Part shown: one piece after another, positions 1 through 64,000 of the stretch
Position numbering within the stretch: position 1 is the stretch's first letter
Layout: the number at the start of each line of letters is the position of its first letter
Source: an uncultured Mycoplasmatota bacterium
GTDB lineage: Bacteria; Bacillota_I; Bacilli_A; RF39; UBA660
DNA length: 64,000 bases
Assembly: GCA_900550255.1 (NCBI GenBank)
Contig: URQZ01000006.1
Location: 3,392-67,391 of the forward strand
Direction: 5' to 3'
Program-made: the position numbers and the translations under genes
Notes under the pieces: model-generated
Seen by the model: only the letters and a program-made list of their open reading frames with translations
What the model was told of the DNA's origin: nothing
Database searches by the model: none

Positions 1-87
1 ACTTTTATATTAATATTTAATCCAATAATAGATTTATTAAATTCCATTTTTATAAATAATCTACACCTTAATTTTACTTTTGGTGTT

Positions 88-2295
88 GTGGTAAGAATTA
101 TCTTTTTATTGTTTTTTATTTATTGTTTATTGAATTTAAAAGAAACAAATAAAAAAAATAAAATACTAATATTTATAATTGGACTTTATTTATTAATGTT
201 TTTAGGTTTGGAATATTTTAATGATAGTACTATAATTTTTATTCAGGAATTAAAAATGAGTTTAAAGACATTTTATTTTCCAATTTGTTTGTTAACGCTA
301 TATACGTTTAAAGATAGAGTGAGAAACTTTGAACAACTTTTAGTTATAAGTATGTTTGAATATATTATTTTAATTTTTATTCCTTTGATTTTACACGTTG
401 GCTTAAAAAGTTATGAAATAACAAAAGTAGGATCAAGTGGCTTTTTCATGTCAGCAAATGAAGTTAGCTGTATTATTGGAATTATAACACCTTTATTTAT
501 TTATTTTATCTTAAATAATAAAAAAAATATCTTTTTTAAAGTTTTAAGTATAATCTTATATTTATATGTTATTGTAACCATTGGCACAAAAGTGCCTTTA
601 TTATCACTTTTTATTACATTAGTGCTATTTGCTTTATGGTATTTTATAAAATTAATAAAGAAAAAAGATTTTATAAAACTATTTTGTTTACTTTTAGTTT
701 CAATAGTTTTTATAAGCTCATCATTTATAATTATTCCTAAAACTAATTTTTATAAAAATATTAAAATTCATATGAATTATCTTCACATAAAAAACGTATC
801 AGATGTAGTAGATAATCCTGAAATAATTGACCATTTTATATTTAGTCAAAGAGTTAAATTTTATCGTGACAATAATAATATCTACAAAAGGGTTTCACCT
901 TTTCAAAAAATATTCGGAATGGGTTATATAAGAGGTTCAAAAAATAAAACTAAATTAGTTGAAATGGATTATTATGATATATTTTATTCACATGGTATTT
1001 TAGGATTTATTATTTATTTTTATATTGTTATTGACATATTAATAAAAGTATTAAAAAATTTAAAAAATAATATGTCGTTTAAAAAATATTCTAAAATAAT
1101 CACTTTGATTTTGATCTTTGTTTTAACACTATTTTCAGGACATGTAATGACAGCCCCATCTGTTAGTTTATATGTTTCACTTATATTTATTTCATTATGT
1201 TCTAAAAAGAAAAATCTTTTATTTACAGCCTATGATTTAAATGTGGGCGGAATTGAAACCGCACTAATTAATTTATTAAAAAGAATAAATTATGATAAAT
1301 ACAATGTAACTTTGATTTTAGAAAAAAAAGAAGGTATTTTATTAAAAGAAATTGATTCAAGAGTTAATGTTGTTGAATATAAAGTATCAAATAGTAATAA
1401 TGTCATAATTCGAAAAAGTTTTAATTTGCTAAAAAGAATTATATATATAATATTAAATAAAAATACTTTTGATTTTAGTTGTTGTTATGCGACATATTCA
1501 ATGATGGGCGCAAAAGTATCAAGAATTTCTTCAGATAATAATTCTATTTATATACATGGAAATTATGTAAATGTTTATCCAAATAATAATGAATTTTTAG
1601 ACTTTTTTAATAAAAGAAAAATAAATGAATTTAGAAAAATATTTTTTGTATCAAAAGAATCAATGCAAGATTTTCTATCAAAATTTCCGAAGTTAGAATC
1701 TAAATGTGTAGTTGTTAATAATTTTGTAGATGAAGAAAAAATCAAAAAACTCGCAACTAAAAAAATAAATATAAAAAGAACAAAAACTATTTTATTTGTT
1801 CTAGTTGGTAGATTAGATGAATCATCAAAAAGAATAACTAGGGCTTTAGAAGTTATGAAAAATTTAAAAAAAGACTTTTCAGTTGAATTATGGATAGTAG
1901 GTGATGGGCCAGATAAAAAGATCTATCAGGATTATATAATCAAAAATAAACTAGAGGAAAATGTAAAACTTTTAGGAATGCAAAAAAATCCTTTTCCATA
2001 TATGAAAGAAGCAGATTATATACTATTAACATCAGAATATGAAGGATTTCCTGTTACATATATGGAAGCTGCTGTTTTAAATAAAAAAATAGTAACAACA
2101 ATTGATGTATCTGATCAATTTATTAAAATTCCAAAAAAACTTGGATTTATAATATCTAAAGATACTAAAAAGATGCAAAAACAAATAAAAGAAATTATTT
2201 TAGATAATAAATTTAAATATCAAAAACTAGATATGAAACAAATGAATAGTGAAAAAATGAAAATGCTAGAAGAAATATTTGATGAGGTGGTATAA
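88..2295 (+). CDS. Membrane O-antigen-ligase/polymerase-like (Wzy_C-type) domain fused to a C-terminal GT4 (GT-B fold) glycosyltransferase. The reading frame is open upstream to position 1, so the gene may be 5'-partial.
   Basis: About 10 N-terminal TM segments with a periplasmic loop '...FYSHGILGFIIYFYIV' typical of Wzy_C. C-terminal half carries GT4 motifs 'LFTAYDLNVGGIETALINL' and 'EYEGFPVTYMEAAVLNKKIVTT'. GTG at 88; in-frame codons run to nt 1 without a stop. Confidence 0.6.
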   Translation: MVRIIFLLFFIYCLLNLKETNKKNKILIFIIGLYLLMFLGLEYFNDSTIIFIQELKMSLKTFYFPICLLTLYTFKDRVRNFEQLLVISMFEYIILIFIPLILHVGLKSYEITKVGSSGFFMSANEVSCIIGIITPLFIYFILNNKKNIFFKVLSIILYLYVIVTIGTKVPLLSLFITLVLFALWYFIKLIKKKDFIKLFCLLLVSIVFISSSFIIIPKTNFYKNIKIHMNYLHIKNVSDVVDNPEIIDHFIFSQRVKFYRDNNNIYKRVSPFQKIFGMGYIRGSKNKTKLVEMDYYDIFYSHGILGFIIYFYIVIDILIKVLKNLKNNMSFKKYSKIITLILIFVLTLFSGHVMTAPSVSLYVSLIFISLCSKKKNLLFTAYDLNVGGIETALINLLKRINYDKYNVTLILEKKEGILLKEIDSRVNVVEYKVSNSNNVIIRKSFNLLKRIIYIILNKNTFDFSCCYATYSMMGAKVSRISSDNNSIYIHGNYVNVYPNNNEFLDFFNKRKINEFRKIFFVSKESMQDFLSKFPKLESKCVVVNNFVDEEKIKKLATKKINIKRTKTILFVLVGRLDESSKRITRALEVMKNLKKDFSVELWIVGDGPDKKIYQDYIIKNKLEENVKLLGMQKNPFPYMKEADYILLTSEYEGFPVTYMEAAVLNKKIVTTIDVSDQFIKIPKKLGFIISKDTKKMQKQIKEIILDNKFKYQKLDMKQMNSEKMKMLEEIFDEVV

Positions 2296-3224
2296 TGCCA
2301 AAATATAGTATAATAATTCCAGTTTATAATACCGAAGCATATTTAAAAAAAAGCTTAGATAGTATTATTAATCAAACATATAAGGATTTTGAAATTATTG
2401 TTGTCAATGATGGAACAAAAGATAATAGTCAAGATATTATTGATATGTATGTGGATAAATATGAATGCGTTAAAAGTATTGTTCAAGAAAATCAAGGATT
2501 AAGTGTTGCTCGTAATAATGGTATAAAAAAAGCTCGTGGTAAATATTTTTTAGTTTTAGATAGCGACGATTACTTTGAAATAGGTCTTTTAGAAGAACTA
2601 AATAAAGAACTTGAAAAAAACGGAAATGTAGATTTAATGAGATTTCAAGTTAGAAATATATCTAAAAACACAATTGATTATCATGAAGAACCCTTTAATA
2701 ATTTGAATGGAATAGAAGCTTTTAAGAGAATAGTGAAATATCATTATGTAGAAAACGCATGTTGCTATTTATATAATAGAGAATACTTTATTAAAAATAA
2801 TTTTGAATATAAAAAAGGGGTTTATCATGAGGATTTTGGATTGACACCACTAGTTATAGAAAAAGCAAAATCAGTATCATCTATCGATTATATTGGATAT
2901 GATTATGTAGAAAGAGAAAACAGTATCATGACAAATAAGTCTTATCAAAAAACAATAAAAAAAGTAAATGATTTTTATGAATGTTATCTTTATGTTAATG
3001 AACAAATAGATAGTTTTCCTGGAGATCATAGTACTTTAAAAAGTTATTTAGCTAATTCAATGTTGATGAAAATAACAGAACTAAATCATAAGGATTATAA
3101 AGCCTTTTTAAAAAAATTGAAAAAAGAAAATATTTTTGATAATTTATTAGTAGATACTTTTTCAAGAAAAATAAAAAAATTGATTATATCAATAAATCCA
3201 AAATTGTATTATAAAAAAAATTAA
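2295..3224 (+). CDS. GT2 family glycosyltransferase
   Basis: N-terminal 'IIIPVYNTEAYLKKSLDSIINQTY...EIIVVNDGTKDNS' and 'LVLDSDDY' (DXD) motifs. RBS GAGGTGG. Confidence 0.85.
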   Translation: MPKYSIIIPVYNTEAYLKKSLDSIINQTYKDFEIIVVNDGTKDNSQDIIDMYVDKYECVKSIVQENQGLSVARNNGIKKARGKYFLVLDSDDYFEIGLLEELNKELEKNGNVDLMRFQVRNISKNTIDYHEEPFNNLNGIEAFKRIVKYHYVENACCYLYNREYFIKNNFEYKKGVYHEDFGLTPLVIEKAKSVSSIDYIGYDYVERENSIMTNKSYQKTIKKVNDFYECYLYVNEQIDSFPGDHSTLKSYLANSMLMKITELNHKDYKAFLKKLKKENIFDNLLVDTFSRKIKKLIISINPKLYYKKN

Positions 3225-3239
3225 CTTAGGAGGTAGAAT

Positions 3240-4175
3240 ATGATAAGTATTATTATTCCTTGTTATAATGCTGAAAAAACAATTAAAAGATGCTTAGAAA
3301 GTGTAATTAGTCAAACATATAAAAATATTGAAATTGTCATTATTAATGATGGTTCTACTGATAAAACCGATTCGATTATAAAAAAATACATAAATGATAG
3401 TAGAATAAAATATTATAATAGAAGCAATCATGGTATAGGAAAAACAAGAAATTTTGGAATAAAAGAAACAACTGGAGAGTATATTACCTTTTTGGATAGC
3501 GATGATTATTTGCCAAATGATGCTATTGACAATTTATATAACTTGGCTCAAAAAAATAAGTTAGACTTAGTAGTTAGTGATTATTATGTAGATAATAAAA
3601 ATATAAAAAGTGAAAAAATAAAATCTTTTCCTATTACTAATGTTAAAAATAATCCTAATTTAATTTTTGATATTAATTTAGCACCTTGGAATAAATTATA
3701 TAAAAAGGAATTGATTGAAAATATCAAATTTGAAGAAAATCTAAAATATGAAGATGCTCCATTTGTTATAGAAAGTATAATAAAGGCAAAAAGAATAGGA
3801 AAACTTGATAAAGAAACTTATTATTATGTTGTTAATCCAAATAGTGAAACAACAATTAGGGATGAAAGAATTTTTGATATATTTAAAATTTTAGATATTA
3901 TTGGAAGGTTAGTAGAAAATAAAAAAGAATTAACTGAAGTTTATAAAACTTTATGTATTAGAATTATTTGTAATTATAATATACAACAAAGATATCAGAA
4001 AAAAATAAAGACAGCTAATCGTTTTATAAATAAAGGATTTTACTATATGAAAAAGGTAGATCCTAAATATAAACATAGTGTATATTTTAAAAATCGTAGT
4101 AAGAATAAAGCGTTGATAGAAAAAAATAAATTTTTAACAAAATTATATTGTTTTATTTATATTAGTTTAAGATAA
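3240..4175 (+). CDS. GT2 family glycosyltransferase
   Basis: 'ISIIIPCYNAEKTI...IEIVIINDGSTDKT' and 'FLDSDDYL'. RBS TAGGAGGT. Confidence 0.85.
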   Translation: MISIIIPCYNAEKTIKRCLESVISQTYKNIEIVIINDGSTDKTDSIIKKYINDSRIKYYNRSNHGIGKTRNFGIKETTGEYITFLDSDDYLPNDAIDNLYNLAQKNKLDLVVSDYYVDNKNIKSEKIKSFPITNVKNNPNLIFDINLAPWNKLYKKELIENIKFEENLKYEDAPFVIESIIKAKRIGKLDKETYYYVVNPNSETTIRDERIFDIFKILDIIGRLVENKKELTEVYKTLCIRIICNYNIQQRYQKKIKTANRFINKGFYYMKKVDPKYKHSVYFKNRSKNKALIEKNKFLTKLYCFIYISLR

Positions 4176-4176
4176 T

Positions 4177-4205
4177 AAAGCCTTGTGTTAATGTGGCTTT
4201 TTTTG
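4177..4205 (+). terminator. Rho-independent terminator
   Basis: AAAGCC...GGCTTT hairpin followed by a T-run. Confidence 0.5.
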
Positions 4206-4245
4206 ATATAATATGTAATGAATATAATGAAAAGGAAGTGTATAA

Positions 4246-4986
4246 ATGAAAAGCAAGAATGCAATAGTAGTAAGTCATGTTAACAAAGATTTTAAACTAT
4301 ACTACGATAGAGCTAATACTTTGAAAGAAAAAATTTTGTTTTTCACAAAAGATAAAAGTAAAAATGATGTTTTACATATATTAAAAGATATTAATTTAAC
4401 AATCAAAAAAGGAGAAAGTGTTGCTTTAATAGGAACAAATGGTAGTGGTAAGTCTACTTTATTAAAATTAATGACTAAAATCATATATCCTAATAAAGGA
4501 AAAATTTCAGTAAATGGAAAACTTACTTCTCTTTTAGAGTTAGGAGCTGGATTCCATCCTGATTTTTCTGGTAGAGAAAATATATATTTTAATTCAGCTA
4601 TATTTGGGTTAACAAAAAAAGAAATAGATGCAAGACTTGAAGAAATAATTGAATTTTCAGAGCTTCAAGAATTTATAGATAATCCTGTTAGAACTTATTC
4701 TTCAGGAATGTATATGCGCCTTGCTTTTTCTATTGCTATAAATGTTGATGCAGATATTTTACTTATTGATGAAATTTTAGCCGTAGGAGATCAACATTTT
4801 CAAGAAAAATGTTTTAATAAATTAAGAGAATTGAAAAAAGCCGGAAAAACAATTGTTATTGTAACGCATAGTATGGGACAAGTTAAACAATTTTGTGATC
4901 GTGCAGTTTGGTTATACAAAGGAAAGATCAGAATGGATGGAAATGTTCCAGATGTATTAGAAGAATATATTAAGGTTTGTGGGTGA
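4246..4986 (+). CDS. ABC transporter ATP-binding protein of the teichoic-acid/polysaccharide exporter type (TagH/Wzt/KpsT-like)
   Basis: Walker A 'GTNGSGKSTLLKL', signature 'YSSGMYMRLAFS', Walker B 'LLIDEILAVGD'. A permease gene follows. Confidence 0.85.
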   Translation: MKSKNAIVVSHVNKDFKLYYDRANTLKEKILFFTKDKSKNDVLHILKDINLTIKKGESVALIGTNGSGKSTLLKLMTKIIYPNKGKISVNGKLTSLLELGAGFHPDFSGRENIYFNSAIFGLTKKEIDARLEEIIEFSELQEFIDNPVRTYSSGMYMRLAFSIAINVDADILLIDEILAVGDQHFQEKCFNKLRELKKAGKTIVIVTHSMGQVKQFCDRAVWLYKGKIRMDGNVPDVLEEYIKVCG

Positions 4987-4990
4987 TTAG

Positions 4991-5764
4991 ATGAATTTGA
5001 TGAAAGAACTTTATAATTATAGAGAATTATTAAAAACTAATATAAAAAAAGATATTAGAGGAAAATATAAGGGGTCTTGGTTAGGCGTTATTTGGACCTT
5101 TTTAAATCCTTTACTACAATTGTTAGTTTATTCTTTTGTTTTTCCTTTTATTTTAAGAATTAACGTTGAAAATTATACTATTTTTATGATTGTTGCTTTA
5201 ATGCCATGGAACTTTTTTACAACGGCAGTTCAACAGGGATGTGGTTGTATAGTTGCCAATGAAGGAATATTGAAAAAAGTGTATTTTCCACGTGAGATTT
5301 TACCAGTTTCAATTGTTACTAGTACATTAGTTAATTTTCTTATAACTTGTATTATTATGTTTGTATTTATAATATTTGGTGGTGTTGGAGTTACTTGGCA
5401 TGTATTGTTATTTCCGCTTATTATTTTAATTCAATATATAATTACTTTAGCGCTTGTTTTTATCTTATCAGCTATTGTAGTTTTCGTAAGAGATGTTGAT
5501 CATTTTGTCGGTATTGTATTGATGCTTGCTTTTTATGTAACACCAATCATTTATACTCCAGATATGTTACCTGCAAAATTTCAATGGGCTATAACTTTTA
5601 ATCCTATTGCTCAATTAATAAATGCATATCGTGATGTTTTATATTATCATCAATTACCTAATATGACTTCGCTTGGTATTGTAGGATTAATTAGTCTTGT
5701 TGCATTAGGACTTGGGTATATGATATTTAAAAAATTAGAAAGAAACTTTGTTGAGGAGTTGTAG
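4991..5764 (+). CDS. ABC-2 type permease (TagG/Wzm-like) of the glycopolymer exporter
   Basis: Six-TM ABC-2 pattern with 'GSWLGVIWTFLNPLLQL'. Immediately downstream of the ATPase. Confidence 0.8.
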   Translation: MNLMKELYNYRELLKTNIKKDIRGKYKGSWLGVIWTFLNPLLQLLVYSFVFPFILRINVENYTIFMIVALMPWNFFTTAVQQGCGCIVANEGILKKVYFPREILPVSIVTSTLVNFLITCIIMFVFIIFGGVGVTWHVLLFPLIILIQYIITLALVFILSAIVVFVRDVDHFVGIVLMLAFYVTPIIYTPDMLPAKFQWAITFNPIAQLINAYRDVLYYHQLPNMTSLGIVGLISLVALGLGYMIFKKLERNFVEEL

Positions 5765-5765
5765 T

Positions 5766-7559
5766 ATGGAAAAAAAATATATACATTATTGTTGGTTTGG
5801 AGATAAACCGCTACCAAAGTTAGCTAAAAAATGTATTAAAAGTTGGAAGAAATATTTACCAGATTATGAAATAATTAGATGGTCTGAAGAAAATGTTGAT
5901 TTAGAGGAATGCCCATTTATAAAAGAAGCTTATGAAAACAAAAAATGGGCTTTTGTTGCAGATTATGCTAGAACTAAAGCAATATATGAATATGGTGGTA
6001 TTTATTTTGATACTGATATGGAAGTTGTTAAGAATATAGATGAATTATTAAATACAGGTAATGGATTTCTTGGTGTTGAAGATTCTCATATGATTGCTTG
6101 TGGAGTATGGTATGAACCAAAAAAACATAGTTATTTGGCTACAGAAATGTTGAAATTTTATCGCAGTCAAAAAAGCTTTGATATAAATAATTTATTTTCT
6201 ATTAGTATTCCAAAAATCATTAGTTCAATTTTAACTGATTATGATGCAACGTTAAATGAAACACAAAAATTAAAACATAATGAAACAATATATAAAAGAG
6301 AATATTTTTATCCATACTCATATGATTTTCAAAACAATATTTTTACAGATGACACATGTATGATTCATTATTATGATGCAAGTTGGGTTCCAAAAGCGGA
6401 ACAAAGAGAAGTAAAAATATATCGTATTTTAGGTAAAAAAAATGGTAGAAAATTTATTAGTCTATGCCGATTTGCTCACCGTGCATTAAGAAAAATAGCT
6501 AGATTTTTATTATATCCACTAATTCTTTATAAAAGAAGAAAGAATATTATAAATAGCGTTTATTTAGAACAAATAAAAACTACAATAAGAAAGATAAATG
6601 CAAATAAATCTGAATACATTGTTTTTCATAACCCTAATTGGTTAGGAGTAACGAGCGCTACAACAGAGTTGTTTGACAATAGAGTAGAATGTGGTGAGTT
6701 ATTACGAAAAAAAGATATTAAGTTAATTGGAAATGCAATTTTAAATAATCAAATAAACCAAATCGTATTTAGTGCAATGTGTGTTGGTTGGAAAGATTTG
6801 GCAATTTATCTAAAAAAACAAAATCCTAATATAAAAATAAAAACTTTTTGGCATGGAAGTCATTCCCAAGTTCTAGAATCTTATGGATGGGATAGAAATA
6901 TGGAAATCTATAAATTGCATAAACAAGGAATTATTGATGTTATGGGATTTTGTAAAAAAAGTTTGATTGATTTTTACAAAAATCAGGGTTGTAATGTTGC
7001 TTTTATAACTAATAGAGTTAAATTACCTAAAATAACAAAATCACAAAAAAAAGAGGATAAATTAAGAATAGGGTTATATGCTTCTGCTAGTAATGTATGG
7101 CATAAAAATATGTTTACTCAGCTTGCAGCAGCATCTATGTTAGATAATGTCATTGTTGATATGGTTCCTTTAAATTCGGACGCAATATCTTTTGCCCAAA
7201 TGCTTGGTTTAGAATTAACTGGAGTTGAACATTCTGTACCACGTAAAGAATTGTTACAAAGATTTTCTAATAATGATTTAAATTTATATGTAACATTTAC
7301 AGAATGTGCTCCAATGCTTCCTTTAGAAAGTTTTGAATCTGGTGTTCCATGTTTGGTTGGTAATAATAATCACTATTTTTGCGACACAGAGTTAGAAAAA
7401 TTCTTGGTTGTTGATAATGAAACTAATATACTAGATATAACTAAAAAAATAGAAAATTGTCTTAACAATAAAGAAAAAATTCTAAATTTATATAAAGATT
7501 GGGTAAAAAATAATAATAAGCAAAGTCAAAAAGACGTTAAAAATTTTATTAACATGTGA
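5766..7559 (+). CDS. Two-domain glycosyltransferase: N-terminal GT32-type sugar-binding DXD domain plus a C-terminal GT-B-like domain
   Basis: 'YIHYCWFGDKPLP...IRWSEEN...DYARTKAIYEYGGIYFDTDMEV' matches Gly_transf_sug/GT32. C-terminal 'LYVTFTECAPMLPLESFESGVPCLVGN' is GT-B-like. Probable start is the ATG at 5766, after GGAG. Confidence 0.65.
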   Translation: MEKKYIHYCWFGDKPLPKLAKKCIKSWKKYLPDYEIIRWSEENVDLEECPFIKEAYENKKWAFVADYARTKAIYEYGGIYFDTDMEVVKNIDELLNTGNGFLGVEDSHMIACGVWYEPKKHSYLATEMLKFYRSQKSFDINNLFSISIPKIISSILTDYDATLNETQKLKHNETIYKREYFYPYSYDFQNNIFTDDTCMIHYYDASWVPKAEQREVKIYRILGKKNGRKFISLCRFAHRALRKIARFLLYPLILYKRRKNIINSVYLEQIKTTIRKINANKSEYIVFHNPNWLGVTSATTELFDNRVECGELLRKKDIKLIGNAILNNQINQIVFSAMCVGWKDLAIYLKKQNPNIKIKTFWHGSHSQVLESYGWDRNMEIYKLHKQGIIDVMGFCKKSLIDFYKNQGCNVAFITNRVKLPKITKSQKKEDKLRIGLYASASNVWHKNMFTQLAAASMLDNVIVDMVPLNSDAISFAQMLGLELTGVEHSVPRKELLQRFSNNDLNLYVTFTECAPMLPLESFESGVPCLVGNNNHYFCDTELEKFLVVDNETNILDITKKIENCLNNKEKILNLYKDWVKNNNKQSQKDVKNFINM

Positions 7560-7567
7560 GGTATAAT

Positions 7568-8506
7568 ATGATAGAAAAAAAGATAAAAAGAATTAAAAAG
7601 GGAGGAACTTTAGTTTTATTTCCTAAGGAATCATGTGAATATCAAGAAACCTTTGATTATATGTTTGAAAACAGTGTTGAAATAAATGAAACTTTAACAG
7701 GTGATACTATTCATGAAATAGCACGAATAATTAATTCAAAAGAATTAGAACAATTAATTTTAATTGATTATATTGATTCATATGGGATTTTGTTACCGCT
7801 TATAAAGGGGAAAACAAATGTCAAATTGATATTTACCAGCTCTGTTGCAAATTTTACTAATACATTTGTTTTAAACAATTTTAAAAAAATTATTAATTTT
7901 TACAATTTTAATTTAATTAAAAAAATTGGATGTTTTGATTATAATTTATATATAACATTGAAAAAGGCAAAATATCGTGTTGAATATATAATGCCAGATA
8001 TAAAGATTAATAAAACAAAGCCAATTAAGTCATCTGACATTGCTATCATAGGTAACGATTATGATCCAAACAATAATTATTATAATATGTTGAGCGCGTT
8101 AAAATTGGTTGATTATAAAAGGGTTAAAGTTAGAATAACACAACCTGTGACACAATCTTTTATAAATTTATTTGATATAAAAGCTGAAAATATAGAAGAT
8201 GAACGAAAATTACAACTAAATAATGAATTAAATCTATATGTGAATTTTACTAATTCAAATATTAGTAAAATTTTGAAGAGTATGGATAGTGGGATACCTT
8301 GTATTGTTGGTAATGTTGAAATGTTTGATGATAATGAATTTTTGAAAAAAATGTTAGTTGTTAAAGGTGATGACAATATAAATGACATTGCATCAAAAAT
8401 TGACGCTGTACGAAAAAATAAAAAATTAATTATAGAAGAATATTTGAAATTTCGAAAAAAATATAGTAAAAAAGCTGAAACTCAATTTAAAAAATTTATG
8501 AAATAA
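7568..8506 (+). CDS. GT-B-like glycosyltransferase-domain protein, a paralogue of the C-terminal domain of the upstream gene
   Basis: 'LNLYVNFTNSNISKILKSMDSGIPCIVGN' parallels 'LNLYVTFTECAPMLPLESFESGVPCLVGN' in the previous protein. ATG at 7568 follows GAGG. Confidence 0.5.
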   Translation: MIEKKIKRIKKGGTLVLFPKESCEYQETFDYMFENSVEINETLTGDTIHEIARIINSKELEQLILIDYIDSYGILLPLIKGKTNVKLIFTSSVANFTNTFVLNNFKKIINFYNFNLIKKIGCFDYNLYITLKKAKYRVEYIMPDIKINKTKPIKSSDIAIIGNDYDPNNNYYNMLSALKLVDYKRVKVRITQPVTQSFINLFDIKAENIEDERKLQLNNELNLYVNFTNSNISKILKSMDSGIPCIVGNVEMFDDNEFLKKMLVVKGDDNINDIASKIDAVRKNKKLIIEEYLKFRKKYSKKAETQFKKFMK

Positions 8507-8521
8507 TGAAAGAGTGAAAAT

Positions 8522-9862
8522 ATGGAAAAAGTAACCGTATTATTTCAGAGTAGTCCTAATTATTCTGGAAATTCAAAAGTGATGTATGATTATATTAAGA
8601 GTAAATATAAAAATAAAATGAATTTGTGTTGGGTTATAGATAATAAAAAAGATTATGAAAATTTGAAAGAAAAACTTAACTGTGTTATGTACGGAAGTAA
8701 AGAAATGATGCAATTAATTTCAAAAGCAAATATTATTTTTACAACTCATGGGCAGTTAAAAGAGTATAAGCATGATAATCAAATTTATGTTAATCTTTGG
8801 CATGGCATAACTATGAAAAAACTTGGCTATATGATATCTGAAAAGAATATGGCTAAGCAAGATCAATTATATTGTGAACAATTACAAATTTGTACTGATT
8901 ACGTTATTGTCCCATCTAAATTTTGGCAATTGATTTTTTGTGCTATATTTAATGTCAATTTTTCTCATGTTTTGCCCCTTGGTTGTCCTAAATTAGATCC
9001 AATTATAAAAGCTGATGGCAAAGGAAATCTAGAAAAATTATTAGGAGAAGAAATTAAAAATTATAAAAAAATAATATATTATATGCCAACTTTTAGAAGT
9101 GGATGTGGAAGAAACGATTCTAATCCAAATTTAAATAATATTTTAAATTTAGAAGAATATAATGAACGTCTATTTTTAGATTATCTAGAAAATAATAATT
9201 ATTTATTATGTATAAAATACCATCCTGAAGAAAAATTGAATTTTAAGTATGATATATCAAATAATATCAAAATAATTGATGAGGAAAAACTTCAACTAAA
9301 TAATTTTTCTGTATATGATGTATTAAATGCGGCTGATTTATTAATTACCGATTATTCTTCACTTGGTTTAGAGTTTTCAATAAGTGATAAACCTGTTATT
9401 TATTTAGATACAGATTTGGAAGATTATCAAAAAAATAGAGGATTAATTTTTGATGACAAAGATTTTTGGTTTCAAGGAAATGATGTTAGCAATATAAAAC
9501 AATTACTTGATAAAATGGAAATTTATTTAAAAAAAGGAAAATACAAAAACAAAATGAAAGAAATATGGTTTGGCAATTTAAAAGATGGTGGTTTAGAACA
9601 AATATGTAATTATTTCTTTACAACAAATGGTTCTATTAATAATCAAATAAAATCAGGTGATAATTTAATATTTATTCAGCATAAGAAAATAGATGATTTG
9701 AATGAAAAAAATAAAAAATTAAATTTAGATAATGATTTTCTTAAAAGGAAAAATAAACAGCAAGAAAATGAATTAAATTTAATATATAATTCAAAATCTT
9801 GGAAATTGATGGAAAAAATTAGAAAAATAAAAAATAAATTTTTTAAATTTGTAAGAAAGTAA
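8522..9862 (+). CDS. CDP-glycerol glycerophosphotransferase (TagB/TagF family)
   Basis: Glyphos_transf hallmarks 'YVNLWHGITMKKLGY', 'IIYYMPTFR' and 'LLITDYSSLGLEF'. C-terminal K-rich coiled-coil tail. Confidence 0.8.
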   Translation: MEKVTVLFQSSPNYSGNSKVMYDYIKSKYKNKMNLCWVIDNKKDYENLKEKLNCVMYGSKEMMQLISKANIIFTTHGQLKEYKHDNQIYVNLWHGITMKKLGYMISEKNMAKQDQLYCEQLQICTDYVIVPSKFWQLIFCAIFNVNFSHVLPLGCPKLDPIIKADGKGNLEKLLGEEIKNYKKIIYYMPTFRSGCGRNDSNPNLNNILNLEEYNERLFLDYLENNNYLLCIKYHPEEKLNFKYDISNNIKIIDEEKLQLNNFSVYDVLNAADLLITDYSSLGLEFSISDKPVIYLDTDLEDYQKNRGLIFDDKDFWFQGNDVSNIKQLLDKMEIYLKKGKYKNKMKEIWFGNLKDGGLEQICNYFFTTNGSINNQIKSGDNLIFIQHKKIDDLNEKNKKLNLDNDFLKRKNKQQENELNLIYNSKSWKLMEKIRKIKNKFFKFVRK

Positions 9863-9882
9863 GTATAAAACTTTCTTTTTTT
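9855..9882 (+). terminator. Rho-independent terminator
   Basis: GAAAGT...ACTTTC hairpin plus TTTTTTT. Confidence 0.5.
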
Positions 9883-9936
9883 GCTGTTTTCTTTTTTAAT
9901 TTTAAATGCTATAATATGGATATTGGAGGTGTTACT

Positions 9937-11514
9937 ATGAATTTGTTATTGAAAAATGGTAAAAAAGTTTTGTTAGTTGTTTTTTCATTCTTTTTCATTT
10001 TTGGTGTTAAAGCATTAGAAAACAATTCTGTATCTAACATTAATAATCTTAGTAGTTGTGTTTTACAAAATTTAAATGGTAATAAATATTGTTTAGATGA
10101 AAATGGAGTAATGCAAAAGGGAATAATTAATGTAGATGGTACAAAATATTTCTTTGGAGAATACTCGGGAGTATTAAAATATGGATTTGTAACAGCACTA
10201 AATGGAGATGTGTATTATACCTCAAATGACGGAATAATAAGAACAGGAATCCAAATGATAAACGGAAATAAATATTATTTTAATGAAAATGGAATAATGC
10301 AAAAAGGTATAATTGATATAGATGGTACAAGATATTTCTTTGGAGAATACTCAGGAGTATTGAAGTATGACCTTGTGACAGCTTTAAATGGAGAAGTGTA
10401 TTATACATCGAATGATGGAGTAGTAAAAACAGGAATTCAAGAAATAGGCGGAAACAAATATTATTTTGATGCCAACGGAATAATGCGAAAGGGAATAATT
10501 GAAATAGATGGTACAAGATATTTCTTCGGAGAATACTCAGGGGTATTAAAATATGGATTTGTAACAGCTTTAAATGGAAATATATATTATACAGCAAATG
10601 ATGGAATAGTAAGAACAGGAATTCAAACAATAAATAAGAAAAAATATTTCTTTGGAGAGTATTCAGGAGTATTAAAATATGGACTCGTAACAGCTTTAAA
10701 TGGAGATGTGTATTATACAGCAAATGATGGAATAATAAGGACTGGAGTTCAAATAATAAATGGAGTTTTATATAAGTTTAATAGCGAAGGAAAATTAGAG
10801 AGTGGATGGACAACAAAAGCCGGCGCAACTTATTTTATGCAAGCTGATGGTACATTTTTAACGGGTTGGCATATAGTAATGGGTGAAAAATGCTTTTTCA
10901 ACTCATTAGGTCAACTTATTGGAAGAAATGTAAAAAGGATTATAGATGTTTCTAAATTTCAAGGTGAAATAGATTGGTATGCATTAAAAAATTCAAATAC
11001 TGTAGATGGTGTTATTTTAAGAATAGGATTAGGTAGTACATTACTTGATGAACAGGCTAAAAGAAATATTCAAAAGCTTAATGAATTGAATATTCCTTAT
11101 GGAATCTATTTGTTTAGTTATGCAGAAAATTCTCAAGAAGCAATTTGGGAAGCTGATTATACTAATAGATTAATAAAAGAATATGGAGCCAATCCAACAT
11201 TGGGAGTTTATCTAGATATTGAAAAATGGACTACTCATGCAGATGCTTCTGATAATATAAGTCAAGCAACTTATGAAGCAATTATTACAACTTATATAAA
11301 TAGAATGTCAAATTATGGCTATACAGCAAGAGTTTATACTGGTAAAAATTATGCCTTAAATAGATTAACAGAGTTAGCCCGTAGTTATGTCACTTGGATT
11401 GCTCAATATAATTATGTTTGTAATTATCCTGGATCATATAGAATATGGCAATATGGATCAGAGTATTATCCTGGAATAAATGGTGCGGTTGATACAAATG
11501 TTATGTTTAATTAA
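9937..11514 (+). CDS. GH25 muramidase (lysozyme/autolysin) with signal peptide and about 14 cell-wall-binding (CW_binding_1/choline-binding-type) repeats
   Basis: Signal peptide 'MNLLLKNGKKVLLVVFSFFFIFGVKA'. Repeated 'NGNKYYF.ENGIMQKGII.IDGTRYFFGEYSGVLKYGFVTALNG.VYYT'. C-terminal GH25 'IIDVSKFQGEIDWYAL...DGVILRIGLGST...GIYLFSYA'. Confidence 0.85.
   Translation: MNLLLKNGKKVLLVVFSFFFIFGVKALENNSVSNINNLSSCVLQNLNGNKYCLDENGVMQKGIINVDGTKYFFGEYSGVLKYGFVTALNGDVYYTSNDGIIRTGIQMINGNKYYFNENGIMQKGIIDIDGTRYFFGEYSGVLKYDLVTALNGEVYYTSNDGVVKTGIQEIGGNKYYFDANGIMRKGIIEIDGTRYFFGEYSGVLKYGFVTALNGNIYYTANDGIVRTGIQTINKKKYFFGEYSGVLKYGLVTALNGDVYYTANDGIIRTGVQIINGVLYKFNSEGKLESGWTTKAGATYFMQADGTFLTGWHIVMGEKCFFNSLGQLIGRNVKRIIDVSKFQGEIDWYALKNSNTVDGVILRIGLGSTLLDEQAKRNIQKLNELNIPYGIYLFSYAENSQEAIWEADYTNRLIKEYGANPTLGVYLDIEKWTTHADASDNISQATYEAIITTYINRMSNYGYTARVYTGKNYALNRLTELARSYVTWIAQYNYVCNYPGSYRIWQYGSEYYPGINGAVDTNVMFN
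10072..10925 (+). repeat. Coding tandem repeats of ~180 bp (three 20-aa cell-wall-binding repeats per unit), about four units
   Basis: Near-identical 60-aa blocks are visible in the translation. They generate the spurious antisense ORF 10280..10723. Confidence 0.8.
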
Positions 11515-11521
11515 GAAAAAA

Positions 11522-11552
11522 AAGATTGATAAATAAAGTCAATCTTTTTTTT
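11522..11552 (+). terminator. Rho-independent terminator
   Basis: AAGATTGA-taaataaag-TCAATCTT plus an 8-T run. Confidence 0.7.
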
Positions 11553-11621
11553 AAACTTTGGTAGGTAATATATTTATTGCTATATTGTCGTTTTTCCTGT
11601 ATAATTAACGTAGGTGGTAAC

Positions 11622-13748
11622 ATGAACTTATTAAAAAAAACATATAAAGATATTATTATCTTTTTAATTCCATTTTTAATATTTATAATATTGCTTTTTT
11701 CATATTACCCTGGTCTTATTACTTATGACGGTATTAATCAGTGGAATCAAGTTCAAAACGGAACTATTAATAATGCGCATCCATTTTTTAGTACATACTT
11801 TATGTTAATTATTTCAAAATTTTGGAATAGTCCAAGAGCGGTTTTAGTATTTCAAATCTTTATTTTTAGTTTCTTTTGGTCTATTATTTGTAATAAAACA
11901 AGAAAGAATAATTATGGTAGACAAGTAATATATACATTTTTAATAAGTCTTATTCCGATAATTAGTATGTATTCTATAACTTTATGGAAAGATGTTTTGT
12001 ATTCATATTATCTTATGATGTTAGCTTTTCTTACATATTATTTTGCTAAAGAAAAAAAATATAAAATGAATATTTTTGATTATATATGTTTAGGATTGTT
12101 ATTGTTTTTAATTTATAGTTATAGACATAACGCAATAGTTGCTGTAGTTTTATATTTTATAATTTTTACAATTTTAGTTTTAAAAAATAATAAAAATAGT
12201 ATAAAAAAGCTTTTAATAGTTTATTTAACATTTGGTGTCCTTCTTTTTGCGATATCAATTCCTAAATCAATATATTTGGAAAAAGAAGTCAAAAAGAAAG
12301 ATGAAGTGGCAATTGGTACGGTAAATCAGTATATAACATGGATTTTTGGCTCTTATATACAAGAAGAGAAAATATCAAAAAACGATTTGGAATTTTTAGA
12401 TAATATTATTGATATAAATTATTGGAAAAAAAGGTATAATCCATTTTTAATAAATTCAACATTCAATCCAGACAAAATAAATGAAAAATATATGATTAAG
12501 CATCAAAAAAAGTATCAAGATTTGTTTATAAAATATGTTTTGAAAAATCCAGGAATTTTTATTAAACATTATTTGAATGCAGATTCATTATTGATTGGGA
12601 TAAACTCCATCGATTATGGTTACATATATGTATATCCATTTACGGAATGGGAAAAAGGGGATTATGGCTTTGATAAAAGTATAAATAGCAAAATTCCAAA
12701 AATAGAAGAAGAAAATACAGAACTTATTAATTATACATATGATGGAATTTTAAAGTATTTTTATCAACCTGGATTGATTTTATATATATCATTATTAATT
12801 ACAGTATATTTATGTCATAAGAATAAAAATAAAAAATACTTTTTACTTTTATTACCAATGTTTTTAAATACTCTATCTTTGTTACCAGTTAATTTAGCTC
12901 AAGATTTAAGATATGTATACATAAACTATTTAACTTTAATATTACTAGGATTATTTGTTATACAAAAGGAAAAAAGAAGTGATGATATGAAAAACTATAC
13001 AAAACCAGAATTAAAACAAAAATCAAAAAAAAATCAAAAGATTTTATTGATAATCCCTGCCTATAATGAAGAGGAAAATATATTAAAAACCTATAAAACA
13101 ATTGTTAACTACAACAAACAAAACAAAACAAATTATGATGTTATAGTCATTAATGATGGTTCAACAGATAAAACAAGTGAAATATGTTTTAATAACCATA
13201 TACCAACAGTTAATCTTATTCATAATCTTGGTATAGGTGGCGCTGTTCAAACAGGATATAAATATGCTTATGAAAATGCTTATGATATAGCAATTCAATA
13301 TGACGGAGATGGACAACATGATGTTAGATATGTAAAAAAAATTGTTGAACCTATTTTAAATGGAAAAGCTGATTTTGTGATTGGTTCTAGATTTGTTAAA
13401 AAAAGCGATGAAAATTTTAATTCTACATTTGCTCGAAGAATAGGAATTAACATAATATCATTTTTTATAAAATTGGTTTCGAAGAAAAAAATATATGATA
13501 CAACATCTGGATTTAGAGCATGTAATAAAGCAATAATTCGCGAATTTGCATTTGAATATCCACTTGAATATCCTGAGCCAATAACAACGGTTGAATTAAT
13601 AAAAAAAGGTTATAGAGTTTCAGAAGTCGATGTAAAAATGAATGAAAGAAAAGGTGGCACTTCATCAATTAAATCTTGGAAAAATATATATTATATGATT
13701 AATGTTGTATTATCCATTTTAATAATTGGTTCAAGGAGGCAAAAATAA
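11622..13748 (+). CDS. Fusion protein: N-terminal ~11-TM GT-C-like membrane domain plus C-terminal GtrB/DPM1-like GT2 (polyprenyl-phosphate sugar synthase-like)
   Basis: C-terminus 'LLIIPAYNEEENI...VIVINDGSTDKT...QYDGDGQHD' matches GtrB-like GT2. The N-terminal first loop has 'YYPGLITYDGINQW' and many TM helices. ATG at 11622 follows TAGGTGGT. Confidence 0.6.
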   Translation: MNLLKKTYKDIIIFLIPFLIFIILLFSYYPGLITYDGINQWNQVQNGTINNAHPFFSTYFMLIISKFWNSPRAVLVFQIFIFSFFWSIICNKTRKNNYGRQVIYTFLISLIPIISMYSITLWKDVLYSYYLMMLAFLTYYFAKEKKYKMNIFDYICLGLLLFLIYSYRHNAIVAVVLYFIIFTILVLKNNKNSIKKLLIVYLTFGVLLFAISIPKSIYLEKEVKKKDEVAIGTVNQYITWIFGSYIQEEKISKNDLEFLDNIIDINYWKKRYNPFLINSTFNPDKINEKYMIKHQKKYQDLFIKYVLKNPGIFIKHYLNADSLLIGINSIDYGYIYVYPFTEWEKGDYGFDKSINSKIPKIEEENTELINYTYDGILKYFYQPGLILYISLLITVYLCHKNKNKKYFLLLLPMFLNTLSLLPVNLAQDLRYVYINYLTLILLGLFVIQKEKRSDDMKNYTKPELKQKSKKNQKILLIIPAYNEEENILKTYKTIVNYNKQNKTNYDVIVINDGSTDKTSEICFNNHIPTVNLIHNLGIGGAVQTGYKYAYENAYDIAIQYDGDGQHDVRYVKKIVEPILNGKADFVIGSRFVKKSDENFNSTFARRIGINIISFFIKLVSKKKIYDTTSGFRACNKAIIREFAFEYPLEYPEPITTVELIKKGYRVSEVDVKMNERKGGTSSIKSWKNIYYMINVVLSILIIGSRRQK

Positions 13749-14098
13749 TGACGTTTAATTTAAGATTAGGCTTGGTTATTGTATCATTATTGTTGATGAT
13801 AGTAGTAATAAAAATATTAAAAAAAGGAAGAATTCCAATAAAATACTCATTAATTTGGATTTTATCTAGCATTATCATTTTTTTAGTTAGTTTAATTCCA
13901 AGTTTATTTGAATGGATTTCAAGATTATTTGGGTTTGTGACCATGGCAAATATGGTTGTTGGAATTTTTATCTTTGTTTTACTTATGATAACAATTTCTT
14001 TAACAGTGATGATTGCAGGTCAAAAGAAAAAAACTACTATGTTAATCCAAGAAATCTCACTTTTAAAACATGAGGTTGAAAAAGATGGAAAAAAATAG
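13748..14098 (+). CDS. Small 3-4 TM membrane protein (DUF2304/GtrA-like) coupled to the GT2 gene
   Basis: 116 aa and hydrophobic. The ATG overlaps the upstream stop (ATGA) after GGAGG. Confidence 0.45.
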   Translation: MTFNLRLGLVIVSLLLMIVVIKILKKGRIPIKYSLIWILSSIIIFLVSLIPSLFEWISRLFGFVTMANMVVGIFIFVLLMITISLTVMIAGQKKKTTMLIQEISLLKHEVEKDGKK

Positions 14099-15524
14099 TA
14101 CAACTGATTCAAAAAAAACTTTAAAGTCTATAATATGCAATGTTTTTACTAGTGGTGTAACAATTATAGTTTCATTAATTTCTACAGTTGTTATAACGAG
14201 AATCATAACAGTAGCAGATTTAGGTATTGCTTCAAGTTTTAATAGTTTAAAAAGCATTTTAACTATTATATGCCTATTATCTGTTTATATTTCTATAAAT
14301 AGAATGATATTAGATATAGATGGAAATGATTATGAATATTTATCATCTATATATATTTTTTCTAGTTTGTTTTGTATTTTTATGTATATAATTTATATTA
14401 TATTTAGGAGCTTTTTTAATAATATCTTTGGCTTTGATACTAAAATGATGACTTTAATGTTCTCAATTATATTTATGATAAATGGTGGAACTATTCTAAC
14501 AAATTACTGGAATTTTAAAAACAAATATAAATTACTGTTTATTAATAATTTATTATCATCACCTATTTCTCAAATTATATCATTAGTTTTGTCGTATGTA
14601 TTATCGAGTCATAAATATTTGGGAAGAATTATTGGAATTGAAACCTTTAATATTATATTTGGACTAATTTATGGAATAATTATTTTGGTTAAGGGAAAAT
14701 TTTCTTTTAATAGAGATTATATAAGAAAAACTTTACATATTTGTATTCCTATGATTCCACATTTATTAGCTCAAATTATGCTTACAAGTTGTGATTTATT
14801 AATGATAAGAAATATTGCTGGAAATAATGCAGCTGGGGTATATAGTATGGCATATACAATATCAAATATATTGTATTTAATTTTAATTCAATTGTTAATG
14901 CCTTGGTCTCCATGGGTATATAGAAGAATGAAAAATAATGAAATAGAAACAATTGAAAAAAATTCAAAACTGTTAACTACTCTTTGTTGGTTTTTATGTT
15001 TAGGATTGTTTACTATTTCGCCAGAAATGATAAAATTATGTTTAGGAAAAGAGTATTACGAGGCTTCTTTTATAATTGCACCAATATGTGTTGGTATATT
15101 TTTTGAAGTAATGTATATTTACTTTTATGATATCGAGTATTTTTACAAAAAAAACAAACAGATTGCTATATTTTCTGTAATAGCTGCATTGTTGAATTTG
15201 TTATTAAATTATATTTTTATAAATAAATTTGGTTATAAAGCTGCAGCCTATACAACTTTCTTTAGTTATTTTGTATTATTTGTATTACATTATTTTGAAA
15301 TGAAAAGAATAGAAAAAAGAAAAATTTATGATGTTAAATTTATTATGGTAATGTCATTAATTCTTACTGGAATAGCATGTATATATATTTTGACTAATAA
15401 CAATATTTTTGTTCGTTATTCAGCTTTAATTTTTTCAACTGTATTAATTTTTGTAAAAAATAAAAAGATTTTATTAAATATTATTAAAAATAGGAAATTG
15501 GGAGATGTGTTAAATGATAAGTAA
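14085..15524 (+). CDS. Oligosaccharide flippase (Wzx-type, MOP superfamily polysaccharide biosynthesis protein)
   Basis: ~480 aa with 12-14 TM and the typical Wzx length and topology. Placed among glycosyltransferases. Confidence 0.7.
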   Translation: MEKNSTTDSKKTLKSIICNVFTSGVTIIVSLISTVVITRIITVADLGIASSFNSLKSILTIICLLSVYISINRMILDIDGNDYEYLSSIYIFSSLFCIFMYIIYIIFRSFFNNIFGFDTKMMTLMFSIIFMINGGTILTNYWNFKNKYKLLFINNLLSSPISQIISLVLSYVLSSHKYLGRIIGIETFNIIFGLIYGIIILVKGKFSFNRDYIRKTLHICIPMIPHLLAQIMLTSCDLLMIRNIAGNNAAGVYSMAYTISNILYLILIQLLMPWSPWVYRRMKNNEIETIEKNSKLLTTLCWFLCLGLFTISPEMIKLCLGKEYYEASFIIAPICVGIFFEVMYIYFYDIEYFYKKNKQIAIFSVIAALLNLLLNYIFINKFGYKAAAYTTFFSYFVLFVLHYFEMKRIEKRKIYDVKFIMVMSLILTGIACIYILTNNNIFVRYSALIFSTVLIFVKNKKILLNIIKNRKLGDVLNDK

Positions 15525-16470
15525 ACATGTAATAGGTAGATTAGGAAATCAAATGTTTCAATACGCTACAGTTAGAGCATTTCAATTAAAATATAGACCA
15601 AATGATCAAATTTTATTAGATTTTTCTGAAGTTTATGATAAGGATAATGTTGGTTATAAAGAAGAATTATCAGACTTTAATATTAGTCCAATAATTAAAG
15701 GTCGTATAAAAATGACATTAAAGCAAAAAACACTTAATAACTATTTAAATTTTGTTAAATTTTATAATGCAGCTAGAGATAAGTTTAATTATAGTGTTGA
15801 ATATAATAGAAAATTATATAAATTTGAAAATAAAATAGAAGAAAAATTAAATAAAAGTGGTTTATATAGTTTTAGGTTAGGATTTTATAATTTTCGTGAT
15901 TATGGCGTTAAAAATACTGTTTTTTATGGTACATTTGAATCACCAAAATATTTTGATGATATTAAGGAAGTTTTACAAAAAGAATTTACACCAAAATATG
16001 GATTGTTGGAAAAAAACAAAAAATTGTATAATCAAATTTTAGAAACAAATTCGGTTTGTATTACAATAAGACGAGGTGATTTTGTAAGTGACCCTCATTT
16101 TAAAAAAAATCTTTATGTATGTGATGAAAAATATTTTGAAACTGCAATAAATTTAATTAAGAAAAAAATAAATAATCCAACGTTTTTTGTCTTTAGTGAT
16201 GATGTAGAATGGTGTAAAAAAAATATGAAATTTCCTAAACAAACATATTTTGAAACTGGTGATGATCCAACTTGGGAAAAATTAAGATTAATGTATAGTT
16301 GCAAGCACTTTATTATTTCAAATAGTACATTTAGTTGGTGGGCACAATATTTATCAACAAATGAAAGTAAAATTGTGATTGCTCCAAGCAGATGGGGTAA
16401 TCTATCATATAAAGGGGAAAATGTCCAAACAGATATTTATGAAGATGATTGGATATTAGTTGATGTGTAG
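15514..16470 (+). CDS. GT11 alpha-1,2-fucosyltransferase
   Basis: 'IGRLGNQMFQYATVRAF' and 'FIISNSTFSWWAQYL' are GT11 signature motifs. Confidence 0.8.
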   Translation: MISKHVIGRLGNQMFQYATVRAFQLKYRPNDQILLDFSEVYDKDNVGYKEELSDFNISPIIKGRIKMTLKQKTLNNYLNFVKFYNAARDKFNYSVEYNRKLYKFENKIEEKLNKSGLYSFRLGFYNFRDYGVKNTVFYGTFESPKYFDDIKEVLQKEFTPKYGLLEKNKKLYNQILETNSVCITIRRGDFVSDPHFKKNLYVCDEKYFETAINLIKKKINNPTFFVFSDDVEWCKKNMKFPKQTYFETGDDPTWEKLRLMYSCKHFIISNSTFSWWAQYLSTNESKIVIAPSRWGNLSYKGENVQTDIYEDDWILVDV

Positions 16471-16477
16471 AAAATAT

Positions 16478-17455
16478 ATGGATAAAGTAACAGTAATCGT
16501 ACCAGTGTATAATGCTGAAAAATTTATATCTGATGGAATAAAAAGTGTGCTAAATCAAAATTATGAAAATATTGAATTAATATTAATAAATGATGGATCT
16601 TTAGATAACTCACTAGAAATAATAAAATTTTGGGAACAAAAATATCCTAATATAATTAAAGTATATAACAAAAAAAATTCAGGTGTTGGAAAAACAAGAA
16701 ATTTTGGTATAAAAAAAGCAACAGGAAAGTATATTACATTTTTGGATGCTGATGATTATCTAGATGAAGATTTTATAAGTCAAATGGTAAAAATGATAGG
16801 AGATAATGATATTATTATTGGTGGATATAATCAGGTTGATTTAAATCACAATATAGTATTTACTAGAAAAATTTTACCAAATGAATTATCAAAATTTAGA
16901 CAAATGGTAATTTGGGCAAAACTTTATCGTAGTAAATTTTTGATTGATAATCACATAATTTTTAATGATTTAAAAGTAGGAGAAGATATTACATTTTCAT
17001 TGGATACATACATAAATACTTCTAAGGTAAAATGCACAGACTATTCTGGATATAATAATGTTTCTAATGACTTTTCAGTAACTAAGAATATGGATTTAAA
17101 AAAAGATTTAGACATTAATGGGTTAATTAAAAATTTATGTATAAAATCGACTAAAGGAAATTTTATTGAACAAAATAAAAAGCAATTAGAATTCTTCTTT
17201 TTAAAATTATTTACGAATTATTTATATGATAAATCAAGGGTTTTAAATTATAGGGAATTAGAAAAATATTATAAAGAAGGAATTAATTTTATTAAAGATT
17301 TTTATCAAAAACATGATATGAATTTTTCGATAATGTATAATAAAACAGAGCCATTTAATATAAATCTTGCAATCAATATTGTAATAATGTCATATAAATT
17401 GAAATTTAGTAAAATTCTGTTAAAAATTTTAATAAGAAAATTTCATGTAAAATAG
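16478..17455 (+). CDS. GT2 family glycosyltransferase
   Basis: 'VTVIVPVYNAEKFI...IELILINDGSLDNS' and 'FLDADDYL'. Confidence 0.8.
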   Translation: MDKVTVIVPVYNAEKFISDGIKSVLNQNYENIELILINDGSLDNSLEIIKFWEQKYPNIIKVYNKKNSGVGKTRNFGIKKATGKYITFLDADDYLDEDFISQMVKMIGDNDIIIGGYNQVDLNHNIVFTRKILPNELSKFRQMVIWAKLYRSKFLIDNHIIFNDLKVGEDITFSLDTYINTSKVKCTDYSGYNNVSNDFSVTKNMDLKKDLDINGLIKNLCIKSTKGNFIEQNKKQLEFFFLKLFTNYLYDKSRVLNYRELEKYYKEGINFIKDFYQKHDMNFSIMYNKTEPFNINLAINIVIMSYKLKFSKILLKILIRKFHVK

Positions 17456-17467
17456 ATTTGGGTGATA

Positions 17468-18451
17468 ATGATGACTGATAATCTTAAAATAAGTATAATT
17501 GTTCCTGTATACAATTCTCAAAAAACGATTCAAAGATGCTGTGACAGTTTACTAAATCAGACATATAAAAATATTGAAATTATATTAGTAAATGATGGCT
17601 CAAAAGATGAGTCACTAAAAATTATTAATAGTTATGAATGTAAATATGATAATGTAATTGTCTTAAATCAAAAAAATAGTGGTGCTGGTGCTGCAAGAAA
17701 TAATGGATTATTAAAAGCAAGTGGCGAGTATGTGACATTCGTTGATTCAGATGATGAATTATCTAAAGATGCTATAAAAAATATGGTGAAGTGCTTGAAA
17801 CCTGATACAGATATTGTAATAAGTGGATTTAAGGAATTTGATGATAAAGGAAATGTCTTAATAGATATGATTCCTAAAAAAAATTATTGGACAGAATTTA
17901 AATTTACTTCTACAATGTTTAAACTTTATCGAAAAAAATATTTAATTGATAATAATGTTAAGTTTGCACATTTTAATGTTTTTGAGGATTTATATTTTTG
18001 CTTGTGTGCATATTCAAGATCGAATAATATTGAAATAAATAGTAATCAAGATTATATTATATATAAAAATGCTGATTCTATAACATCAAATTTTGAAAAT
18101 AGACCATTACAAGATTGTAAAAATGTTTTAGAAGCACTAAATAAAAATGTTAATTTTTATAAATATAGTAATTCTACAGTTGAATTCTTTTATTTAAAAA
18201 CATTAGTTCTTAATATAGTTGTTCAATTAGATGGACACAATTTAAATGATTTAAATAATATCTATATAAATGATTATAATTGGCTTAAATCCTTGAAAAT
18301 AACTTCAAAACCAATTAAATTTCATTGGCAAAAATATGAGGATTTTTCAATAAATTTTGCTGTTAATCTTTTCAACTTTATGACTAAGATACATTTAAAC
18401 AAATTTTTAATATTTGTTTTAAAAAGAATGAAAAAAATTAGATTTAAATAA
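17468..18451 (+). CDS. GT2 family glycosyltransferase
   Basis: 'ISIIVPVYNSQKTI...IEIILVNDGSKDES' and 'FVDSDDEL'. Confidence 0.8.
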   Translation: MMTDNLKISIIVPVYNSQKTIQRCCDSLLNQTYKNIEIILVNDGSKDESLKIINSYECKYDNVIVLNQKNSGAGAARNNGLLKASGEYVTFVDSDDELSKDAIKNMVKCLKPDTDIVISGFKEFDDKGNVLIDMIPKKNYWTEFKFTSTMFKLYRKKYLIDNNVKFAHFNVFEDLYFCLCAYSRSNNIEINSNQDYIIYKNADSITSNFENRPLQDCKNVLEALNKNVNFYKYSNSTVEFFYLKTLVLNIVVQLDGHNLNDLNNIYINDYNWLKSLKITSKPIKFHWQKYEDFSINFAVNLFNFMTKIHLNKFLIFVLKRMKKIRFK

Positions 18452-18465
18452 AATAGAGGTGGATT

Positions 18466-19467
18466 ATGAATATTTTATATACATTAAATGATAAATTTGT
18501 TCCTCAAGTTGGAGCTGGAATTTGTTCTATATGTGAAAATAATAAACAAATTAAAGATATCAATTTTTATATTATTTCTTATGGAATTACAATAAACAAT
18601 AAGAAAAAAATGCAAAAGTTAGTAAAAAAATATGAAAGGAATATTGAAATAATAGAACTTGAAAATTTAAACAAATATTTCAATTTTAATTTTGACACAT
18701 TAGGTTGGAATAAAGTAATTTTGTCACGACTTTTAATGGGAAATATTCTTTCTAAAAATATTGATAAAATTATTTATTTAGATGGTGATACAATAGTTAG
18801 AGGTTGTTTGGGTGAATTATGGAATTTAGATATGAAAAATAAAATAATAGGAATGAGTATAGAACCAACAGCTAATAAAAAAAGAAAAGAAAAATTAGGG
18901 TTAAAAGAATATCCATATTATAATTCTGGTGTACTTTTGGTTGATTTAAAAAAATGGAGAAAGTATAATATACAAGATAAAATAATTAATTATTATAAGG
19001 AACAAAATGGGAGACTTTTTGCAGCGGATCAAGATGCAATAAATGCTGTTTTAAAAGATCAAATTTTTACCATTTCTCCTAAATATAATTATTATAATAT
19101 TTTTGATCAATATTCATATAACTTTTGTTGTAGATTAATGAAGCCTTTAGAATATTCTAATTACATAAAAAAAGATGATTATATTTCTTCTCGAAAAAAT
19201 CCTATTATTATTCATTATTTGGGTGAAGAGCGACCTTGGCGAAAATATAATACACATAAGTATAGAAATGATTATAAAAAATATTTAAATATGACACCTT
19301 GGAAAGAAACAAAAGATGAAGATGGATGGCTTTTATATTTTACTTGTTGGAAAATATTTAATTTTTTTACTAAACCATTCCCAAAATTAAGATATAACAT
19401 AATTAATTCATTAATTCCTAAATTTATGAATTATAGAAAGAAGAAATTGAAAAATGAAAACAAATAG
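18466..19467 (+). CDS. GT8 family glycosyltransferase (RfaJ/LgtC-like)
   Basis: 'ILYTLNDKFVPQVGAGICSI', 'YLDGDTIVRGCLGELW' (DXD) and 'YYNSGVLLVDLKKWRK'. Confidence 0.75.
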   Translation: MNILYTLNDKFVPQVGAGICSICENNKQIKDINFYIISYGITINNKKKMQKLVKKYERNIEIIELENLNKYFNFNFDTLGWNKVILSRLLMGNILSKNIDKIIYLDGDTIVRGCLGELWNLDMKNKIIGMSIEPTANKKRKEKLGLKEYPYYNSGVLLVDLKKWRKYNIQDKIINYYKEQNGRLFAADQDAINAVLKDQIFTISPKYNYYNIFDQYSYNFCCRLMKPLEYSNYIKKDDYISSRKNPIIIHYLGEERPWRKYNTHKYRNDYKKYLNMTPWKETKDEDGWLLYFTCWKIFNFFTKPFPKLRYNIINSLIPKFMNYRKKKLKNENK

Positions 19468-20245
19468 TATTCATACATTTGTAGTACTAGCGTATAAAGA
19501 GTCAAAATACTTAGAAGAATGTATAAAATCAGTATTGAATCAAAAATATAGGAGTAAAGTTGTAATTGCAACATCTACACCAAATAAATTTATTGATAAA
19601 ATTGCGAAGAAGTATAATTTGGAAATTATTGAAAATAAAGAACATAGAAGTATAGGTGGGGATTTTGATTTTGCCATAAGTTGTGGTAAAACAGAACTTG
19701 TTACGGTTGCACATCAAGATGATGTTTATGATTATGAATATAGTTATAGTATGGTAGAGGCTTATAAAAAAAATAAAGAAGCTTTGATTATTTTTCCACA
19801 TTATTACGAAATTAAAAACTCTGGAAAAGTATATAAAAATACAAATTTAAATATCAAAAAAATACTATTATATCCGTTAAAAATTAGAAAATTTAGTAAA
19901 TATAAATTTAATAAACGTTTTAGTTTATGTTTTGGTAATCCAATAGGATGTCCATCTGTAACCTTCAATAGAAAAAAAATTGATTTACCTCTTTTTGAGT
20001 ATGAATTTAAATGTGATATTGATTGGCATGCATGGGAAAAATTAAGTAAAAAAAATGGCTCATTTATATATGTAAGTAAACAATTAATGGGCCATAGAGT
20101 TCATGATGAATCAACTACAACAGAGCTAATTAATGATAGAACAAGAACTAAAGAAGATTTAGAAATGTTTAAAAGATTTTGGCCAGATTTTATAGCAAAG
20201 TTTATTAATAAATTTTATGTTAAAGCTGAAAAAAATAATCAATAG
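19454..20245 (+). CDS. GT2-like glycosyltransferase
   Basis: 'HTFVVLAYKESKYLEECIKSVLNQ' is a GT2-like N-terminus. Overlaps the upstream gene by 14 nt. Confidence 0.55.
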   Translation: MKTNSIHTFVVLAYKESKYLEECIKSVLNQKYRSKVVIATSTPNKFIDKIAKKYNLEIIENKEHRSIGGDFDFAISCGKTELVTVAHQDDVYDYEYSYSMVEAYKKNKEALIIFPHYYEIKNSGKVYKNTNLNIKKILLYPLKIRKFSKYKFNKRFSLCFGNPIGCPSVTFNRKKIDLPLFEYEFKCDIDWHAWEKLSKKNGSFIYVSKQLMGHRVHDESTTTELINDRTRTKEDLEMFKRFWPDFIAKFINKFYVKAEKNNQ

Positions 20246-20265
20246 CATTTATATGCTATTTTTTT
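20243..20265 (+). terminator. Rho-independent terminator
   Basis: TAGCAT-ttat-ATGCTA plus TTTTTTT. Confidence 0.65.
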
Positions 20266-20274
20266 AATATATAA

Positions 20275-20306
20275 ATGTTGAATTTTTCAACATTTTGTGA
20301 TACTAA
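20275..20306 (+). promoter_or_regulatory. Sigma-A-type promoter (-35 TTGAAT, 17-bp spacer, -10 TACTAA) with a perfect 19-bp palindrome ATGTTGAA-TTT-TTCAACAT overlapping the -35
   Basis: Read directly. Palindrome 20275..20293, -35 at 20278..20283, -10 at 20301..20306. Confidence 0.45.
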
Positions 20307-20323
20307 TATATTAGGGTGATAAA

Positions 20324-21418
20324 ATGAATAGTATTGAAAGTAAATTAAAACAGTTACGTTTAATGAATAATCTAACTCAAGAAGAACTTGCAAATAGATT
20401 AGGTATTGGACGTGATGCAGTTATAAGAATAGAAAAAGGGATAAGAAAGTTAAGTTTAGAAGAAATAAAAAAAATAACTGAAATCTACAAAATACCACTA
20501 TCTTATCTAGATGAAGATATTATTACTGACAATAATAAAACAATGAAAGGGATTATACTTGCAGGAGGATCTGGAACAAGACTTTATCCCATTACAGAGG
20601 GAATAAGTAAACAATTGATGCCAATATATGATAAACCAATGATTTATTATCCATTGTCAACTTTAATGTTAGCTGGTATTAAGGATATATTAATTATTAC
20701 AACAAAGGAAGAACAACAAGGATTTAAAAATCTTTTAAAGGATGGAAAACAATTTGGTCTTAATTTGGAATATATGATTCAACCTTCACCAGATGGACTT
20801 GCTCAGGCTTTTATTTTAGGAGAAAAATTTATAGGAAATGATGCTTGTGCGATGATTTTAGGTGATAATATTTTCTATGGAAGTGGTTTTGAAAATCTAC
20901 TTAGTCATGCAAAGAACAGTGCATTATCAGGAACAGCTACTATTTTTGGAAATCAAGTAAAAGATCCAGAAAGATTTGGAATTATGGAGTTAGATAAAAA
21001 TAGTAATGTTCTTAGTGTAGAAGAAAAACCAGAAAAACCAAAATCAAATTATGCTATTACAGGATTATATTTTTATCCTAGTGGTGTTAGTCAAAAAGCT
21101 AAAGAAGTAAAACCATCAGCAAGAGGAGAATTAGAAATAACTACTTTAAATGATTTCTATTTAAAAGATGAAAAATTAAAAGCTGAAAAACTAGAAGAAG
21201 GTTTTGTTTGGTTTGATACGGGTACATTCGATAGTCAATTAGAAGCAGCAAATATGATTAAGGCAATTGAAAGCAATCAAGATAAAGTTATATGTTGTCC
21301 AGAAAAAATAGCGTATGATAATAATTGGATTAATGAAGAACAATTAGAAAAAAGAGCAGAATTACTTCATAAGAACACTTATGGTAAATATTTAAAAAAA
21401 GTTTTAAAAAGGAGATAA
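20324..21418 (+). CDS. rmlA: Glucose-1-phosphate thymidylyltransferase (RmlA) with an N-terminal ~70-aa XRE-family HTH domain fused in frame
   Basis: N-terminal 'LRLMNNLTQEELANRLGIGRDAVIRIEKGIRKLSLEEIKKI' is an XRE HTH. It continues without a stop into 'MKGIILAGGSGTRLYPIT...SKQLMPIYDKPMIYYPL', which is RmlA. Confidence 0.8.
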   Translation: MNSIESKLKQLRLMNNLTQEELANRLGIGRDAVIRIEKGIRKLSLEEIKKITEIYKIPLSYLDEDIITDNNKTMKGIILAGGSGTRLYPITEGISKQLMPIYDKPMIYYPLSTLMLAGIKDILIITTKEEQQGFKNLLKDGKQFGLNLEYMIQPSPDGLAQAFILGEKFIGNDACAMILGDNIFYGSGFENLLSHAKNSALSGTATIFGNQVKDPERFGIMELDKNSNVLSVEEKPEKPKSNYAITGLYFYPSGVSQKAKEVKPSARGELEITTLNDFYLKDEKLKAEKLEEGFVWFDTGTFDSQLEAANMIKAIESNQDKVICCPEKIAYDNNWINEEQLEKRAELLHKNTYGKYLKKVLKRR

Positions 21419-21421
21419 ATA

Positions 21422-21994
21422 ATGAAAAAAATAGAAACGAATTTGTTAGATTGTTATATATTAGAACCAGACCGCTTTGGAGATGATAGGGGATATTTTT
21501 CGCCATATTTTATTCAAAAAAATTTAGATGAATTAGGATTTGAACGAGTAGTCCAAGCTAATAGAAGTAAAAGTTCAAAAGGTGTTGTAAGGGGATTACA
21601 TTTTCAAGAAGATCCTAAATGTCAAGCTAAAATAGTTGAGGTTATTAGTGGCGCTGCAATTGATGTAGTAGTTGATATACGTGAAGACTCAGAAACATAT
21701 GGTAAATGGACAAGCGTTCTTTTAACACCAGATAATAATAGACAACTATATGTCCCTCGTGGATTCGCACATGGATTTGTAAGCCTAGAAGATAATACAA
21801 TATTCCAATATTTAATTGATAATGATTATGCACCTGAATTAGAAGGAGGAATTCTTTGGAATGATCCTCAAATAGGTATTAATTGGAAGGAAATATTTGA
21901 AAAATATAATATAGAAAAACCAATTTTATCAGAAAAGGATATTAATCGTGAAACTTTAGCTGAATGTAAAACTATATTTAGGAGGAATAAATAA
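21422..21994 (+). CDS. rmlC: dTDP-4-dehydrorhamnose 3,5-epimerase
   Basis: 'DDRGYFSPYF...RGLHFQ...QAKIVEVISGAAIDVVVDIR...RGFAHGF' matches RmlC. Confidence 0.85.
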   Translation: MKKIETNLLDCYILEPDRFGDDRGYFSPYFIQKNLDELGFERVVQANRSKSSKGVVRGLHFQEDPKCQAKIVEVISGAAIDVVVDIREDSETYGKWTSVLLTPDNNRQLYVPRGFAHGFVSLEDNTIFQYLIDNDYAPELEGGILWNDPQIGINWKEIFEKYNIEKPILSEKDINRETLAECKTIFRRNK

Positions 21995-22863
21995 TGAAAT
22001 TTTTAGTAACAGGTTATAAAGGACAACTTGGATATGATATTGTTAGAGAATTAAAAAAAAGAGGATATAATGACATTATTGCTATAGATAAAGAAGAATT
22101 AGACATAACTGATGAAGTAGCAACAATGGATTTGATCACTAAAGAAAAACCTGATGTGGTATTTCATTGTGCAGCCTGGACAGCTGTTGATAAAGCAGAA
22201 GACTGTGAAGATGCTGTATATAAAGTCAATGTAGAAGGAACAAGAAGTATAATGGATGCTTCAAGAAAAATTGGCGCAAAATTTTTCTATATAAGTACGG
22301 ATTATGTTTTTGACGGAACAAAAGAAGGTTTATATTTAGAAACTGATTCGGTTAATCCTATGAGTGTTTATGGTAAAACTAAATTTTTAGGAGAACAAGA
22401 AGCTAGAAAATATAAAAATAGCTTTATCGTTAGAATTTCATGGGTATTTGGAATAAATGGAAATAATTTTATAAAAACTATGTTAAAGCTTTCAAAAACA
22501 AAAACAGAATTAAATATTGTAGATGATCAAATAGGTAGTCCAACATATACTGTTGATTTAGCCAAAATATTAGTTGATATGGCTAAAACTGATAAATATG
22601 GAACTTACCATGTAAATAATGATGGCTTTTGTAGTTGGGCTGAATTTGCTGAATATATTTTTAAAGTTAATAATAAGGACGTTAAAGTAAATAAAGTTTC
22701 AACTGAAGAGTATTTAAAAATAACTGGTACAAAACAAGCATATAGACCAAGAAATTCAAAATTGAGTAAACAAAAATTAATAGATAATGGATTTGAAATG
22801 TTACCAACTTGGCAAAGTGCGGTTGAAAGATATAGTAAAGAATTAGAAAATAATATAGATTAG
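21994..22863 (+). CDS. rmlD: dTDP-4-dehydrorhamnose reductase
   Basis: 'MKFLVTGYKGQLGYDI...STDYVFDG' matches RmlD. Confidence 0.85.
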   Translation: MKFLVTGYKGQLGYDIVRELKKRGYNDIIAIDKEELDITDEVATMDLITKEKPDVVFHCAAWTAVDKAEDCEDAVYKVNVEGTRSIMDASRKIGAKFFYISTDYVFDGTKEGLYLETDSVNPMSVYGKTKFLGEQEARKYKNSFIVRISWVFGINGNNFIKTMLKLSKTKTELNIVDDQIGSPTYTVDLAKILVDMAKTDKYGTYHVNNDGFCSWAEFAEYIFKVNNKDVKVNKVSTEEYLKITGTKQAYRPRNSKLSKQKLIDNGFEMLPTWQSAVERYSKELENNID

Positions 22864-22878
22864 GAAAAGAGGTAATTT

Positions 22879-23883
22879 ATGAAATTTTTAGTAACTGGTG
22901 GAGCAGGATTTATAGGTAGTAATTATATGCATTATGTTGTAAATAAATACCCAGAAGATTATTTTGTGTGTTTAGATGCTCTAACTTATGCAGGAAATTA
23001 TAATAATATAAAAGATTTAGAAAATATGAAGAATTTCGAATTTGTAAAAGGAGATATTACAGATAGGGAGTTTATCGATAAATTATTTAATGATAAAAAG
23101 TTTGATATAGTAATTAATTTTGCTGCTGAAAGTCATGTTGATAATTCAATTAAAAATCCTGGAATATTTTTAAACACTAATATAATAGGAACTCAAGTTT
23201 TAATGGATGCTTCAAGAAAGTATAATATTAAAAGATATCATCAAGTATCGACAGATGAAGTTTATGGAGATTTACCTCTTGATAGACCAGACTTATTATT
23301 TACAGAGGAAACACCAATTCATACTTCAAGCCCATACTCATCAAGTAAAGCAGGTGCTGATTTATTAGTAGGAGCATATCATAGGACATTTGGACTTCCT
23401 ACAACTATTTCTAGATGTTCGAATAATTATGGCCCATACCAATTCCCTGAAAAGTTAATTCCTGTAGTTATTTCAAAAGCTTTAAAAAATGAACCTATAC
23501 CAGTTTATGGGAAAGGTGAAAATGTTAGAGATTGGATTCATGTTATTGATCACAATATAGGCGTAGATTTAATTGTAAGAAATGGACGTGTTGGGGAAGT
23601 TTATAATTTAGGTGGTCACTCAGAAAGAACAAATTTGGATGTTGTTAAAACAATTTTAAAACAAATGGGAAAATCAGAAGATTTGATTACATATGTTAAT
23701 GATAGACCTGGTCATGATTTGCGTTATGCTATTGACTCTACAAAAGTAGAAAAAGAATTAGGATGGGATAGAACATATACTTTCGAAAAAGGTATTAAAG
23801 AAACAGTTGATTGGTATCTAAATAATCAAGAATGGATAGATAATATTTTAACCGGTGAATATAGGGAAGCTTATAAAAAATAG
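22879..23883 (+). CDS. rmlB: dTDP-glucose 4,6-dehydratase
   Basis: 'MKFLVTGGAGFIGSNY...FAAESHVDNSI...YSSSKAGADLL' matches RmlB. Confidence 0.85.
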   Translation: MKFLVTGGAGFIGSNYMHYVVNKYPEDYFVCLDALTYAGNYNNIKDLENMKNFEFVKGDITDREFIDKLFNDKKFDIVINFAAESHVDNSIKNPGIFLNTNIIGTQVLMDASRKYNIKRYHQVSTDEVYGDLPLDRPDLLFTEETPIHTSSPYSSSKAGADLLVGAYHRTFGLPTTISRCSNNYGPYQFPEKLIPVVISKALKNEPIPVYGKGENVRDWIHVIDHNIGVDLIVRNGRVGEVYNLGGHSERTNLDVVKTILKQMGKSEDLITYVNDRPGHDLRYAIDSTKVEKELGWDRTYTFEKGIKETVDWYLNNQEWIDNILTGEYREAYKK

Positions 23884-23938
23884 GCTTTTTTTTTACACGT
23901 TATTATGTTATAATATAAGACAATGGTGGTGTTTTGGT

Positions 23939-25063
23939 ATGAAGACAAAAGTAAGAGATTCGAATTATGAATTGCTTAGAATTGTATCTATGTTGTTTAT
24001 TATTACATGGCACATTTTAATACATGGAATGGTATTATATCGTACAAGTGGATCTGTAAATTTTAGTTTTAATTTTTTATTTATGATTATAGTTGTCCAC
24101 GTTAATTTATTTATGCTTATTACAGGTTATTATCAAAGTAAATCTGAATTTAAATTAAAAAAGGTTATTTCTTTTCTTTTACAAATAGCATTTTATAATT
24201 TAATTATTAATTCAATTTTTAAAGTATTTGGATTAGTAGAATATACAAATGTTGAATTTTTAAAACAAATAGCTTTTTATAACTCATATTCATATTGGTT
24301 TTTTAGTTGTTATATTATAACTTATATAATAAGTCCTTTTTTAAATAAATTCATTGTTAATTTAGATAAAAAAGAATTTAAAAAATTAATTGGATGTTTA
24401 GTATTATGTTTTAGTGTTCTTCCATTTTTAACAGGAAATTTGTTATTTTCAACAAATGGATACTCAGTATATCAATTTGTATTAATGTATTTTATCGGGG
24501 CATATATAAGAAAATTTAATTTAAATAAAAATTTGCTGAAGAAAATAAATATTTCGCAAAAACGTGTTATCTATATTGTTATTTTTATTTTATGTACAAT
24601 TTTTAATTTTTCACTAATTTACCTTCAAAAACAAATGGCTGTTTTAGATAGTAATATTTTAAATAGTCTTGCTAATATTATGAAAGATTATAGTATTTTT
24701 TATAATAATCCTTTAGTTATTATACAAGCAATTTCTTTGTTTTTATTGTTTGGAACTTTTGATTTTAAAAATAAGGTAATAAATAAAATAAGTTCTTTAA
24801 CATTTGGAGTATATTTAATTCATGAAAGTTATTATATGAGAATGAATTTATATAAGTGGATAAGAATTGATAATGGCAAAATGATATATGGAAAGTCAAT
24901 ATTATTAAAAGTATTTGTTTGTGCTATCATTATATTTATTTTATGTGCAATTATAGAATGGATCCGTCAATTATTATTTAAATTAATTTCAAAATTAAGA
25001 TTTGTAGAAAAAATTGATAGTAAATTTATGACTTGGCTTACAAATATATTGGAGATAAAATAA
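23939..25063 (+). CDS. Acyltransferase family 3 membrane protein (putative glycan O-acetyltransferase)
   Basis: 'YELLRIVSMLFIITWHILIHG' is an acyl_transf_3 N-terminus, with about 10 TM. ATG at 23939 follows GGTGGTG. Confidence 0.65.
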   Translation: MKTKVRDSNYELLRIVSMLFIITWHILIHGMVLYRTSGSVNFSFNFLFMIIVVHVNLFMLITGYYQSKSEFKLKKVISFLLQIAFYNLIINSIFKVFGLVEYTNVEFLKQIAFYNSYSYWFFSCYIITYIISPFLNKFIVNLDKKEFKKLIGCLVLCFSVLPFLTGNLLFSTNGYSVYQFVLMYFIGAYIRKFNLNKNLLKKINISQKRVIYIVIFILCTIFNFSLIYLQKQMAVLDSNILNSLANIMKDYSIFYNNPLVIIQAISLFLLFGTFDFKNKVINKISSLTFGVYLIHESYYMRMNLYKWIRIDNGKMIYGKSILLKVFVCAIIIFILCAIIEWIRQLLFKLISKLRFVEKIDSKFMTWLTNILEIK

Positions 25064-25075
25064 TCTCCATTTTTC
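25051..25075 (+). terminator. Rho-independent terminator
   Basis: GGAGAT-aaaata-ATCTCC plus ATTTTTC. Confidence 0.55.
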
Positions 25076-25130
25076 TTTACTCAAAATTAAATATAAAGTA
25101 TAATTACAATAGAGGTGATAATCATGAAAA
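25066..25130 (+). repeat. Copy 1 of a ~65-bp promoter/leader module (TTTTTCTTTACT...AAATATAAAGTATAATTA...AGGTGATA.TCATGAAA)
   Basis: Near-identical to 26131..26194. Contains -10 TATAAT at 25099..25104. Confidence 0.6.
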
Positions 25131-26128
25131 TACTTGTAACAGGTGGAGCAGGATATATAGGAAGTCATACATGTGTTGAACTTCTTAACAATAATTATGA
25201 AGTTATAGTTTTGGATAATTTTAGTAATAGTAAAAAAGAAGTTATAGATAAAATAAAAAAAATAACTAATAAAGATTTAAAATTATATGAAGGAAATATG
25301 TTGAATGAAGAAATATTAACTAAAATATTTGAAGAAAATAACATAGATTGTGTTATTGATTTTGCAGCCTATAAGGCTGTTGGAGAATCAGTACAAAAAC
25401 CAGTAGAATATTATATAAATAATGTTTCAAGTGTTCTAACACTACTAACAGTTATGAAAAAGTTTAATTGTAAATCATTAGTTTTTAGTAGTAGTGCAAC
25501 AGTATATGGAAATCCAGAAATAATACCTATAACAGAAGAATGTAGGACTGGAGGTACAACTAATCCTTATGGAACGAGTAAACTTTTTGTTGAACAAATT
25601 CTTAAAGATTTATATAATTCTGATAATGAATGGAATATTTGTATTTTGAGATATTTTAATCCAATTGGTGCACATGAATCAGGCCTTATTGGTGAGGAAC
25701 CAAATGGAATACCTGCAAATTTAGTTCCTTATATTTCTAAAGTTGCAAGTGGAAAACTAGAATGTTTAAGTATTTTTGGAAACGATTATGATACAAAAGA
25801 CGGAACAGGAGTTAGGGATTATATTCATGTTGTTGATTTAGCGCTAGGTCACTTAAAAGCTGTAGAAAAGCTTAATAGAGAAAAAAAAGGGTTATATATA
25901 TATAACCTTGGTACAGGTGTAGGCTATAGTGTTTTAGATTTAGTTAATACATTTGAAAAAGTCAATAATATTAAAATTAAATATAAAATCGCACCAAGAA
26001 GAAATGGTGATATCGCAACATGTTATAGTGATCCGTCTAAAGCAAAACGAGAACTAAATTTTGAAGCAACAAAAACATTAGAAGATATGTTGAAAGATGC
26101 TTGGAATTATGAAAAGGAAAATAGTTAA
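25124..26128 (+). CDS. galE: UDP-glucose 4-epimerase
   Basis: 'MKILVTGGAGYIGSHT...YGNPE...YFNPIGAHESG' matches GalE. ATG at 25124 follows AGAGGTGA. Confidence 0.85.
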   Translation: MKILVTGGAGYIGSHTCVELLNNNYEVIVLDNFSNSKKEVIDKIKKITNKDLKLYEGNMLNEEILTKIFEENNIDCVIDFAAYKAVGESVQKPVEYYINNVSSVLTLLTVMKKFNCKSLVFSSSATVYGNPEIIPITEECRTGGTTNPYGTSKLFVEQILKDLYNSDNEWNICILRYFNPIGAHESGLIGEEPNGIPANLVPYISKVASGKLECLSIFGNDYDTKDGTGVRDYIHVVDLALGHLKAVEKLNREKKGLYIYNLGTGVGYSVLDLVNTFEKVNNIKIKYKIAPRRNGDIATCYSDPSKAKRELNFEATKTLEDMLKDAWNYEKENS

Positions 26129-26141
26129 ATTTCCTTTTTTC
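26115..26141 (+). terminator. Rho-independent terminator
   Basis: AGGAAA-atagttaaa-TTTCCT plus TTTTT. Confidence 0.55.
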
Positions 26142-26194
26142 TTTACTATAAACAAAATATAAAGTATAATTATATTAGGTGATAGTCATGAAAA
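26131..26194 (+). repeat. Copy 2 of the ~65-bp promoter/leader module
   Basis: Shares a 12-mer TTTTTCTTTACT and an 18-mer AAATATAAAGTATAATTA with copy 1. -10 TATAAT at 26165..26170. Confidence 0.6.
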
Positions 26195-27327
26195 GAATAA
26201 CAATTTTGGCCCTTCATCTTGGATATGGAGGAATAGAAAACTGTATTTCAAATCTTGCTAATTCATTAGTAGATGATTATGAAGTCAATATTATTTCAAC
26301 ATATAAACTATATGAAAAACCAGTTTTTAAATTAAACGATAAAATTAAAATAAAATATTTAATGACTGACCTAAAACCAAATAAACAAGAACTAAAACAA
26401 TCATTAAAAAAACTAAAATTAATAACTTTTTTTAAAGAACTAAAAAAAAGTCTTAAAATATTAAAATTAAAGAAAAATTTAATGATAGAGGCAATTAAAA
26501 ATTGTGATAGTGATGTCATTATATCAACTCGTGATATTCATAATAATTGGCTTTCTAAATATGGAAGAGATAAAACTTTAAAAATAGGATGGGAACATAA
26601 TCACCACCATAATAATAAAAGATATATAAATAAAGTAACTAAATCCGTTTTAGGTTTAGACTATTTTGTATTAGTATCAAAAGATTTAACTAAATTTTAT
26701 AGTGAAAAATTAAAAGATAAAAAAGTAAAATGTGTATACATACCTAATAGTATTAACTTTTTCCCACAAGAAAAAGCAAAATTAGAAACAGAAAATTTAA
26801 TCTCAATAGGAAGATTATCACATGAAAAAGGCTATCTTGATTTAATTGACATTTTTAAAGAATTACACCAAAAATATCCAGATTCAAAATTAAATATCAT
26901 TGGTGATGGACCGGATAGAAAAAAAATAGAAAAGAAAATCAGAGATAATAAATTAGAAGATTATATAATATTACATGGATTTCAAGAAAAAGAATATATA
27001 AATAAATATTTAGAAAAATCCTCTGTTTATATTATGACATCTTATACAGAATCTTTTGGACTCGTTCTTTTAGAAGCTTTTGCCTATGGTATTCCATGTG
27101 TCGCATATAGTAGTGCAGAAGGTGCAAACGAAATAATCAGTGATAATTGGGATGGTTATCTAATAAAAGATAGAGATAAAAATAAAATGATAAAAAGGAT
27201 ATGTGAATTACTTTCAAATCGTAATAGAAGATTAATAATGGGGGCAAATGGTATCAAAAAAGCTCAAGAATTTAATACTCAAAAAACAAAACAGAAATGG
27301 ATTGAAATTATAAATAGAAAGAAATGA
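26188..27327 (+). CDS. GT4 family glycosyltransferase (GT-B fold)
   Basis: 'ITILALHLGYGGIENCISNLAN' and 'ESFGLVLLEAFAYGIPCVAY' are GT4 motifs. Confidence 0.8.
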   Translation: MKRITILALHLGYGGIENCISNLANSLVDDYEVNIISTYKLYEKPVFKLNDKIKIKYLMTDLKPNKQELKQSLKKLKLITFFKELKKSLKILKLKKNLMIEAIKNCDSDVIISTRDIHNNWLSKYGRDKTLKIGWEHNHHHNNKRYINKVTKSVLGLDYFVLVSKDLTKFYSEKLKDKKVKCVYIPNSINFFPQEKAKLETENLISIGRLSHEKGYLDLIDIFKELHQKYPDSKLNIIGDGPDRKKIEKKIRDNKLEDYIILHGFQEKEYINKYLEKSSVYIMTSYTESFGLVLLEAFAYGIPCVAYSSAEGANEIISDNWDGYLIKDRDKNKMIKRICELLSNRNRRLIMGANGIKKAQEFNTQKTKQKWIEIINRKK

Positions 27328-27331
27328 TAAA

Positions 27332-27805
27332 ATGAAAAAAGTTTTATTTATATCTAGTACAGGTGGACATTTAAATGAATTGTTACAATTAAAAAGTATT
27401 ATGAATAAATACGATTCTTATTTAATTACAGAAAAAACAAAATCAACAATATCATTAAAAGAGGAATATAAAGATAAAATATCGTATTTAATATATGGAA
27501 CGAAACATAATATGCTAACTTATCCCTTCAAATTACTAGCTAACTGTTTTAAAAGTTTGTATTTTTATTTTAAAATCAAACCAGATGTGATTGTAACAAC
27601 AGGAGCTCATTCAGCTGGACCTATGTGTTGTATAGGAAAAATATTTGGAAGTAAAATTATCTATATTGAAACTTTCGCAAATATCCATTCTAAAACAGTA
27701 ACAGGAAGAATCGTTTATAAATTTGCGGACCTCTTTATAGTTCAATGGGAAAGCATGTTAAAATTATATCCTAAAGCAATTTACGGGGGGTGGATTTTTA
27801 AATGA
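27332..27805 (+). CDS. Alg14-like glycosyltransferase subunit (EpsF/Cps14F-like membrane-association partner)
   Basis: 'MKKVLFISSTGGHLNELLQLKSIM' matches the Alg14 family. Confidence 0.65.
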   Translation: MKKVLFISSTGGHLNELLQLKSIMNKYDSYLITEKTKSTISLKEEYKDKISYLIYGTKHNMLTYPFKLLANCFKSLYFYFKIKPDVIVTTGAHSAGPMCCIGKIFGSKIIYIETFANIHSKTVTGRIVYKFADLFIVQWESMLKLYPKAIYGGWIFK

Positions 27806-28284
27806 TTTTTGTAGTCCTTGGAACACAAGATAAAAGTTTTGAACGACTTTTAAAAGCAATTGATGAACAAATTGAAATGAAAAATATAAAAGAAAAAGTT
27901 ATAGTACAAGCAGGTAGTACGAAATATAAAAGTAAAAACATGAAAATATTAGATTTAATCCCAATTAAAGATTTTAATTCATATATAAAAAAGAGTAAAT
28001 ATATAATATCTCATGGAGGAGTAGGAACAATTTTGGATGCTATAAAAATGAAAAAGAAAGTAATAGTTGTTCCTAGATTAAAAGAATATGGAGAACATGA
28101 AAATAATCATCAGATAGAAATAACCGATGAATTTGCTAAAGGCGGATATATAATTCCTTGTAAAGATTTAAATAATTTAGGTAGTGCTATTGAAAAAATA
28201 GAAAAATTTAAACCTAAAGAATATGTTGGCGATAATACAAAAATGATTAATGTAATAACAAATTATATAGATAATTGTAGGTGA
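27802..28284 (+). CDS. Alg13-like catalytic subunit (Glyco_tran_28_C; EpsE/Cps14G-like)
   Basis: 'MIFVVLGTQDKSFERL' and 'ISHGGVGTILDAIKMKKKVIVVPR'. Overlaps the Alg14-like gene by 4 nt. Confidence 0.65.
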   Translation: MIFVVLGTQDKSFERLLKAIDEQIEMKNIKEKVIVQAGSTKYKSKNMKILDLIPIKDFNSYIKKSKYIISHGGVGTILDAIKMKKKVIVVPRLKEYGEHENNHQIEITDEFAKGGYIIPCKDLNNLGSAIEKIEKFKPKEYVGDNTKMINVITNYIDNCR

Positions 28285-28288
28285 TAAA

Positions 28289-28465
28289 GTGAAAAATAAA
28301 ATAGAAAAAGCAATAAAATATGCAGAATCAACTAGTATGATTGAAAATATGAATCCTACAAAAGAGGAACTTAAAACAATCAAACAAATGTTAGAAAATC
28401 CTGATAAAAAACAAATTTTAATTAAAATACAAAAAAAGGAAGAAAAAAATGGCAAGATTAAATGA
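28289..28465 (+). CDS. Small Fic antitoxin (58 aa) carrying the inhibitory [ST]xxxE[GN] motif
   Basis: Translation 'VKNKIEKAIKYAESTSMIENMNPTKEEL...' contains T-S-M-I-E-N. GTG start 4 nt after AGGTGA. Overlaps the fic start by 17 nt. Not in the supplied track because it is under 60 aa. Confidence 0.5.
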   Translation: MKNKIEKAIKYAESTSMIENMNPTKEELKTIKQMLENPDKKQILIKIQKKEEKNGKIK

Positions 28466-29084
28466 TATTATAGAATACAAATCTAAATATTTAGATGAAA
28501 ATGATATTTTGAAAAATAAATTGGATGCTAAAACAATGGTTGAATTGGAAAAAAAAGAAAGACTAATAACGAATTATAAATTAGCTGATTTATATATGAA
28601 AGGTATAACAGGAAAGTTTGATGTAAATCACTATTTGAGTATTCATAAATTCCTATTTGGAGACATCTATGATTTTGCAGGTAAAATAAGATCGGAGAAT
28701 ATAGCTAAAGCAATACCATTTTGCTTACCACATCTTATATATGAAAATCTTGAAGAAACATTAAAATGTGCAAAACGTGATAGTCATAGGTTAACTAATG
28801 AAGACCAACTAATTGAATTTATGGCTGATTATTATGCAAAATTGGATATAATTCATCCCTTTAGAGAAGGTAATGGTCGATGTGAAAGAGAATTCTTTAG
28901 ACAATACATGTTAGAAATAAATAAAATGATTGATTTTGGTGAATATGAATTAGATTATAGTAATATTGATAATAAAGACAATTTTATAAAAGCTGTTATA
29001 ATTGCTGATGCAACTTGCGATTTGACTTTATTAAAAGAATATATGAAATCTATATTGGTAAATAAAAAAACTTTAAGAAAATAG
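28449..29084 (+). CDS. Fic family protein (class I Fic toxin, AMPylation-competent motif)
   Basis: Canonical Fic motif 'HPFREGNGRCER' (HxFx[DE]GNGRxxR). No internal inhibitory motif. Confidence 0.8.
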   Translation: MARLNDIIEYKSKYLDENDILKNKLDAKTMVELEKKERLITNYKLADLYMKGITGKFDVNHYLSIHKFLFGDIYDFAGKIRSENIAKAIPFCLPHLIYENLEETLKCAKRDSHRLTNEDQLIEFMADYYAKLDIIHPFREGNGRCEREFFRQYMLEINKMIDFGEYELDYSNIDNKDNFIKAVIIADATCDLTLLKEYMKSILVNKKTLRK

Positions 29085-29091
29085 GTGAAGT

Positions 29092-31179
29092 ATGTTAGAA
29101 ACATTGAACGATAGACAATTAGAGGCAGTAACAACAACAGAAGGGCCTCTTTTAGTTTTGGCTGGAGCAGGAAGTGGAAAGACAAAAGTTTTAACAACTA
29201 GAATTGCATATTTAATCAAAGAAAAAGATATTAATCCTGCTAATATTTTAGCCATAACATTTACAAACAAAGCAGCAAAAGAAATGAAATCTAGAGTATA
29301 TCAATTACTTGGGAGTAAAGCCTCTAATATTCAGATATCAACTTTTCATTCATTTGGCTTACTATTAATAAAAGAAAATTATGAAAAATTAGGATTTAAA
29401 AGCAATTTTACAATTTTAGATAGTGATGATTCTTTAACCGTTATAAAAAAAATAATGAAGGAATTAAGCTTAGATTTTAAAATATATAATCCAAAAGCGG
29501 TGAGAAATAAAATAAGTAGTTGTAAAAATGAATTAGTAGACGCAGAAGAGTTTCAAAAATATGCAATGACTGATTTTGATAAAAACGTATATAAAGTATA
29601 TAAAAAATATACTTCGAAATTATTAAATAATAATTCATTAGATTTTGATGATTTGTTAATGCTACCAATTTTTTTACTAAGAGCTAATATTGATATTTTA
29701 AAAAAGTATCAAGAACGTTATAAGTATATATTAATAGATGAATACCAAGATACAAATGAAGCACAATATGTACTGAGTAAAATGATAAGTTCAAAATATA
29801 AAAATATTTGTGTAGTTGGTGATGAATCACAATCAATATACAGTTTTAGAGGATCAAATTATCAGAATATTTTAAACTTTGAAAAAGATTATAATCATCC
29901 TAAAGTTGTTTTACTAGAAGAAAACTATAGATCAACATCTACAATATTAAATGCTGCAAATAGTGTTATAAAAAATAATAAACAAAGAAAAGAAAAAAAT
30001 CTTTGGACAACAAATAAAGATGGAAATAAAATAATATATCATAAAGCTCTAAATGAAAAAGATGAAGCTATATATGTAGTTGATGAAATAGAAAAATTAT
30101 TAGAAAAAGGAATTCCTGAGAGTGATATAGCTATTTTATATAGAACAAATGCTCAATCAAGAGCTATTGAGGAAGTTTTACTTAGAGAAAATATTGCTTA
30201 TAAAGTTGTTGGTAGCTTTTACTTTTATAACAGAAAAGAAATAAAAGATTTAATTTCTTATTTAAAGCTAATATATAATCCGTATGATGATGTTAGTTTA
30301 ATGCGTATTATTAATACACCAAAAAGAGGAATAGGCGCAAAAACAATTGAAAATATTGCTCTAAAGGCTTCAAGCCTTGGAATACCTATGTATGAGGCAA
30401 TTGATTCAGGAAAAGAAATGGACTTCAAAAAAATAATTGAAGAATTAAAGGAATTAAAAGAAAAATCAAGTATTACTGAATTAATTGATTTGATTTTGGA
30501 TAAAACAGGTATAAAACAAGAGCTAAGTAGTGAAAAATCATTAGAAGCAGATATTAGACTTGAAAACCTTGAAGAATTTAAAACAATTACAAGAAACTTT
30601 GAAGAGAGATTAGGAATTGTATCATTAGAAGAATTTTTAGATGAAATAAGCTTAGTAGCAGATATAGAAGAACATAAAAATAACAATAATGTCGTTACCC
30701 TTATGACCGTTCATTCTGCTAAAGGATTAGAATTTGAAAATGTTTTTATAATAGGAATGGAAGAAGGAATTTTTCCACACGCAAATAGCTTGTTTGATGA
30801 TGATCAAATAGAGGAAGAAAGAAGATTGTGCTATGTAGCGATAACAAGAGCTAAAAAAAATCTATGGTTAGTAAATGCTTCTAAAAGAACAATATATGGA
30901 GATATCAATTGTAATCCAACAAGTCGTTTTATAAATGAAATAGATGATGAATGCTTAGATAAAGATTTCAAAGAAGTGTCTAACTTTACACAAGTAAAAG
31001 AACAAATACTTGATAGTAATTCAGATATAGTTTATAATATAGGTGATAAGATAATACATGATGTGTTTGGACGTGGAGTGGTTGTTCAAATAGATAAGAG
31101 TATTTTGACAGTTGCTTTTCCTCATCCACATGGAATTAAAAAATTATTAAAAGGACATAGAACTTTTAGAAAGGAATGA
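29092..31179 (+). CDS. pcrA: ATP-dependent DNA helicase PcrA (UvrD family)
   Basis: 'LLVLAGAGSGKTKVLTTRIAYLI', 'ILIDEYQDTN' and 'VVGDESQSIYSFRG'. Confidence 0.9.
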   Translation: MLETLNDRQLEAVTTTEGPLLVLAGAGSGKTKVLTTRIAYLIKEKDINPANILAITFTNKAAKEMKSRVYQLLGSKASNIQISTFHSFGLLLIKENYEKLGFKSNFTILDSDDSLTVIKKIMKELSLDFKIYNPKAVRNKISSCKNELVDAEEFQKYAMTDFDKNVYKVYKKYTSKLLNNNSLDFDDLLMLPIFLLRANIDILKKYQERYKYILIDEYQDTNEAQYVLSKMISSKYKNICVVGDESQSIYSFRGSNYQNILNFEKDYNHPKVVLLEENYRSTSTILNAANSVIKNNKQRKEKNLWTTNKDGNKIIYHKALNEKDEAIYVVDEIEKLLEKGIPESDIAILYRTNAQSRAIEEVLLRENIAYKVVGSFYFYNRKEIKDLISYLKLIYNPYDDVSLMRIINTPKRGIGAKTIENIALKASSLGIPMYEAIDSGKEMDFKKIIEELKELKEKSSITELIDLILDKTGIKQELSSEKSLEADIRLENLEEFKTITRNFEERLGIVSLEEFLDEISLVADIEEHKNNNNVVTLMTVHSAKGLEFENVFIIGMEEGIFPHANSLFDDDQIEEERRLCYVAITRAKKNLWLVNASKRTIYGDINCNPTSRFINEIDDECLDKDFKEVSNFTQVKEQILDSNSDIVYNIGDKIIHDVFGRGVVVQIDKSILTVAFPHPHGIKKLLKGHRTFRKE

Positions 31180-31183
31180 TTTT

Positions 31184-31333
31184 ATGTTGAAATGGTTAGA
31201 AGAGGTATCTGATAATTTTAAAGGATGGGTATTAAACAATGGAACAAATCCGTTTTTCTGGGTAATACTTTTCTTTTTAGGACTATTAATTTTTGCTGTA
31301 ACTTATAGAGCATTAACTAAACATCGTCAATAA
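31184..31333 (+). CDS. Small 49-aa single-TM protein between pcrA and ligA
   Basis: 'MLKWLEEVSDNFKGWVLNNGTNPFFWVILFFLGLLIFAVTYRALTKHRQ'. No RBS checked, so low confidence. Confidence 0.3.
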   Translation: MLKWLEEVSDNFKGWVLNNGTNPFFWVILFFLGLLIFAVTYRALTKHRQ

Positions 31334-31336
31334 ATA

Positions 31337-33437
<2,101 letters not shown>

Positions 33438-33438
33438 A

Positions 33439-33564
33439 ATGAAAAAAAATATAATTATAGCAATTTTGATTTTGATAATATTAATACTCATAGGATATAT
33501 TATTTATGATAAATTAACATATCATAAAAACACTTCAGAAAGTGATAGTTGTTTAGTTCCATAA
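33439..33564 (+). CDS. Small 41-aa hydrophobic ORF
   Basis: 'MKKNIIIAILILIILILIGYIIYDKLTYHKNTSESDSCLVP'. Followed by a terminator at 33575..33601. Confidence 0.25.
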   Translation: MKKNIIIAILILIILILIGYIIYDKLTYHKNTSESDSCLVP

Positions 33565-33574
33565 ATTAAAAAAG

Positions 33575-33601
33575 TAATATCAATTAGATATTATTTTTTT
33601 T
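33575..33601 (+). terminator. Rho-independent terminator
   Basis: TAATATC-aatta-GATATTA plus TTTTTTTT. Confidence 0.6.
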
Positions 33602-33641
33602 ATCCATATGTTATAATTAACTAGGATAAGGAGGATATGAA

Positions 33642-35870
33642 ATGGAAGAATGGAAAAATTTTAAAAAAGATAAATGGAATGAAACTATTAATGTTAGTAA
33701 TTTTATAAAAACAAATTATCAAAACTATGATGGAGATAGTAATTTTTTAGAAGGTACAACAGAAAAAACTGATAAAGTTTGGTCAAAATGTACTGATTTA
33801 CTAAAAGAAGAATTAAAAAAAGGTGTACTTGATATTGATGTAACACGAACTTCTGGTATTAATTCTTACGATGCAGGTTATATTGATCAGGAAAATGAAG
33901 TTATTGTTGGGCTTCAAACAGATGCCCCACTTAAAAGAATTATAAACCCATATGGTGGAATAAGAATGGTTTATAGTTCATTAAAGGCATATAACTATAA
34001 ATTAGACCCTACTTTGGATAAATATTTTAATCAATTTCGAAAAACACACAATGCAGGTGTATTTGATGCTTATACTGAAGAAATAAAAAAAGCCCGTCAT
34101 GTTGGACTTTTAACAGGCCTTCCTGATGCTTATGGTCGAGGAAGAATTATTGGTGATTACCGTCGTGTCGCACTATACGGTATTGATTATTTATTAGAAG
34201 AAAAACAAAAAGAACTTACAGATGTATTACTTGGTGAAATGAGTGAATCCTTAATTAGAACTAGAGAAGAAGTTTCAATGCAATGTAAGGCTTTAAAAGA
34301 AATAAAAGAGATGGCTTTGAAATATGGTTATGATATTTCAAAACCTGCTAGTAATGCCAAAGAAGCTATACAATGGTTATATTTTGGATATCTTGCAGCA
34401 GTAAAAGAAAATAATGGTGCTGCTATGAGTTTAGGACGTGTTGATGCTTTTTTAGATATATATATTGAGAGAGATTTAAATAGTGGTGTGATAACAGAAA
34501 AAGAAGCCCAAGAATTAATTGATCAATTTATAATAAAACTACGTTTAGTAAGACATCTTAGAACACCAGAATATGATGAATTATTTTCAGGTGATCCAAC
34601 TTGGGTAACATGTTCAATTGGAGGAATGACAAGTGAAGGAAAATCCTTAGTAACAAAAACTTCATATCGTATTCTGCACACTTTAACAAATCTTAATCCT
34701 GCACCAGAACCAAATATGACTGTATTATGGAGTGAAGACCTTCCAGAAACATTTAAAAAATATTGTGCGAAAATGAGTATTAAAACAGATGCAATTCAAT
34801 ATGAAAATGATGATTTAATGCAACCTATATATGGAGATGACTATGCTATAGCTTGTTGTGTATCTGCAATGCGTATTGGACGTGACATGCAATTCTTTGG
34901 AGCACGTTGTAATTTGGCTAAAGCACTTCTTTATTCAATAAATGGTGGTATAGATGAAATGAAAAATGAACAAGTATTTACAGGATTTGAAAAAATGACT
35001 GATGAAATACTTGACTATGATAAAGTAAAAAGAACATATTATAAAATGTTAAAAGAAGTGGCTAGAGTATACGCTAGTGCTATGAATATAATTCATTATA
35101 TGCATGATAAATATGCTTATGAATCTGGTCAAATGGCACTGCACAATACAGATGTTCATCGTTATATGGCATATGGTGTTGCAGGACTTTCAGTTGCGAC
35201 CGATTCACTATCAGCAATAAAATATGCAAAAGTAAAACCAATAAGAAATGAAGAAGGAATCGCTATTGATTTTGAAATAGAAGGAGATTATCCTAAATAT
35301 GGAAATGATGATGATAGAGTAGATAATATTGCAAAAGAAATTCTTAAAACTATTTTTGATGAATTAAAATCACATAAAACTTACCGTGATGCTGAACCAA
35401 CTATGTCAGTACTTACAATTACGTCAAATGTTGTTTATGGTAGCAAGACAGGATCAACTCCAGATGGAAGAAAGAAAGGTGTAGCTTTCGCTCCAGGTGC
35501 TAATCCAATGCATGGAAGAGATGAAAACGGTGCTTTAGCTTCACTTAATTCAGTTGCTAAACTTGAATATGAAAAATGTTGTAAAGATGGAATATCTAAT
35601 ACTTTTTCAATTGTTCCAGATACTTTGGGAAAAACAGAAGAAGATCGTGTAAATAATTTAGTATCGATTATGGATGGTTATTTTAATCAAAAAGCACATC
35701 ATTTAAATGTTAATGTATTAAGACGTGAAACTTTAATTGATGCAATGGAAAATCCAGATAAATATCCTCTTTTAACTATTCGTGTTTCTGGATATGCTGT
35801 TTCCTTTAATCGTTTAACTAGAAAACAACAAGAAGAGGTTATAAGTAGAACTTTTCATGAAAAAATGTGA
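33642..35870 (+). CDS. pflB: Formate C-acetyltransferase (pyruvate formate-lyase)
   Basis: Glycyl-radical motif '[13 protein letters not shown]' and an active-site 'CCVSAM'-like region. Confidence 0.9.
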
Positions 35871-36567
35871 TTTAAAGGGAAGTATAGATTCAATTGAAAC
35901 TTTAGGACTAGTTGATGGTCCTGGTATTAGAACTGTTGTTTTTCTTAATGGGTGTAAACTTCGTTGTTTGTATTGTCATAACCCTGAAATGTGGAAAATT
36001 AAAGATTATAATATGACAGTCGATGAATTGGTAAATAAGATATTAAGGTATAAACCATATTATAAAGATAATGGTGGGGTAACTTTCTCAGGAGGAGAAC
36101 CTCTTCTTCAATCAGATTATTTACTAGAAGTTTGCAAGCGCTTGAAAAAAGAAAAAATAAATATAGCTTTGGATACAGCAGGTGTTGGTAATTATAATGA
36201 AAAATTATTAGATTATATAGATTTAATTATATTTGACATAAAAGCTGTAAAGTCAGATGATTATAACTATATAACAGGATATAAAATAGATGAATCATTA
36301 AAATTTTTAAATAAATGTCAAGAAAAAAACATAAAAATGTGGATAAGACAAGTTATAGTTCCAAAAATAAATGATAATGAAAAAAACATATTGGAATTAA
36401 AAAAATTTATTTCAAAATTAAAAAATGTGGAAAAAGTAGAATTACTTCCATATCATACCATGGCAATTGATAAATATAAGAAACTAGGTATTGAATATAA
36501 ATTAACTGGTTTAGAAGCCATGAACAAAGAAAAATGTAAGAAATTAGAAAAATTACTTTTAAAGTAA
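35857..36567 (+). CDS. pflA: Pyruvate formate-lyase activating enzyme (radical SAM)
   Basis: '[28 protein letters not shown]' is the CxxxCxxC radical SAM motif. Confidence 0.85.
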
Positions 36568-36576
36568 TTTTTTTTG

Positions 36577-36605
36577 TTGACTCATGATAACAAATAAGTT
36601 ATCAT
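36577..36605 (+). promoter_or_regulatory. Sigma-A promoter (-35 TTGACT, 17 bp, -10 TATCAT) whose spacer contains the palindrome TGATAAC-aaataa-GTTATCA
   Basis: Read directly. Palindrome at 36585..36604. Confidence 0.5.
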
Positions 36606-36623
36606 AAATCTGAGGTGATTATC

Positions 36624-37100
36624 TTGAGTGAGTTTATAAAAAAAGTTAAAAAAGATGGAAATGTTAGAAATATTGATGAAGCCTTTAAGGAATATCCTGT
36701 TGAAGAAGAAATTCATCAAGGTAATTTTGAATATTATGTTGCAGAAAAAATTATCAAATATGGTAAATATAATATAGGTGATATTGTTTTTGTAAGTAAG
36801 TATAAATATGAAAGTGGTTTGCCTGGAAAAGAGCACTTATTTGTTATTATTGACAAAGATAATAGAAGTGTTCCACTTGAATATTTTGGACTATTAATAT
36901 CATCTAACTTAAAAAAATTAAAATATAAAAGCAATAAATTATTAGAAAAAAATAGTAAAAATAATTTAATAAAAAATAGTTTAGTAAAATGTGATGCTAT
37001 CTATGTTGTAAAAGAGGATAGTATAGTTGGTAAAATTGGAAAGGTTGATATAGAATTGATTGAAAAATATAAACAAATATATAATAATATAATTAAATAA
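36624..37100 (+). CDS. PemK/MazF-like endoribonuclease-toxin homologue with a ~45-aa N-terminal extension
   Basis: 'NIGDIVFVSKYKYESGLPGKEHLFVII', '...LISSN...' and 'SLVKCDAIYVVKEDSIVGKIGKVDIELIEKYKQ' follow the MazF/PemK pattern (GDIv.v.f...G.E...RP.vV / SV.lcDQi...d..Rl..kiG.l....m..i). TTG start 5 nt after GAGGTGA. Confidence 0.5.
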   Translation: MSEFIKKVKKDGNVRNIDEAFKEYPVEEEIHQGNFEYYVAEKIIKYGKYNIGDIVFVSKYKYESGLPGKEHLFVIIDKDNRSVPLEYFGLLISSNLKKLKYKSNKLLEKNSKNNLIKNSLVKCDAIYVVKEDSIVGKIGKVDIELIEKYKQIYNNIIK

Positions 37101-37113
37101 AAAGGAGATTTTT

Positions 37114-37389
37114 ATGACAAAAAAAGAATTAAAAAATGCTACTAATTTTTTTGAAACTGAAACAAAATTAATAGAAAAAGAATATGAATTAGTAAAAAAA
37201 ATAATCGCAATCAGAAATGATAAACATATATCACAAAGAGAATTATGTGCACAAATAGGAATGAAACAACCAGCTTTAGTTAGAATCGAAAATCAAAATA
37301 ATTCACCATCACTTAAAACAGTATTGAAAATATTAGAACCACTCGGTTATACACTAGAAATAAAAAAAATCACAAATAGTGATTTATAA
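37114..37389 (+). CDS. XRE-family HTH protein (putative antitoxin/regulator)
   Basis: 'ISQRELCAQIGMKQPALVRIENQNNSPSLKTVLKILEPLGYTLEI' is an HTH_XRE. Confidence 0.7.
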   Translation: MTKKELKNATNFFETETKLIEKEYELVKKIIAIRNDKHISQRELCAQIGMKQPALVRIENQNNSPSLKTVLKILEPLGYTLEIKKITNSDL

Positions 37390-38199
37390 AAATAGAATAA
37401 CTAAAGTACCAACAATTAAACAGTAGTACACAAAATAAATAAGTTTTCCTTCTTTAACTAAACTTCTAAACCATTTAGTAGCAATATATGTAAATATAAA
37501 GGCAACAACAACACTAATGAAGTAAAATAAAAGTTGAATGCTATCAAGATTTGCTTTTAATAAATCTTTTATACCAATAATCATTGTAGCTAAAGTAATG
37601 GGAATATATAACATAAATGAGAAATCAAAAGCGGTTTCTCTTTTTAGATTTCTAAACATTCCACCAACAATAGTTGATCCACTTCTACTAATTCCAGGAA
37701 GAAGTGCGACTACTTGAAATAGGCCAATTACTAGAGCATCTTTAAAAGTTATTTCTTTTCCATTCTTTTTACCTTTAAAATCTTTAATTAAAAATAAAAA
37801 TAAAGCTGTTATTAATAAAGTAAGACCTACAAATTTTATATTTTTTTCAAGAAAATCAAAAAGGCCAAATTTAGTTACAACAAGTCCCATTATACCAGCA
37901 GGAATTGTTCCGATAACAATCAACCAACAATATTTATAATTAGAATAATATTTATTTTCTTTAGTTTTTAAGTAACTAAAGAAGGAAACAATCAATTCAC
38001 ATATTTTTTTTCTATAAATAATTACAATAGCTAAGAAGCTACCAAAGTTAGTTAAGATTGCTAAAATATTGTAATCAATATGACTAGAACTATTTAATAG
38101 TTTTTGGAAAATTAATAAATGTCCGCTGGAAGATACAGGAATTGGTTCTGTAATTCCTTGAATTATCCCTAAAAAAATAAATTTAATAAGTTTTAACAT
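37384..38199 (-). CDS. uppP: Undecaprenyl-diphosphate phosphatase
   Basis: 'GISRSGSTIVGGMF' and 'SSSGHLLI' motifs with 8 TM. Its 3' end overlaps the XRE gene by 6 nt (convergent). Confidence 0.85.
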   Translation of the reverse strand: MLKLIKFIFLGIIQGITEPIPVSSSGHLLIFQKLLNSSSHIDYNILAILTNFGSFLAIVIIYRKKICELIVSFFSYLKTKENKYYSNYKYCWLIVIGTIPAGIMGLVVTKFGLFDFLEKNIKFVGLTLLITALFLFLIKDFKGKKNGKEITFKDALVIGLFQVVALLPGISRSGSTIVGGMFRNLKRETAFDFSFMLYIPITLATMIIGIKDLLKANLDSIQLLFYFISVVVAFIFTYIATKWFRSLVKEGKLIYFVYYCLIVGTLVILFL

Positions 38200-38285
38200 A
38201 ATATCACCTTAATTAATTATATACTATAAAATTGATTTAATAAATAAAAATGATTAAATTAAATAAAATTTAATAAGGTGATATT

Positions 38286-38510
38286 ATGCTTGCTCGAATT
38301 TTCTTTTTTTTAATTGGATTTGGATTTACGGTAGTTGGAAATGTTTATATCATTAGTTATCTTAATTTATTAACTATTGGGTATAATTTTTTTGATTATG
38401 TCAATTTTATAATTAGGAGAATAGAATGTTTATATTCGATTATTGGAATTATAATTATTATTATCTCAATTTTTTGGCCAGGAGGGAAAAAATATGAATT
38501 ACATATATGA
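38286..38510 (+). CDS. Small hydrophobic ORF (74 aa)
   Basis: 2-3 TM. Weak support. Confidence 0.25.
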   Translation: MLARIFFFLIGFGFTVVGNVYIISYLNLLTIGYNFFDYVNFIIRRIECLYSIIGIIIIIISIFWPGGKKYELHI

Positions 38511-39132
38511 TATACTTATTAATTTTAATGAAAATTTGTATGATTTTTATGATTGGAATTTAAATGATCAAATAGATCATATTAGAAAAATTCCTGTTTT
38601 TAAAATAGATAGTGAATTTCTTTATAATTTGAAAAAGAATGATATTATTTTAAACAAGGATTTTTTAAATAAAATTTATAATAAAACAGAAATATTTACG
38701 ATGAAAAGTATTAAAACCTTAAATTATGCATGCCTTTTTTGTGATGGTATGGAGGTAGTTGGTATATATATATTGAATGGTAAAATTTTAAAAAGTAAAT
38801 TACTTATTGATGAGGAAGAAGAAGTGGTTGAATTTTCTGAGCGACTTAAAGAAGAAAACATTACATATGAAATAATAAAAGAAAATGATATTATTAAGTA
38901 TAAGACTAGAAAAGAAATAGAAATAGAAACATATGTAAAAAAAGAAATAAGAAATTTGAAAAAAGAAAATAATATTAATAAACTTAGTTATTTATATTAT
39001 GAGTGTTTTAATACAAAAGAAACGAACAAAGATAAAATAATTGAAAATTTTGATTATTATCTTGAAAAAGATTTTGATTTTTTAATGAATAAACTTTATA
39101 AATTTTTTAAATTATTACAATTTAATAAATAA
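38494..39132 (+). CDS. Hypothetical protein
   Basis: ORF with no recognisable motif. Confidence 0.4.
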   Translation: MNYIYDILINFNENLYDFYDWNLNDQIDHIRKIPVFKIDSEFLYNLKKNDIILNKDFLNKIYNKTEIFTMKSIKTLNYACLFCDGMEVVGIYILNGKILKSKLLIDEEEEVVEFSERLKEENITYEIIKENDIIKYKTRKEIEIETYVKKEIRNLKKENNINKLSYLYYECFNTKETNKDKIIENFDYYLEKDFDFLMNKLYKFFKLLQFNK

Positions 39133-39183
39133 AATGTATAACTTTATAAAATTAAATCCACAATATAATTGAGGAGGAATTTT

Positions 39184-39735
39184 ATGAAAAAAATAGCATT
39201 GGCTTTTTCGATGTTGATGATTATCTTAATGAGTGGTTGTGGTGAAAAAACAGTTTTAAATACCCCAACCAAGAAAGTTGAAGCTTTCTTTGCTAATTAT
39301 CAAACTTTAGATGATAATGTTTTAGCGCAGTTAGATGAAACCATTGATAAAGATGACACTTTAACTGATGAACAAAAAGATGAATATCGTGAACTTATGA
39401 AAAAACATTATAAGAATTTAAAATATGATGTTAAAGATGAAGTAATTGATGGTGACAAAGCAACTGTTACAGTTGAAATAGAAGTAACAGATTATACTAA
39501 AGTTATGTCTGATGCTGATAAGTATCTAGAAGAAAATAAAGATACCTTTAATGATGAAGAAGGAAAATATGATAAAACTTTATTTACAAAATATCGTCTA
39601 GATAAATTAAAAGAAGCAAAAGATACTGTTAAATACACTTTAGATATGACACTTACTAAAGTAGATGATGAGTGGCAATTAGATGATCTTAGTGATATTG
39701 ATGAGAAAAAAATACATGGAATGTATGAATATTAG
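39184..39735 (+). CDS. Lipoprotein, function unknown
   Basis: 'MKKIALAFSMLMIILMSGCGEKT' (lipobox LMSGC), acidic mature part. ATG at 39184 follows GAGGAGG. Confidence 0.65.
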   Translation: MKKIALAFSMLMIILMSGCGEKTVLNTPTKKVEAFFANYQTLDDNVLAQLDETIDKDDTLTDEQKDEYRELMKKHYKNLKYDVKDEVIDGDKATVTVEIEVTDYTKVMSDADKYLEENKDTFNDEEGKYDKTLFTKYRLDKLKEAKDTVKYTLDMTLTKVDDEWQLDDLSDIDEKKIHGMYEY

Positions 39736-39736
39736 A

Positions 39737-39770
39737 AACGGATAAATTAATTTGTCTGTTTTTTATTTTT
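39737..39770 (+). terminator. Rho-independent terminator
   Basis: AACGGATAAATT/AATTTGTCTGTT stem with GU wobbles plus a T-run. Confidence 0.45.
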
Positions 39771-39933
39771 GTATATATAATAAGAAAAGTTTATAAAATA
39801 AATATTAGTAACTTATTTTTTTCCTCTTTTTACAAAATTTTAATTATATATTATTCTTTTTTTAGGAGGGATAAATATAGAGTGTACAGAAAAATTTTAT
39901 ACATGTAAATATGACAAACCATTTAAAGAAATA

Positions 39934-40755
39934 ATGTTGAATGAAAAAAATAAGGACATTTTAACAAAACTTCTTGAACATATTTTAAAAGTAAAAATTA
40001 CTAATATTGAAATAAATAATATAGAACGTAACAGTAGAAATATAAAAATTAAGAGAAAACATTTAGATGCGCTTCTTACTACAAATGAGGGAAAAATTGG
40101 AATAGAAGTTAACGCTAACAATAAAAGTTATGTTCATCCACGAAATTTTGCTTATATATGTGATACCTATGCAAGTCATACATTAGTTGGAGAAATTTAT
40201 AATGAGGATATAAAGATTATACAAATTAATTTTAGTTATAGCCTTAATGATTCAATACCATATAGAATTTATAGAATAAAAGATGATCACGGAAATTTGT
40301 ATGTTGAAAATTTTGTTATTTATGATTATAATATGGAATACTATAAAAAAATTTGGTATACTAATAATGAAAGAAAAATAAAAAAAGACAAATATCTGAT
40401 AATGTTAGATTTGGAAAGCGAAGAGCTAAAAAAAATAGCAAAAAAAGATAAGGTGGTAAATAAATATATGGATGAATTAGTAAATTTAAATGAAAACCCA
40501 AAATTTAGAGAGTATATGACTGCAGAAGAAGATGCTAGGAAAATATATAATTCAGAAATGTATGAAGCTCGACAAACAGGTATGCAAGAAGGTTTAAAAA
40601 ATGGACTAAAACAGGGAAAGGAGCAAGGTTTAGAACAAGCAACTAAAGAAATAGTTGAAAAAATGTTAAAAGAAAAAATGAAAGAAGAAGAAATTTCTAA
40701 ATTTACAGGTTTATCGTTAGAAGAAATAAATAAAATCAAAATAATAAATGAATAA
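39934..40755 (+). mobile_element. Rpn-family recombination-promoting nuclease/putative transposase (PD-(D/E)XK, Transposase_31/YhgA-like). The conserved N-terminus appears to extend upstream of the first ATG.
   Basis: 'NKDILTKLLEHIL' and a C-terminal 'QTGMQEGLKNGLKQGKEQGLEQATKEIVEKMLKEKMKEEEISKFTGLSLEEINKI' repeat tail are typical of Rpn/YhgA. The in-frame upstream codons encode 'KYDKPFKEI', which matches the family N-terminus, but there is no ATG/GTG/TTG between AGGAGGG (39864..39870) and 39934. Confidence 0.6.
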
Positions 40756-40789
40756 TAAATTTCATAGATTTAAATAAAGGGGGATTAAT

Positions 40790-41071
40790 ATGCGTATTAT
40801 ACCAGATATTTCCCCTAAAACATTTACTTTAAGCGCTGTTATTATTGGTTATTTACTTATAGATGATACAACTGCTAATGAACAGAATGCTTTAGGAAAC
40901 TGGCTAATGTTAATTGCCCAAGTATTGTGTACTAATGCTTTTTATAAACAGGTTCAACAAGAACGAAGTACTAGTACTAATCAACCTAATATAGAACAAA
41001 CTATACAAATGATTCAAAAAATGATAGATGCGATGAGTAAAGAAATCGATAATTTAAAGAAACAAACTTAA
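40790..41071 (+). CDS. Small 2-TM protein, function unknown
   Basis: ORF with RBS GGGGGA. Followed by a strong terminator. Confidence 0.4.
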   Translation: MRIIPDISPKTFTLSAVIIGYLLIDDTTANEQNALGNWLMLIAQVLCTNAFYKQVQQERSTSTNQPNIEQTIQMIQKMIDAMSKEIDNLKKQT

Positions 41072-41095
41072 AGGACATAATTTGTCCTTTTTTTC
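41071..41095 (+). terminator. Rho-independent terminator
   Basis: AAGGACA-taat-TGTCCTT plus TTTTTT. Confidence 0.75.
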
Positions 41096-41117
41096 ATAAA
41101 CTTAAATAGGTGAGAAC

Positions 41118-42167
41118 ATGAAAAAAATATTAGTATTGCTTTGTTTATTAATACCTTTAAAAATTAGTGCTATATCAACAAGTGCTAGATCTGCTATTCT
41201 TATGGATATGGATAGTGGTAGAATTTTTTATGCAAAAAATATTAATAGTCAGCAAAGTGTAGCATCTATTTCAAAAATACTTACAGCTGTAGTTGCAATA
41301 GATAATGGCAATTTAAAAAATAAAGTAATTGTCGGTAATGAAATAAAAAAAGCTTACGGTTCTGGTATATATATAAAAGAAGGTGAAAAACTAACTTTAC
41401 AGGATTTACTTTACGGATTGATGTTAAGAAGTGGAAATGATGCAGCTTTAGCTATAGCCAATAATGTTAGTAAAAATACGGAATCATTTGTCAAAAAAAT
41501 GAATGAAAAAGCACAAGAATTAGATATGAAAAATTCTTTATTTAGGAATCCACATGGTTTAGATCAAGAAGATGGTGGAAATATTTCAACGGCATATGAT
41601 ATGGCAAAACTTACTAGTTATGCTATGAAAAATAAAAATTTTAAGAAAATTGTTGCAACGGAAAAATATACATTAAAAACAAATAAAAATACTTATGTTT
41701 GGCATAACAAAAATAAACTTTTATATCGCTATAAATATACAACAGGAGGTAAAACAGGTTTTACAAAAATTGCTCGAAGAACTTTAGTCACAACTGCGAG
41801 TAAAAATAATCTTAATTTAGTTGTTGTAACTTTAAATGATGGAAATGATTTTACAGATCATGAAAATTTATTTGAATATGCTTTTAATAATTATACAAAT
41901 TATAAAATTTTATCAAAAGGTTTTATAAAAATAAAAAAAGAAAATTATTACAAAAAACATAAGTTATATATTAAAAATGATTATAGTTATCCATTAAGTA
42001 TTGATGAAAAAGATAGTATTAGAATAAAATATCAATTAAAAAAGATTAGAAAATTAAAAAATAATTCAAAAGTTGGAACAGCCAAAATATATTTTGGAGA
42101 TAAATTAGTTCATGAGGAGAATATATATTTAAAATATTCTAGTAAAAAAAGTAAAGGTTGGTTTTAG
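41118..42167 (+). CDS. dacB: D-alanyl-D-alanine carboxypeptidase (S11; sporulation-type DacB)
   Basis: 'ASISKILTAV' (SxxK), 'LRSGNDAA' (SxN) and 'GGKTGFT' (KTG). Signal peptide. Followed by spmA-spmB as in Bacillus dacB-spmAB. Confidence 0.8.
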   Translation: MKKILVLLCLLIPLKISAISTSARSAILMDMDSGRIFYAKNINSQQSVASISKILTAVVAIDNGNLKNKVIVGNEIKKAYGSGIYIKEGEKLTLQDLLYGLMLRSGNDAALAIANNVSKNTESFVKKMNEKAQELDMKNSLFRNPHGLDQEDGGNISTAYDMAKLTSYAMKNKNFKKIVATEKYTLKTNKNTYVWHNKNKLLYRYKYTTGGKTGFTKIARRTLVTTASKNNLNLVVVTLNDGNDFTDHENLFEYAFNNYTNYKILSKGFIKIKKENYYKKHKLYIKNDYSYPLSIDEKDSIRIKYQLKKIRKLKNNSKVGTAKIYFGDKLVHEENIYLKYSSKKSKGWF

Positions 42168-42749
42168 ATGATAAATAAAATATGGGGTTTTTTCATCATA
42201 ATAGGAAGTGTTTTTTGCCTTTTAACAAACAAAGTAGATGTATTAAATAATGAAATATTAGAGTGTACTAAAAGTAGTTTAGATATGATTATAAAAATCT
42301 TTCCTGTTATGGCCTTATGGCTTGGAATAATGAATATAGCAAAAGTGTCAGGTTTATTAGGCAAATTTTCAAAATTGCTATATCCTATATTAAAAAAACT
42401 TTTTCCCGAAATACCAAAAGAACATGAGTCTTTAAGTTTAATTGCTTCAAATATTATTGCTAATATGTTTGGACTTGGTAATGCCGCAACTCCATTTGGT
42501 TTAAAAGCTATGAAATCTCTTCAAGAATTAAATGATAAGAAAGATACAGCATCTCGTAGTATGATTACTTTTTTGGTATTAAATACTAGTGGAGTTACTT
42601 TAGTTCCAACAGCTATTATATCGCTTAGAATGATGTATGGGAGTAAAAATCCAACAGAGGTTGTAACTATGTGTATTTTGGCCACCTTTATTTCTACCAT
42701 AGGAGGTCTTATTATGGATCGTTTTTTAGCTAGAAAGAGGTTAAAATGA
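42168..42749 (+). CDS. spmA: Spore maturation protein A (nucleoside-recognition/Gate domain)
   Basis: Membrane protein with 'NMFGLGNAATPFGLKAM'. Operon context dacB-spmA-spmB. Confidence 0.7.
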   Translation: MINKIWGFFIIIGSVFCLLTNKVDVLNNEILECTKSSLDMIIKIFPVMALWLGIMNIAKVSGLLGKFSKLLYPILKKLFPEIPKEHESLSLIASNIIANMFGLGNAATPFGLKAMKSLQELNDKKDTASRSMITFLVLNTSGVTLVPTAIISLRMMYGSKNPTEVVTMCILATFISTIGGLIMDRFLARKRLK

Positions 42750-43267
42750 TTAATACAATATCGAGTTTAATTATACCAGTATTAGTGCTATTTGTTATAA
42801 TTTATGGTTTAATAAAAAAAACTAATATATATGATGTTTTTGTTGATGGAGCAGGTGAATCATTTGATTTAGTTTTGACAATGTTTCCATGTCTACTTGG
42901 TATGATATTTGGAATAAATATATTTTTAAAAAGTGGTATTTTAGATTTTATTTTTAAAGCAATAGAACCTTTTTTTACTTATTTAAAAGTACCGATAGAA
43001 ATATTTCCAATGATAATAATGCGCCCAATATCAGGAAGTTCATCTTTGGCAATTTTAAACAATATTTTTGAAAATTTTGGGCCCGATAGTTTTGCTGGAA
43101 GACTTGCAAGTGTTATTCAAGGATCAACGGATACAACTTTTTATATTTTAACTTTATATTTTGGAAGTATTGGAATAAAAAAAATAAGATATGCTTTATG
43201 GGCAGGTTTATTTGCTGACTTATTAGGAATTTTGAGTGCTATTTTTTTAGTTAATATTATGTTTTAA
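42746..43267 (+). CDS. spmB: Spore maturation protein B
   Basis: 'IMRPISGSSSLAILNNIFE...GSTDTTFYILTLYFG'. Overlaps spmA by 4 nt. Confidence 0.7.
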   Translation: MINTISSLIIPVLVLFVIIYGLIKKTNIYDVFVDGAGESFDLVLTMFPCLLGMIFGINIFLKSGILDFIFKAIEPFFTYLKVPIEIFPMIIMRPISGSSSLAILNNIFENFGPDSFAGRLASVIQGSTDTTFYILTLYFGSIGIKKIRYALWAGLFADLLGILSAIFLVNIMF

Positions 43268-43318
43268 CATTGATAATTTTTTCAAAATTTGATATCCTAT
43301 TAATAGGAGGAATCGGAT

Positions 43319-43759
43319 ATGAAAAGATTTGGTTTTGCTATATTTTTATTAAGTATATTTTGTTTAACTGGATGTGGAACAAAAACATTAAATTGTTCAA
43401 TGGTTAATGATGCAAATGCAGAACTTAAAATTAACCAAGATGTAATTGTTGATTTTAAGAAGGATCAAATGGTTAAGTTTGATATGAAAACTTCAGTTGA
43501 TTTAAGTGATAATTATGCTAGTTATGCAGATGAGCTTGAAAAAAATTTAAAAAAAGAATATGAAAAATATGATAAAAAAGAAGGTTTAGAAGTTAAAACA
43601 ACTAAAACTAAAAAAAAGGTAACTTTAAGATTTTATGCTAATCTAGATAAAATGAGTGAAAAAGCAAAAAAAGAGTTTGATATTGTTGACTCTGGACAAA
43701 CAATGAGTGATGTAAAAAAGACACTAGAAGAACAAGGATATTCTTGTAAAGAAGCGTAA
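43319..43759 (+). CDS. Lipoprotein, function unknown
   Basis: 'MKRFGFAIFLLSIFCLTGCGTKT' lipobox. Confidence 0.6.
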   Translation: MKRFGFAIFLLSIFCLTGCGTKTLNCSMVNDANAELKINQDVIVDFKKDQMVKFDMKTSVDLSDNYASYADELEKNLKKEYEKYDKKEGLEVKTTKTKKKVTLRFYANLDKMSEKAKKEFDIVDSGQTMSDVKKTLEEQGYSCKEA

Positions 43760-43775
43760 GCTTCTTGTTTTTTTT
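43749..43775 (+). terminator. Rho-independent terminator
   Basis: AAGAAGC-gtaa-GCTTCTT plus TTTTTTTT. Confidence 0.7.
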
Positions 43776-43809
43776 ATTATATTAATGTATACTTTTGAAA
43801 GGTGATAGT

Positions 43810-44526
43810 GTGGAAAGAATTCAAAAAATAATTGCAAATAGTGGATATTGCTCAAGAAGGAAAGCCGAAGAGTTGATTAAAGCTGGTAAAGTAAAATTAA
43901 ATGGAGAAGTAATTAGAGAATTAGGTACAAAAGCAAATTATAGTGATCAAATAATGGTCGATAATCACTTAATAAGTGAAGAAAATAAAGTTTATTACTT
44001 GCTTAATAAACCACGCTCTATTATTACATCAGTTAGTGATGATAAAAAAAGAAAGACAGTTGTTGATTTAATAAATACAGATAAAAGAATTTATCCAGTT
44101 GGTAGACTTGATTATGATACAACGGGGATTTTAATTCTAACAAATGATGGAGAACTGGCTAACTTAATAATGCATCCTAAAAACAAAATTGATAAAGTTT
44201 ATATTGCTAAAGTAAAGGGTTTAGTTAATAAAGAAATAGCTATGAAACTTTCTAATGGCGTTTTTGTCGATGGAAAGAAAACATCTAAAGCTCATGTTAA
44301 AGTAAAAAAATATGATAAAAAAAGTCAAACATCTGTTGTAGAGTTAACTATTCATGAAGGACGAAATCATCAAGTAAAAAAAATGTTTGAAGCTGTGGGT
44401 TTTGAAGTATTAAAATTAAAACGTGAAAGAATTTCTTTTTTAGATGTTTCTAATTTAAAATCGGGAGAATATCGTAAATTAAGCATTAAAGAGGTAAAAA
44501 AATTATATAGTGAGGTAAAAAAATAG
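43810..44526 (+). CDS. rluB: 23S rRNA pseudouridine synthase (RluB/RsuA family, S4 domain plus PseudoU_synth_2)
   Basis: 'GRLDYDTTGILILTNDGELAN' (catalytic Asp) with an N-terminal S4 domain. GTG at 43810 follows AAAGGTGA. Confidence 0.75.
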   Translation: MERIQKIIANSGYCSRRKAEELIKAGKVKLNGEVIRELGTKANYSDQIMVDNHLISEENKVYYLLNKPRSIITSVSDDKKRKTVVDLINTDKRIYPVGRLDYDTTGILILTNDGELANLIMHPKNKIDKVYIAKVKGLVNKEIAMKLSNGVFVDGKKTSKAHVKVKKYDKKSQTSVVELTIHEGRNHQVKKMFEAVGFEVLKLKRERISFLDVSNLKSGEYRKLSIKEVKKLYSEVKK

Positions 44527-44550
44527 AACGGCTTTATTAGTCGTTCTTTT
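44525..44550. terminator. Hairpin between convergent rluB (+) and ferredoxin (-) that probably serves as a bidirectional terminator
   Basis: AGAACG-gctttattagt-CGTTCT, with a T-run on the + side and a weaker one on the - side. Confidence 0.45.
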
Positions 44551-44752
44551 CGATTTGAATAGCTGATGTAGGACATCCTTCAACAGCATCCATAACATCC
44601 TCTTTTAATTCACTATCCATATTATCAATAATATTGTTATCTTCTTTAGCCTCAGCTAAACCTTCGTCATTTATTTCAAAAACATCACTTGCAATGGCCA
44701 TACAAGCACCACATCCAATACAAGCTTCATCATTAACTCTAACTTTTTCCAT
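44537..44752 (-). CDS. 4Fe-4S ferredoxin (Bacillus Fd type)
   Basis: 'CIGCGACMAIASDVFEIND...EGCPTSAI'. Confidence 0.8.
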   Translation of the reverse strand: MEKVRVNDEACIGCGACMAIASDVFEINDEGLAEAKEDNNIIDNMDSELKEDVMDAVEGCPTSAIQIEKND

Positions 44753-44856
44753 ATATTTCCTCCTTAAAACATTATAAGAAAAAAAGAAACTAAATGCAAG
44801 TAAATAGTTTTAAAAACAAAAAAAATATGTTATCATTATAATAGCGAGGTGATAAC

Positions 44857-45669
44857 ATGGCAAGTAGAATGGAACGATATTACAAGCAAGGTAATACACG
44901 TTTAAAAAGAAGTGAACGTAATCAAGAATTATATCGTGACATTTATGATTCTGCCTCATATAGCAATATAGAGGGAATTGCAACTATTGAAAAAAGTAAT
45001 GAAATCGATATCACCAAAGTAAAAAAAATGCTTAAAAATAGGGAAGAGTATAAAAGACAAAAGGAAGTAAGTCGTTTAATAAAAAAAGAACCAGAAGTTA
45101 AAGTAAAACCGGTTCAAACCCTATCTTTAGATAATGATAAAAACTATGATATTAGAGATATATTAGATAAAGCCAAGGTTAATAAAAAAAGCGATGATAA
45201 ATATCATAGTATAGATAATACTAGTTATGATATTTTAAAGAAATTAAAAGAAAAAAAAGAATTATTTAAAGATGAACCTGATGAAGATGAATTACGTGAA
45301 TTAATTGATACTATTACGGGTAATACAGCTATAAATCAATTAAATGATAAAGAACTAAGTCTGGATTTATTAGATGATTTAAAATCAAATAATGATGATA
45401 CAGTAATAAAAGATAACTCTGCTGTAAAAAATATTTTAGAAGAAGCCAAAAAAGAAGAAATGCGCAAAAAAGAAGATACTACTACATCTGAATTGGATAA
45501 ATCATTTTTTACTTCAAGTCTAAATTTTGGCGAAGATGACTTTGAAAAAATTGCTAGTTTAACTAGCAATCTAAAGAAAAATAATGTTCTTTTAAAATTA
45601 TTAGTATTAGTTGTACTAATTGCAGTAACTGCCGGAATAATTTTTTTAGTTTATAATTTTATTAAGTAA
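44857..45669 (+). CDS. Acidic K/E/D-rich protein with a C-terminal TM anchor, function unknown
   Basis: ORF with RBS GAGGTGA. C-terminal 'VLLKLLVLVVLIAVTAGIIFLVY'. Confidence 0.45.
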   Translation: MASRMERYYKQGNTRLKRSERNQELYRDIYDSASYSNIEGIATIEKSNEIDITKVKKMLKNREEYKRQKEVSRLIKKEPEVKVKPVQTLSLDNDKNYDIRDILDKAKVNKKSDDKYHSIDNTSYDILKKLKEKKELFKDEPDEDELRELIDTITGNTAINQLNDKELSLDLLDDLKSNNDDTVIKDNSAVKNILEEAKKEEMRKKEDTTTSELDKSFFTSSLNFGEDDFEKIASLTSNLKKNNVLLKLLVLVVLIAVTAGIIFLVYNFIK

Positions 45670-45691
45670 GACAATTTATTTGTCTTTTTTT
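45668..45691 (+). terminator. Rho-independent terminator
   Basis: AAGACAA-tttat-TTGTCTT plus TTTTTTT. Confidence 0.65.
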
Positions 45692-46782
45692 CGTAATGAG
45701 AAAATGAAAGTCAAGAGAGAAATTCCAAAGATAAAAATATAAATATACATAATATATGTTGTTTTCATAAAATGATTAACAACAGTATTATTTGGGGATT
45801 TCATTATAGAAAAGCAAATTAATAATATAAAAAATAAGTATATTATTTTATCAAATTTATTTGAATTTTTAATATTGAATAAATGTGAAATACCCATTTT
45901 TATAAAATAACAACTAAAAACAACTAACATAAACGTACTTAAAATCCAGTATGCTGATAATGTACTTTCAACTCTTTCAATAAAACCTCCAATTGTGACC
46001 CTTCTTAAAATTTGAAATTCCGGATATTGGTATAGGGAAGTTAATTCAATTCCTAAGACATTTAAAGTTAAAAAAAGAATTATTTCTATACATATGAAAA
46101 TTAAAAAATAATAAATTATCATATATTTAGTAAAATTTTTTTTATTTGTATATGCGTTTTTAGGAATACATGTTACATAAAAAAGGGGAAGAACTATGTA
46201 AGCTACATATGACATAGAAGCTTTTAGTGGCGGACCAATTCCATTGAGTAAGAAAGGAAAAATATTAGAAATTTTAATCTGTGCTATGATTGCTAAACTA
46301 GCAATTATAAAGAAAATAAAGCTAATAAAGAAAATAATAATTCCACTTTTTAAGATAACTTGTATTTTTTTTGTTAACATATAAATAATAGGAATTAAAA
46401 ACATAATGGTAACAAAAAGAGGCGGGGTATTATATAAAAAGTGTGCACTGATAAAATTAGTTAAATTCCAAAAGAAGATTAGCATATAACTCGTTACAAA
46501 AATAATTAAAAGTAGGTTTAAAAATTTTCCAAGTGCTTTTCCAAATAGTTTTTCAATGATTTGAAAAATATTTAAATTTGGATATTTATTCATTATAAAT
46601 ATGAATATTAAATAAGGTAGAAAACCAATAATACATCCTATAATAGGTGCTAACCAAGCGTCTTCTTTAGCTATATTTATATATGTTCTAAAATTCATAC
46701 CACAAAGCGATCCTGTGGCTATGAAATAAAGTATAACTCCAATTTGTGATAAGTTTAATTTATTTTCTAATTTTTCTTCCAT
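45676..46782 (-). CDS. Spore germination protein, GerAB/GerKB-type amino-acid-permease-like subunit
   Basis: 10-TM APC-like protein 'LSQIGVILYFIATGSLCGMNF'. Last gene of a minus-strand A-C-B receptor operon. Confidence 0.75.
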   Translation of the reverse strand: MEEKLENKLNLSQIGVILYFIATGSLCGMNFRTYINIAKEDAWLAPIIGCIIGFLPYLIFIFIMNKYPNLNIFQIIEKLFGKALGKFLNLLLIIFVTSYMLIFFWNLTNFISAHFLYNTPPLFVTIMFLIPIIYMLTKKIQVILKSGIIIFFISFIFFIIASLAIIAQIKISNIFPFLLNGIGPPLKASMSYVAYIVLPLFYVTCIPKNAYTNKKNFTKYMIIYYFLIFICIEIILFLTLNVLGIELTSLYQYPEFQILRRVTIGGFIERVESTLSAYWILSTFMLVVFSCYFIKMGISHLFNIKNSNKFDKIIYLFFILLICFSIMKSPNNTVVNHFMKTTYIMYIYIFIFGISLLTFIFSLRKKDK

Positions 46783-46784
46783 AT

Positions 46785-47960
46785 TTATTCTCCTTTTATT
46801 GAATTTTCAACTGATCCCTTAGATAATAGACTGATATCAACATCAACATTTACCTTAATCTTAGGAAATACCTTATCATTCCAATTTTTTTGATTTTCGT
46901 TAAAATATTTAGGATATTTTTTATAGAACAAATTTCCAAATCCAAAGATATCTGATTTATATTTCTTTTGAATAGTACTAATAGCTTCCTCAACTTGTTT
47001 TTTTACTTTTTTTTCTGTTTTCTTTTCTATTTTAGTGATTACTTTTCCATTTTCTATATCTTTATTACAAGTTATTTCTCTAATAGCACCATCTGCTGTA
47101 ATTTTTATATTAATTATTGGTTTATTATTTTTTAGAGAACTTTTCATTGTCGCTTTCATTTGCGTTAAATCGGTCACGATATTTCCACTACCACATTTAT
47201 ATGATAGGATCATGTTGTCAACTTGATTTGATAGAATATTTATCCCTCTACTTTCATTTTTACTTATATATCCTAATAATTTATCTTTTTTAAAGATTCC
47301 AAGTTTATCTAATTTTGTTTTAGCTTTAGGTGATGATGTTTCTAATATTTTATTTTTTTCGCCTTCTTTTTCTTTTCCTATTATAGTAATTGTTGGAAGT
47401 ACTGGCTCTTTGCCTTTCTTTAGATAGTTTTCTATAAATTTACTGTATGTTATAGAAGTAGAAATAGCTTGTGATTCGTTTGAAATACTTATATTACTTG
47501 CTATACTTTGTCCTGGAAAAGATTCTAGTGGTGATAGTGTTTTAATAACATCTTTAGCTTTATCGTCTTTTGACAAAATAATATAAAATCTTTTTACTGA
47601 TTCAGGATTTCTGACAAAAAAATCAAGTGTATTTTTAAGACCATCTTTAGCTACTTTATCAGAGATAACAACAACTCCTAAATGGCCAATATAGATTTGT
47701 TTTGGAATTAAAAGTTCAATTTGTCTTAAGGCTCGTGAAATAGTAGGTCCCTTACCAGAATAAACAACATTTTGACTTTGTCCTTCTTTAGGACTTGTTT
47801 GAGCATTTTTTCCATTTGCTATTAAAATACTTACTTCATATCCATTATCATCTTTATCAACGGCAATAGCTGTTGCAATTGCGAGTTTGTTTAATTCTCT
47901 ATAGTTCCAGCACCCAGTTGTTAGAAAAAAAAGAGGGATTAAAAGTAATATTTTTTTCAT
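46785..47960 (-). CDS. Spore germination lipoprotein, Ger(x)C subunit
   Basis: 'FFLTTGCWNYRELNKLAIATAIAVDKDD' is the Ger(x)C lipobox and N-terminus. Confidence 0.8.
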   Translation of the reverse strand: MKKILLLIPLFFLTTGCWNYRELNKLAIATAIAVDKDDNGYEVSILIANGKNAQTSPKEGQSQNVVYSGKGPTISRALRQIELLIPKQIYIGHLGVVVISDKVAKDGLKNTLDFFVRNPESVKRFYIILSKDDKAKDVIKTLSPLESFPGQSIASNISISNESQAISTSITYSKFIENYLKKGKEPVLPTITIIGKEKEGEKNKILETSSPKAKTKLDKLGIFKKDKLLGYISKNESRGINILSNQVDNMILSYKCGSGNIVTDLTQMKATMKSSLKNNKPIINIKITADGAIREITCNKDIENGKVITKIEKKTEKKVKKQVEEAISTIQKKYKSDIFGFGNLFYKKYPKYFNENQKNWNDKVFPKIKVNVDVDISLLSKGSVENSIKGE

Positions 47961-49423
47961 TAATTATCAGCCTTTCTTTTTTTATTTTTAATATTTAAAA
48001 ACAGTGGCCTATTTTTAATTTTATTATTTGATTTTCTAATAATAGCGTAGTTTTGACTTTTAATATCAAAAGGAGAAATTGGAGATAAGTAGGAAACTCC
48101 TTGCATTTCTAGACTACATAGTTTGGTAATAAATATTAATCCAGCAATTATAAATCCAACTAATCCACAAAATAGTGAGAAGAAGATAAAGATGAATCGC
48201 CATAATCTTGTAGCGTTTACAAAATCTATATCAGTATATAAAAGACCACATATTGCAGTAATGGCAACAATTATAACAACAATTGGTGATATAATACCGG
48301 CTGCAACAGCAGCATCACCAAGTACTAATGCTCCAACAATACTTATGGCAGATCCCATCGAAGTAGGTATTCTTATATCGCTTTCTCTTAAAATTTCGAA
48401 GGTTGTAATTAACATGATTACTTCAAAGGCTGTAGGGAAGGGAACTCCTTCTCTTTGAATAGAGAGAGATATTAAGAGTTCATTTGGAATCACTTGTTGG
48501 TCAAAAGTAGTTATTGCAATATAGAAACTTGGTGTTATGATTGTTAAAATAAAGGCTATAATTCTTAAGATTCTTGTAAAGTTTGAATTTATTTCTCTTT
48601 GGTAATCATCTTCTGGAGATTGTAAATAATCAACAAATAGTGCTGGTGTTATTAAAACAAATGGAGAATTTTCAATTAGTATAATTATTCTTCCTTCTAA
48701 CAAGTATTTACTTGCTAAATCTGGTCTTTCTGTACTTTTAAGTTTAGGAAAGGCTGATTTTTGTTTTTCATTTATATATTCTCTTATAGTTCCACTATCT
48801 AAAATACCATCAATATCTATTGTTTGTAATTTCTTTTTTATTTTATCGACGTTTTTTTTGTCTACTATATCATTTATAAAGGCAATTGTTACTTTTGTTT
48901 TTGTTCTTCGACCTACAGTAGTTTCATCAAACCATAAGTTATAATCTTTGATTCTTTTTCTTATTAAACCCAGGTTAGTGGAATTGTTTTCAGTAAAGCT
49001 ATCTTTTGGTCCTCTTACAACTGATTCACTCGTTGATTCGGTTACACCACGATCTAGGGTATTTTTGGTTTCAACGACAATGGCTTTATTTTCTTTTTCT
49101 ACAAAAATAACAGTGTATCCGCTAGATAGGTGAAAACAGACATCATCATATGTTGTAACTATTTTTAAATGACTATTATAAATAGTGTTTTTTAATGATT
49201 TAAATAGGTTTTCAAAGAAAGAATGGCCATCTCTTTTTACATATTCTCCTAAATCTTTCATTAAAAAATCACTTATTTTATCATCACTACTTACACTTTC
49301 TAAATAGATATATAATATTTCTTTTTTATTTATTTTTATTTTTCTTGAAACAAGATCACTACTGTTTCCATATTTGTTTTGAATTGTTTCAAGTATTTTA
49401 TCTATATTTTTATCTAAATTCAT
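47960..49423 (-). CDS. Spore germination protein, GerAA/GerKA-type subunit
   Basis: GerA-family core 'PFPTAFEVIMLITTFEILRESDIRIPTSMGSAISIVGALVLGDAAV'. Confidence 0.8.
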   Translation of the reverse strand: MNLDKNIDKILETIQNKYGNSSDLVSRKIKINKKEILYIYLESVSSDDKISDFLMKDLGEYVKRDGHSFFENLFKSLKNTIYNSHLKIVTTYDDVCFHLSSGYTVIFVEKENKAIVVETKNTLDRGVTESTSESVVRGPKDSFTENNSTNLGLIRKRIKDYNLWFDETTVGRRTKTKVTIAFINDIVDKKNVDKIKKKLQTIDIDGILDSGTIREYINEKQKSAFPKLKSTERPDLASKYLLEGRIIILIENSPFVLITPALFVDYLQSPEDDYQREINSNFTRILRIIAFILTIITPSFYIAITTFDQQVIPNELLISLSIQREGVPFPTAFEVIMLITTFEILRESDIRIPTSMGSAISIVGALVLGDAAVAAGIISPIVVIIVAITAICGLLYTDIDFVNATRLWRFIFIFFSLFCGLVGFIIAGLIFITKLCSLEMQGVSYLSPISPFDIKSQNYAIIRKSNNKIKNRPLFLNIKNKKRKADN

Positions 49424-49532
49424 AAATATCCCTCTATTTCTATATTATTATTACCAAAAAAAGGAATTTTATTATAAAAAATGTATTTGAATTTTCTGTT
49501 TTTTTCTTTTATAATTAGAGTGGTGATGAAGT

Positions 49533-50756
49533 ATGAAATATGAAGTTTTAATTAGTTCAATTGATCATAGTGGAAGAGGAATTTCTAGAATTGATAATAA
49601 AATTGTTTTTGTTCCTAAGACTTTGATAGGTGATAGATGTATTGTTAAAATTACAAAAACGAAAAAAAATTATTTTGAAGCGGAATTAGTTGAACTATTA
49701 GAAAAAGGTCCAAAAAGAATAAAGGCTGTTTGTCCTTATTTTGATATTTGTGGTGGCTGTGATTTACTTCATATGTCATATAAAGATCAATTACGTTATA
49801 AGGAAGAAAAGGTTAAAAATATTATTTCAAGGTATACAAGTTTGGATAAAAAGATTGTAAAGAAGATAATACCTTGTGATTCTAAGTATTTTTATCGTAA
49901 TAAGGTTAATTTTAAAGTTAGAAAAAAAGTTGGTTTTTATCAAAAGAAAAGTTATGATATAGTTGAGGTTAAGAGATGTCTAATTGCTGATAGTAATATA
50001 AATGATATTTTAAACTTAATAAGAAATAATATAAATCTTGATTTTGTCAAAGAGATAACTATTAGGTCTAGTTTAAAGAATGATGACGATATGGTTATCT
50101 TTCACACAACTAAAAAAATTAATGTTGATGCTTTAAAAGGTATTGTTAGTTCAATTGTTTTTTATGATGGTAAAAAATATGAAGTTGAATATGGCAAACC
50201 TTATATAAGTGATAAAATTGGTAAGTATGAATTTATAATTTCGCCCGATTCTTTTTTTCAAGTTAATACAAGACAGGTTGAAAATTTATATGATCAAGTT
50301 TTAGAGTATGCTGATTTAAAAAAGACGGATACGGTTTTAGATTTATATTCAGGTACGGGGACAATTGGAATTTATTTAAGTAGTAAAGTTTCAAAGGTTA
50401 TAAGTATTGAGATTAATAAGGATGCTAATAAAGATGCCATTAAAAATAAAAGGTTAAATAATGTTGATAATATTGAATTTATGTGTGGGGATGCATCTGT
50501 TTTAATCGATCAAGTAAAAGATAAAATAGATGTTTTAATTGTTGATCCTCCACGTTCAGGTCTTAATGATGAATGTATAAATAACATAATTAAAACTAAG
50601 GCTGATAGAGTTGTTTATGTTTCCTGTGATCCAATAACTCTAGCACGCGATTTGGAAAAATTAAAAAGTAAATATGATACTTTAGAGATAACACCAGTTG
50701 ATATGTTTTGTAATACTTATCATGTTGAGTGTGTATGCGTGTTAAATAGGCGATAA
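49533..50756 (+). CDS. rlmD: 23S rRNA (uracil-5-)-methyltransferase RlmD/RumA (TRAM plus Fe-S plus SAM MTase)
   Basis: 'CPYFDICGGCDL', SAM motif 'LDLYSGTGTIG' and 'DPPRSGL'. Confidence 0.85.
   Translation: MKYEVLISSIDHSGRGISRIDNKIVFVPKTLIGDRCIVKITKTKKNYFEAELVELLEKGPKRIKAVCPYFDICGGCDLLHMSYKDQLRYKEEKVKNIISRYTSLDKKIVKKIIPCDSKYFYRNKVNFKVRKKVGFYQKKSYDIVEVKRCLIADSNINDILNLIRNNINLDFVKEITIRSSLKNDDDMVIFHTTKKINVDALKGIVSSIVFYDGKKYEVEYGKPYISDKIGKYEFIISPDSFFQVNTRQVENLYDQVLEYADLKKTDTVLDLYSGTGTIGIYLSSKVSKVISIEINKDANKDAIKNKRLNNVDNIEFMCGDASVLIDQVKDKIDVLIVDPPRSGLNDECINNIIKTKADRVVYVSCDPITLARDLEKLKSKYDTLEITPVDMFCNTYHVECVCVLNRR
50718..50734 (+). repeat. Direct repeat copy 1 (TATCATGTTGAGTGTGT) inside the rlmD 3' end
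   Basis: The identical 17-mer recurs at 52821..52837. Confidence 0.6.
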
Positions 50757-50969
50757 ACCCTTATAAATAAAGAGAAAACTAACTATTCAGTAGGGGTCAA
50801 AAAATGGTGAAAAAACGATAAAAAATTGATATTTTTATTGATTTTTGAAAAAAATATTGTTGAGGTTGTTTGTGGAGAATATGTTTCCTCATACTATATA
50901 AGATTGTATGTGTTGTAGAGTTAATAATAAATATAAATTATGAAAGCATGTTTTGAAAGAAGGAAAAAT

Positions 50970-51533
50970 ATGAAAAATATAATGATACTTGGAACTTGTA
51001 GAACAGGTAAAACTACATTTTCTAAATTATTACAAAAAGAACTAGAAAATTATCAAATTATAGAAGTTGATGCTATTATTTCGGCATTACAAAGCACTTT
51101 TGATGATATTCAGATTGGTTTTACTCATGATTATTTGAAATATAATAAATTATCTCAATTTATCAATATATTACTTCAAAAAAATAAAAGTAGATTAGGA
51201 AATGAATATAGTTATATAATTAATTCAGATTCAATAATGCCAGTGGATTTAATTAATTATTTTGATTTATCAAATACTATAGTTTATTATTTTGTGAATT
51301 CTAGTTTGACCGTTGAGGAAATATTTAATAATTGTAGATATTATGATGATGAAAATCAATGGACTTCAAAAAGAACAAATGAAAATTTATTAAATCATAT
51401 AAAAAAAGCAAAAGAATTTGAAAATCAAATAATAGAACAATGTAAAAAATATAATATGAAATATATTGATACATCTTATAACAGAGAAAGTATTTTTAAT
51501 GAATTGCTAAATGAAATAAAGGAGAATATATGA
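50970..51533 (+). CDS. P-loop kinase-like protein (small AAA/nucleoside-or-small-molecule kinase fold)
   Basis: Walker A 'ILGTCRTGKTTFSKLL'. ATG at 50970 follows AAGGAAAAAT. Confidence 0.55.
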   Translation: MKNIMILGTCRTGKTTFSKLLQKELENYQIIEVDAIISALQSTFDDIQIGFTHDYLKYNKLSQFINILLQKNKSRLGNEYSYIINSDSIMPVDLINYFDLSNTIVYYFVNSSLTVEEIFNNCRYYDDENQWTSKRTNENLLNHIKKAKEFENQIIEQCKKYNMKYIDTSYNRESIFNELLNEIKENI

Positions 51534-52087
51534 AAAATATAATAATAATTGGACCATCTAGAGTTGGAAAATCTACATTGGCATCTATATTGTGTGCGAA
51601 ATATAATTTTAATTATATGAGTGGTGATAGCATTAGAAATGCTTTCATTAATATATATCCTGAACTTGGATATACAGTAGAAAATACTATTGAGAATAAA
51701 GATTTTTGTAAATTTATTAACTTTATAATTAATGAAAACAATATACATTTAAAAAGAAATATTTATTATGTTATTGATTCGGCTGATATTTTAATTAAAA
51801 ATGCTAAAGAAATATTTAAAAATTCTTTAATAATTGGTATTGGATGTAAAGAAATTTCTGCTGAAAAATTGAAAAATAAAATATTAGAACATGATATTAA
51901 TCTTGATTGGACTTATGGATACCGTGAGGAAGATCTTTTATCTATTTCAAAAGAAACAATTAATAATAGTATAAATCTTTATAATGAATGTATTTTAAAT
52001 AATATTTGTTATTTTGATACTTCATTAGATAGATATGAAACATATAATGATATTTATAAATATATAGAAAGCAATATTGAGGTATAA
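51530..52087 (+). CDS. P-loop kinase-like protein, diverged tandem paralogue of the upstream gene
   Basis: 'MKNIIIIGPSRVGKSTLASIL'. Aligns along its length with the upstream protein (FINxxxxN..L......Y.I.S..I). ATGA overlap after AAGGAGA. Confidence 0.55.
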   Translation: MKNIIIIGPSRVGKSTLASILCAKYNFNYMSGDSIRNAFINIYPELGYTVENTIENKDFCKFINFIINENNIHLKRNIYYVIDSADILIKNAKEIFKNSLIIGIGCKEISAEKLKNKILEHDINLDWTYGYREEDLLSISKETINNSINLYNECILNNICYFDTSLDRYETYNDIYKYIESNIEV

Positions 52088-52089
52088 TT

Positions 52090-52686
52090 ATGGATAGAAT
52101 ATTTTTATTTGATCTTGGAAATGTTTTGGCAAAATCTTTAGATGATTATGGTTTGTATAACAAATTAAATTGTAAAATTCCCTATGATGAATTTTTAAAA
52201 TACTGGTGGGGTGATGAGTTAGTTTTAAAAGCTCATATGGGACTTGCTACAGATGATGAACATGTTGAAGCGTTATTGAAATTCTGTAAGAGTGATTTAT
52301 CAATTAAACAATTTTATGAAATATATAATGGTTTAGATAATTCTTTATATGATGATACTGTTGAAATTATAAATGACTTAAAAAATAAAGGGTATAAGAT
52401 CGGAATCTTATCCAATCTTAGATTAATGGATTACAAAAGATATAAACAACAAATTGAAAAAATAAATTTTGATTATATATTTTTATCATATGAAATGAAA
52501 TGTATAAAACCATCTAGCGATATTTATTTACAAGTGATTGATGTACTTGATTGTGAAGCAGATAATATAATATTTTTTGATGATAATCAAAGGAATGTAA
52601 ATGGCGCAAAACAACTTGGCATTAACGCTTATCAAGTAACAGGCGAAAATATAAAAGAAATTTTTTATAAAATAATAAATATATAA
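52090..52686 (+). CDS. HAD superfamily hydrolase, subfamily IA (YihX-like phosphatase)
   Basis: Motif I 'IFLFDLGNVL', motif II 'ILSN' and motif IV 'FFDDNQRNV'. Confidence 0.65.
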   Translation: MDRIFLFDLGNVLAKSLDDYGLYNKLNCKIPYDEFLKYWWGDELVLKAHMGLATDDEHVEALLKFCKSDLSIKQFYEIYNGLDNSLYDDTVEIINDLKNKGYKIGILSNLRLMDYKRYKQQIEKINFDYIFLSYEMKCIKPSSDIYLQVIDVLDCEADNIIFFDDNQRNVNGAKQLGINAYQVTGENIKEIFYKIINI

Positions 52687-52793
52687 TATAAATTTATGCT
52701 AATTGCTTTATAAGAAGATTAATACATACATAATAAACATTCTTAATAGTTATACGTTTATTATGAAGTAGTCAATTATAAACATACACATAA

Positions 52794-52871
52794 AATACAG
52801 TTATTCATAATAGACATTCATATCATGTTGAGTGTGTGACGATATTACATCGAAAAAAGATTGAAAAATAA
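52794..52871 (+). pseudogene. Remnant of an rlmD 3' terminus (encodes ...SYHVECVTILHRKKIEK*)
   Basis: Shares the 17-mer TATCATGTTGAGTGTGT at 52821..52837 with the rlmD 3' end and encodes the same YHVECV..L.R C-terminal motif. It sits in otherwise noncoding DNA. Confidence 0.45.
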
Positions 52872-53046
52872 AAGCTTTTGTTAGAATTGAAAATCAAGTT
52901 TAGATGGATAAGGTGACTCTACATTTAATGATAAAACATTTGTTGTTTTTGAAAGGCTTAAATTAATAAAAAATACAAAATGTAAATATAAATTGATGGA
53001 AATATTATTCTTTAATGATAAGACGTTTCAATAGAAGGAGTAAATA

Positions 53047-53841
53047 ATGGATTATAAACAAATAAACAAATTTGTAAAAGTGATACAAAAACATGAAAAT
53101 ATAAATGTTATGGTCAAAAATATTACAAGTGATACTATTTTATATAATTATCAAGAAAATAACATTTTTGTTTCTGCTAGTATTATAAAAGTTCCTATTA
53201 TGTTAGCTATATTAAATTATGTGTTGAATAGTGATATTAAATTATATAGTTACATTAATATAGATAAAGATGATATATTGAGTGATAATAAATGTTTTAA
53301 AAAGGAAATATATCAATATAGCATAGAAGAATTAATAACATGGATGATTACAGTGTCTGATAATTCATCTACAAATGTATTAATTAAATATTTAGGTTTT
53401 GAAAAGATTAACAAATATTTTAAAGAAATAGGATTAAAAAATACTAAATTAGAGAGATATATGCTTGATGAGGAAGCTATAAATAAAGGTAAAAATAATT
53501 ATACTTCACTAAACGATATGTATAAATGTTTTAAATATATAATAAATAAAGAAATTTTGACAAATGAATTTTGCGATTTAGCACTAAGTATATTATATAA
53601 ACAAAAGGTAAATAATCAAATTAATAAATATATTAAAAATATTAAATTTGCACATAAAACAGGATCCCTTGAGTATTTGAATAGTGATGTTGGCATTTTT
53701 GAATTAAATAAACAAATATATTTTATTGGAATTTCAGTATACGATACTCCAGAGAAAAATGGAGATCGAGAAAATGTTGGAAGATTATCCGAAATAATTT
53801 ATAAATATATTCTGGAGCAAAATTTATTATGTAGTAGTTAG
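53047..53841 (+). CDS. Class A beta-lactamase-fold serine hydrolase without a signal peptide
   Basis: 'SASIIKVPI' (SxxK), 'VSDNSSTN' (SDN) and 'HKTGS' (KTG). No N-terminal signal sequence. Confidence 0.6.
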   Translation: MDYKQINKFVKVIQKHENINVMVKNITSDTILYNYQENNIFVSASIIKVPIMLAILNYVLNSDIKLYSYINIDKDDILSDNKCFKKEIYQYSIEELITWMITVSDNSSTNVLIKYLGFEKINKYFKEIGLKNTKLERYMLDEEAINKGKNNYTSLNDMYKCFKYIINKEILTNEFCDLALSILYKQKVNNQINKYIKNIKFAHKTGSLEYLNSDVGIFELNKQIYFIGISVYDTPEKNGDRENVGRLSEIIYKYILEQNLLCSS

Positions 53842-53908
53842 TTACACAAAAACAATTATTTATAATTGATTATTATATGATTTAAGTGTAAAAAGAAAGG
53901 GAATAGCT

Positions 53909-54613
53909 ATGGATGTAAATAAAAAAATTTTTGTTAGTGATTATGATCAGACTTTTTATTTAAATGATGAAGATATAGAAAAAAATAAAATAGCTATAAA
54001 TGAATTTCGGAAAAAAGGAAATATTTTTGTTATTGCAACAGGCAGAAGCTATTTTGATTTTCAAAATAAAGTTGATGAATATAATCTCAATTATGATTAT
54101 GTAATTATAAATCATGGAGCAACAATACTAGATAAAAATAATAATATATTAATTAATTTTCCAATAAAAAATGAAATAATACCACATATAAAGAATGATT
54201 TGCAACTTGAAAAATCTATCAAAGGTTTTTGTTGCAGTGGATTAGAAAGTAGAGTTGATTTTAATCATAAAAACTTAACTAAAATAAATGCAAGATATAA
54301 TTCAAAAGAAGAAGCAATGAAAATAAATGATAATATTAATGCTAAATATTTTGAATTTGTCAATTCTTATTACGTTACAATAAATTCATTAGAAATAATA
54401 TCTAATAAAACTAACAAATCAAAAGCAATAGATTTGTTAATAAATAAATTAAAACTATCAAAAGAAAATGTATATACAATTGGTGATGGTTATAGTGATA
54501 TTGAAATGGTTAAAAATTTTAATGGTTATGCCATGAAAAAATCAGTTGATGAATTAAAAAAAGTGGCAAAAAAAGAATATGATAGTGTGTCGGAATTAAT
54601 AAATGAAATATAA
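53909..54613 (+). CDS. HAD superfamily hydrolase, Cof-like (subfamily IIB)
   Basis: 'IFVSDYDQTFY' (motif I DxD), 'VIATGRSY' and 'IGDGYSDIEM'. Confidence 0.65.
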   Translation: MDVNKKIFVSDYDQTFYLNDEDIEKNKIAINEFRKKGNIFVIATGRSYFDFQNKVDEYNLNYDYVIINHGATILDKNNNILINFPIKNEIIPHIKNDLQLEKSIKGFCCSGLESRVDFNHKNLTKINARYNSKEEAMKINDNINAKYFEFVNSYYVTINSLEIISNKTNKSKAIDLLINKLKLSKENVYTIGDGYSDIEMVKNFNGYAMKKSVDELKKVAKKEYDSVSELINEI

Positions 54614-54671
54614 TTATTATAAAAATAAGGAGAATTTTTATGATTAAGGAAGTTAAGAAAAGAAATTTAAT

Positions 54672-55196
54672 ATGAGTTTGTATGAAATTTTAAGTGATGA
54701 AAATGTTGTAGAAAGTATTAACAATAATTTAGATTATTTAGTAAAATGTATTCCTGAAATTAAATATATGATGGGTTTCGAACACAAACATCCACATCAT
54801 CATTTAGATGTATGGCAGCATACTTTATTAGCGCTTAATTTTTCTGAAATTGATTTTGATATAAGATTAACTCTTTTATTACACGACATAGGAAAACCTT
54901 TTTCATTTCAAGAGAAAGATGGAATAAGACATTTTAATGGACATCCAAAGGTTTCAGCTATTATGTCCTATGATATATTAAAAAGAATAGGTTTTGGAGA
55001 AGATTATATCCAAAAAATTTGTTATTATATTAAAAATCATGATAACCCCATATCTAATAAATTAATTGAAAATAATTATAATGATGCAATATTTCTTTAT
55101 AAAATTCAAAAATGTGATGTACTAGCTCATCACCCTGAAAAAATAGAAAAAAGAAAACAATATTTAAAAAAAATAGGTAGTAAATTACAAATTTAA
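54672..55196 (+). CDS. HD-domain phosphohydrolase (CCA-enzyme-type HD domain, stand-alone)
   Basis: 'HHHLDVWQHTL...LLLHDIGKPF'. Confidence 0.6.
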   Translation: MSLYEILSDENVVESINNNLDYLVKCIPEIKYMMGFEHKHPHHHLDVWQHTLLALNFSEIDFDIRLTLLLHDIGKPFSFQEKDGIRHFNGHPKVSAIMSYDILKRIGFGEDYIQKICYYIKNHDNPISNKLIENNYNDAIFLYKIQKCDVLAHHPEKIEKRKQYLKKIGSKLQI

Positions 55197-55296
55197 TAAA
55201 TGGCAATAGTTTTTTTAAAATAATTTAAATGTAATTATAAAAAAGTAATTATTAAAACTTAATTTGTTTGATATATTAATAGTATAATCAATTTAG

Positions 55297-55435
55297 GAAA
55301 CTTCAATTGTTTGGGTATCTACTCCTATCTTTATTGGTAGCGGTTATAAAAAAATGACACTCATTCAATGAGTGTCGCATCTAAATTATTTAGGTAGACA
55401 TTCAACTCGCAAAATTGAATGTTTCCTTTTTATTG
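55297..55435 (+). ncRNA. Candidate structured RNA, about 140 nt. A 12-bp closing stem (GGAAACTTCAATTG / CAATTGAATGTTTCC, one bulge) encloses an internal hairpin GACACTCA-ttcaa-TGAGTGTC and ends in a U-run.
   Basis: Read directly. Preceded by -10 TATAAT at 55283..55288. Lies upstream of pncC. No family could be assigned. Confidence 0.3.
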
Positions 55436-55611
55436 TATACAAATTTTGTTGACAAATACACGATAACATAAGAAATTTTTTTTGACAAGTTGATAGATTG
55501 CTTTTTAATCATTATTTTCAATATGTTTTGATTTAGTACAATAAAAAACATTAGTAGAAAAAAAGTAAACTTTATAGTACAATAGTATTAATTAATAAAA
55601 TAAGAAAGAAG

Positions 55612-56085
55612 ATGGAAATTTTGAAAGAAATTGTAAATAAATTAATTGAAAAACATATGACTATTTCTACAATGGAGTCTTGTACAGGGGGTTTTGTTGT
55701 TAATGCTATAACTAATATAGAAGGGGCTAGTGAAGTCTTAAAATATAGTGCGATAACTTACTCAAATGAATTTAAAGAGAAAATGGGTGTTGCTAAAAAA
55801 ATAATAGATAAATATAGTGTTTATAGTAAAGAAGTAGCAGATGAAATGAGTAAAAAAATAAGTGCCTTTACAAATTCAGATTATTCTATAGGTGTAACTG
55901 GAAAACTAAATAGAGTAGATGTTAACAATATAAGTGGAGAAAATAATAAGGTTTATTTTAGTATTTATGATAAAAATAACGATAAAATCTATTCCTATGA
56001 ATTATATGTTGATAAGAAAAATAGAATTGAAAATAAAGAACAAGTATTAGAAAAAATAATAAAAGAGTTAAAAAAAATAATATAA
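55612..56085 (+). CDS. pncC: CinA C-terminal domain protein (nicotinamide-nucleotide amidohydrolase PncC-like)
   Basis: 'MTISTMESCTGGFVVNAITNIEGASEVL' is the CinA_C motif. Confidence 0.75.
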   Translation: MEILKEIVNKLIEKHMTISTMESCTGGFVVNAITNIEGASEVLKYSAITYSNEFKEKMGVAKKIIDKYSVYSKEVADEMSKKISAFTNSDYSIGVTGKLNRVDVNNISGENNKVYFSIYDKNNDKIYSYELYVDKKNRIENKEQVLEKIIKELKKII

Positions 56086-56113
56086 AGCTTAATTATATTT
56101 AAAAAATAATTAA

Positions 56114-56143
56114 AAAAGTTTCTTGATTAACTTTTTTTTTTTT
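56114..56143 (+). terminator. Rho-independent terminator
   Basis: AAAAGTT-tcttgatt-AACTTTT plus an 11-T run. Confidence 0.7.
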
Positions 56144-56186
56144 ACTTTTTAGTTTATACTATATATGTAAAGATAGGGGTGGCATT

Positions 56187-57767
56187 GTGATATTAAGAAA
56201 ACCATTTGCATTTTTTATTAAACATTTTAGATTTATCCATCTAATTCTTGCTATATGTGCTGTTTATTTAATTACAAAAACTAATGCAATTCTTAGTTTT
56301 TATTTAGAATACATGGATATAATGTCAATTTCACCTGGTACTTCAGTTTCAACTGATTTGTTTAATAGTATGTTATGGATTAGTACTATTGTTATTATTT
56401 TAGGTAGCATTTTAATCGCATTTCTTATGAAATTTAAGAAAAAGCCAATTCGTTTTTATAAAATTAATATTATAGTTTATATTGTATTGATTTTAATATA
56501 TATATTCGCACATGGTACTATTAAAAGTTTAGAAATAGGACTAGTTGATATTAGAACTTTAAAAATGGTTCAAGATTTTCTTGTTATTGCTATGATTCTT
56601 CAAGTGCCAAGTACAATATCACTAGTAATAAGAGCTTTAGGGTTTGACATTAAAAAATTCGATTTTGAAAGGGATTTAGAAGAACTAGAAATCACTTCTG
56701 AGGACAATGAAGAAATAGAAGTTAACTTAGAATTTGATTTTGATAAATTTAAAAGAAATATAAGAAAACAAATTCGTCATTTTAAGTATGTGTACTTTGA
56801 GAATAAAACTATAATTAATGTTATATTTACAATTTCTTTAGTTATTATAGGTATAATAGTTTATTTAAATATAGGTGTTTATAATCGAGCATATCATGAA
56901 AATCAAAGATTTAATGTTACAAACTATCAGATTAGTGTTAATGATTCATATCAAGTTAAAACTGATTATAATGGAAACTCAATAGAGAATAAAGCTTCTT
57001 TTATTGTTGTAAGTTTAAAATTAAAAAGCAATTATTTAGATAAGACAAAATTTGAGACGGCACGAATAGCTCTTGAAATAAATAAACATTTATTTTATCC
57101 ACAAAAAGATTATAAAACGGAATTTAGTGATTTAGGGACACTTTATACTAATCAAAATATTACAAAAGATGATAATAATTATATAGTTGTTTTTGAAATA
57201 CCAAGTACTTATCAAAACAAGAAAATGAAATTAAAATATTTTGATTACAATGATAAAGAAGTAACTATTAATATAAAACCAAATAGTTTTAAAGACTCAA
57301 AATTATATAATTACAATTTAGGTGATACTATTAAACTTAATGATAGTATTTTAGGAAATACAACTTTAAAAATTGATTCATTAGAAGTAAATGATTATTT
57401 TAAAAGTAATTATAAATTATGTATAGATGGTAATTGTATTGATTCATATGAATATTTAGTTCCAACTTATACGGGTAATGAAGATAAGGCTTTAATTAAG
57501 GTTACAGGAAATCTTAATTGGGATAAAAATAAAAAAATAAGTGAAATTGATAATTTATATAAATTTATTGAAATTTATGGTAAAGTTTCTTATGTTTTAA
57601 ATGGAGAAGAAAAAGATGTGAATATTAATTTAAAACAAGTAAAACCTAATAAGGTAAGTGATGATAATACTTATTACATAGAGGTAAATAAGGAAGTTAA
57701 AGATGCAAGTAAAATTTATCTTAGTTTTGTAATACGTGATAAAGAATATAAATATGCTGTTAAATAA
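56187..57767 (+). CDS. Membrane protein: 4-5 N-terminal TM, an acidic linker, then a large extracytoplasmic beta-rich domain
   Basis: GTG start after AGGGGTGG. Function unknown. First gene of the putative Tad-like locus. Confidence 0.5.
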   Translation: MILRKPFAFFIKHFRFIHLILAICAVYLITKTNAILSFYLEYMDIMSISPGTSVSTDLFNSMLWISTIVIILGSILIAFLMKFKKKPIRFYKINIIVYIVLILIYIFAHGTIKSLEIGLVDIRTLKMVQDFLVIAMILQVPSTISLVIRALGFDIKKFDFERDLEELEITSEDNEEIEVNLEFDFDKFKRNIRKQIRHFKYVYFENKTIINVIFTISLVIIGIIVYLNIGVYNRAYHENQRFNVTNYQISVNDSYQVKTDYNGNSIENKASFIVVSLKLKSNYLDKTKFETARIALEINKHLFYPQKDYKTEFSDLGTLYTNQNITKDDNNYIVVFEIPSTYQNKKMKLKYFDYNDKEVTINIKPNSFKDSKLYNYNLGDTIKLNDSILGNTTLKIDSLEVNDYFKSNYKLCIDGNCIDSYEYLVPTYTGNEDKALIKVTGNLNWDKNKKISEIDNLYKFIEIYGKVSYVLNGEEKDVNINLKQVKPNKVSDDNTYYIEVNKEVKDASKIYLSFVIRDKEYKYAVK

Positions 57768-57848
57768 TGTCAAATTTATAAAATTTTTGTTTGTGAATTT
57801 TATTAGATGATGTTATAATGATACTAGTACTATTATAGGAGGGAATAT

Positions 57849-58475
57849 ATGAAGAAAAGAGCATTTATAATGATGTCATTTATATGTTTATTAGTATTTC
57901 CTTTTAGTATTAAAGCTTTTTGTTATAGCAAGGATAAAATTAAGTTTCAAAAATTAGCTGAAAATATTGATTATACTTATACTTTTGATGAAAATACTAA
58001 AACATTTAATATTATTTTTACTAATCTTCAAACTAGTCTTTCTCTTAATGAAGTAGTTTATCCTGATCAGGAGACGACTCTTACTGGTTTTATACCTGGT
58101 AATAGTTATAACTTTGTGGTTAAGACAAATGATAGTTCTTGTTATGATGAAACAATTAAAACTATATATGTTAATTTACCTATTTATAATGCAAATTATA
58201 ATGATCCTTTATGTCAAGGATTACATGATTATGATATTTGTCAAAAATGGGGAAAGTATATTAGTAATAGAAGTGAGTTTGAAAAACAAGTTCAAAAAAT
58301 AAATAGTAGTACAAAAGAAGATAATAGTGAAGAAGAAACACAAAAAGAGTATAAAGGAATATTTGATTATTTAGCCAATATTTTTGTTAATTCATATTAT
58401 GTTGTTTTACCAATTATAATTGTAATTTGTTTGTTTGGTATTTATAGATTGAATAAAAAGGAAAAATTGTTTTAG
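57849..58475 (+). CDS. Cys-rich secreted/membrane-anchored protein (signal peptide plus C-terminal TM)
   Basis: 'MKKRAFIMMSFICLLVFPFSIKA' signal peptide, 8 Cys, C-terminal 'YYVVLPIIIVICLFGIY'. Preceded by -10 TATAAT and RBS AGGAGGG. Confidence 0.5.
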   Translation: MKKRAFIMMSFICLLVFPFSIKAFCYSKDKIKFQKLAENIDYTYTFDENTKTFNIIFTNLQTSLSLNEVVYPDQETTLTGFIPGNSYNFVVKTNDSSCYDETIKTIYVNLPIYNANYNDPLCQGLHDYDICQKWGKYISNRSEFEKQVQKINSSTKEDNSEEETQKEYKGIFDYLANIFVNSYYVVLPIIIVICLFGIYRLNKKEKLF

Positions 58476-58485
58476 GAGGTAGAAA

Positions 58486-61338
58486 ATGAAAAAAAAGATT
58501 TTAAGATTATTTATTTGTTTTTTAGCTGCTATCAGTTGCTTTTTATTTAATAATGACATTGTTAAGGCAGATGATGAAATAGAAATTGATTCAAACGGAA
58601 CCCCTGGTAGTGGTGGAAAAGATCCCTGTGATCCATGGTCATATGTTTGTATTTACAATTACGCAGCTTTTAAGGTTACTTATTATCCTGCAAAGGGAGC
58701 CCCAAAATCTAAAATTTATTATACTGATAAGTATAAATCAAATCCATTCAGCAAAAATGGTTTAAATGGAACAAAAGACAGGAATGGTTTTTCCAAAACG
58801 AAAGATACGAAAGCTAAGGAAATTAATTTTCAAAAAATGGGGCTTGGAATTGTTCCTAAAAGTTTTACTTCCGTAGCAGCTCAGGGAATGTATGAAAAAT
58901 TATGGAATAAGATGACTGATCCAAATAGTAAATTAGTTAATGAAATTTTTAGTGATTTGACTGGTGCTAATGGAAACATTGCTGAATTTGTTAAAAACCA
59001 TAAAGATGATTATTTCTTTGTTGAACCTCTTTATCAAGTTAAAATTCAAAAGTGGAAAGATGCTCAAATTGCAGTTCATACTAAACAAGGAAAATTTAAA
59101 AGTTATTTGGGAACTACATATGGGGTTGCGCATCAGGTATCTGTAATAAGTTTTAACGAATGTAAAAGTAGTGGTGGTAGCAATTGTGACGAGATATATT
59201 TTAGTCGTAAAGAAAAATATCATGTTTCTAGAATTGCTAATAGTCTAAGACTAGAAAAAAAAGTTAAAGTAGGCAGTGTAGAATTAGCCGCGGGAACTCC
59301 TAAGGCAAAAAAAGGAACAACAAAAATGAATGATTTAATAAAAGATAATAAGGGATACGGAATAGGAGCAATAAAATTACGATCATATCCTGTTCCTGAT
59401 GAACCACCAGAAGATCAAAATAGCGGAACTTGTTATTCATATTTTGAAAAAAAATCCCCGGCTTCATGTGAAAAAGAAACAGATAGTTATCAGACGGAAA
59501 TAGAAGAAGTTACAGTTGGAGAATCTACACCAAATGCAAAGTCTTGCTCTGATGACAATTTAAATTCAGATGGTAGTCATCAGAGTCAATCTATTTATGG
59601 TAAAAAGACAGATAGAACTGCAGGTGGTATCCAAGTTGGTAATTATTGTGCTATTTATTGTACAAAAAATATAAAATTTTCTACTGATATTGGGAAGATA
59701 GTTGGTGTAAAAGAAATTTCGCCACTTCCAAATATAACTAATAGTTCGACAGCTTATACACAAAATTTGAAGATAGAAAAAGAAGTGAAATACACATGCC
59801 ATGCAGATGTGACAAAATATTATGGGGCTGATAAACCAACTGATGATTGGTTTACAAGTTTAAGTGGTAATAATTATGCCCAAGCTTATTATGAAATAGA
59901 AAAAATAAAAAAACGATATGATATGGCTCAAGCCCTAAACTCATCCGATAGTAATATTGAAGAATATAAAAAGGCAGAGGCAAAAATTATAAGTGAATTA
60001 TACTTTTGTGCTTATTATGAGGTTTTTAAATCTGAATTTGAAAATTCAACTGACTCTTTTTTAAAAATAAAAATAGGTAATACTGAAAAAGAATTAACCG
60101 CAAACAATTTGATAAATAGAGAAAATGAATTTGTTTCACCAAAAAAAACATCCCCATTTAATAGTTGGTATGATATTTTGTGGGATGGTTCCAGCGATTT
60201 TGGAGAACATATAAAAAATGTGGAACGACTAGTTAATGATATAATCAATCAAGGTTACACATATTATACAAGCTCAGATATTTATTCGCTAAAATCAACC
60301 TCCAAATATGGCTTAGATTTAACACAAAAAGATTCAATTGACAATAAGAAGGAATATGGAAACGTTGCTGATGATAATATTAATGATAATAGTGTTTGTA
60401 AAATAAAACAAAAACTAAAAGATAATGGTCAAACAGAAAATACAGCTAAGATTTCAATAGTAGGCCATGACAATCTGGTTTGTACAGAAAATGATGATAA
60501 AACAATAGAATATTCACCTAATATAGTTGCTGAATGTCCTGCTAATACATATCATGCTGGAACAAATGCATATTATTGGTTGGCGAATAGTTTAATAACT
60601 GATGATTCTTTGAAGAAAAAAGCGTTAGACGGAGTAAACAGTACAGAGGCAATTGATATGTTTTGTAATAATAAAACATTAGAAAAATTTGATGGCGGAT
60701 ATGAACAGATAATAAATGAAGATGGTAGTGCTGTTTTAGATGATTGTTTGATGGCTGGAGTACCATTAAAGCAATGTCAAAAAAATGCTGGTAAAACCTA
60801 TGAATGTACAGATGTGCAAGGTATAAAAACTGACGTTAGTTATTTTGTCTATTTGAAAGCCAAAGAAAAAAGTATTGATTTTAGCAATATAACACAAATG
60901 AATACAATACTAAAATCAATTGAAAAAGAAAATCCTTATTGTAATGATTCTTGCTATAATGGAGATAAAAATTCAAAAACGTTTGTTTATAGAACTATAT
61001 CATTAGGAGATAAAAAAACATCTTTTCCAGGTAAAAATGGAAACGGACGAACTCCTGGATCAAATTGGAATTCTGATAGTTTAATTGAAAAAATTATCAC
61101 AAATAGACAAGATGTTTATAATAATGAACCAATGTATGAAATTGTTTTGGATTATTCAACGTTGAAAAATGTTAGAAGTGATAACAAAAAAATAAAATAT
61201 GATTATGGAAATTTTAATAATTTAGAATGCAATGAAAATGGAACAGCTTGCATTAGTAAATTTTTAAGGGAAAATATTAGCGTTAATGGAAGATGTTCTA
61301 AGCTTGGTCGAGAAAATTTTTATACTAATTGTAATTAA
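58486..61338 (+). CDS. Large (950 aa) Cys-rich secreted protein, candidate pilus-associated adhesin
   Basis: Signal peptide 'MKKKILRLFICFLAAISCFLFNNDIVKA' and many Cys pairs. No recognisable enzymatic motif. Confidence 0.5.
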   Translation: MKKKILRLFICFLAAISCFLFNNDIVKADDEIEIDSNGTPGSGGKDPCDPWSYVCIYNYAAFKVTYYPAKGAPKSKIYYTDKYKSNPFSKNGLNGTKDRNGFSKTKDTKAKEINFQKMGLGIVPKSFTSVAAQGMYEKLWNKMTDPNSKLVNEIFSDLTGANGNIAEFVKNHKDDYFFVEPLYQVKIQKWKDAQIAVHTKQGKFKSYLGTTYGVAHQVSVISFNECKSSGGSNCDEIYFSRKEKYHVSRIANSLRLEKKVKVGSVELAAGTPKAKKGTTKMNDLIKDNKGYGIGAIKLRSYPVPDEPPEDQNSGTCYSYFEKKSPASCEKETDSYQTEIEEVTVGESTPNAKSCSDDNLNSDGSHQSQSIYGKKTDRTAGGIQVGNYCAIYCTKNIKFSTDIGKIVGVKEISPLPNITNSSTAYTQNLKIEKEVKYTCHADVTKYYGADKPTDDWFTSLSGNNYAQAYYEIEKIKKRYDMAQALNSSDSNIEEYKKAEAKIISELYFCAYYEVFKSEFENSTDSFLKIKIGNTEKELTANNLINRENEFVSPKKTSPFNSWYDILWDGSSDFGEHIKNVERLVNDIINQGYTYYTSSDIYSLKSTSKYGLDLTQKDSIDNKKEYGNVADDNINDNSVCKIKQKLKDNGQTENTAKISIVGHDNLVCTENDDKTIEYSPNIVAECPANTYHAGTNAYYWLANSLITDDSLKKKALDGVNSTEAIDMFCNNKTLEKFDGGYEQIINEDGSAVLDDCLMAGVPLKQCQKNAGKTYECTDVQGIKTDVSYFVYLKAKEKSIDFSNITQMNTILKSIEKENPYCNDSCYNGDKNSKTFVYRTISLGDKKTSFPGKNGNGRTPGSNWNSDSLIEKIITNRQDVYNNEPMYEIVLDYSTLKNVRSDNKKIKYDYGNFNNLECNENGTACISKFLRENISVNGRCSKLGRENFYTNCN

Positions 61339-61356
61339 TGAAAGGAGTTAATAAAA

Positions 61357-61776
61357 ATGAAAGAAACATATTGGTTAATTTTAATTCTTATATTAGGTGT
61401 TATATGCATTGCATTTATTAACTTCTTTCAAACTTATACAAATACTGATGAACAAAACTATATGCTTTTAAAAGAAGTTACAGAAGCTGCTATGTATGAT
61501 GCAGTTGATGTAAGAGCATATAAAGCTTATGGAACTGTATCTATAAGTAGAGAAAAATTTGTAGAAAGCTTCGTTAGAAGATTTTCTGAAAGTGTAACTT
61601 TAGGTAATACATATGTTATTGATATATATGATGTTAATGAAACACCGCCTAAAGTTAGTTTAAAAGTCTCAACAAAATTAAGATCTAATGTAACTGCTGT
61701 TAGTTTTAGTAAGAGTCAAGTTATAGATTTTGATATTGAGAATAAATTAGATGCGATATTAGAAACAACTTATTAA
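61357..61776 (+). CDS. Small protein with an N-terminal TM helix (TadE/pseudopilin-like candidate)
   Basis: 'MKETYWLILILILGVICIAFINFF' then a ~110-aa soluble domain. Positioned before cpaB. Confidence 0.4.
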   Translation: MKETYWLILILILGVICIAFINFFQTYTNTDEQNYMLLKEVTEAAMYDAVDVRAYKAYGTVSISREKFVESFVRRFSESVTLGNTYVIDIYDVNETPPKVSLKVSTKLRSNVTAVSFSKSQVIDFDIENKLDAILETTY

Positions 61777-61796
61777 TTAGAAAGGAAGAGAAAATA

Positions 61797-62675
61797 ATGA
61801 ATAATTTTATGATTTCGCTAAAAAGATTTTTTAAAAACAAAAATACAGTTACAATTTTAGGAGTTTTAGCTGTAATATTAATTTTATTTTTTGGGTATCG
61901 TTACCAAATAAATAAAATGGTAAGTCCTGTTAAGGATATTCCTATTTCTACTAAGACAATTCAACCAAGAACAGAAATAACAAAAGATATGATTGAATAT
62001 GTAGATATTGCACCAGTAGTATTACAAAAAGGTGATATAATTCAATCATCGAGTGCAATTATAGGAAAATACAGTAACTATAATACTGTAATTCCAAAAG
62101 GAAGTTTCTTTTACAAAGATACAGTAATTGATGAAGCAAAACTTCCAGATTCAGCTTTTGTAAATTTGAAAAAAGGAGAAATTCCTTATAACTTCCCAGT
62201 AGATATGGACTCTACATATGGAAATTCAATATTCCCAGAAAATTATATTGATATTTACATGAAAGCTAATAATGAAGAAGGAAAATTAATGGTTGGAAAA
62301 TTAATTGAAAACGTTAAAGTTTTAGCTGTTAAAGATTCTTCAGGTAAACATGTTTTCGAAAATACAGAAGAAGATAGACAACCAGCATATTTAATATTTG
62401 GTGTTAAGTCTGAAATTAATATTTTACTTAGAAAAGCAAGCTATATGGGAAATTACTCAGTAGTATTATTCCCAGTACCACATGGAGTAGAAGTAAAGGC
62501 AAAAGAAGGAGAAACAATGGTTACATCTCAAACATTAAAAGACTTTATAAATGCTAATACTGTTCCAAATGATGAAATCGAAGATGCAACAAAAGACGAA
62601 ACAAAAAAAACAACAGATAAAACAACAACAGATAAAACAACTAAAACAACAAAAACTACTAAGAAATCGAGTTAA
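61797..62675 (+). CDS. cpaB: Flp pilus assembly protein CpaB/RcpC-like (N-terminal TM, SAF-like domain, Thr/Lys-rich tail)
   Basis: 'TEITKDMIEYVDIAPVVLQKGDIIQSSSAIIGK' is SAF-like, and 'ENVKVLAVKD' parallels the CpaB 'LQNVRVLAV' motif. C-terminal 'KTTDKTTTDKTTKTTKTTKK'. Confidence 0.55.
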   Translation: MNNFMISLKRFFKNKNTVTILGVLAVILILFFGYRYQINKMVSPVKDIPISTKTIQPRTEITKDMIEYVDIAPVVLQKGDIIQSSSAIIGKYSNYNTVIPKGSFFYKDTVIDEAKLPDSAFVNLKKGEIPYNFPVDMDSTYGNSIFPENYIDIYMKANNEEGKLMVGKLIENVKVLAVKDSSGKHVFENTEEDRQPAYLIFGVKSEINILLRKASYMGNYSVVLFPVPHGVEVKAKEGETMVTSQTLKDFINANTVPNDEIEDATKDETKKTTDKTTTDKTTKTTKTTKKSS

Positions 62676-62680
62676 TTATA

Positions 62681-64000
62681 GTGAATGATAATTTATTTTC
62701 ACAAATCGATTTTGGAGCACTAAAAGAATATCTTGAAAACGATGACGTTACAGATATTTCTTATAGTAATAATGGACAACTCTGGATAAAAACTTTATCA
62801 AAAGGATTATTCAGAGTTGAAAATCCAAATATTAATAATGCATTTATTGAAAAGTTAGCTTTTCAATGCTCTAATGTTATGGGTAAGAGTTTTAATATGG
62901 CACATCCTTTTCTAGATGCAGAAGGAGCTGAACTACGTCTTAACTTCGTTCATGATTCTATAGCTAAAAATGGAATTGCAGTGGTTATTCGTAAGACACC
63001 AGCTAAAATTCGTCTTGAAAAAGATAAATTATTAAGAGAAAAATATATTGATTTAGATATACATGATTTTTTAATAAAATGTGTTCATGGTCATTGTAAT
63101 ATAATTGTCTCAGGAGAAACTGGGTCAGGTAAAACAGAATTTGTTAAATACTTGGCTGCACATACAAAAGAAGATGAAAAAATAATTACGATTGAAGATA
63201 CATTAGAACTTCATCTTGATAGAATTTTCCCACATAGAGATATTGTTGCAATGAAAACAAATAATATAGCTTCATATTCCGATGTTTTAGTTACTTGTAT
63301 GAGACAGAATCCTAAATGGATTTTACTATCGGAGGTACGTAGTGCTGAAGCTGTAATGGCTGTTAGAAACTCAATTTCTTCTGGTCATTATATTTTATCA
63401 ACAATTCATGCTGATAAAGCTTCATCAATACCTAACCGTATGTATAGTTTGCTTGAAACTAATCAAGACATAAATCAATTCTTGAAATCAATTTATAGAT
63501 ATATTCAATTAGGTGTATACATTCGTGGATTTCAAGATAAAGCAACTAAACACTTTGTACGTGAAATAGCAGAAGTAACAGAGTTTTATGTAACAGAAGA
63601 TAATGAAGCAAAATATAATACGATTTATCGTAAATCAACTTCTGGAAAAGTAACAAGAAAACACCCAACAAAATATCTTATTGATTATCTAGATGCGCAA
63701 GGTGTTACTTTAAATCAAAATGAAATACAAGATTCTGAAACAGTTGTTAGTAGGGATTTTAGTGTATTTGCTGAGGAAGATAAAGAAAAAATTCAACAAC
63801 AAATGGTAAATCAAAATCCTACTACAAATCAAGCTAGACCAGGTATTATAAATAATAATCAAATGCCTAATGTAAATCAGGCTAAATCAAACAATCAAAG
63901 AGTTGCTAGTCAAAATGTTAGAGTTGTTCCAACTAATCAAGTTAGACAAGCTCAACCAAGGATAACACCAACCAGTGTTATTAAAGCACAACCTAGTGTT
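62681..64000 (+). CDS. CpaF/TadA-family secretion ATPase (type II/IV secretion NTPase), 3'-truncated by the window edge, with a Q/N/P-rich C-terminal extension
   Basis: Walker A 'VSGETGSGKTE', Asp box 'KIITIEDTLEL', His box 'SGHYILSTIHAD' and 'ILLSEVRSAEA'. GTG start. The tail '...NQARPGIINNNQMPNVNQAKSNNQRVASQNVRVVPTNQ' runs to the window end. Confidence 0.65.
   Translation, partial: MNDNLFSQIDFGALKEYLENDDVTDISYSNNGQLWIKTLSKGLFRVENPNINNAFIEKLAFQCSNVMGKSFNMAHPFLDAEGAELRLNFVHDSIAKNGIAVVIRKTPAKIRLEKDKLLREKYIDLDIHDFLIKCVHGHCNIIVSGETGSGKTEFVKYLAAHTKEDEKIITIEDTLELHLDRIFPHRDIVAMKTNNIASYSDVLVTCMRQNPKWILLSEVRSAEAVMAVRNSISSGHYILSTIHADKASSIPNRMYSLLETNQDINQFLKSIYRYIQLGVYIRGFQDKATKHFVREIAEVTEFYVTEDNEAKYNTIYRKSTSGKVTRKHPTKYLIDYLDAQGVTLNQNEIQDSETVVSRDFSVFAEEDKEKIQQQMVNQNPTTNQARPGIINNNQMPNVNQAKSNNQRVASQNVRVVPTNQVRQAQPRITPTSVIKAQPSV

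Follow-up and report, generated by a model that had tools for sequence, protein, structure and literature searches.

The gut bacterium locus studied here raises the question of whether the two catalytic ends of a transmembrane glycosylation system can reside in one polypeptide. In the window, i.e. the whole 64,000-nucleotide stretch of DNA that was analyzed, a sequence-only reading had placed a membrane domain and a GT2 glycosyltransferase in a single protein, and this was borne out. The gene (11622..13748, + strand) encodes 708 residues, composed of a GT-C domain, a linker, and a GacI-like GT2 domain, within an uninterrupted open reading frame that spans 11577..13748 (+), a single frame free of internal stop codons. 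The 708-aa product is counted from the ATG at 11622, the start adopted in that reading, and all the motifs listed there were found in the protein (YYPGLITYDGINQW at aa 28-41, LLIIPAYNEEENI, VINDGSTDKT, and DGDGQHD). Direct reading of the sequence gave a Shine-Dalgarno AGGTGG (11612..11617, +) 4 nt 5' of this ATG, preceded by a promoter-like TTGCTA-17 nt-TATAAT (11577..11605, +). The latter site is weak evidence, since such matches were no commoner than in shuffled AT-rich sequence (118 sites vs 122 expected), and the promoter scan was thus uninformative. A hairpin, A8-GATTGA...TCAATC-T8, lies ahead of the promoter-like site at about 11517-11553 and was not scored as a terminator in the scan applied.

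The C-terminal domain (aa 473-708; 13038..13745, +) had been read as a GT2 of the DPM1/GtrB type, in agreement with its best solved relatives, which were DPMS 5mlz (4.6e-17), GtrB 5ekp (2e-10), and ArnC (6e-07). Pfam PF00535 covered aa 476-641 (E 3e-23, 83 bits), while the AF2 model displayed alternating strands and helices over aa 474-670 and a single C-terminal hydrophobic helix at aa 686-704. The domain carries a DGD motif (aa 561-563, nt 13302-13310) as well as TTSGFR, so that a GT-A fold, a DxD motif, and nearest solved relatives that are polyprenyl-phosphate (Pren-P) glycosyltransferases are found together, as in a Pren-P sugar synthase. All scores were below the NCBIfam equivalog cut-offs (AglJ, 84 vs 325 bits; PpgS, 83 vs 370; ArnC, 46 vs 529), with AglJ and PpgS matched over part of the model. 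By analogy with known systems, the sugar is probably a HexNAc.

The N-terminal part had been described as a multi-TM domain of ~470 aa, possibly a GT-C transferase. Its multi-TM character and GT-C fold were retained, but its extent was corrected to aa 1-447 (11622..12962, +), with 10 TM helices and both ends cytoplasmic. In fold, this domain resembles solved GT-C enzymes, a class whose members (among them PMT, ArnT, OST, ALG, and Aft enzymes) share a conserved 7-TM module at the N-terminus; the resemblance extends to a pair of juxtamembrane helices (aa 35-46 and 55-65) within the first outer loop, and aa 226-378 form a helical outer domain. Foldseek E-values were weak (best 4e-3). No significant Pfam match was obtained for aa 1-470, with only noise at E <= 10 (Wzy_C 0.017, GtrII 0.19), NCBIfam yielded no match for the domain, and a 93-sequence profile of it retrieved no PDB chain at E <= 10. 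The distribution of positive-inside loops gave an N-in/C-in topology with 10 TM segments, in which the GT2 domain is predicted to be cytoplasmic and the conserved GT-C residues to lie outside. Mean conservation was 0.79-0.96 in the outer loops EL1, EL2, EL3, and EL5 vs 0.24-0.62 in cytoplasmic segments, and none of the 45 residues with at least 97% conservation in the family was cytoplasmic. Thirty residues were invariant across 93 standalone and fused members, all the polar ones being located on the outer face. Asp36 (codon 11727..11729, +), which lies in the first extracytoplasmic loop, was invariant in 93/93 family members and, like K123, D124, and R168, in 66/66 distant relatives. An acidic residue conserved in this loop and a predicted outer-face site are both expected of the GT-C class, and Asp36 is a candidate catalytic acid, the presumed counterpart of the catalytic Asp in solved GT-C enzymes.

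Judged by its sequence, the domain belongs to an unannotated GT-C family that is a divergent relative of Pfam DUF6020. Neither Pfam nor NCBIfam includes a model for this family, which comprises 625 cluster representatives at E <= 1e-30. Most of its members stand alone, and its proteins are currently labelled hypothetical in MAGs of gut Bacilli and Clostridia. PMT_2 (PF13231), the family of GacL, gave no match to the window domain at E <= 10, and its cut-off of 26.1 bits was reached by only two of the 93 relatives, P0052 (27.9 bits) and P0057 (26.1 bits); by these profile comparisons, the domain is related to PMT_2 and is not a member of it. DUF6020 (PF19484) did not match the window domain either, the score staying under the gathering threshold, and of the 93 close relatives 91 were without a match and two matched weakly. 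However, 44 of the 66 more distant relatives did match DUF6020 (best E 6.5e-94). Positions ~200-600 of its profile are the region homologous to the window domain, with the invariant residues common to both, whereas DUF6020 proteins have ~130-270 additional N-terminal residues. On the profile evidence, the window family is a sister group of DUF6020, not part of it. A keyword search within one literature collection found no mention of DUF6020.

The fusion did not prove to be an assembly artefact. The 708-aa ORF was intact and 98-99% identical in five further assemblies from different samples (L031, L032, L033, L034, and L035), and the fused architecture was kept, with both domains conserved, in ten diverged protein clusters (56-67% identity); of the 150 best family representatives, 10 carried it. 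An artefact of assembly or sequencing, or a pseudogene, could be suspected from the MAG L030 (GCA_037071035.1), which is annotated with only a 253-aa, "100% identical" GT2. We considered this protein as a split relative and rejected it as a frameshifted fusion: the short annotation is explained by the deletion of one base pair at window position 11986, away from the domain junction, there is no stop codon between the two domains, and the assembly has many broken genes, including the neighbouring ones. Set against the intact copies, this explanation has a negligible probability, and the sequences indicate that the fusion is a real and recurrent architecture.

Split versions do exist in relatives, as the sequence-only reading had anticipated. 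GT-C, GT2, and DUF2304 genes are separate, contiguous, and in that order in 14 related loci (L005, L010, L025/26, L027, L028, L029, L036, L038, L039, L040, L044, L045, L047, and L048), with a GT-C/GT2 spacer of -8 to 398 nt. The pairing of this GT-C family with GT2-DUF2304 is not obligatory, since many GT2-DUF2304 loci have no member of the family within 8 kb. In a neighbour-joining tree without support values, the fused forms fell in one clade, inside which unfused forms were also present, as might result from a single fusion with later fission or from several separate fusions. The fusion probably came about when the stop codon and the spacer that separated two neighbouring genes were lost. 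The junction is a cytoplasmic Lys-rich linker of ~25 aa (aa 448-472; 12963..13037, +), which is variable in sequence and disordered (pLDDT < 50 at aa 453-468 in the AF2 model). It contains Met456 (ATG at 12987, +), and 9 of the 11 fusion proteins have a Met in this region. We rejected this codon as an internal start yielding free GT2, as it has no usable Shine-Dalgarno site (AAGGA lies 17 nt upstream), and take it as a relic, apparently the start codon from a time when GT2 was an independent gene. The joined arrangement would be workable because the GT-C domain begins and ends on the cytoplasmic side and this type of GT2 tolerates N-terminal tethering; an engineered WpsB-WpsA fusion is active when tethered at the GT2 N-terminus and inactive in the reverse order (PMC10821137). 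The full-length AF2 model (pTM 0.73) and its disordered linker give no evidence of a fixed interface between the domains.

The next gene (13748..14098, +) encodes a small membrane protein of 116 aa with about three TM segments, which had been described as DUF2304/GtrA-like and coupled to the fusion gene by an ATGA overlap. Only the former family was recovered: the protein matches DUF2304 (PF10066, E 1.6e-21) and is GacJ/WpsB/Rv3632-like, whereas GtrA (PF04138) gave no match to it even at E <= 10 and was found in none of the locus ORFs scanned. The junction reads TAATG, with 1 nt shared by the stop TAA (13746-13748) and the ATG (13748-13750), and the gene has its own upstream AAGGAGG site. With a GT2 that lacks a GtrB-like C-terminal TM pair and a DUF2304 gene immediately 3' of it, the window holds a pair of the GacI/GacJ type. 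DUF2304 is located directly 3' of GT2 in 24/24 loci (L001-L024) and in all other related loci with sequence available beyond GT2, and it is retained beside every fusion. GacJ, WpsB, and Rv3632 are DUF2304 proteins that stimulate GacI, WpsA, and PpgS, respectively, their family being one that forms a complex with this kind of GT2 (10.1101/180810; PMC10821137), GacI-type GT2s having no TM segments and requiring a membrane partner (PMC10821137). Further 3' lies a candidate Wzx-type flippase, GacK/WpsG-like (14070..15524, +; PF13440, E 4e-14, and PF01943), whose called start in relatives is 5 codons downstream and which is found in the equivalent position in L009, L010, L019, and L036.

The surrounding genes point to a polysaccharide locus. 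Five tightly packed cytoplasmic glycosyltransferase (GT) genes follow the flippase candidate (GT11, GT2, GT2, GT8, and GT2; 15514..20245, +), and the dTDP-rhamnose genes encoding RmlA, RmlC, RmlD, and RmlB (20324..23883, +) mark the locus as a cluster for a rhamnose-containing cell-wall polysaccharide. Upstream, a backbone module (2295..5764, +) consists of two GT2 genes, with at least six GT domains in the module, and an ABC-2 exporter (ATPase 4246-4986, permease 4991-5764, +); the acceptor polymer probably comes from this module.

The sequence-only reading had compared the locus with the three-component GtrA/GtrB/GtrC systems. This framing had to be replaced, because the small protein belongs to a family of GT2 activators and the flippase candidate is the Wzx-like next gene, which makes the system one of the four-component GacI/J/K/L or WpsA/B/G/J type. 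All four components are present at the locus, not as separate polypeptides, however, given that GT-C and GT2 form one 708-aa ORF. We infer the enzymatic activities, the sugar, the acceptor, and the physical coupling from these data, and we consider it likely that the protein unites in one chain the two catalytic ends of such a transmembrane glycosylation system. The cytoplasmic GT2 domain, aided by the co-translated DUF2304 protein, would load the sugar of a nucleotide-sugar onto undecaprenyl phosphate. The Wzx-like protein would then move the lipid-linked glycan to the outer leaflet, where the GT-C domain, through its conserved outer-face site (D36, H53, K123/D124, R168/N170, and Q427-D428-R430), would pass it to the ABC-exported rhamnose-containing wall polysaccharide and free undecaprenyl phosphate. 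That the donor of the GT-C domain would be a Pren-P-linked sugar is deduced from the Pren-P sugar synthase to which it is joined in the fused clade and beside which it is encoded in the 14 split loci. Before flipping, the five downstream GTs are candidates for lengthening the lipid-linked sugar into a short oligosaccharide, a step that we regard as slightly better than an even bet, based on gene order and the lactococcal precedent (PMC10821137), in which extension of the WpsA/B product GlcNAc-P-C55 by cytoplasmic GTs was shown experimentally (PMC10821137). Accordingly, the donor may be more than a single sugar, namely an oligosaccharide assembled on the lipid-linked one. The same five GTs could instead serve backbone synthesis, which would favour a single-sugar donor.

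Among known systems, GacI/J/K/L of Streptococcus pyogenes, which adds the GlcNAc side chain of the group A carbohydrate, has matching parts: a TM-less GT2 Und-P-sugar synthase, a DUF2304 activator, a Wzx-type flippase, and a PMT_2-related GT-C (10.1101/180810; PMC8035078), and its rhamnose-polysaccharide locus likewise includes an ABC exporter. In the window, by contrast, GT-C and GT2 are one polypeptide with GT-C first in gene order, and the GT-C belongs to a different, unannotated family without a PMT_2 match, GacI and GacL having been compared by description. In Lactococcus WpsA/B/G/J, a GacI/J-like pair primes Und-P, with cytoplasmic GTs and a Wzx flippase encoded alongside; the pellicle polysaccharide is built on GlcNAc-P-C55, and the GT-C WpsJ is proposed to attach the product to rhamnan (PMC10821137). 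The run of five GTs in the window and the Galf/GLF genes of relatives resemble this system, whereas the lactococcal parts are all separate proteins, GT-C is encoded at the distal end of the lactococcal cluster, and the window shows no clear equivalent of WpsH and WpsI, the polymerase and chain-length pair. In Mycobacterium tuberculosis, PpgS (Rv3631), a GT2 Pren-P-HexNAc synthase, is co-transcribed with the stimulating DUF2304 protein Rv3632 (10.1101/180810). The window GT2 is a partial match to PpgS (83 bits vs a cut-off of 370) and not its equivalog, and the mycobacterial genes are unfused. The donor product of PpgS is consumed by the GT-C Rv3779. GtrA/GtrB/GtrC systems share the logic of cytoplasmic Pren-P-sugar synthesis, flipping, and extracytoplasmic GT-C transfer; the window differs in having no GtrA-family protein, a Wzx-type flippase candidate, and a GT2 with one C-terminal helix, whereas GtrB has a C-terminal TM pair. 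Finally, natural GacJ-GacI fusions (Geobacter, Desulfuromonas) and the engineered WpsB-WpsA likewise tether the GT2 N-terminus to a membrane partner (10.1101/180810; PMC10821137), but in the window the fused partner is GT-C and DUF2304 remains a separate gene. A keyword search within one literature collection found no paper describing a natural fusion of GT-C with a Pren-P GT2.

A strictly GacL-like course of events, in which GT2 makes monosaccharide-P-undecaprenol, Wzx flips it, and GT-C adds a one-sugar side chain to rhamnan while the downstream GTs serve other polysaccharide assembly, is possible, though we hold it to be the less probable course. The contiguous synthase, DUF2304, and Wzx genes plus GT-C parallel gacI-J-K-L, with its donor GlcNAc-P-Und (10.1101/180810), and Wzx lies directly 3' of DUF2304, with no GT between, in the window, L027, and L036. 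In L025, L028, and L029, however, GT, GLF, or FKP genes are inserted at this very point, and the backbone module is already supplied with its own GT domains. Furthermore, no priming phosphoglycosyl transferase family (PF02397, PF00953) was matched among the locus ORFs scanned, so nothing else at the locus would start a second Wzx-dependent glycan.

It could also be argued that the N-terminal domain is inert and merely anchors, positions, or stimulates GT2. Mt-Ppm1 (Rv2051c) of M. tuberculosis carries its polyprenyl-phosphate mannose synthase D2 behind a polytopic membrane domain D1, with a similar fused/split pattern including adjacent, interacting split genes elsewhere (PMC3485146), and the need of GacI-type GT2s for a membrane partner (PMC10821137) would be satisfied in this way. 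D1, though, is described as a six-TM membrane anchor (PMC3485146) and is neither a GT-C nor a consumer of the product of its synthase, whereas the 30 invariant residues of the window family, with the polar ones confined to the outer face, are not expected of an anchor. As D36, K123, D124, and R168 persist even in the distant relatives, most members stand alone, and the known membrane partner DUF2304 still accompanies every fusion, we find this explanation very improbable. Somewhat less improbable, yet still doubtful, is that GT-C acts on another acceptor (teichoic acid or a surface protein) or polymerises repeat units, the fusion reflecting only a shared lipid-linked donor. A TagF-like glycerophosphotransferase gene (8522-9862) lies two genes 5' of the fusion gene, PMT_2-type enzymes act on many acceptors (PMC8035078), and some relatives have two or three GT-C-type genes per locus (tandem paralogues in L028, a DUF2142 gene alongside in L048, and GT-C+DUF2142 in P0261). 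On the other hand, the gene always occurs within polysaccharide loci with ABC exporters, accompanied in the window by rml genes, and a different acceptor would be a variant of the main proposal rather than its exclusion.

In Gram-positive bacteria, phage receptors, antigenicity, and the integrity of the envelope are shaped by how wall polysaccharides and teichoic acids are decorated outside the cytoplasm, a task that existing descriptions assign to separate proteins acting on opposite faces of the membrane. Since the two enzymes are normally separate, the fusion of a lipid-loading enzyme inside with a probable unloading enzyme outside is a new arrangement of a known system. A recurrent natural fusion of the first (cytoplasmic) and last (extracytoplasmic) enzyme constitutes Rosetta-stone evidence that the two share one lipid-linked glycan as substrate; it also suggests that they are neighbours in the membrane and provides an unannotated GT-C family with a probable function. 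If both activities reside in one polypeptide, it would be a convenient construct for structural work and glycoengineering. We also entertained, as a rather unlikely extension, an obligatory trans-bilayer machine, a single complex of GT-C, Und-P-sugar synthase, DUF2304, and possibly Wzx, within which undecaprenyl phosphate released outside by GT-C is returned directly to the GT2 of the same polypeptide. Were this true, the scarce carrier lipid would be recycled locally instead of diffusing freely through a shared pool, and the DUF6020-related family would be the general glycan-to-rhamnan transferase of uncultured gut Bacilli. Lastly, the retention of DUF2304 although GT2 is covalently anchored to the membrane suggests that GacJ-type proteins are more than anchors for the synthase.

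The fusion gene lies in a single uninterrupted ORF (11577..13748, + strand) of the window, whose G+C content is about 24%. The start codon chosen in the sequence-only reading, ATG 11622, is preceded 4 bases upstream by AGGTGG and gives a product of 708 aa in which all motifs cited in that reading were found. In this protein, Pfam recognized only the GT2 domain (PF00535, aa 476-641, E = 3e-23), and no significant match was obtained for aa 1-470. The next gene encodes a DUF2304 protein of 116 aa (13748..14098; PF10066, E = 1.6e-21) and is followed by a Wzx-type gene (14070..15524; PF13440, E = 4e-14). The ATGA overlap reported earlier for the first of these junctions actually reads TAATG, with the ATG of the DUF2304 gene overlapping the TAA of the fusion gene by one base, and the small gene carries its own AAGGAGG site.

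The N-terminal domain was aligned with 92 standalone homologues, and the alignment was fed to AlphaFold2. The resulting model was confident (pLDDT 91.6, pTM 0.90) and predicted a GT-C fold, as the sequence-only reading had supposed, with 10 transmembrane helices; the loop following TM1 bears two short helices (aa 35-46 and 55-65), and TM7 and TM8 are separated by a helical domain some 150 residues long. In an exhaustive profile search, the family of this domain yielded 625 cluster representatives at a threshold of E <= 1e-30, and loosening it to E <= 1e-10 raised the number to 4216. P0052 and P0057, two of the relatives, attained the gathering score of PMT_2, the family to which GacL has been assigned (PMC8035078), over nearly the whole Pfam profile, while 44 of the 66 more distant, longer relatives matched DUF6020 over profile positions ~200-600, i.e. 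the counterpart of the window domain. Since the window protein itself falls below the Pfam gathering thresholds of both, it is filed in neither. Taken from the model and these profile matches, the domain is a predicted GT-C-fold protein of an unannotated family that has DUF6020 as its sister and PMT_2 as a remote relative. A keyword search of a limited literature set found no mention of DUF6020.

Four short loops of the membrane domain (KTRKNNYGR, KEKKYK, KNNKNSIKK, and HKNKNKK), which alternate with the remaining ones, are predicted to be cytoplasmic by the positive-inside rule. Both termini of the domain, and hence the GT2, would therefore be cytoplasmic, as read from the positive-inside rule together with the AlphaFold2 model. 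Conservation was markedly one-sided: the mean top-residue frequency was 0.79-0.96 in outer loops 1, 2, 3, and 5 and 0.24-0.62 in cytoplasmic segments, and none of the 45 membrane-domain positions with at least 97% conservation was cytoplasmic. Twelve polar residues (D36, Q40, H53, K123, D124, R168, N170, N278, H316, Q427, D428, and R430) were invariant in the domain and its 92 homologues, and D36, K123, D124, and R168 remained so among the 66 distant relatives. In GT-C enzymes, the catalytic acid is typically an invariant Asp a few residues past TM1, which is a hallmark position; from its position, we infer D36 to be the probable counterpart.

The closest solved relatives of the GT2 domain were dolichyl-phosphate mannose synthase (E = 4.6e-17), GtrB (2e-10), and ArnC, all of the best ones being polyprenyl-phosphate glycosyltransferases. 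NCBIfam gave partial AglJ and PpgS matches, far under their cut-offs. By sequence, the class of polyprenyl-phosphate glycosyltransferases is thus clear for this domain, though its sugar is not fixed. In the full-length model (pTM 0.73), the linker (aa 453-468) is disordered, a GT-A fold spans aa 474-670, and a single hydrophobic helix (aa 686-704) lies at the C-terminus; at this pTM, the relative orientation of the two domains is not defined. As to the small protein, it had been described as DUF2304/GtrA-like, and only the former part of the label holds, as no GtrA match appeared even at E <= 10. GacJ, WpsB, and Rv3632 belong to DUF2304; these three-helix membrane proteins stimulate GacI, WpsA, and PpgS, respectively, with which they form complexes (10.1101/180810; PMC10821137). 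The DUF2304 gene was located directly 3' of the GT2 in all 24 loci recovered with the fusion protein (L001-L024). Its retention beside a GT2 that is already membrane-tethered suggests that its role exceeds anchoring of the synthase.

The fusion is genuine and not an assembly artefact: the intact 708-aa ORF was found, 98-99% identical, in five more assemblies from different samples (loci L031, L032, L033, L034, and L035), and the two-domain architecture recurred in 10 further protein clusters (56-67% identical), in which both domains are conserved and the Lys-rich linker of ~25 residues is variable. The P0003 and P0006 clusters were each found on many contigs. One locus (L030; NCBI MAG GCA_037071035.1, JBAMOX010000020.1) is annotated with only a 253-aa GT2, 100% identical. 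Compared with the window, it lacks one base at window position 11986; this frameshift is away from the domain junction, and the remaining 593-aa ORF reads through into the GT2. Many genes are fragmented across this locus (pyruvyl transferase, GH25 muramidase, GT-C domain), consistent with indel errors, and the annotation of a 253-aa GT2 is misleading. We therefore rejected it as a split version and attribute it to sequencing error or recent pseudogene formation. In L037, a metagenome contig of 2.8 kb and low coverage, a reading frame of 662 aa between stops (738-2723) is 97% identical to the N-terminus of the fusion protein over the first ~150 residues only, with the remainder unmatched, which reflects either chimeric assembly or recombination.

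Split versions do exist, as adjacent separate genes. Members of the GT-C family are mostly standalone proteins of ~450-480 aa, and in 14 of 14 distinct readable loci (L005, L010, L025/26, L027, L028, L029, L036, L038, L039, L040, L044, L045, L047, and L048) such a gene is immediately followed on the same strand by genes for a GT2 of ~240 aa and a DUF2304 protein, the GT-C and GT2 genes overlapping by 8 nt at one extreme and lying 398 nt apart at the other. In some relatives, the GT2-DUF2304 pair is preceded by two or more GT-C-type proteins, e.g. tandem GT-C paralogues (L028, 4494-5960 and 5944-7410) or a DUF2142 protein (L048, 2009-3991). In a neighbor-joining tree without support values, the fused forms fell within one clade that included unfused members. 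Among the best 150 family representatives, 75 were standalone, eight had a C-terminal GacI-like GT2, and two (P0300 and P0268) had other GT2 domains at the C-terminus. An acyltransferase is attached to the GT-C domain in a single case (P0245), and P0075 instead carries, at the GT-C N-terminus, the product of the upstream GT32-like gene. Fusions at both ends fit the N-in/C-in topology. Another single case, P0261 (976 aa), joins the GT-C domain to a second GT-C-like domain, DUF2142. Nine of the 11 fusion proteins share Met456 of the linker, which lacks a usable ribosome-binding site and looks like a relic of a former GT2 start codon.

A cell-wall polysaccharide locus occupies the first 28 kb of the window and is followed by housekeeping genes. 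It contains an O-antigen-ligase-like::GT4 gene (88..2295, + strand; 735 aa; PF13425, E = 2e-44; PF00534/PF13692), two GT2 genes with an ABC-2 exporter, a GT32-like::GT4 gene, a TagF-like gene (8522..9862), and, immediately before the fusion gene, a choline-binding-repeat GH25 muramidase gene (9916..11514, +). Behind the fusion, DUF2304, and Wzx genes come GT11, GT2, GT2, GT8, and GT2 genes, then RmlA, RmlC, RmlD, and RmlB. Also encoded are an acyltransferase, an epimerase, a GT4, and an Alg14/Alg13-like pair. This layout corresponds to that of streptococcal, lactococcal, and enterococcal rhamnose-polysaccharide loci, where a rhamnan is built on Und-PP, exported by an ABC transporter, and modified on the cell exterior by a system of the GacI/J/K/L type (10.1101/180810; PMC8035078). 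With its membrane domain and cytoplasmic GT4, the 88..2295 product provides the locus with another membrane-domain::glycosyltransferase fusion, which shows no sequence relationship to the GT-C domain (hhalign probability 1.6%). Right behind the GT32-like gene lies a ~300-aa ORF (7556..8506, +) lacking a Pfam match, and such an ORF occupies the same position behind this gene in L025 (7050-7967), L028 (2298-3179), L031 (1259-2170), and L047 (858-1751); the GT-C gene is directly next in L025, and other genes intervene elsewhere. In L031, a shorter GH25 muramidase occupies the same place as in the window, and a pyruvyl-transferase gene replaces the TagF-like one. RmlA (20324..21418, +) combines NTP_transferase (aa 75-312) with an in-frame N-terminal XRE-type helix-turn-helix (HTH_3, aa 8-62, E = 6e-14), an unusual regulator-like extension for a dTDP-rhamnose pathway enzyme.

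The fusion protein is probably the predicted donor synthase and outer transferase of a GacI/J/K/L-type system in one. The membrane domain might instead serve only as an anchor, like D1 of Mt-Ppm1 (PMC3485146), but this is unlikely, since many members are standalone and the invariant residues face outward. In natural GacJ-GacI fusions, the membrane partner stands at the GT2 N-terminus, the same order as here, and an engineered WpsB-WpsA fusion was active only in that order (PMC10821137). As for the donor, we lean slightly, by analogy, towards an extended lipid-linked glycan as in the lactococcal scheme, in which Und-P-sugar is extended by cytoplasmic GTs, flipped, and transferred en bloc (PMC10821137); here, too, Und-P-sugar would be lengthened before flipping. 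This scheme is favored because (i) GT, GLF, or fucose-activation genes lie between DUF2304 and Wzx in several relatives, (ii) five GT genes lie behind Wzx in the window, (iii) the backbone module has GTs of its own, and (iv) no other primer enzyme, including any match to a priming phosphoglycosyl transferase family, was seen among the locus ORFs scanned. Transfer of a single sugar, as with GacL, is a less probable yet serious rival. The system type is already known; new are the presence of both its catalytic ends on one polypeptide, a GT-C::GT2 fusion of which a keyword search of a limited literature set found no description, and the assignment to it of an unannotated DUF6020-related GT-C family with predicted activity.

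The operon includes a GT11 (fucosyltransferase-family) gene (15514..16470, +), and in L028 a fucokinase/GDP-fucose pyrophosphorylase-like protein is encoded right behind DUF2304 (8962-11967), a hint that the side chain in these gut bacteria may contain fucose.

Follow-up and report, generated by a model that had tools for sequence, protein, structure and literature searches.

We analysed a 64,000-nucleotide stretch of DNA from an uncultured Mycoplasmatota bacterium (the window), in which one stop-free forward-strand frame at 20324-21418 encodes a 364-aa protein made of an XRE-type HTH, a linker and RmlA. Judged from comparative sequence analysis, this HTH-RmlA protein is probably bifunctional, acting both as an enzyme and as the autorepressor of rmlACDB, and its fused HTH very likely has its operator in the palindrome of the rml promoter. 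Members of the HTH family and the palindrome are found together in two unrelated gene contexts, with the site at a constant promoter position in front of HTH-RmlA fusions and of free-standing CapH-like XRE repressors alike, so the HTH is the element common to both contexts.

The 364-aa protein was matched by Pfam to HTH_3 at aa 8-62 (E 6e-14) and to NTP_transferase at aa 75-312 (E 5e-72), and both domains scored above the curated cutoffs. An earlier note had described an RmlA fused in frame to an N-terminal XRE HTH, and this description, together with the peptides quoted in it, was correct. The AF2 model (mean pLDDT 86) had an XRE fold of five helices and an RmlA fold with a disordered linker between them, and a Shine-Dalgarno sequence, AGGGTGA (20313..20319, +), was located 4 nt 5' of the ATG at 20324. 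Databases label the protein simply as RfbA, which keeps the fusion architecture hidden.

The glucose-1-phosphate thymidylyltransferase (RmlA/RfbA) domain occupies 20543..21418 on the + strand (aa 74-364 and the stop codon). NCBIfam TIGR01207 scored 430.5 bits against a cutoff of 360.65, with aa 75-361 covering profile positions 1-285 of 286, and aa 72-362 matched E. coli RmlA 1H5R with an E value of 5e-111. The window protein has all of the motifs GGxGxRL, KQ, GDN, EEKP and WFDTG, and the 64 fusions compared showed no variation in them; their catalytic roles are those we take over from the P. aeruginosa and E. coli structures. The best explanation is that the RmlA part is catalytically competent, as far as its motifs can indicate. 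The remainder of the operon lies directly 3' of the fusion gene on the same strand (21422..23883, +) and consists of rmlC (21422-21994, Pfam dTDP_sugar_isom), rmlD (21994-22863, Pfam RmlD_sub_bind) and rmlB (22879-23883, Pfam GDP_Man_Dehyd/Epimerase, in a cluster named dTDP-glucose 4,6-dehydratase). Where the sequence downstream reaches far enough, nearly all fusion loci keep this rmlC-rmlD-rmlB order.

The N-terminal domain is an XRE/Cro-C1 five-helix HTH (20333..20512, +; aa 4-63), for which HTH_3 (PF01381) gave 52.2 bits against a gathering threshold of 23. In the AF2 model the helices were placed at aa 4-14, 19-26, 30-37, 45-54 and 59-63, and block pLDDT was 75-91 across aa 1-60. The recognition helix is GRDAVIRIEKG (aa 29-39), and across the 64 fusions R30 and E37 were invariant while D31, A32 and G39 were at least 90% conserved. 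The dN/dS was 0.10-0.26 for the HTH versus 0.04-0.13 for RmlA, and these values indicate that the HTH is under purifying selection. A flexible linker of about 10 aa (20513..20542, +; aa 64-73), with pLDDT below 50 at aa 67-71, connects the two domains. Its sequence was hypervariable and rich in N, E, K and D, and its length was constrained: the spacing from the recognition helix to RmlA was 42-48 residues, and 43-45 in 53/63 relatives.

In the rml promoter, ATGTTGAATTTTTCAACAT at 20275-20293 forms a perfect inverted repeat, and the earlier note was borne out in reading it as a perfect 19-bp palindrome that holds the -35 element TTGAAT, which lies in the left arm. The candidate operator, AAATGTTGAA-TTT-TTCAACATTT (20273..20295, no strand assigned), has 10-nt arms around this conserved core, ATGTTGA-N5-TCAACAT, whose only exact copy in the window is this one. 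Palindromes with a 3-nt loop and arms of 10 nt or more numbered 3 in the window versus 0.47 expected, which means that the palindrome is only moderately unusual within the window, and its significance comes from conservation across loci. The promoter of the rml unit was placed by alignment to orthologous promoters, which put the -35 hexamer TTGAAT at 20278..20283 (+) within the left half-site (TTGACT in most orthologues) and a probable extended -10, TGaTACTAA, at 20298..20306 (+), 7 nt past the palindrome, where orthologues have TATAAT. A consensus promoter scan did not call the TTGAAT pair and instead proposed TTTTCA-17-TATATT (20284-20312). So the window promoter has a weak or ambiguous -10 whose exact position is uncertain, and on either placement the -35 and spacer region falls under the palindrome.

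To see how far this arrangement holds, 127 related loci (644 kb) were compared. Within -130..+10 of the HTH start there were 119 palindrome matches, 83 of them exact; 13 more lay elsewhere, of which 5 could be explained and about 8 were weak and unexplained. The exact palindrome occurred once per locus in 35/47 GTDB loci and was always 5' of the HTH gene. Conservation of both half-sites reached 90% or more across 42 unique fusion promoters and 55 unique standalone ones, with a variable N5 spacer and variable flanks. The palindrome overlapped the -35 and the spacer in the window promoter and likewise in the 41 further unique fusion promoters; in the orthologous promoters the left half held TTGAC(T), and TATAAT came 7 nt behind the right half. 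The -35 hexamer itself partly accounts for how well the left half-site is conserved, but the right half-site, though no promoter element, was conserved to the same degree. The free-standing CapH-like XRE genes with this operator shared the recognition helix GRDAI(I/L)RIEKG. Neither the HTH nor the palindrome was present in close relatives that have a plain RmlA in the same GT2-rmlACDB synteny. In three loci (L039, L049 and L131) the operator was at the promoter of the operon, upstream of a plain rmlA with HTH-rmlA behind it; in the GTDB fusion loci L007, L039 and L049 the only sites were ones with 2 mismatches.

From these data we infer that the HTH binds the palindrome and that the effect is repression, the repressive sign following from the position of the site. 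The N-terminal HTH would bind ATGTTGA-N5-TCAACAT over the -35 and spacer, with its centre at about -30, and the bound HTH-RmlA would block RNA polymerase, so that rmlA-C-D-B would be repressed and dTDP-rhamnose synthesis would be under negative autoregulation. The oligomeric RmlA body would presumably supply the pairing of two HTHs. Controller (C) proteins of restriction-modification systems autoregulate from palindromes overlapping the -35, and C.BclI was among the nearest solved HTHs (E 1e-5). The earlier idea of autoregulation through this operator candidate thus stands as the best reading of rmlACDB control, as a reading from comparative genomics.

A refinement of this explanation, which does not exclude it, is that DNA binding by HTH-RmlA is modulated by a ligand, either dTDP-rhamnose at the allosteric site or dTTP and glucose-1-phosphate (G1P) at the active site. 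High product levels would in that case bring repression of the operon, as with BirA and biotinyl-AMP. We hold this version possible but less likely than not. Feedback inhibition of P. aeruginosa RmlA by dTDP-rhamnose is established, the RmlA domain of the fusion is intact with its catalytic motifs unchanged, and the short, length-constrained linker suggests that the position of the HTH relative to the RmlA body matters. A plain rmlA adjoins HTH-rmlA in five loci, which fits a fused copy that is mainly a sensor or regulator. But the window RmlA domain is 79-81% identical to plain RmlAs with no obvious fusion-specific change, and RmlA is a constitutive homotetramer in the solved crystal structures, so a BirA-like switch by ligand-driven oligomerisation is not expected. 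The window RmlA domain also nests among plain RmlAs, outside the main fusion clade, so no adaptation to a regulatory role is evident on the RmlA side.

It is quite improbable that the HTH is vestigial or a protein-interaction module, with the palindrome bound by another factor or being a mere promoter or hairpin feature. Related lineages do encode free-standing XRE proteins whose recognition helix is the same and which could in principle bind the site, but none of the GTDB assemblies scanned had both the fusion and a standalone XRE copy. The left half-site overlaps the -35 and would be conserved regardless; the equal conservation of the right half-site is not accounted for in this way. The 7-bp stem and T-run could form a weak hairpin, but the loop is free to vary while the exact half-site sequence is kept, which points to more than preserved pairing, and the site lies 5' of the predicted -10 and therefore outside the rml mRNA. 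An Rfam scan of the window returned zero matches, which leaves no riboswitch or leader alternative. Purifying selection on the HTH and the invariant residues of its recognition helix also argue against a vestigial domain. Cross-talk with CapH-like repressors or CapP-like cleavage was considered and rejected, with none of the scanned assemblies having both types and no such gene in the window, where a second HTH homologue and an adjacent M78 gene were both absent.

Two proteins from one ORF, with a start at ATG 20543 giving an ordinary RmlA and the long form being either minor or a separate small regulator, is very unlikely. An in-frame ATG (20543-20545) does lie exactly at the canonical RmlA start, MKGIILAGG, and it had been suggested before that this ATG (MKGIIL) could yield a separate RmlA. 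However, no Shine-Dalgarno sequence was present in the 15 nt before it, and the junction residue in 63 fusion relatives was M in 20, I in 27, V in 9, F in 2, L in 2, and A, T and Y in one each. The junction is thus not Met in 43/63 relatives, F, Y, A and T there cannot be start codons, and the nearest relative (P0001) has Ile. Since Met is not conserved and the Shine-Dalgarno sequence is absent, the internal-start reading was rejected. No fusion had a stop between the domains either, and the enzyme and the DNA-binding domain are thus joined in one obligatory polypeptide. There is practically no chance that a small HTH gene and rmlA were brought together by an error of assembly or sequencing, a reading for which we found no support: 87 index blocks of independent assemblies, produced in different studies with different assemblers and including a 1.05-Mb contig, contain the exact 364-aa protein, which excludes the frameshift or sequencing error that had been named as a refutation, its 90% cluster has 246 members, and dozens of diverged orthologues share the HTH-RmlA architecture.

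Comparison of orthologues, proposed earlier as a check of fusion versus separate genes, found the same fusion in about 100 diverged relatives. It was present in 64 of the best 120 homologues at 64-69% identity, and the closest fusion relative was 93% identical. The fusion loci numbered 12 in GTDB genomes and 35 in metagenomes, and their carriers appear to be uncultured, AT-rich, small-genome Bacilli of gut and rumen. These comparisons establish, at the level of sequence, that the fusion is the only RmlA form encoded at the rml locus of the window and is maintained by selection. Clustering at 50% merged fusions with plain RmlAs, and a representative search with aa 1-95 returned mostly multi-HTH repeat proteins and was unusable for counting the family.

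Several pathway enzymes are known that carry a DNA-binding domain ("trigger enzymes"). BirA is a biotin ligase with an N-terminal wHTH, NadR combines an HTH with NMN adenylyltransferase, and PutA combines an RHH with proline dehydrogenase. Archaeal RbkR is a riboflavin kinase with a wHTH (PMC5397151). Like these, HTH-RmlA appears to hold a pathway enzyme and a DNA-binding domain in one polypeptide, with a candidate operator at the promoter of its own pathway genes, and the logic would be the same, namely end-product or enzyme-level feedback on transcription. NadR likewise pairs an HTH with a nucleotidyltransferase. Unlike them, the enzyme is a sugar-1-phosphate nucleotidylyltransferase for the rhamnose of cell-wall and surface polysaccharides, and the DNA-binding domain is a Cro/C1-XRE five-helix one. 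HTH-RmlA would be a new variant among enzyme-repressor fusions. Compared with RmlA/RfbA (TIGR01207; PDB 1H5R, 1FXO, 1IIM), aa 74-364 are a full-length member with all motifs in an rmlACDB operon, but the fusion has about 73 extra N-terminal residues (HTH and linker), a part that none of the 56 matched PDB sequences covered. We found no description of the HTH-RmlA fusion or of its operator in the open-access literature, although such an absence is no proof.

The free-standing HTH relatives matched PADLOC capH (E 5e-12) and were followed by a capP-like M78 peptidase (E 3e-24), whereas the window HTH matched capH weakly (E 2e-5). CapH/CapP (ImmR/ImmA-like) pairs control defence operons, and the free-standing relatives of the HTH have the same operator in the -35 and spacer. 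The features of the pair, a C-terminal oligomerisation extension and an adjacent M78 gene, were found in the standalone relatives only: the fusion lacks the extension and has RmlA in its place, no M78 peptidase gene adjoins it, and the regulated genes are biosynthetic rather than defensive. A scan of viral_contigs with the HTH alignment found no relative, so the HTH cassette is not evidently phage-borne. Grafting seems to have occurred at least twice, or the cassette was spread by recombination. Tentatively, and we hold it unlikely as a whole, HTH-RmlA could be a nucleotide-sugar-sensing transcription factor in which a ligand (dTDP-rhamnose, dTTP or G1P) in the active or allosteric site of RmlA repositions the two HTHs tethered to the RmlA oligomer and so sets repression, with the cassette grafted from a CapH-like defence regulator onto a housekeeping enzyme. 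If true, an activated cell-wall sugar would here have a direct protein sensor, and where a genome carries rmlA and HTH-rmlA in tandem, sensing would be the main task of the fused copy.

In many Firmicutes the rhamnose-containing polysaccharides of the wall serve as phage receptors and are essential, or close to it, as surface structures, and little is known of how transcription controls the flux into dTDP-rhamnose. One entire clade of uncultured Bacilli with small genomes appears to hold the committed enzyme and its predicted repressor in one polypeptide. The prediction is concrete, with an operator of 19-23 bp, an N-terminal region of about 73 aa and candidate ligands, and can be tested in vitro without culture. 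It would also mean that a metabolic gene can acquire, in frame, a self-contained promoter-operator-HTH cassette that CapH-like defence regulators have too.

Variation in the recognition helix was accompanied in some loci by variation in the half-sites. GRN variants paired with ATGTTGC half-sites in L059 and L060, and the GRDAIVRIEKGIRK variant paired with TTGTTG in L071, L075 and L078. Helix-operator covariation was sought, and we make no claim of it, the cases being too few and inconsistent. The list of palindromes, read with the sequence, also shows a hairpin upstream of the promoter that resembles a weak terminator, AATAGCAT-TTAT-ATGCTATT with a T-run after it (20241..20265, +). With just 2 G-C pairs in its stem, it went uncalled by the consensus terminator scan. 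The hairpin overlaps the stop codon of the preceding GT2 gene and would shield the rml unit from transcription arriving from upstream, and similar hairpins were found 5' of the promoter in L007, L011, L019 and L021.

The + strand of the window, which is very AT-rich (GC content 24.9%), carries one uninterrupted 364-aa ORF at 20324-21418, and a good Shine-Dalgarno match (AGGGTGA, 20313-20319, + strand) stands before its ATG at 20324. Pfam recognised HTH_3 (aa 8-62, E 6e-14) with 52 bits, its cutoff being 23, as well as NTP_transferase (aa 75-312, E 5e-72), and the NCBIfam rmlA equivalog TIGR01207 scored 430 bits over aa 75-361 (cutoff 361); both domains were above their cutoffs in a single frame, as the earlier note had read it. 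Judged by these profiles the protein, HTH-RmlA, is a bona fide RmlA (glucose-1-phosphate thymidylyltransferase) and a bona fide XRE-family HTH. The genes rmlC, rmlD and rmlB follow directly (Pfam), and a run of glycosyltransferase genes with a flippase-like gene lies upstream. A weak hairpin followed by a T-run (20241-20265, from the palindrome list) closes the last gene of that run, a GT2 gene, so the rml block looks like a separate transcription unit within a surface-polysaccharide locus. Just upstream of this locus, 9916-11514 encodes a 532-aa autolysin- or endolysin-like protein in which choline-binding repeats accompany a GH25 lysozyme domain. The mechanical ORF start of the Acyl_transf_3 gene (23855-25063) is a GTG overlapping the end of rmlB, and gene callers set its start about 84 nt later on identical contigs (6616 in related locus L001, window ~23939).

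An artefact as origin of the fusion, by sequencing error or frameshift, had been named in the earlier note and was rejected, because exact copies of the protein occur in 87 indexed blocks from independent assemblies, for the most part of human gut metagenomes and on contigs as long as 1.05 Mb. At 90% it belongs to a cluster of 246 members, one of them named 'MAG: glucose-1-phosphate thymidylyltransferase RfbA [Bacilli bacterium]'. The proposed orthologue check for fused versus separate HTH genes found the same HTH + RmlA architecture in 64 of the 120 best homologues (356-386 aa, 64-69% identity), in 12 further loci of GTDB species genomes scanned with an HTH-only alignment (uncultured Bacilli, Erysipelotrichaceae, Mollicutes-like and 'Clostridia' MAGs from gut and rumen), and in 35 more loci from a metagenome scan. 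Where the downstream sequence was long enough, rmlC came next at almost every fusion locus, and after it usually rmlD and rmlB. Source annotations call HTH-RmlA plain RfbA, and no description of the fusion or of its candidate operator, ATGTTGA-N5-TCAACAT, was found in open-access full-text literature. HTH-RmlA would be moderately surprising to a specialist, is well supported comparatively and is readily testable.

A separate RmlA made from the internal ATG at 20543, which had been thought possible, was not borne out. Of 63 fusions, only 20 have Met as the residue before KGIILAGG (Ile in 27, Val in 9, Phe in 2, Leu in 2, and Ala, Thr and Tyr in one each), P0001, the closest relative of the window protein (93% identical), has Ile there, and no purine-rich sequence was seen before this ATG in the window sequence. 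In most members, therefore, the fusion is obligatory, and the internal ATG of the window looks like what is left of an original rmlA start.

The perfect inverted repeat ATGTTGAATTTTTCAACAT lies at 20275-20293, with arms extending to 10 nt (20273-20295), and the -35 element TTGAAT (20278-20283) is in its left arm, which confirmed the promoter palindrome noticed before. It is mildly unusual within the window alone (3 palindromes of the same class against 0.47 expected), and no second good copy was found in the 64 kb. Other perfect palindromes occur at 32168 (11+3+11, arm ATTAGGATTTA), 36548 (11+3+11, arm AAAAATTACTT), 45550 (10+1+10, arm ATTGCTAGTT) and 55356 (10+1+10, arm GACACTCATT), together above simulated expectation. 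The operator was exact and single-copy in 35 of 47 GTDB loci, always on the coding strand and a few tens of nt 5' of the HTH gene, and most of the remaining loci had it with one or two mismatches. Matches with at most two mismatches were then pooled over 127 loci (644 kb) and placed relative to the HTH gene start: 119 (83 exact) fell within -130 to +10 and 13 elsewhere, 5 of which were explained by a mis-set start (L035), by operon promoters ahead of tandem rmlA genes (L039, L049, L131) or by a second site (L062), and no exact match was left unexplained in these loci.

Anchored promoter alignments gave a fixed layout, in which the -35 TTGACt sits in the left half-site, the right half-site takes up the spacer and a TATAAT-like hexamer begins 7 nt past the palindrome. 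Among unique promoters, 42 of fusions and 55 of free-standing XRE genes, half-site positions were at least 90% conserved, with flanks at about 45% and a variable N5 core (CTTTT, ATTTT, AATAT, AAAAA, CAAAT and others). Given a 17-nt spacer the dyad is centred near -30, which we infer to be the position of a repressor, not of an activator. The palindrome is upstream of the -10 and therefore not within the rml mRNA, and an Rfam scan of the window gave no match. Operator variants beginning TTGTTG occurred in L071, L078 and L098, where both half-sites are altered symmetrically (TTGTTGA...TCAACAA), and in L075 (TTGTTGT...TCAACAT); those of L071, L075 and L078 go with the recognition-helix variant GRDAIVRIEKGIRK, which is too few cases for protein-DNA covariation.

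About three-quarters of the GTDB matches were free-standing XRE proteins of ~105-135 aa with the recognition helix GRDAI(I/L)RIEKGxRK, which match PADLOC capH (E 5e-12) and whose promoters have the same palindrome embedded in them. On their 3' side lies a ~460-aa protein with a capP-like M78/ImmA peptidase domain and a Fic domain, then a Gly-rich repeat protein. The closest plain-RmlA relatives of the window, with 79-81% identity over the RmlA domain and GT2-rmlA-C-D(-B) synteny in common, have no HTH gene and no palindrome. It is thus the HTH rather than the downstream gene that accompanies the palindrome. Two unrelated cargoes have only the HTH and the palindrome in common, and among the computational evidence available nothing speaks more strongly for binding of the HTH to it. 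The palindrome as candidate HTH operator gained comparative support from its fixed position 5' of HTH genes in both contexts. In the scan, the fusion and a free-standing HTH of the same type never occurred together in one GTDB assembly. The standalone module, seen at L013 3977-6132 as well as in L010, L017, L028, L043 and some 70 loci besides, resembles a Fic defence or toxin module of uncultured gut Bacilli under CapH/CapP control; its Gly-rich protein (110-150 aa, YTGPGGGL repeats) had no Pfam match.

Nei-Gojobori dN/dS over six fusion pairs was 0.10-0.26 for the 62-codon HTH core and 0.04-0.13 for the RmlA domain. Across 64 aligned fusions R12, Q19, R30, E37 and E47 were invariant, and T18, G29, D31, A32, G39 and R41 were at least 90% conserved; we take R30, D31, A32 and R35 to correspond to base-contacting recognition-helix positions of 434 repressor. 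The AF2 model (mean pLDDT 86, pTM 0.78) had five helices at aa 4-63, a low-confidence linker (pLDDT <50 at aa 67-71) and otherwise a normal RmlA fold. The linker is polar and its sequence hypervariable, but 42-48 residues always separated the recognition-helix Arg from the RmlA Lys (43-45 in 53 of 63 fusions); this tight length suggests a geometric constraint on how the HTH is placed against the RmlA body. Both domains were covered by no solved structure, as the 56 matched PDB sequences align to the RmlA part only, from about aa 69, and the nearest solved HTHs were XRE regulators and the R-M controller protein C.BclI. An exhaustive search with the N-terminal query was topped by P0121 (1002 aa), P0124 and P0132, very long proteins of odd architecture that consist of 8-11 tandem XRE-type HTH domains.

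The HTH-operator module of HTH-RmlA is related to that of CapH-like defence regulators, but HTH-RmlA as a CapH/CapP system was rejected, because there is no peptidase partner and RmlA stands in place of the C-terminal domain. HTH-RmlA is probably an autorepressor of rmlACDB. The full-length protein would be the cell's RmlA at the rml locus, its oligomeric RmlA body would pair the HTHs, standing in for the C-terminal extension of the standalone repressors, and the paired HTHs, seated on the dyad that spans the -35 and spacer, would repress rmlACDB, which would give negative feedback on enzyme level. A more doubtful refinement, drawn by analogy, is that dTDP-rhamnose, dTTP or G1P on RmlA could change DNA affinity; BirA, NadR and PutA are enzyme-repressor analogues for such gating. 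RbkR (PMC5397151) is another. HTH-RmlA would work by the same logic as these known fusions.

A neighbour-joining tree built from RmlA domains put 61 fusions in one clade and nested the window protein, P0001 and P0002 among plain RmlAs of 290-295 aa. The window RmlC was 86% identical to that of the plain-RmlA locus L056 versus 42-78% for fusion loci, and the window HTH was 53-64% identical to fusion HTHs (best segments 55-59%) versus 40-52% for standalone ones. RmlA and RmlC are thus nearest to plain loci but the HTH is nearest to fusions, so the cassette of promoter, operator and HTH may have been acquired a second time in the window lineage, recombined within the conserved rmlA 5' end, or been lost by close relatives. 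A scan of IMG/VR viral contigs yielded no relative. Five loci have a plain rmlA immediately before HTH-rmlA; the operator precedes both genes in L039 (2970-5047), L049 and L131, and stands between them in L087 and L114. Such tandem loci suggest subfunctionalisation of the fused copy towards regulation. In L039 the RmlC homologue (5049-5879) is extended at both termini and has 276 aa instead of the usual ~190 aa. Directly after the HTH-RmlA gene, L059 (3574-5085) and L060 (3653-5146) encode RmlC and RmlD in one ORF of 497-503 aa (dTDP_sugar_isom + RmlD_sub_bind), a second domain fusion within this pathway.

Follow-up and report, generated by a model that had tools for sequence, protein, structure and literature searches.

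The window, a stretch of DNA of 64,000 nucleotides, carries at the junction of glycosyltransferase genes and pcrA two overlapping genes that probably form a chromosomal toxin/antitoxin-type pair of Fic class I (FicT/FicA kind). This reading is carried by the gene anatomy, the sequence motifs, the fold, the absence of an inhibitory helix inside the Fic protein, the conservation and selection of the genes, and the natural loss-of-function alleles. A first reading made from the sequence alone (hereafter the sequence-only reading) had described a canonical 211-aa Fic protein preceded by a 58-aa ORF with a GTG start after AGGTGA, a 17-nt overlap between the two genes, and a T-S-M-I-E-N motif followed by a proline. 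All of these elements were recovered as described (Table 1).

Table 1. Positions, within the window, of the features of the fic locus and its flanks.
Feature	Position	Strand	Basis or remark
Alg13-like glycosyltransferase with GT28 C-terminal domain, final gene in the glycan block	27802..28284	+	Pfam Glyco_tran_28_C, E = 1.6e-18
Ribosome-binding site AGGTGA of the small ORF	28279..28284	+	4 nt 5' of GTG; read from sequence
Small ORF, FicA-like antitoxin candidate, 58 aa, GTG start	28289..28465	+	sequence and ORF list
Codons T15-S16-M17-I18-E19-N20, inhibitory-helix motif [ST]xxxE[GN]	28331..28348	+	E19 = predicted inhibitory glutamate
A/T homopolymer tract, tail of the small ORF	28409..28422	+	strain length variants P0002, P0005, L129, L132
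A7 run, left end of the 633-bp deletion	28431..28437	+	abuts AGGAAG; alignment of L129/L132, allele P0005/L147
fic, 211-aa class I Fic, FicT-like predicted AMP-transferase	28449..29084	+	Pfam, PDB, model
A8 run; 1-nt deletion in L130 splits fic into 38 + 162 aa	28549..28556	+	one assembly
attB of temperate phage, CATCCCTTTAGA-GA-AGGTAATGG	28854..28876	+	unoccupied in the window
Codons of catalytic motif HPFREGNGRCER, residues 136-147	28854..28889	+	read from sequence
Gln152 codon CAA; C28902T gives a premature stop	28902..28904	+	strains L151, L153
A7 run, right end of the 633-bp deletion	29064..29070	+	alignment of L129/L132 with the window
pcrA (UvrD-family helicase)	29092..31179	+	7 nt past the fic stop; followed by ligA

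The Fic protein scores 49.8 bits (E = 6.4e-13) with the Pfam Fic domain (PF02661) over residues 57-153, where the gathering cut-off is 24. Its catalytic motif has the form of the AMPylation-competent signature HxFx[DE]GN[GK]RxxR, and 50 homologues all share H136, F138, E140, G141, N142, G143, R144 and R147. The best PDB sequence matches were VbhT (1e-19), the Fic-1 entry 8wt0 and EcFicT (6e-14). The same three proteins headed the Foldseek search with the AlphaFold2 model (pLDDT 89.2), with EcFicT (5jff) first, followed by VbhT (3zcb) and Fic-1 (8wt0). All of these structures were solved together with their antitoxins, and they superpose on the model with target-normalised TM-scores of 0.88-0.91 and rmsd values of 1.9-2.1 Å. 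Against the NCBIfam VbhT model (NF045983) the protein scores 84.3 bits, where the equivalog cut-off is 800, and against the E. coli Fic model PRK10347 it scores 78.8 bits, where the cut-off is 181. By its sequence, the window Fic is a relative of VbhT and of E. coli Fic and an orthologue of neither, and its target is not readable from that sequence. Compared with the sister species, fic shows a dN/dS of 0.10-0.13.

The position of the inhibitory helix was examined within the Fic protein and around it. A search for [ST]xxxE[GN] across the 211 residues gave no match, Pfam Fic_N gave no match, and the class III C-terminal extension KGIDxSYYYEG was missing in an alignment with eight class III relatives. 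Two candidate internal helices were rejected. The T-L-L-K-E-Y segment near the C-terminus, considered as a degenerate class III helix, aligns with a helix common to all relatives. The S-K-Y-E-E-N segment at the N-terminus of the closest listed relatives, L001 and L002, considered as a class II helix, belongs to a conserved N-terminal strand region, and the window Fic has one residue more than both relatives at this segment. Furthermore, at least 80 related loci were compared for the C-terminal motif versus an upstream ORF. Among those loci, relatives with a C-terminal SYxYEG had no small motif-bearing ORF abutting fic, and every complete relative lacking SYxYEG had a small upstream ORF (11 with the canonical motif and six with a variant). 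A Fic protein without an inhibitory helix of its own, next to a separate small upstream protein bearing the motif, supports assignment to class I. The class I architecture proposed by the sequence-only reading was supported, with a Fic domain, no internal motif, a FicT-like fold and an upstream ORF that is conserved and under selection.

The sequence of the small protein (MKNKIEKAIKYAESTSMIENMNPTKEEL...) has P23 after the T15-N20 motif. Its first in-frame ATG is M17, which lies within the motif, so that a GTG start is required, and homologues with an ATG at the equivalent position back this start. In the long ORFs of the window the motif occurs at 0.00073 per residue, which corresponds to about 0.04 expected per 58 aa, and the motif by itself is therefore weakly significant. 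Among the inter-stop segments of 45-75 aa in the six frames of the window, 1 of 185 bears the motif, namely the small ORF. Judged by sequence, the weight given to this ORF rests on its position and conservation and not on the motif alone. The ORF had been described as unannotated, which holds in that it has no Pfam hit and that the sole public annotation of the protein is "hypothetical protein". The description does not hold for gene calling, because public metagenome assemblies contain many calls of this 58-aa gene; the exact ORF was present in more than 1,500 blocks of a public assembly index.

The small protein represents a family of 32 proteins of 52-71 aa without a Pfam match, in whose alignment A8, E19 and E27 are invariant. 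Across 23 aligned members, E19 is invariant and I18 nearly so. The -4 position of the motif is mostly S or T, with N in a few members, and the +1 position (N, D, E, K or Y, never G) is not conserved. For the small ORF as a whole, dN/dS is 0.39-0.41, and for its N-terminal 33 codons it drops to 0.20-0.21. As far as such comparisons can tell, the small ORF is a genuine gene under purifying selection. The ORF and its invariant glutamate are retained with fic across relatives, the opposite of the non-conservation that the sequence-only reading had named as grounds for abandoning the pair.

The label "VbhA-type", also proposed from the sequence, was found to apply in part. Searches with the window ORF and eight relatives against Pfam VbhA (PF18495) and YhfG (PF10832) gave no match at E up to 10, and no match to the small protein was obtained in NCBIfam or PADLOC. 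Phmmer and profile searches of the PDB recovered no VbhA or EcFicA chain. Matches to an Oct POU homeodomain and to Vta1 (E = 0.05-0.3) were dismissed as chance hits of a helical, K/E-rich peptide. The structural model of the small protein is weak (pLDDT 69.6), and Foldseek against the PDB gave no match with it. An hhalign comparison with four VbhA-like ORFs that precede other class I fic genes was no more than suggestive: 49 columns aligned at E = 2e-4 and a probability of 45%, and the motif of the small ORF fell in register with theirs. As a control, the ORF ahead of fic at a related class I locus (L005) passes the Pfam VbhA cut-off, and three other upstream ORFs with clear motifs stay under it. 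The Pfam VbhA model misses motif-bearing upstream ORFs, and its reach is therefore limited. The label is thus kept, on present alignments, at the level of motif and architecture only; recognition by Pfam, NCBIfam, PDB sequence or fold did not follow.

The prototype of class I Fic toxin/antitoxin pairs is VbhT/VbhA of Bartonella schoenbuchensis (PDB 3SHG, 3ZCB). As in the window, the antitoxin gene lies immediately upstream, the Fic motif reads HPFREGNGR, and the [ST]xxxE[GN] of VbhA is followed by a proline. VbhT superposes on the window Fic with a TMt of 0.91 and an rmsd of 1.9 Å at about 28% identity. VbhT differs in being plasmid-borne and in its C-terminal BID secretion domain, whereas the window protein is a chromosomally encoded Fic domain alone. 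The inhibitor gene of EcFicT/EcFicA from Escherichia coli (fic/yhfG, PDB 5JFF) is likewise directly upstream. That pair is chromosomal and vertically inherited within its clade, which was taken to point to a physiological role (PMC5033356). The nucleotide pocket of EcFicT has diverged, and no activity is known for this protein (PMC5033356); the window Fic, in contrast, keeps the canonical motif. An N-terminal tyrosine, Y10, is found in at least 90% of 50 Fic homologues and may, by analogy, be the counterpart of the DPY "N-terminal lock" tyrosine. Fic-1/AntF of Pseudomonas (PDB 8WT0) superposes with a TMt of 0.90 and an rmsd of 1.9 Å at about 22% identity. The class III proteins (NmFic, Enterococcus faecalis Fic) resemble the window Fic as single-domain proteins of about 200 aa, but they carry the C-terminal KGIDxSYxYEG and have no partner ORF, the reverse of the window Fic. 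Class III proteins make up the bulk of the relatives at 35-43% identity among the genome-collection matches listed, none of which exceeds 55% identity.

The mechanism that we propose follows the published class definition and the salt bridge between the inhibitory Glu and the second arginine of the Fic motif (PMC5033356). His136 of the catalytic motif would activate a hydroxyl of the target to attack the alpha-phosphate of ATP. The small protein would bind Fic and set Glu19 against the second Fic-motif arginine (Arg147), ATP would then be bound non-productively, and Fic would be held off. Fic freed of the small protein would AMPylate its target, by analogy GyrB/ParE, where the equivalent of Tyr109 in the N-terminal domain would be the expected site, leading to a reversible growth stop, and the Fic-antitoxin complex may also take the AMP off again. 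The binding, the inhibition by Glu19, the toxicity and the GyrB/ParE target are what we infer from characterised relatives. FicT toxins inactivate gyrase and topoisomerase IV (PMC5675462), Fic-1 AMPylates GyrB and ParE, and the Fic of Staphylococcus aureus AMPylates GrlB (PMC7479194). [quoted passage not shown] By analogy with these proteins, GyrB/ParE would be the most likely target and AMP removal a likely second activity.

The pair is embedded in a co-directional gene run (GT4, Alg14-like, Alg13-like, small ORF, fic, pcrA, ligA), with gaps of 4 nt on its upstream side and 7 nt on its downstream side. The TGA stop of the Alg13-like gene sits inside the AGGTGA of the small ORF, fic has its own ribosome-binding site (AGGAAG, 28437-28442), and the AGGTGA ribosome-binding site of pcrA overlaps the fic stop. 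The pair would thus have no room for a promoter of its own and would be translationally coupled into the run. A terminator scan near the pair, between the glycosyltransferase genes and pcrA, found none, and an Rfam scan of the whole window gave no match. A promoter scan returned 61 promoter-like sites versus 60 expected and is uninformative in 25% G+C DNA. The host itself is an AT-rich (24.9% G+C), uncultured and very common member of the Bacilli from the human gut. The pair occupies the identical Alg13-like/pcrA junction in species with Fic identities of 78% and 70%, and dS versus the closer sister species (L097) is about 0.8-1.1, comparable to that of the flanking genes. As these comparisons read, the pair is inherited vertically with its neighbours. 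In relatives with Fic at 62% and 57% identity, a 66-aa upstream ORF is present in a different genomic context, and Alg13-like relatives at 60% identity or below in JGI metagenomes have different downstream genes.

The traits of a typical mobile type II toxin/antitoxin module, namely an autoregulated promoter, a DNA-binding antitoxin and a patchy or horizontal distribution, are not those of this pair. The operon embedding and vertical descent are among the points that speak against our preferred reading, together with the missing family and fold matches of the small protein, the variable +1 position of its motif, the low equivalog scores of Fic and the lack of a known activity of EcFicT. Embedding and descent favour a less likely alternative, in which the pair would be a housekeeping AMPylase/deAMPylase switch tuning a cellular target, perhaps the topoisomerases, rather than an addiction module. 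The small protein would then convert Fic from writer to eraser, with the same chemistry serving a different purpose. The conserved junction, the neighbour-like dS, the lack of intergenic space and of a terminator from the glycosyltransferase genes through the pair to pcrA, and the location beside pcrA-ligA all fit such a switch. Additionally, the Pfam scan detected no DNA-binding domain in the small protein, and the vertical descent of E. coli ficA-ficT was interpreted in the same way (PMC5033356). However, the proximity to pcrA-ligA is absent in the relatives at 57-62% identity, and fic is repeatedly lost within the species, by deletion, nonsense mutation and prophage insertion.

The sequence-only reading had suggested asking whether the pair is variably present among relatives. 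This was done: fic proved polymorphic for loss, whereas the presence of the small ORF is essentially constant. No fewer than three clear routes to the loss of fic were found: a 633-bp deletion between two A7 runs, the nonsense mutation Q152* and insertion of a prophage. A fourth, a frameshift, is doubtful. This frameshift lies in the A8 run of a 1.17-Mb contig in a single assembly (L130) and may be a sequencing error. One further sequence, a 1-kb contig (L123) in which fic runs into PHP-phosphatase-like sequence, was treated as an assembly chimera. The small ORF is intact in the other fic-null strains, and the allele with the 633-bp deletion retains at least its first 41 codons. Since fic has been lost repeatedly within the species, it is dispensable in the gut.

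The prophage enters fic at the codons of the active site. Its attB occurs once within the window, and the crossover dinucleotide GA (28866-28867) makes up positions 1 and 2 of the Glu140 codon. The attL was found in L082 and the attR in L148-L150. A search of IMG/VR for the free attP form found none, and attP was therefore rebuilt from attL and attR. The element is a tailed prophage with genes for a tape measure protein, Dit, an endolysin and a reverse transcriptase. A DNA search of the deposited phage collection with the prophage gave no match. Its integrase is a 523-aa large serine recombinase that shares 38% identity with the closest integrase among deposited phages. Two other fic genes were found to carry this same phage, its integrase being 100% identical there, which gives three fic genes in total, of classes I and II. 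A related choice of site is known from Tn5397 of Clostridioides difficile, whose large serine recombinase TndX targets Fic-domain-encoding DNA with a central GA (PMC4430133). Tn5397 is a conjugative transposon, whereas the element described here is a tailed prophage; TndX enters this comparison through its published description. The targeting of Fic-coding DNA by serine recombinases was ascribed to how widespread the motif is (PMC4430133).

These insertions bear on the idea, raised by the sequence-only reading, of a role in phage defence. The pair would then be an anti-phage abortive-infection module in which infection frees Fic and the integrating phage disarms Fic on lysogeny. We consider this unlikely. 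The exact placement of a temperate phage in the active-site codons of three fic genes and the frequent loss alleles, typical of costly defence genes, agree with it. The Fic protein also matches the PADLOC candidate PDC-S04 (PDLC04838; E = 7.3e-47, residues 9-206), with SoFic as a weak match. However, PDC-S04 lacks experimental verification, with one native-host test negative (bioRxiv 10.1101/2024.12.20.629700), and as an unverified candidate its membership is uninformative on function. Nor does the locus form a defence island; it has glycan genes on one side and pcrA on the other, and its descent is vertical. The widespread Fic motif suffices to explain the choice of site by serine recombinases (PMC4430133). 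The defence role gained no support in this analysis, and neither did the persistence role named in the sequence-only reading. A functional link between phage and Fic, in which the Fic motif codons would be a dedicated attB of temperate gut phages with a TndX-like recombinase and lysogeny would either disarm abortive infection or switch Fic reversibly, appears similarly improbable. Under this link, the toxin gene would be cut at the Glu140 codon with the antitoxin gene left whole, excision would restore fic, and the phage would act across Fic paralogues, since it is found in three different fic genes. A precedent for a reversible prophage switch is the "active lysogeny" at comK in Listeria.

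The placement of the pair at a junction of a glycan locus and pcrA had also been claimed from the sequence, with a glycan locus of 28 kb. The junction was recovered, and the glycan nature of the upstream DNA was checked for about 8 kb, which contain rml genes, an acyltransferase and the GT4, Alg14-like and Alg13-like genes. That the pair guards this envelope-glycan locus from deletion as an addiction module is very improbable, the single point in favour being that the pair closes the block of glycan genes. The pair descended vertically and diverged in step with both flanks, rather than being imported with them, and gene content further upstream varies among strains that have the pair (L087, L096, L100). 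The three adjacent glycosyltransferase genes stay in wild strains that have lost fic, and the natural deletion takes out the toxin gene but leaves the first part of the antitoxin gene in place, an easy escape from addiction. The suggested stabilisation of the glycan locus gained no support. Finally, a reading close to refuted is that the small open frame arose by chance and that Fic is controlled by other means. The motif, with about a 4% chance of occurring in 58 aa, and the missing family or fold match would allow it. Against it, the ORF keeps its position, its sequence and the invariant Glu in species whose Fic identity is as low as 57%, its dN/dS is well under 1, it is the single one of the 185 comparable frames in the window to bear the motif, and its ribosome-binding site lies at the right distance.

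In itself the pair adds little, being one more toxin/antitoxin of Fic class I. The partner of Fic is one of about 30 related short proteins that current Pfam and NCBIfam models overlook, which implies that the annotation of class I Fic pairs is incomplete in AT-rich Bacillota. A relaxed motif, [STN]xx[IL]E, with the G/N dropped, would pick up such partners. The allelic series found in this species (intact, 633-bp deletion, Q152*, prophage-split and perhaps frameshift), with the antitoxin start retained in all, constitutes a ready-made natural experiment on the cost and benefit of a chromosomal Fic toxin in the gut. Furthermore, a tailed phage with its attB in the active-site codons of Fic extends the precedent of the conjugative transposon Tn5397 to phages, and the use of Fic codons by phages may explain the frequent broken fic genes in gut genomes.

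Re-reading of the junction between the Alg13-like glycosyltransferase gene and pcrA-ligA found the features described in the sequence-only reading to be accurate, namely the 58-aa GTG-initiated ORF, its AGGTGA, the 17-nt overlap with fic, the TSMIEN motif with its following proline and the canonical Fic motif. The small protein (MKNKIEKAIKYAESTSMIENMNPTKEELKTIKQMLENPDKKQILIKIQKKEEKNGKIK) matches [ST]xxxE[GN] at T15-S16-M17-I18-E19-N20, with P23 thereafter, and residues 136-147 of the Fic protein are HPFREGNGRCER. The TGA stop of the gene upstream sits within the AGGTGA of the small ORF. Downstream, 7 nt separate the fic stop from the pcrA start, and the AGGTGA before pcrA overlaps the fic stop. 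No intergenic room is left around the pair, nearly all genes from 88 to 37100 are on the + strand, and no terminator was found on either side of the pair; a promoter scan was uninformative in such AT-rich DNA (window G+C, 24.9%). The same layout was observed at both borders (28279-28291 and 29076-29094), with the upstream stop within TAGGTGA and a start a few bases further on. This fits translational coupling of the Alg13-like gene, small ORF, fic and pcrA, and might be a remnant of the pair's insertion.

Features of the pair, the prophage attachment sites and the fic-null alleles (L numbers denote homologous loci or contigs from genome or metagenome collections)
Feature	Position	Strand	Details
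Ribosome-binding site of small ORF	28279-28284	+	AGGTGA, 4 nt before GTG
Small ORF	28289-28465	+	58 aa, GTG start
Ribosome-binding site of fic	28437-28442	+	AGGAAG, inside lysine-rich tail of small ORF
fic	28449-29084	+	211 aa; shares 17 nt with end of small ORF
attB	28854-28876	+	CATCCCTTTAGA-GA-AGGTAATGGTCGATG
attL			...TTTAGA-GA-ACCTAATGGCATTAGG
attR			AAACCATTTGGG-GA-AGGTAATGG...
attP			AAACCATTTGGG-GA-ACCTAATGGCATTAGG, reconstructed from the two junctions
fic deletion	between A7 runs 28431-28437 and 29064-29070		633 bp (211 codons); L129 (+2 similar places), L132, L147
Nonsense allele	28902		C28902T = Q152*; L151 (+1 similar place), L153; at least 3 assemblies
Frameshift			1-nt loss in A8 run; L130

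The proposed class I Fic toxin/antitoxin architecture is supported by the Fic protein itself. The Pfam Fic domain scored 49.8 bits against a cut-off of 24, and the best sequence matches among solved structures were VbhT (E = 1e-19), a class III enterococcal Fic, Fic-1 and EcFicT. Both NCBIfam equivalogs, VbhT and E. coli Fic, scored far under their cut-offs; the protein is related to each and orthologous to neither. A confident AlphaFold2 model built from 50 homologues (pLDDT 89.2) was nearest to EcFicT (5JFF, the top fold match), VbhT (3ZCB; TM-score 0.91, target-normalised; rmsd 1.9 Å) and Fic-1 (8WT0; TM-score 0.90, target-normalised), each crystallised together with its antitoxin. The inhibitory helix has the form [S/T]xxxE[G/N], its Glu pairing in a salt bridge with the Fic motif's second Arg, and in class I it is supplied by a separate antitoxin encoded upstream (PMC5033356). 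Alignment with 24 relatives revealed no inhibitory motif in the Fic polypeptide, and the C-terminal KGIDxSYxYEG extension of class III proteins that are 35-43% identical is absent from it. T-L-L-K-E-Y was rejected as an internal motif, as it lies in a helix common to all aligned relatives. Since the motif helix is instead on a separate, upstream-encoded small protein, that definition places the pair in class I, and its assignment as a further member of the class is supported.

The motif taken alone is of only weak significance, with about 0.04 occurrences expected per 58 aa; of the window's 185 open frames between 45 and 75 aa long, the small ORF alone carries it. Its distribution was examined in 80 related loci drawn from a collection with one genome per species. 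Among the matches listed, relatives with the C-terminal motif had no small motif-bearing ORF abutting fic, and in all complete relatives without it a small ORF ended at or overlapped the fic start. These upstream ORFs carried the canonical SxxxE[GN] in 11 of the listed cases and variants in 6, including SNKIEE, NVDIEN, STALEP, TFKLDN and one without a clear motif. The order GT4, Alg14-like, Alg13-like, small ORF, fic, pcrA, ligA is kept in two sister species whose Fic proteins are 78% and 70% identical; where Fic is 62% and 57% identical, the pair is located elsewhere, with a 66-aa ORF upstream. Within the small-protein alignment, A8, E19 and E27 are invariant and A12 and I18 nearly so; the -4 position of the motif is mostly S or T (N in a few members), and +1 is N, D, E, K or Y, never G. 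The small ORF is thus conserved with fic in sister species and at more distant loci, its Glu being invariant. A recurring ...NGK... near the C-terminus corresponds to the fic start region (A-ATG-GCA-AGA) in the other reading frame.

Comparison with the two sister species (Nei-Gojobori) gave dN/dS values of 0.10-0.13 for fic, 0.39-0.41 for the whole small ORF and 0.20-0.21 for its first 33 codons. Against the closer species, dS (~0.8-1.1) is similar to that of flanking genes. By these values, both genes are constrained and have descended vertically with their neighbours.

The small protein had no match in Pfam (including VbhA PF18495 and YhfG PF10832), NCBIfam, PADLOC or, by sequence and profile searches, the PDB. 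Searched with its profile, a set of 5.8 billion proteins yielded only 32 short relatives, all without Pfam domains; just two are named at source, both as "hypothetical protein [Bacilli bacterium]". In a control comparison, the VbhA cut-off was passed by one ORF lying upstream of a related class I fic, and because three others with clear motifs failed it, the missing VbhA match is weak evidence against kinship. The small-protein profile aligned with these four ORFs with the motifs in register (E = 2e-4, probability 45%). Three helices (2-14, 25-36 and 38-55) are seen in the weak single-chain model of the small protein (pLDDT 69.6), which places the motif where the first one ends and gave no match in a fold search. 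The label "VbhA-type" therefore stands for the motif, following proline and upstream position, but drew nothing from the Pfam VbhA, PDB sequence and fold searches. Likewise, the ORF is "unannotated" in having no Pfam match, but gene callers list it in public human-gut metagenome assemblies, many of which hold the exact window pair at the same place.

The suggested check for variable presence showed that fic is polymorphic for loss within the species, by at least three routes that are clearly independent: deletion, nonsense mutation and prophage insertion. A fourth, the frameshift, is doubtful and may be a sequencing error. The deletion leaves just the last 14 nt of fic, and the small ORF keeps its first 41-48 codons plus a short new tail. 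In two of the three deletion versions, an extra length change in the A/T tract 28409-28422 shortens the small ORF, now an orphan, to 43-44 aa, as though it were decaying once the toxin was lost. Q152* truncates Fic just past the catalytic motif; the nonsense, prophage and frameshift alleles all leave the small ORF whole. The deletion was found in at least 4 of 23 contigs read through a look-up independent of fic status; the look-ups are biased and so yield no allele frequencies. A 1-kb metagenome contig (L123), in which fic passes into PHP-phosphatase-like sequence after codon 107, was set aside as probably an assembly chimera.

In the prophage allele (contig L082, region 8540-10175), the fic reading frame continues after ...IIHPFRE with PNGIRYFFYL and then stops. 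Beyond it, on the opposite strand, lies a 523-aa large serine recombinase (Pfam Resolvase, Recombinase and zinc-ribbon), followed by phage early genes. Protein look-up with the C-terminal fic fragment recovered the other junction in L148 (region 9718-10001; +4 similar places), L149 and L150, in the order tape measure, Dit, reverse transcriptase, GH25 endolysin, DUF7695 gene, fic 3' fragment, pcrA. Crossover falls at the GA dinucleotide that opens the Glu140 codon (28866-28867). The prophage is present in the window-type fic gene in several gut samples. Additionally, the same phage, with a 100% identical integrase, occupies two further fic genes on IMG/VR contigs (L134, L135), each interrupted at this position, one reading ...WQVHPFRE and the second, of class II (Fic_N and STQIEG), ...ETIHAYRE. 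In the 196-aa host flank of L134, the fic product is extended at its N-terminus (…WDMAIGLQEVDNLKPSKYLEKLL…EGNLTIEEVEKELKEYY) by what resembles a fused VbhA-like antitoxin domain. No integrase in the deposited phage collection exceeds 38% identity to that of the prophage. A precedent is TndX, the large serine recombinase of Tn5397, which targets Fic-domain-encoding DNA in C. difficile and needs a central GA (PMC4430133); Tn5397 is a conjugative transposon, whereas the element here is a tailed phage. The last phage gene (L148:9718-9966; 82 aa, DUF7695) reads over the crossover point and ends at the TAA of TAATGG; because TAA is on both phage and host sides, the gene retains a stop codon in the integrated and the non-integrated state. 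The prophage reverse transcriptase (L148:6215-7273, also L149 and L150; RVT_1, 352 aa) adjoins tail genes (Phage_tail_APC) and may be a diversity-generating retroelement acting on the tail fibre.

Regarding function, stabilisation of the glycan locus found no support: upstream content varies among strains that all carry the pair, and fic-null strains retain the adjacent glycosyltransferase genes. Since content differs among strains and sister species beyond the GT4/Alg14-like/Alg13-like block (L096:1-5660; L087; L100:1-2713), the variable part begins ~3 kb upstream of the pair; a DDE transposase, a 718-aa protein with choline-binding repeats, and DUF4422 and GT2 genes are among the items that vary. 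As to phage defence, PADLOC strongly matched the Fic protein to PDC-S04 (7e-47), an unverified candidate system that gave no defence in one native-host test (bioRxiv 10.1101/2024.12.20.629700). Unlike a mobile addiction cassette, the pair is operon-embedded and vertically inherited, like E. coli ficA-ficT, for which this was taken to point to a physiological role (PMC5033356). A second toxin-antitoxin candidate, toxin gene first, was observed 7.5 kb downstream, comprising a 161-aa PemK/MazF-like protein (36615-37100; Pfam E = 4.9e-6, above cut-off) and a 91-aa HTH_3 protein (37114-37389), conserved in every strain seen. Between pcrA and ligA, gene callers place a 49-aa ORF (31184-31333) without a family match; more than 1,600 assembly blocks contain it in identical form, and sister species have a 48-aa counterpart.

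By analogy with characterised pairs, the small protein would most likely keep Fic inactive via Glu19 and Arg147, and freed Fic would AMPylate the ATPase subunits of gyrase and topoisomerase IV, arresting growth; the complex may additionally deAMPylate. [quoted passage not shown] The series of fic-null alleles and the phage attachment site in the catalytic motif raise the interest of the pair somewhat and leave its class I assignment unchanged, and the antitoxin family of the small ORF is one that present annotation models miss.

Follow-up and report, generated by a model that had tools for sequence, protein, structure and literature searches.

The gene pair lying between pflA and uppP in the window, which is the whole 64-kb stretch of DNA that was analysed, probably constitutes a self-regulated, vertically inherited module derived from a toxin-antitoxin (TA) system. 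The first gene (gene A) would encode a toxin core together with a fused N-terminal extension acting as a cis-antitoxin, and the second (gene B) would encode a separate HigA-like repressor.

Organisation of the locus

An earlier note made from the sequence had described a 158-aa PemK/MazF-like gene followed by a 91-aa XRE-HTH gene, and both were found as described (Table 1). The TTG start assigned to gene A agrees with that of NCBI protein MEI3499246.1, which is identical. Both genes were already present in the NCBI annotation under generic labels, gene A as a PemK/MazF family toxin. On the 5' side of the pair lie an ORF of 742 aa resembling pyruvate formate-lyase and then pflA, a radical-SAM activase gene that ends at 36567. 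The RNA fold of the hairpin across the pflA stop codon had an energy of -9.1 kcal/mol (z -2.77), which was equalled by 0 of 200 shuffles. The hairpin is a probable pflA terminator and, if real, would make the pair dependent on a promoter of its own. An Rfam scan of the 64 kb found no RNA family.

Table 1. Features of the gene A/gene B locus and its borders (positions in the window).
Feature	Position	Strand	Remarks
AT-rich hairpin and U-run across the pflA stop codon	36548-36580	+	12-nt perfect inverted repeat
Sigma-70-type promoter	36577-36605	+	TTGACT (36577-36582), 17-nt spacer, TATCAT (36600-36605); 10/12 match
Palindrome ATGATAAC-N6-GTTATCAT, candidate operator	36584-36605	.	Perfect; arms ATGATAAC at 36584-36591 and GTTATCAT at 36598-36605; -10 hexamer inside right arm
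Gene A Shine-Dalgarno GAGGTG	36612-36617	+	6 nt 5' of the TTG start; kept with the 5'UTR in relatives
Gene A	36624-37100	+	158 aa; TTG start; PemK/MazF-like; stop codon included
Gene A residues 1-50, antitoxin-homologous N-terminal extension	36624-36773	+	hhalign against free antitoxins
Gene A residues 51-158 and stop codon, divergent MazF/PemK-fold core, putative endoribonuclease	36774-37100	+	
Gene B Shine-Dalgarno AGGAG	37103-37107	+	Within the 13-nt gap 3' of the gene A stop
Gene B	37114-37389	+	91-aa HigA-like XRE-HTH protein
uppP (BacA/UppP), convergent	37384-38199	-	BacA E 1.4e-73; 6-bp overlap with the gene B 3' end

The putative toxin core of gene A

Residues 52-149 of gene A scored 27.2 bits against Pfam PemK_toxin (PF02452), which has a gathering score of 23.1, and the PHROG family 'MazF-like growth inhibitor' matched at E 7e-6. 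No match to gene A was obtained among the NCBIfam models or with PADLOC. The AlphaFold model was moderately confident (pLDDT 77, pTM 0.56); its best structural matches were MazF/Kid structures, and it has the MazF/CcdB SH3-like barrel. The MazF/PemK likeness that had been claimed for residues ~50-158 was thus upheld by both the profile match and the fold prediction.

The core is only 13-17% identical to the solved MazFs. In a low-confidence alignment, the invariant S93 aligns with the catalytic Thr (BsMazF T48 / EcMazF T52), and the canonical Arg-Pro (BsMazF R25 / EcMazF R29) is replaced by x-His71, the invariant His falling one position past the Arg column. As a result of this replacement, the RNase activity of gene A is not assured. 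The cores of the split systems described below carry the same invariant His and Ser, and the substitution of His for Arg is therefore family-wide and no sign of inactivation. We infer that the gene A core is a divergent MazF/PemK-fold domain and a putative sequence-specific endoribonuclease.

The N-terminal extension

The hallmark of the gene A family is its N-terminal extension, which is ~50 aa long and had previously been put at ~45 aa. Residues 3-10 of the extension form a helix, the conserved motif NIDEAFKEYPVEEEIHQGN occupies residues 16-34, and a variable linker follows at residues 35-50. The motif residues A20, F21, P25, E29 and H31 are invariant. The entropy was 1.01 in the motif versus 2.16 in the linker, and the conservation of the motif equals that of the core.

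A search with an extension-only profile against 1.84 billion representatives identified small free antitoxins. The extension aligned with these at an hhalign probability of 99.1% (E 1.1e-18), and the invariant residues were identical. One such protein, P0259, contains a DNA-binding domain of the Pfam antitoxin family RelB (38.4 bits; cutoff 22.4) and has the extension motif as its C-terminal tail; its gene overlaps by 11 bp that of a 118-aa extension-less family core (family HMM E 2e-32). The 57-aa P0244 has a 127-aa core directly downstream on three contigs, P0264 is directly followed by an extension-less core, and the 55-aa P0291 has a 119-aa PemK gene directly downstream. A separate antitoxin gene beside the toxin gene was present in the split relatives L176, L177-179, L180 and L182, each split system being represented by one to three short metagenomic contigs. 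The window contains no separate gene for an extension-type antitoxin; the segment is fused to the toxin in gene A.

The free antitoxin tail and the core are collinear with gene A in the alignment, and the gene boundary maps to the linker. The free antitoxins are encoded just 5' of cores that lack the extension, and their homology to the extension supports the reading of gene A as an antitoxin::toxin single chain with an intramolecular antitoxin. That the extension might be an intramolecular antitoxin-like segment had been proposed in the earlier note and, given this homology to the free antitoxins of the split versions, is its best-supported point.

The extension-only profile found nothing significant among PDB sequences and Pfam. 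A relationship to MazE, on account of a likeness to the helix at the C-terminus of MazE from Firmicutes, was considered and dropped (hhalign 0.2%; the comparison sequence was B. subtilis EndoAI, checked against 4me7_E). A further candidate, P0265, in which the motif precedes a P-loop domain, was considered as a second toxin type and rejected; it is present on a single low-coverage contig, the re-translation of which does not give the query.

Gene B and the distribution of the family

Gene B matched HTH_3 at E 1.6e-11 and the NCBIfam model HipB; the matches to HTH_37 and dnstrm_HI1420 were under the cutoffs. The protein comprises a pre-HTH helix (residues 1-28), the HTH (residues 31-82) and a C-terminal strand, LGYTLEI. 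Among solved structures, it is closest to the HigA antitoxin 6af3_B (E 2.4e-10, residues 21-86), with HipB next. Gene B is thus of the HigA type, and the description of the pair as a toxin-first, HigBA-like layout with a MazF-fold toxin was a fair one. The close family of gene B is tiny, comprising four clusters.

HTH orthologues lie downstream of gene A relatives in the window and at the loci L089, L090, L171 and L173. In L175 the orthologue is located upstream of the gene A relative with an 8-bp overlap, and in P0010 and P0110 it is fused C-terminally to the gene A relative. On the sequence evidence, the HTH protein is considered a real functional partner of gene A. The HTH gene seemed to have been deleted naturally in L174, which encodes the protein P0016 without it, whereas the identical protein is accompanied by the HTH gene in L173; this deletion was rejected as an artefact, the gap being a scaffold N run.

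The gene A family comprised 588 homologue clusters, nearly all of ~160 aa and with full-length coverage. Flanks were readable for 112 distinct family genes, 107 of which lack an HTH partner, and the family gene was solo in all of the species-representative genomes (73/73), with every invariant residue retained. The solo genes sit among housekeeping genes, in gaps too short for another gene. They are single-copy, and their conserved neighbourhoods, which include lysS-X-peptidase, ftsH-X-transketolase and priA-X-sufC, span >150 species. The family is considered undescribed and is present in >150 gut bacterial species, usually without the repressor. The role of neutraliser that had been assigned to the HTH protein is made doubtful by these counts. 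As 107/112 family genes are without any HTH partner, gene B is more likely a repressor of the shared promoter than an essential neutraliser. Given its homology to HigA, it may neutralise the toxin as well.

The pair had also been regarded as a two-gene insertion, and this was not borne out. The downstream block of uppP, a yuzI-like gene and genes of 212 aa and ~185 aa is shared by L089 and L090, whose gene A proteins are 66-68% identical to that of the window, and the GC content of the pair (0.21) is that of its neighbours. No repeats, integrase or tRNA were found at the borders of the pair. A common gut organism carries the identical proteins on 161 and 591 of its contigs. On account of the synteny and the native GC content, a recent insertion was rejected and the pair is judged to be vertically inherited.

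Promoter and candidate operator

The promoter pattern TTGACT-17-TATCAT reported for this region is present. The inverted repeat TGATAAC/GTTATCA, which had been placed in the promoter spacer, is perfect and separated by N6, with arms that are really 8 bp long; it is, however, not confined to the spacer, and its right arm includes the -10 hexamer. The palindrome was found once in the window, against a chance expectation of 0.04 matches (with up to 1 mismatch). Promoter-like hexamer pairs in the window were not above those in shuffled AT-rich sequence (9 found versus 11.6 expected), and the pattern counts were therefore set aside as evidence. The support for the promoter and operator comes instead from conservation across species.

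The layout TTGAYW-N17-TAT[C/A][A/T]T, GAGGTGA and start codon is repeated in L089, L173 and the solo clade L120/L167, and L091 retains the -10 and the 5'UTR with a weak -35. L089 and the fusion L091/L092 carry the exact palindrome core ~20 bp 5' of the gene, and L090 carries it with 2 mismatches; it was not found elsewhere in 1.07 Mb of loci at 0-1 mismatch. The palindrome thus occupies the same position in four independent lineages carrying the closest orthologues of gene B, one of them a fusion. At all of the solo loci it is decayed or absent. In one solo lineage nested among palindrome-bearing loci it is degenerate, and in the solo clade with the homologous promoter the left arm is decayed and the -10 is TATAAT. 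The palindrome was not seen at the paired loci L173 and L171, which have diverged HTH partners. These observations suggest that the palindrome behaves as a real operator, its link to the HTH protein being correlative and resting on four lineages.

Proposed explanation and alternatives

The toxin would be formed by residues 51-158 of gene A, in which, on the low-confidence alignment, S93 keeps the catalytic Thr/Ser position and the invariant H71 lies beside the catalytic Arg position. The neutraliser would be residues 1-50, in which a short helix is followed by the invariant acidic motif AF..YPVEEE.H.G, with ~15 residues of variable linker leading on to the core. This segment is predicted to hold the toxin domain inactive by docking on it, either in cis or across a MazF-type dimer, which would make the gene A protein a self-neutralised toxin, zymogen-like and equimolar. 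Activation might, by analogy, proceed through cutting or degradation of the linker or extension, or through displacement of the extension by a trigger.

Canonical antitoxins bind DNA through an N-terminal domain. At this locus, DNA binding would be provided by the separate downstream HigA-like XRE protein. A gene B dimer on ATGATAAC-N6-GTTATCAT would cover the -10 hexamer and repress the bicistronic operon, and gene B may also contact the gene A protein.

A broader proposal, which is possible but put forward tentatively, is that natural, zymogen-like single-chain MazF RNases form a widespread and so far overlooked class in gut Firmicutes. In these, the antitoxin peptide would have been permanently fused to the toxin, the DNA-binding domain shed and the protein domesticated among housekeeping genes, to be switched on by linker proteolysis or by a stress- or phage-derived trigger. 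They would be a MazF-fold counterpart of EzeT and CapRel, and the lineage of the window would be an intermediate with a HigA-like repressor.

TA modules are not typically retained vertically for long beside housekeeping genes, and a non-toxic cellular role could account for such retention here. In its full form, this alternative makes gene A a domesticated, TA-derived, non-toxic MazF-fold RNA-processing nuclease or RNA-binding protein, joined by an XRE repressor in a few lineages. The single-copy, vertically inherited genes in conserved housekeeping neighbourhoods across >150 species would suit such a role, as would the native GC content, the non-conserved catalytic Arg and the lack of a PADLOC match for gene A. 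It is more difficult to reconcile with the split cores, which share the His and Ser invariants in a canonical antitoxin-toxin layout, or with an HTH partner of the antitoxin (HigA) type. Furthermore, the simplest reason for the antitoxin-derived motif to be so strictly conserved is that something still needs neutralising. We consider this alternative unlikely.

A classical two-protein type II TA system in HigBA order is still less probable. Gene B would then be the sole antitoxin and repressor, and the extension would be non-inhibitory, serving perhaps in substrate binding, dimerisation or catalysis via E29 and H31. The closest relatives of gene B (a genuine antitoxin, HigA, and also HipB) are as this alternative would have them, but its close family is limited to four clusters. 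The adjacency of gene A and the HTH gene survives three arrangements, tight coupling and fusion included, yet the partner is missing from 107/112 family genes that keep all of the invariant residues; solo genomes may encode an antitoxin in trans elsewhere. TA autoregulation typically involves an operator that overlaps the promoter, whereas the homology of the extension to free antitoxins encoded 5' of extension-less cores points to the single chain as its own neutraliser.

A recently acquired mobile TA cassette between pflA and uppP, for stabilisation or phage defence, would fit the variable upstream neighbour (pflA here, ligA or others in L089 and L090) and the phage holin gene adjoining one split relative, but is highly improbable in view of the retained downstream synteny, the GC content, the plain borders and the many contigs with identical proteins.

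Significance

No bacterial mRNA interferases have been studied better than the MazF toxins, and these are understood to be controlled by a labile, separately encoded antitoxin. If the preferred single-chain explanation is true, the gene A family would join the few cis-neutralised toxins (EzeT, CapRel) as a member with the MazF fold that is kept as a lone gene in >150 gut species, and would pose the question of how a toxin is released from an equimolar, tethered antitoxin. The relatives provide a comparative series, comprising a RelB-tailed antitoxin with a core, a minimal 55-aa antitoxin with a core, the single chain, the single chain with a HigA-like repressor and the triple fusion, in which neutralisation and DNA binding would be separable. 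Annotations of an 'orphan PemK/MazF toxin' in MAGs may represent complete, self-contained modules.

Comparison with known systems

Gene A has the PemK/MazF SH3-like barrel in common with the MazEF/PemIK (Kis-Kid) systems, for example B. subtilis EndoAI-EndoA (PDB 4ME7, 4MDX), and retains the catalytic Thr/Ser position in the low-confidence alignment. The split relatives are canonical in this respect, with the antitoxin first, the toxin tightly coupled, and a DNA-binding domain followed by a C-terminal tail. Unlike in MazEF/PemIK, the neutralising segment of gene A would be fused to the toxin N-terminus, with no upstream antitoxin gene, and has no similarity to MazE/EndoAI detectable by hhalign. 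Gene A further differs in having x-His for Arg-Pro, and its DNA-binding partner is XRE/HigA-like and located downstream. The pairing of a MazF toxin with an XRE/HigA-like protein is absent from the main MazF surveys (PMC2701414; PMC3879964).

With HigBA (S. pneumoniae HigA, PDB 6AF3/6AF4), the locus shares a HigA homologue of the same size, the toxin-first order and a palindrome in the promoter. The partner toxin is, however, of the MazF fold rather than the RelE/ParE fold of HigB, and the locus is therefore not a member of HigBA. Also unlike in HigBA, the HTH partner is missing from ~95% of the toxin family and is thus probably not an essential neutraliser.

In the three-component systems omega-epsilon-zeta and paaR-paaA-parE, repression and neutralisation reside on different polypeptides. 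The locus of the window would likewise split repression from neutralisation. It differs in that the neutraliser would be fused to the toxin, giving two genes, in that the regulator is downstream, and in that there is no sequence relationship.

Fused toxin-antitoxin defence proteins of the CapRel(SJ46) type would share with gene A the design of a single-chain autoinhibited toxin, the pseudo-antitoxin part of which could sense a trigger (PMC9712102). The CapRel toxin is a toxSAS with a C-terminal antitoxin, unlike gene A, and is found in defence and prophage contexts, whereas the gene A family is mostly located among housekeeping genes and gene A has no PADLOC match. A precedent with the MazF toxin is an engineered MazE-fragment::MazF fusion with intramolecular regulation, recorded by its title (Park et al. 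2012, cited in PMC4773802).

E. coli EzeT is a natural cis-antitoxin::zeta toxin, auto-regulated in cis, and is thought to have been fused from a bicistronic operon (PMC4826407). Its zeta domain is a UNAG kinase, whereas gene A is a putative RNase of the MazF fold, and the two are unrelated in fold and activity. EzeT is also without a dedicated separate repressor gene, unlike the locus of the window. Cis-neutralisation has been demonstrated for EzeT, and for gene A we infer it. In logic and domain order EzeT is nevertheless the closest analogue, with an antitoxin-homologous N-terminus and a toxin C-terminus. Gene A carries a segment homologous to free antitoxins and a toxin domain in one polypeptide, and the locus is best described, from homology, as a putative fused TA like EzeT.

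Genomic Context of the Locus

The two genes, the promoter pattern and the palindrome described in the earlier note were all found in the window as reported.

Features of the locus, in window coordinates
Feature	Coordinates	Strand	Description
Hairpin	36548-36580		perfect 12-nt AT-only inverted repeat and U-run across the pflA stop codon; fold −9.1 kcal/mol, z −2.77
Promoter pattern	36577-36605		TTGACT-17-TATCAT
Palindrome	36584-36605		perfect, ATGATAAC-N6-GTTATCAT; 8-bp arms
Gene A (PemK/MazF-like)	36624-37100	+	TTG start; GAGGTG 6 nt 5′ of the start; 158-aa product
Gene B (XRE-HTH)	37114-37389	+	13 nt past the gene A stop codon; own AGGAG; 91-aa product
Gene B/uppP overlap	37384-37389	+/−	tail to tail, 6 bp
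Flanking genes			upstream, pyruvate formate-lyase and radical-SAM activase; downstream, convergent BacA/UppP gene

The source organism is low-GC, uncultured and common in the human gut. The exact proteins of gene A (MEI3499246.1, "type II toxin-antitoxin system PemK/MazF family toxin") and gene B (MEI3499245.1, "helix-turn-helix transcriptional regulator") are labelled at NCBI, both from a Bacilli MAG, and were present on 161 and 591 contigs, respectively. The hairpin and its U-run are probably the pflA terminator, ending the upstream transcript. No terminator-like structure was identified between gene B and uppP, and convergent transcription could couple their expression.

The pair had been described as a two-gene insertion, which was not borne out. 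At two loci with a gene A relative 66-68% identical (L089 and L090), the pair is followed, as in the window, by the convergent uppP, a yuzI-like gene, and genes for 212 and about 185 amino acids; the difference is confined to the upstream neighbour. At 0.21, the GC content of the pair is that of its surroundings.

The PemK_toxin domain (Pfam) covers residues 52-149 of gene A with a score of 27.2 bits, above the curated cutoff of 23.1. The proposed PemK/MazF-like identity is thus upheld, and gene A encodes a MazF-fold protein of divergent sequence. A profile alignment with B. subtilis MazF, of low confidence, places S93, which is invariant, on the catalytic T48; in place of the canonical Arg-Pro it shows x-His71, in which the histidine is invariant.

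The N-Terminal Extension and Its Free Counterparts

A search of 5.8 billion proteins returned 588 homologue clusters of gene A, nearly all of about 160 aa and covering the query end to end; the extension (residues 1-50) is therefore a hallmark of the family and not a peculiarity of gene A. Its motif (residues 16-34), with invariant A20, F21, P25, E29 and H31, is conserved to the same degree as the barrel (entropy across 150 members of 1.01 versus 0.96-1.14), and residues 35-50 form a variable linker (2.16). The extension matched no Pfam or PDB sequence, and direct comparison did not bear out a suspected resemblance to the C-terminus of MazE.

An extension-only profile, searched against 1.84 billion representative proteins, matched many gene fragments as well as small free proteins. 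The first of these, P0259 (143 aa), carries a RelB antitoxin domain at residues 5-61 (38.4 bits, cutoff 22.4) and a C-terminal tail that is the motif (...RVLNVAEAFTKYPVEEEAHKGKLEYW...). Its gene overlaps by 11 bp a gene for a 118-aa, extension-less family core (family HMM E 2e-32; 38% identity to window residues 51-157). For P0244 (57 aa), essentially a helix and the motif alone, three contigs show a 127-aa core 13 bp downstream (family HMM E 2e-48). The gene of P0264 (88 aa) overlaps a core gene, and that of P0291 (55 aa) lies 8 bp upstream of a 119-aa PemK gene. Antitoxin tail and core are collinear with gene A, the gene boundary falling inside the variable linker, and the invariant residues of the extension are common to the free proteins. 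Profile-profile comparison of the extension with the free antitoxins gave a probability of 99.1% (E 1.1e-18, 41 columns).

In type II antitoxins such as RelB, MazE and Kis, it is the segment beyond the DNA-binding domain, on its C-terminal side, that wraps around the toxin and neutralises it. Taken with the homology to free antitoxins, this makes gene A, as judged from its sequence, a single chain of antitoxin tail and toxin. An intramolecular antitoxin-like segment, the most speculative suggestion of the earlier note, gains support from that homology, and the extension may inhibit the core in cis.

Other arrangements were also observed. P0179 (248 aa) has two tandem antitoxin-like motif copies ahead of the MazF core, the second lacking His-x-Gly, and P0166 (212 aa) has an additional C-terminal extension of about 50 aa; both again point to the peptide as a module that can move. 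The split system of P0291, with its 55-aa antitoxin and 119-aa PemK core (L182:2110-2645), lies directly 3′ of two genes, one for Phage_holin_Dp1 and one for a 254-aa protein, which points to a prophage lysis module as the setting of the two-gene form. For the RelB-tailed split system, the palindrome CAACGCGTTG lies within a promoter-like region of its own, TTGACA...TATAGT (L176:150-295), which would fit autoregulation by the RelB domain.

The HTH Partner

Gene B matches HTH_3 (Pfam, E 1.6e-11). Among solved structures it is closest to a HigA antitoxin from a HigBA system (6af3_B, E 2.4e-10, residues 21-86), then to HipB. The close family is very small, with four clusters. Alignments of orthologous HTH genes are full-length and take in the pre-HTH helix. 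The HTH gene lies downstream of the gene A relative in L089, L090, L171 and L173, and upstream in L175, with an 8-bp overlap with the start of the relative; P0010 and P0110 carry it as a C-terminal fusion, which for P0110 is seen on two independent contigs. That adjacency survives both rearrangement and fusion speaks for a genuine functional link between gene A and its partner.

Of 112 distinct family genes flanked on each side by 350 bp or more, 107 were solo, that is, without an HTH partner gene, as were all 73 loci from species-representative genomes. Solo genes lie between housekeeping genes (lysS/peptidase, ftsH/transketolase, priA/sufC), with gaps of 2-170 bp, too small for another gene, and the partner is dispensable for the family. 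An apparent natural loss of the HTH gene in L174 was rejected: a run of N (L174:2014-2113) removes most of the gene and mimics a deletion, a caution for presence/absence calls in MAG scaffolds. One MAG (CANQWF01) holds two family copies (L053 and L058), so the solo gene is not always single-copy.

Every invariant residue is retained in the solo genes. Two main rivals to the mechanism proposed below were weighed. A domesticated, non-toxic RNase is unlikely in our estimation. A HigBA-like pair with gene B as the true antitoxin, a reading that the HigA relationship brings to mind, is more doubtful still beside so many solo genes.

Promoter and Probable Operator

Promoter-like hexamer pairs were not enriched over shuffles in the AT-rich window DNA, so the promoter pattern is by itself no evidence. 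The palindrome occurs once in the window, where chance would give 0.04 matches, and its right arm contains the -10 hexamer. The core TGATAAC-N6-GTTATCA recurs without mismatch about 20 bp 5′ of the gene in the window species, L089 and the fusion loci L091/L092, and with two mismatches in L090; 1.07 Mb of related loci held no further copy with 0-1 mismatch. Homology of the surrounding promoter and 5′UTR extends to much of the family. A degenerate copy (TAATAAC-N6-GTTATAA) is kept by a solo lineage that a neighbour-joining tree places within the paired ones. In a solo clade that shares this promoter, the left arm is decayed and TATAAT replaces TATCAT at the -10 box. The palindrome is absent from the paired loci L173 and L171, whose HTH proteins are more diverged; in L173 a TGTTATAT direct repeat occupies the site. 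Most simply, gene B would act as repressor of the operon, bound over the -10 box, and the site would decay after loss of the repressor.

A different palindrome, TTGTCAA-N5-TTGACAA, lies over the -35 box, about 60-40 nt upstream of the family gene, in several solo sub-clades (L141, L150-L154, L062, L119, L112), and is degenerate in L013, L019, L020, L058, L065, L100, L130 and L166. Its presence suggests an unlinked regulator in those lineages.

Proposed Mechanism

Three functions, a neutralising peptide, a MazF-fold toxin and a DNA-binding repressor, would be differently distributed over the family. The arrangements are a RelB domain and tail followed by the core; a minimal antitoxin followed by the core; a single chain; a single chain with a HigA-like gene, as in the window; and a triple fusion. 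We consider it fairly probable that gene A is self-neutralised, with gene B as a repressor. The gene A protein would be produced in a neutralised form, with its level set by gene B through repression at the -10 box, and activation would require that the linker or extension be proteolysed or the peptide displaced.

Comparison with Known Systems

Both genes already carry generic NCBI labels, and fused toxin-antitoxin proteins have been described before. Surveyed MazF partners are AbrB, RHH/CopG, DUF3018, PHD, RelB and archaeal winged-HTH antitoxins, upstream of the toxin where a position is stated; a downstream Xre/HigA partner is in none of these lists (PMC2701414, PMC3879964). Targeted full-text literature searches brought up no natural MazF described as N-terminally extended or self-neutralised. 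An engineered fusion of a MazE fragment to MazF was reportedly regulated intramolecularly (Park et al. 2012, cited in PMC4773802). For PemK domains, PMC4826407 notes only their occurrence in uncharacterised multi-domain proteins. The same paper describes the closest analogue of gene A in logic, EzeT, in which a natural N-terminal cis-antitoxin is fused to a zeta toxin, thought to be the product of an operon fusion.
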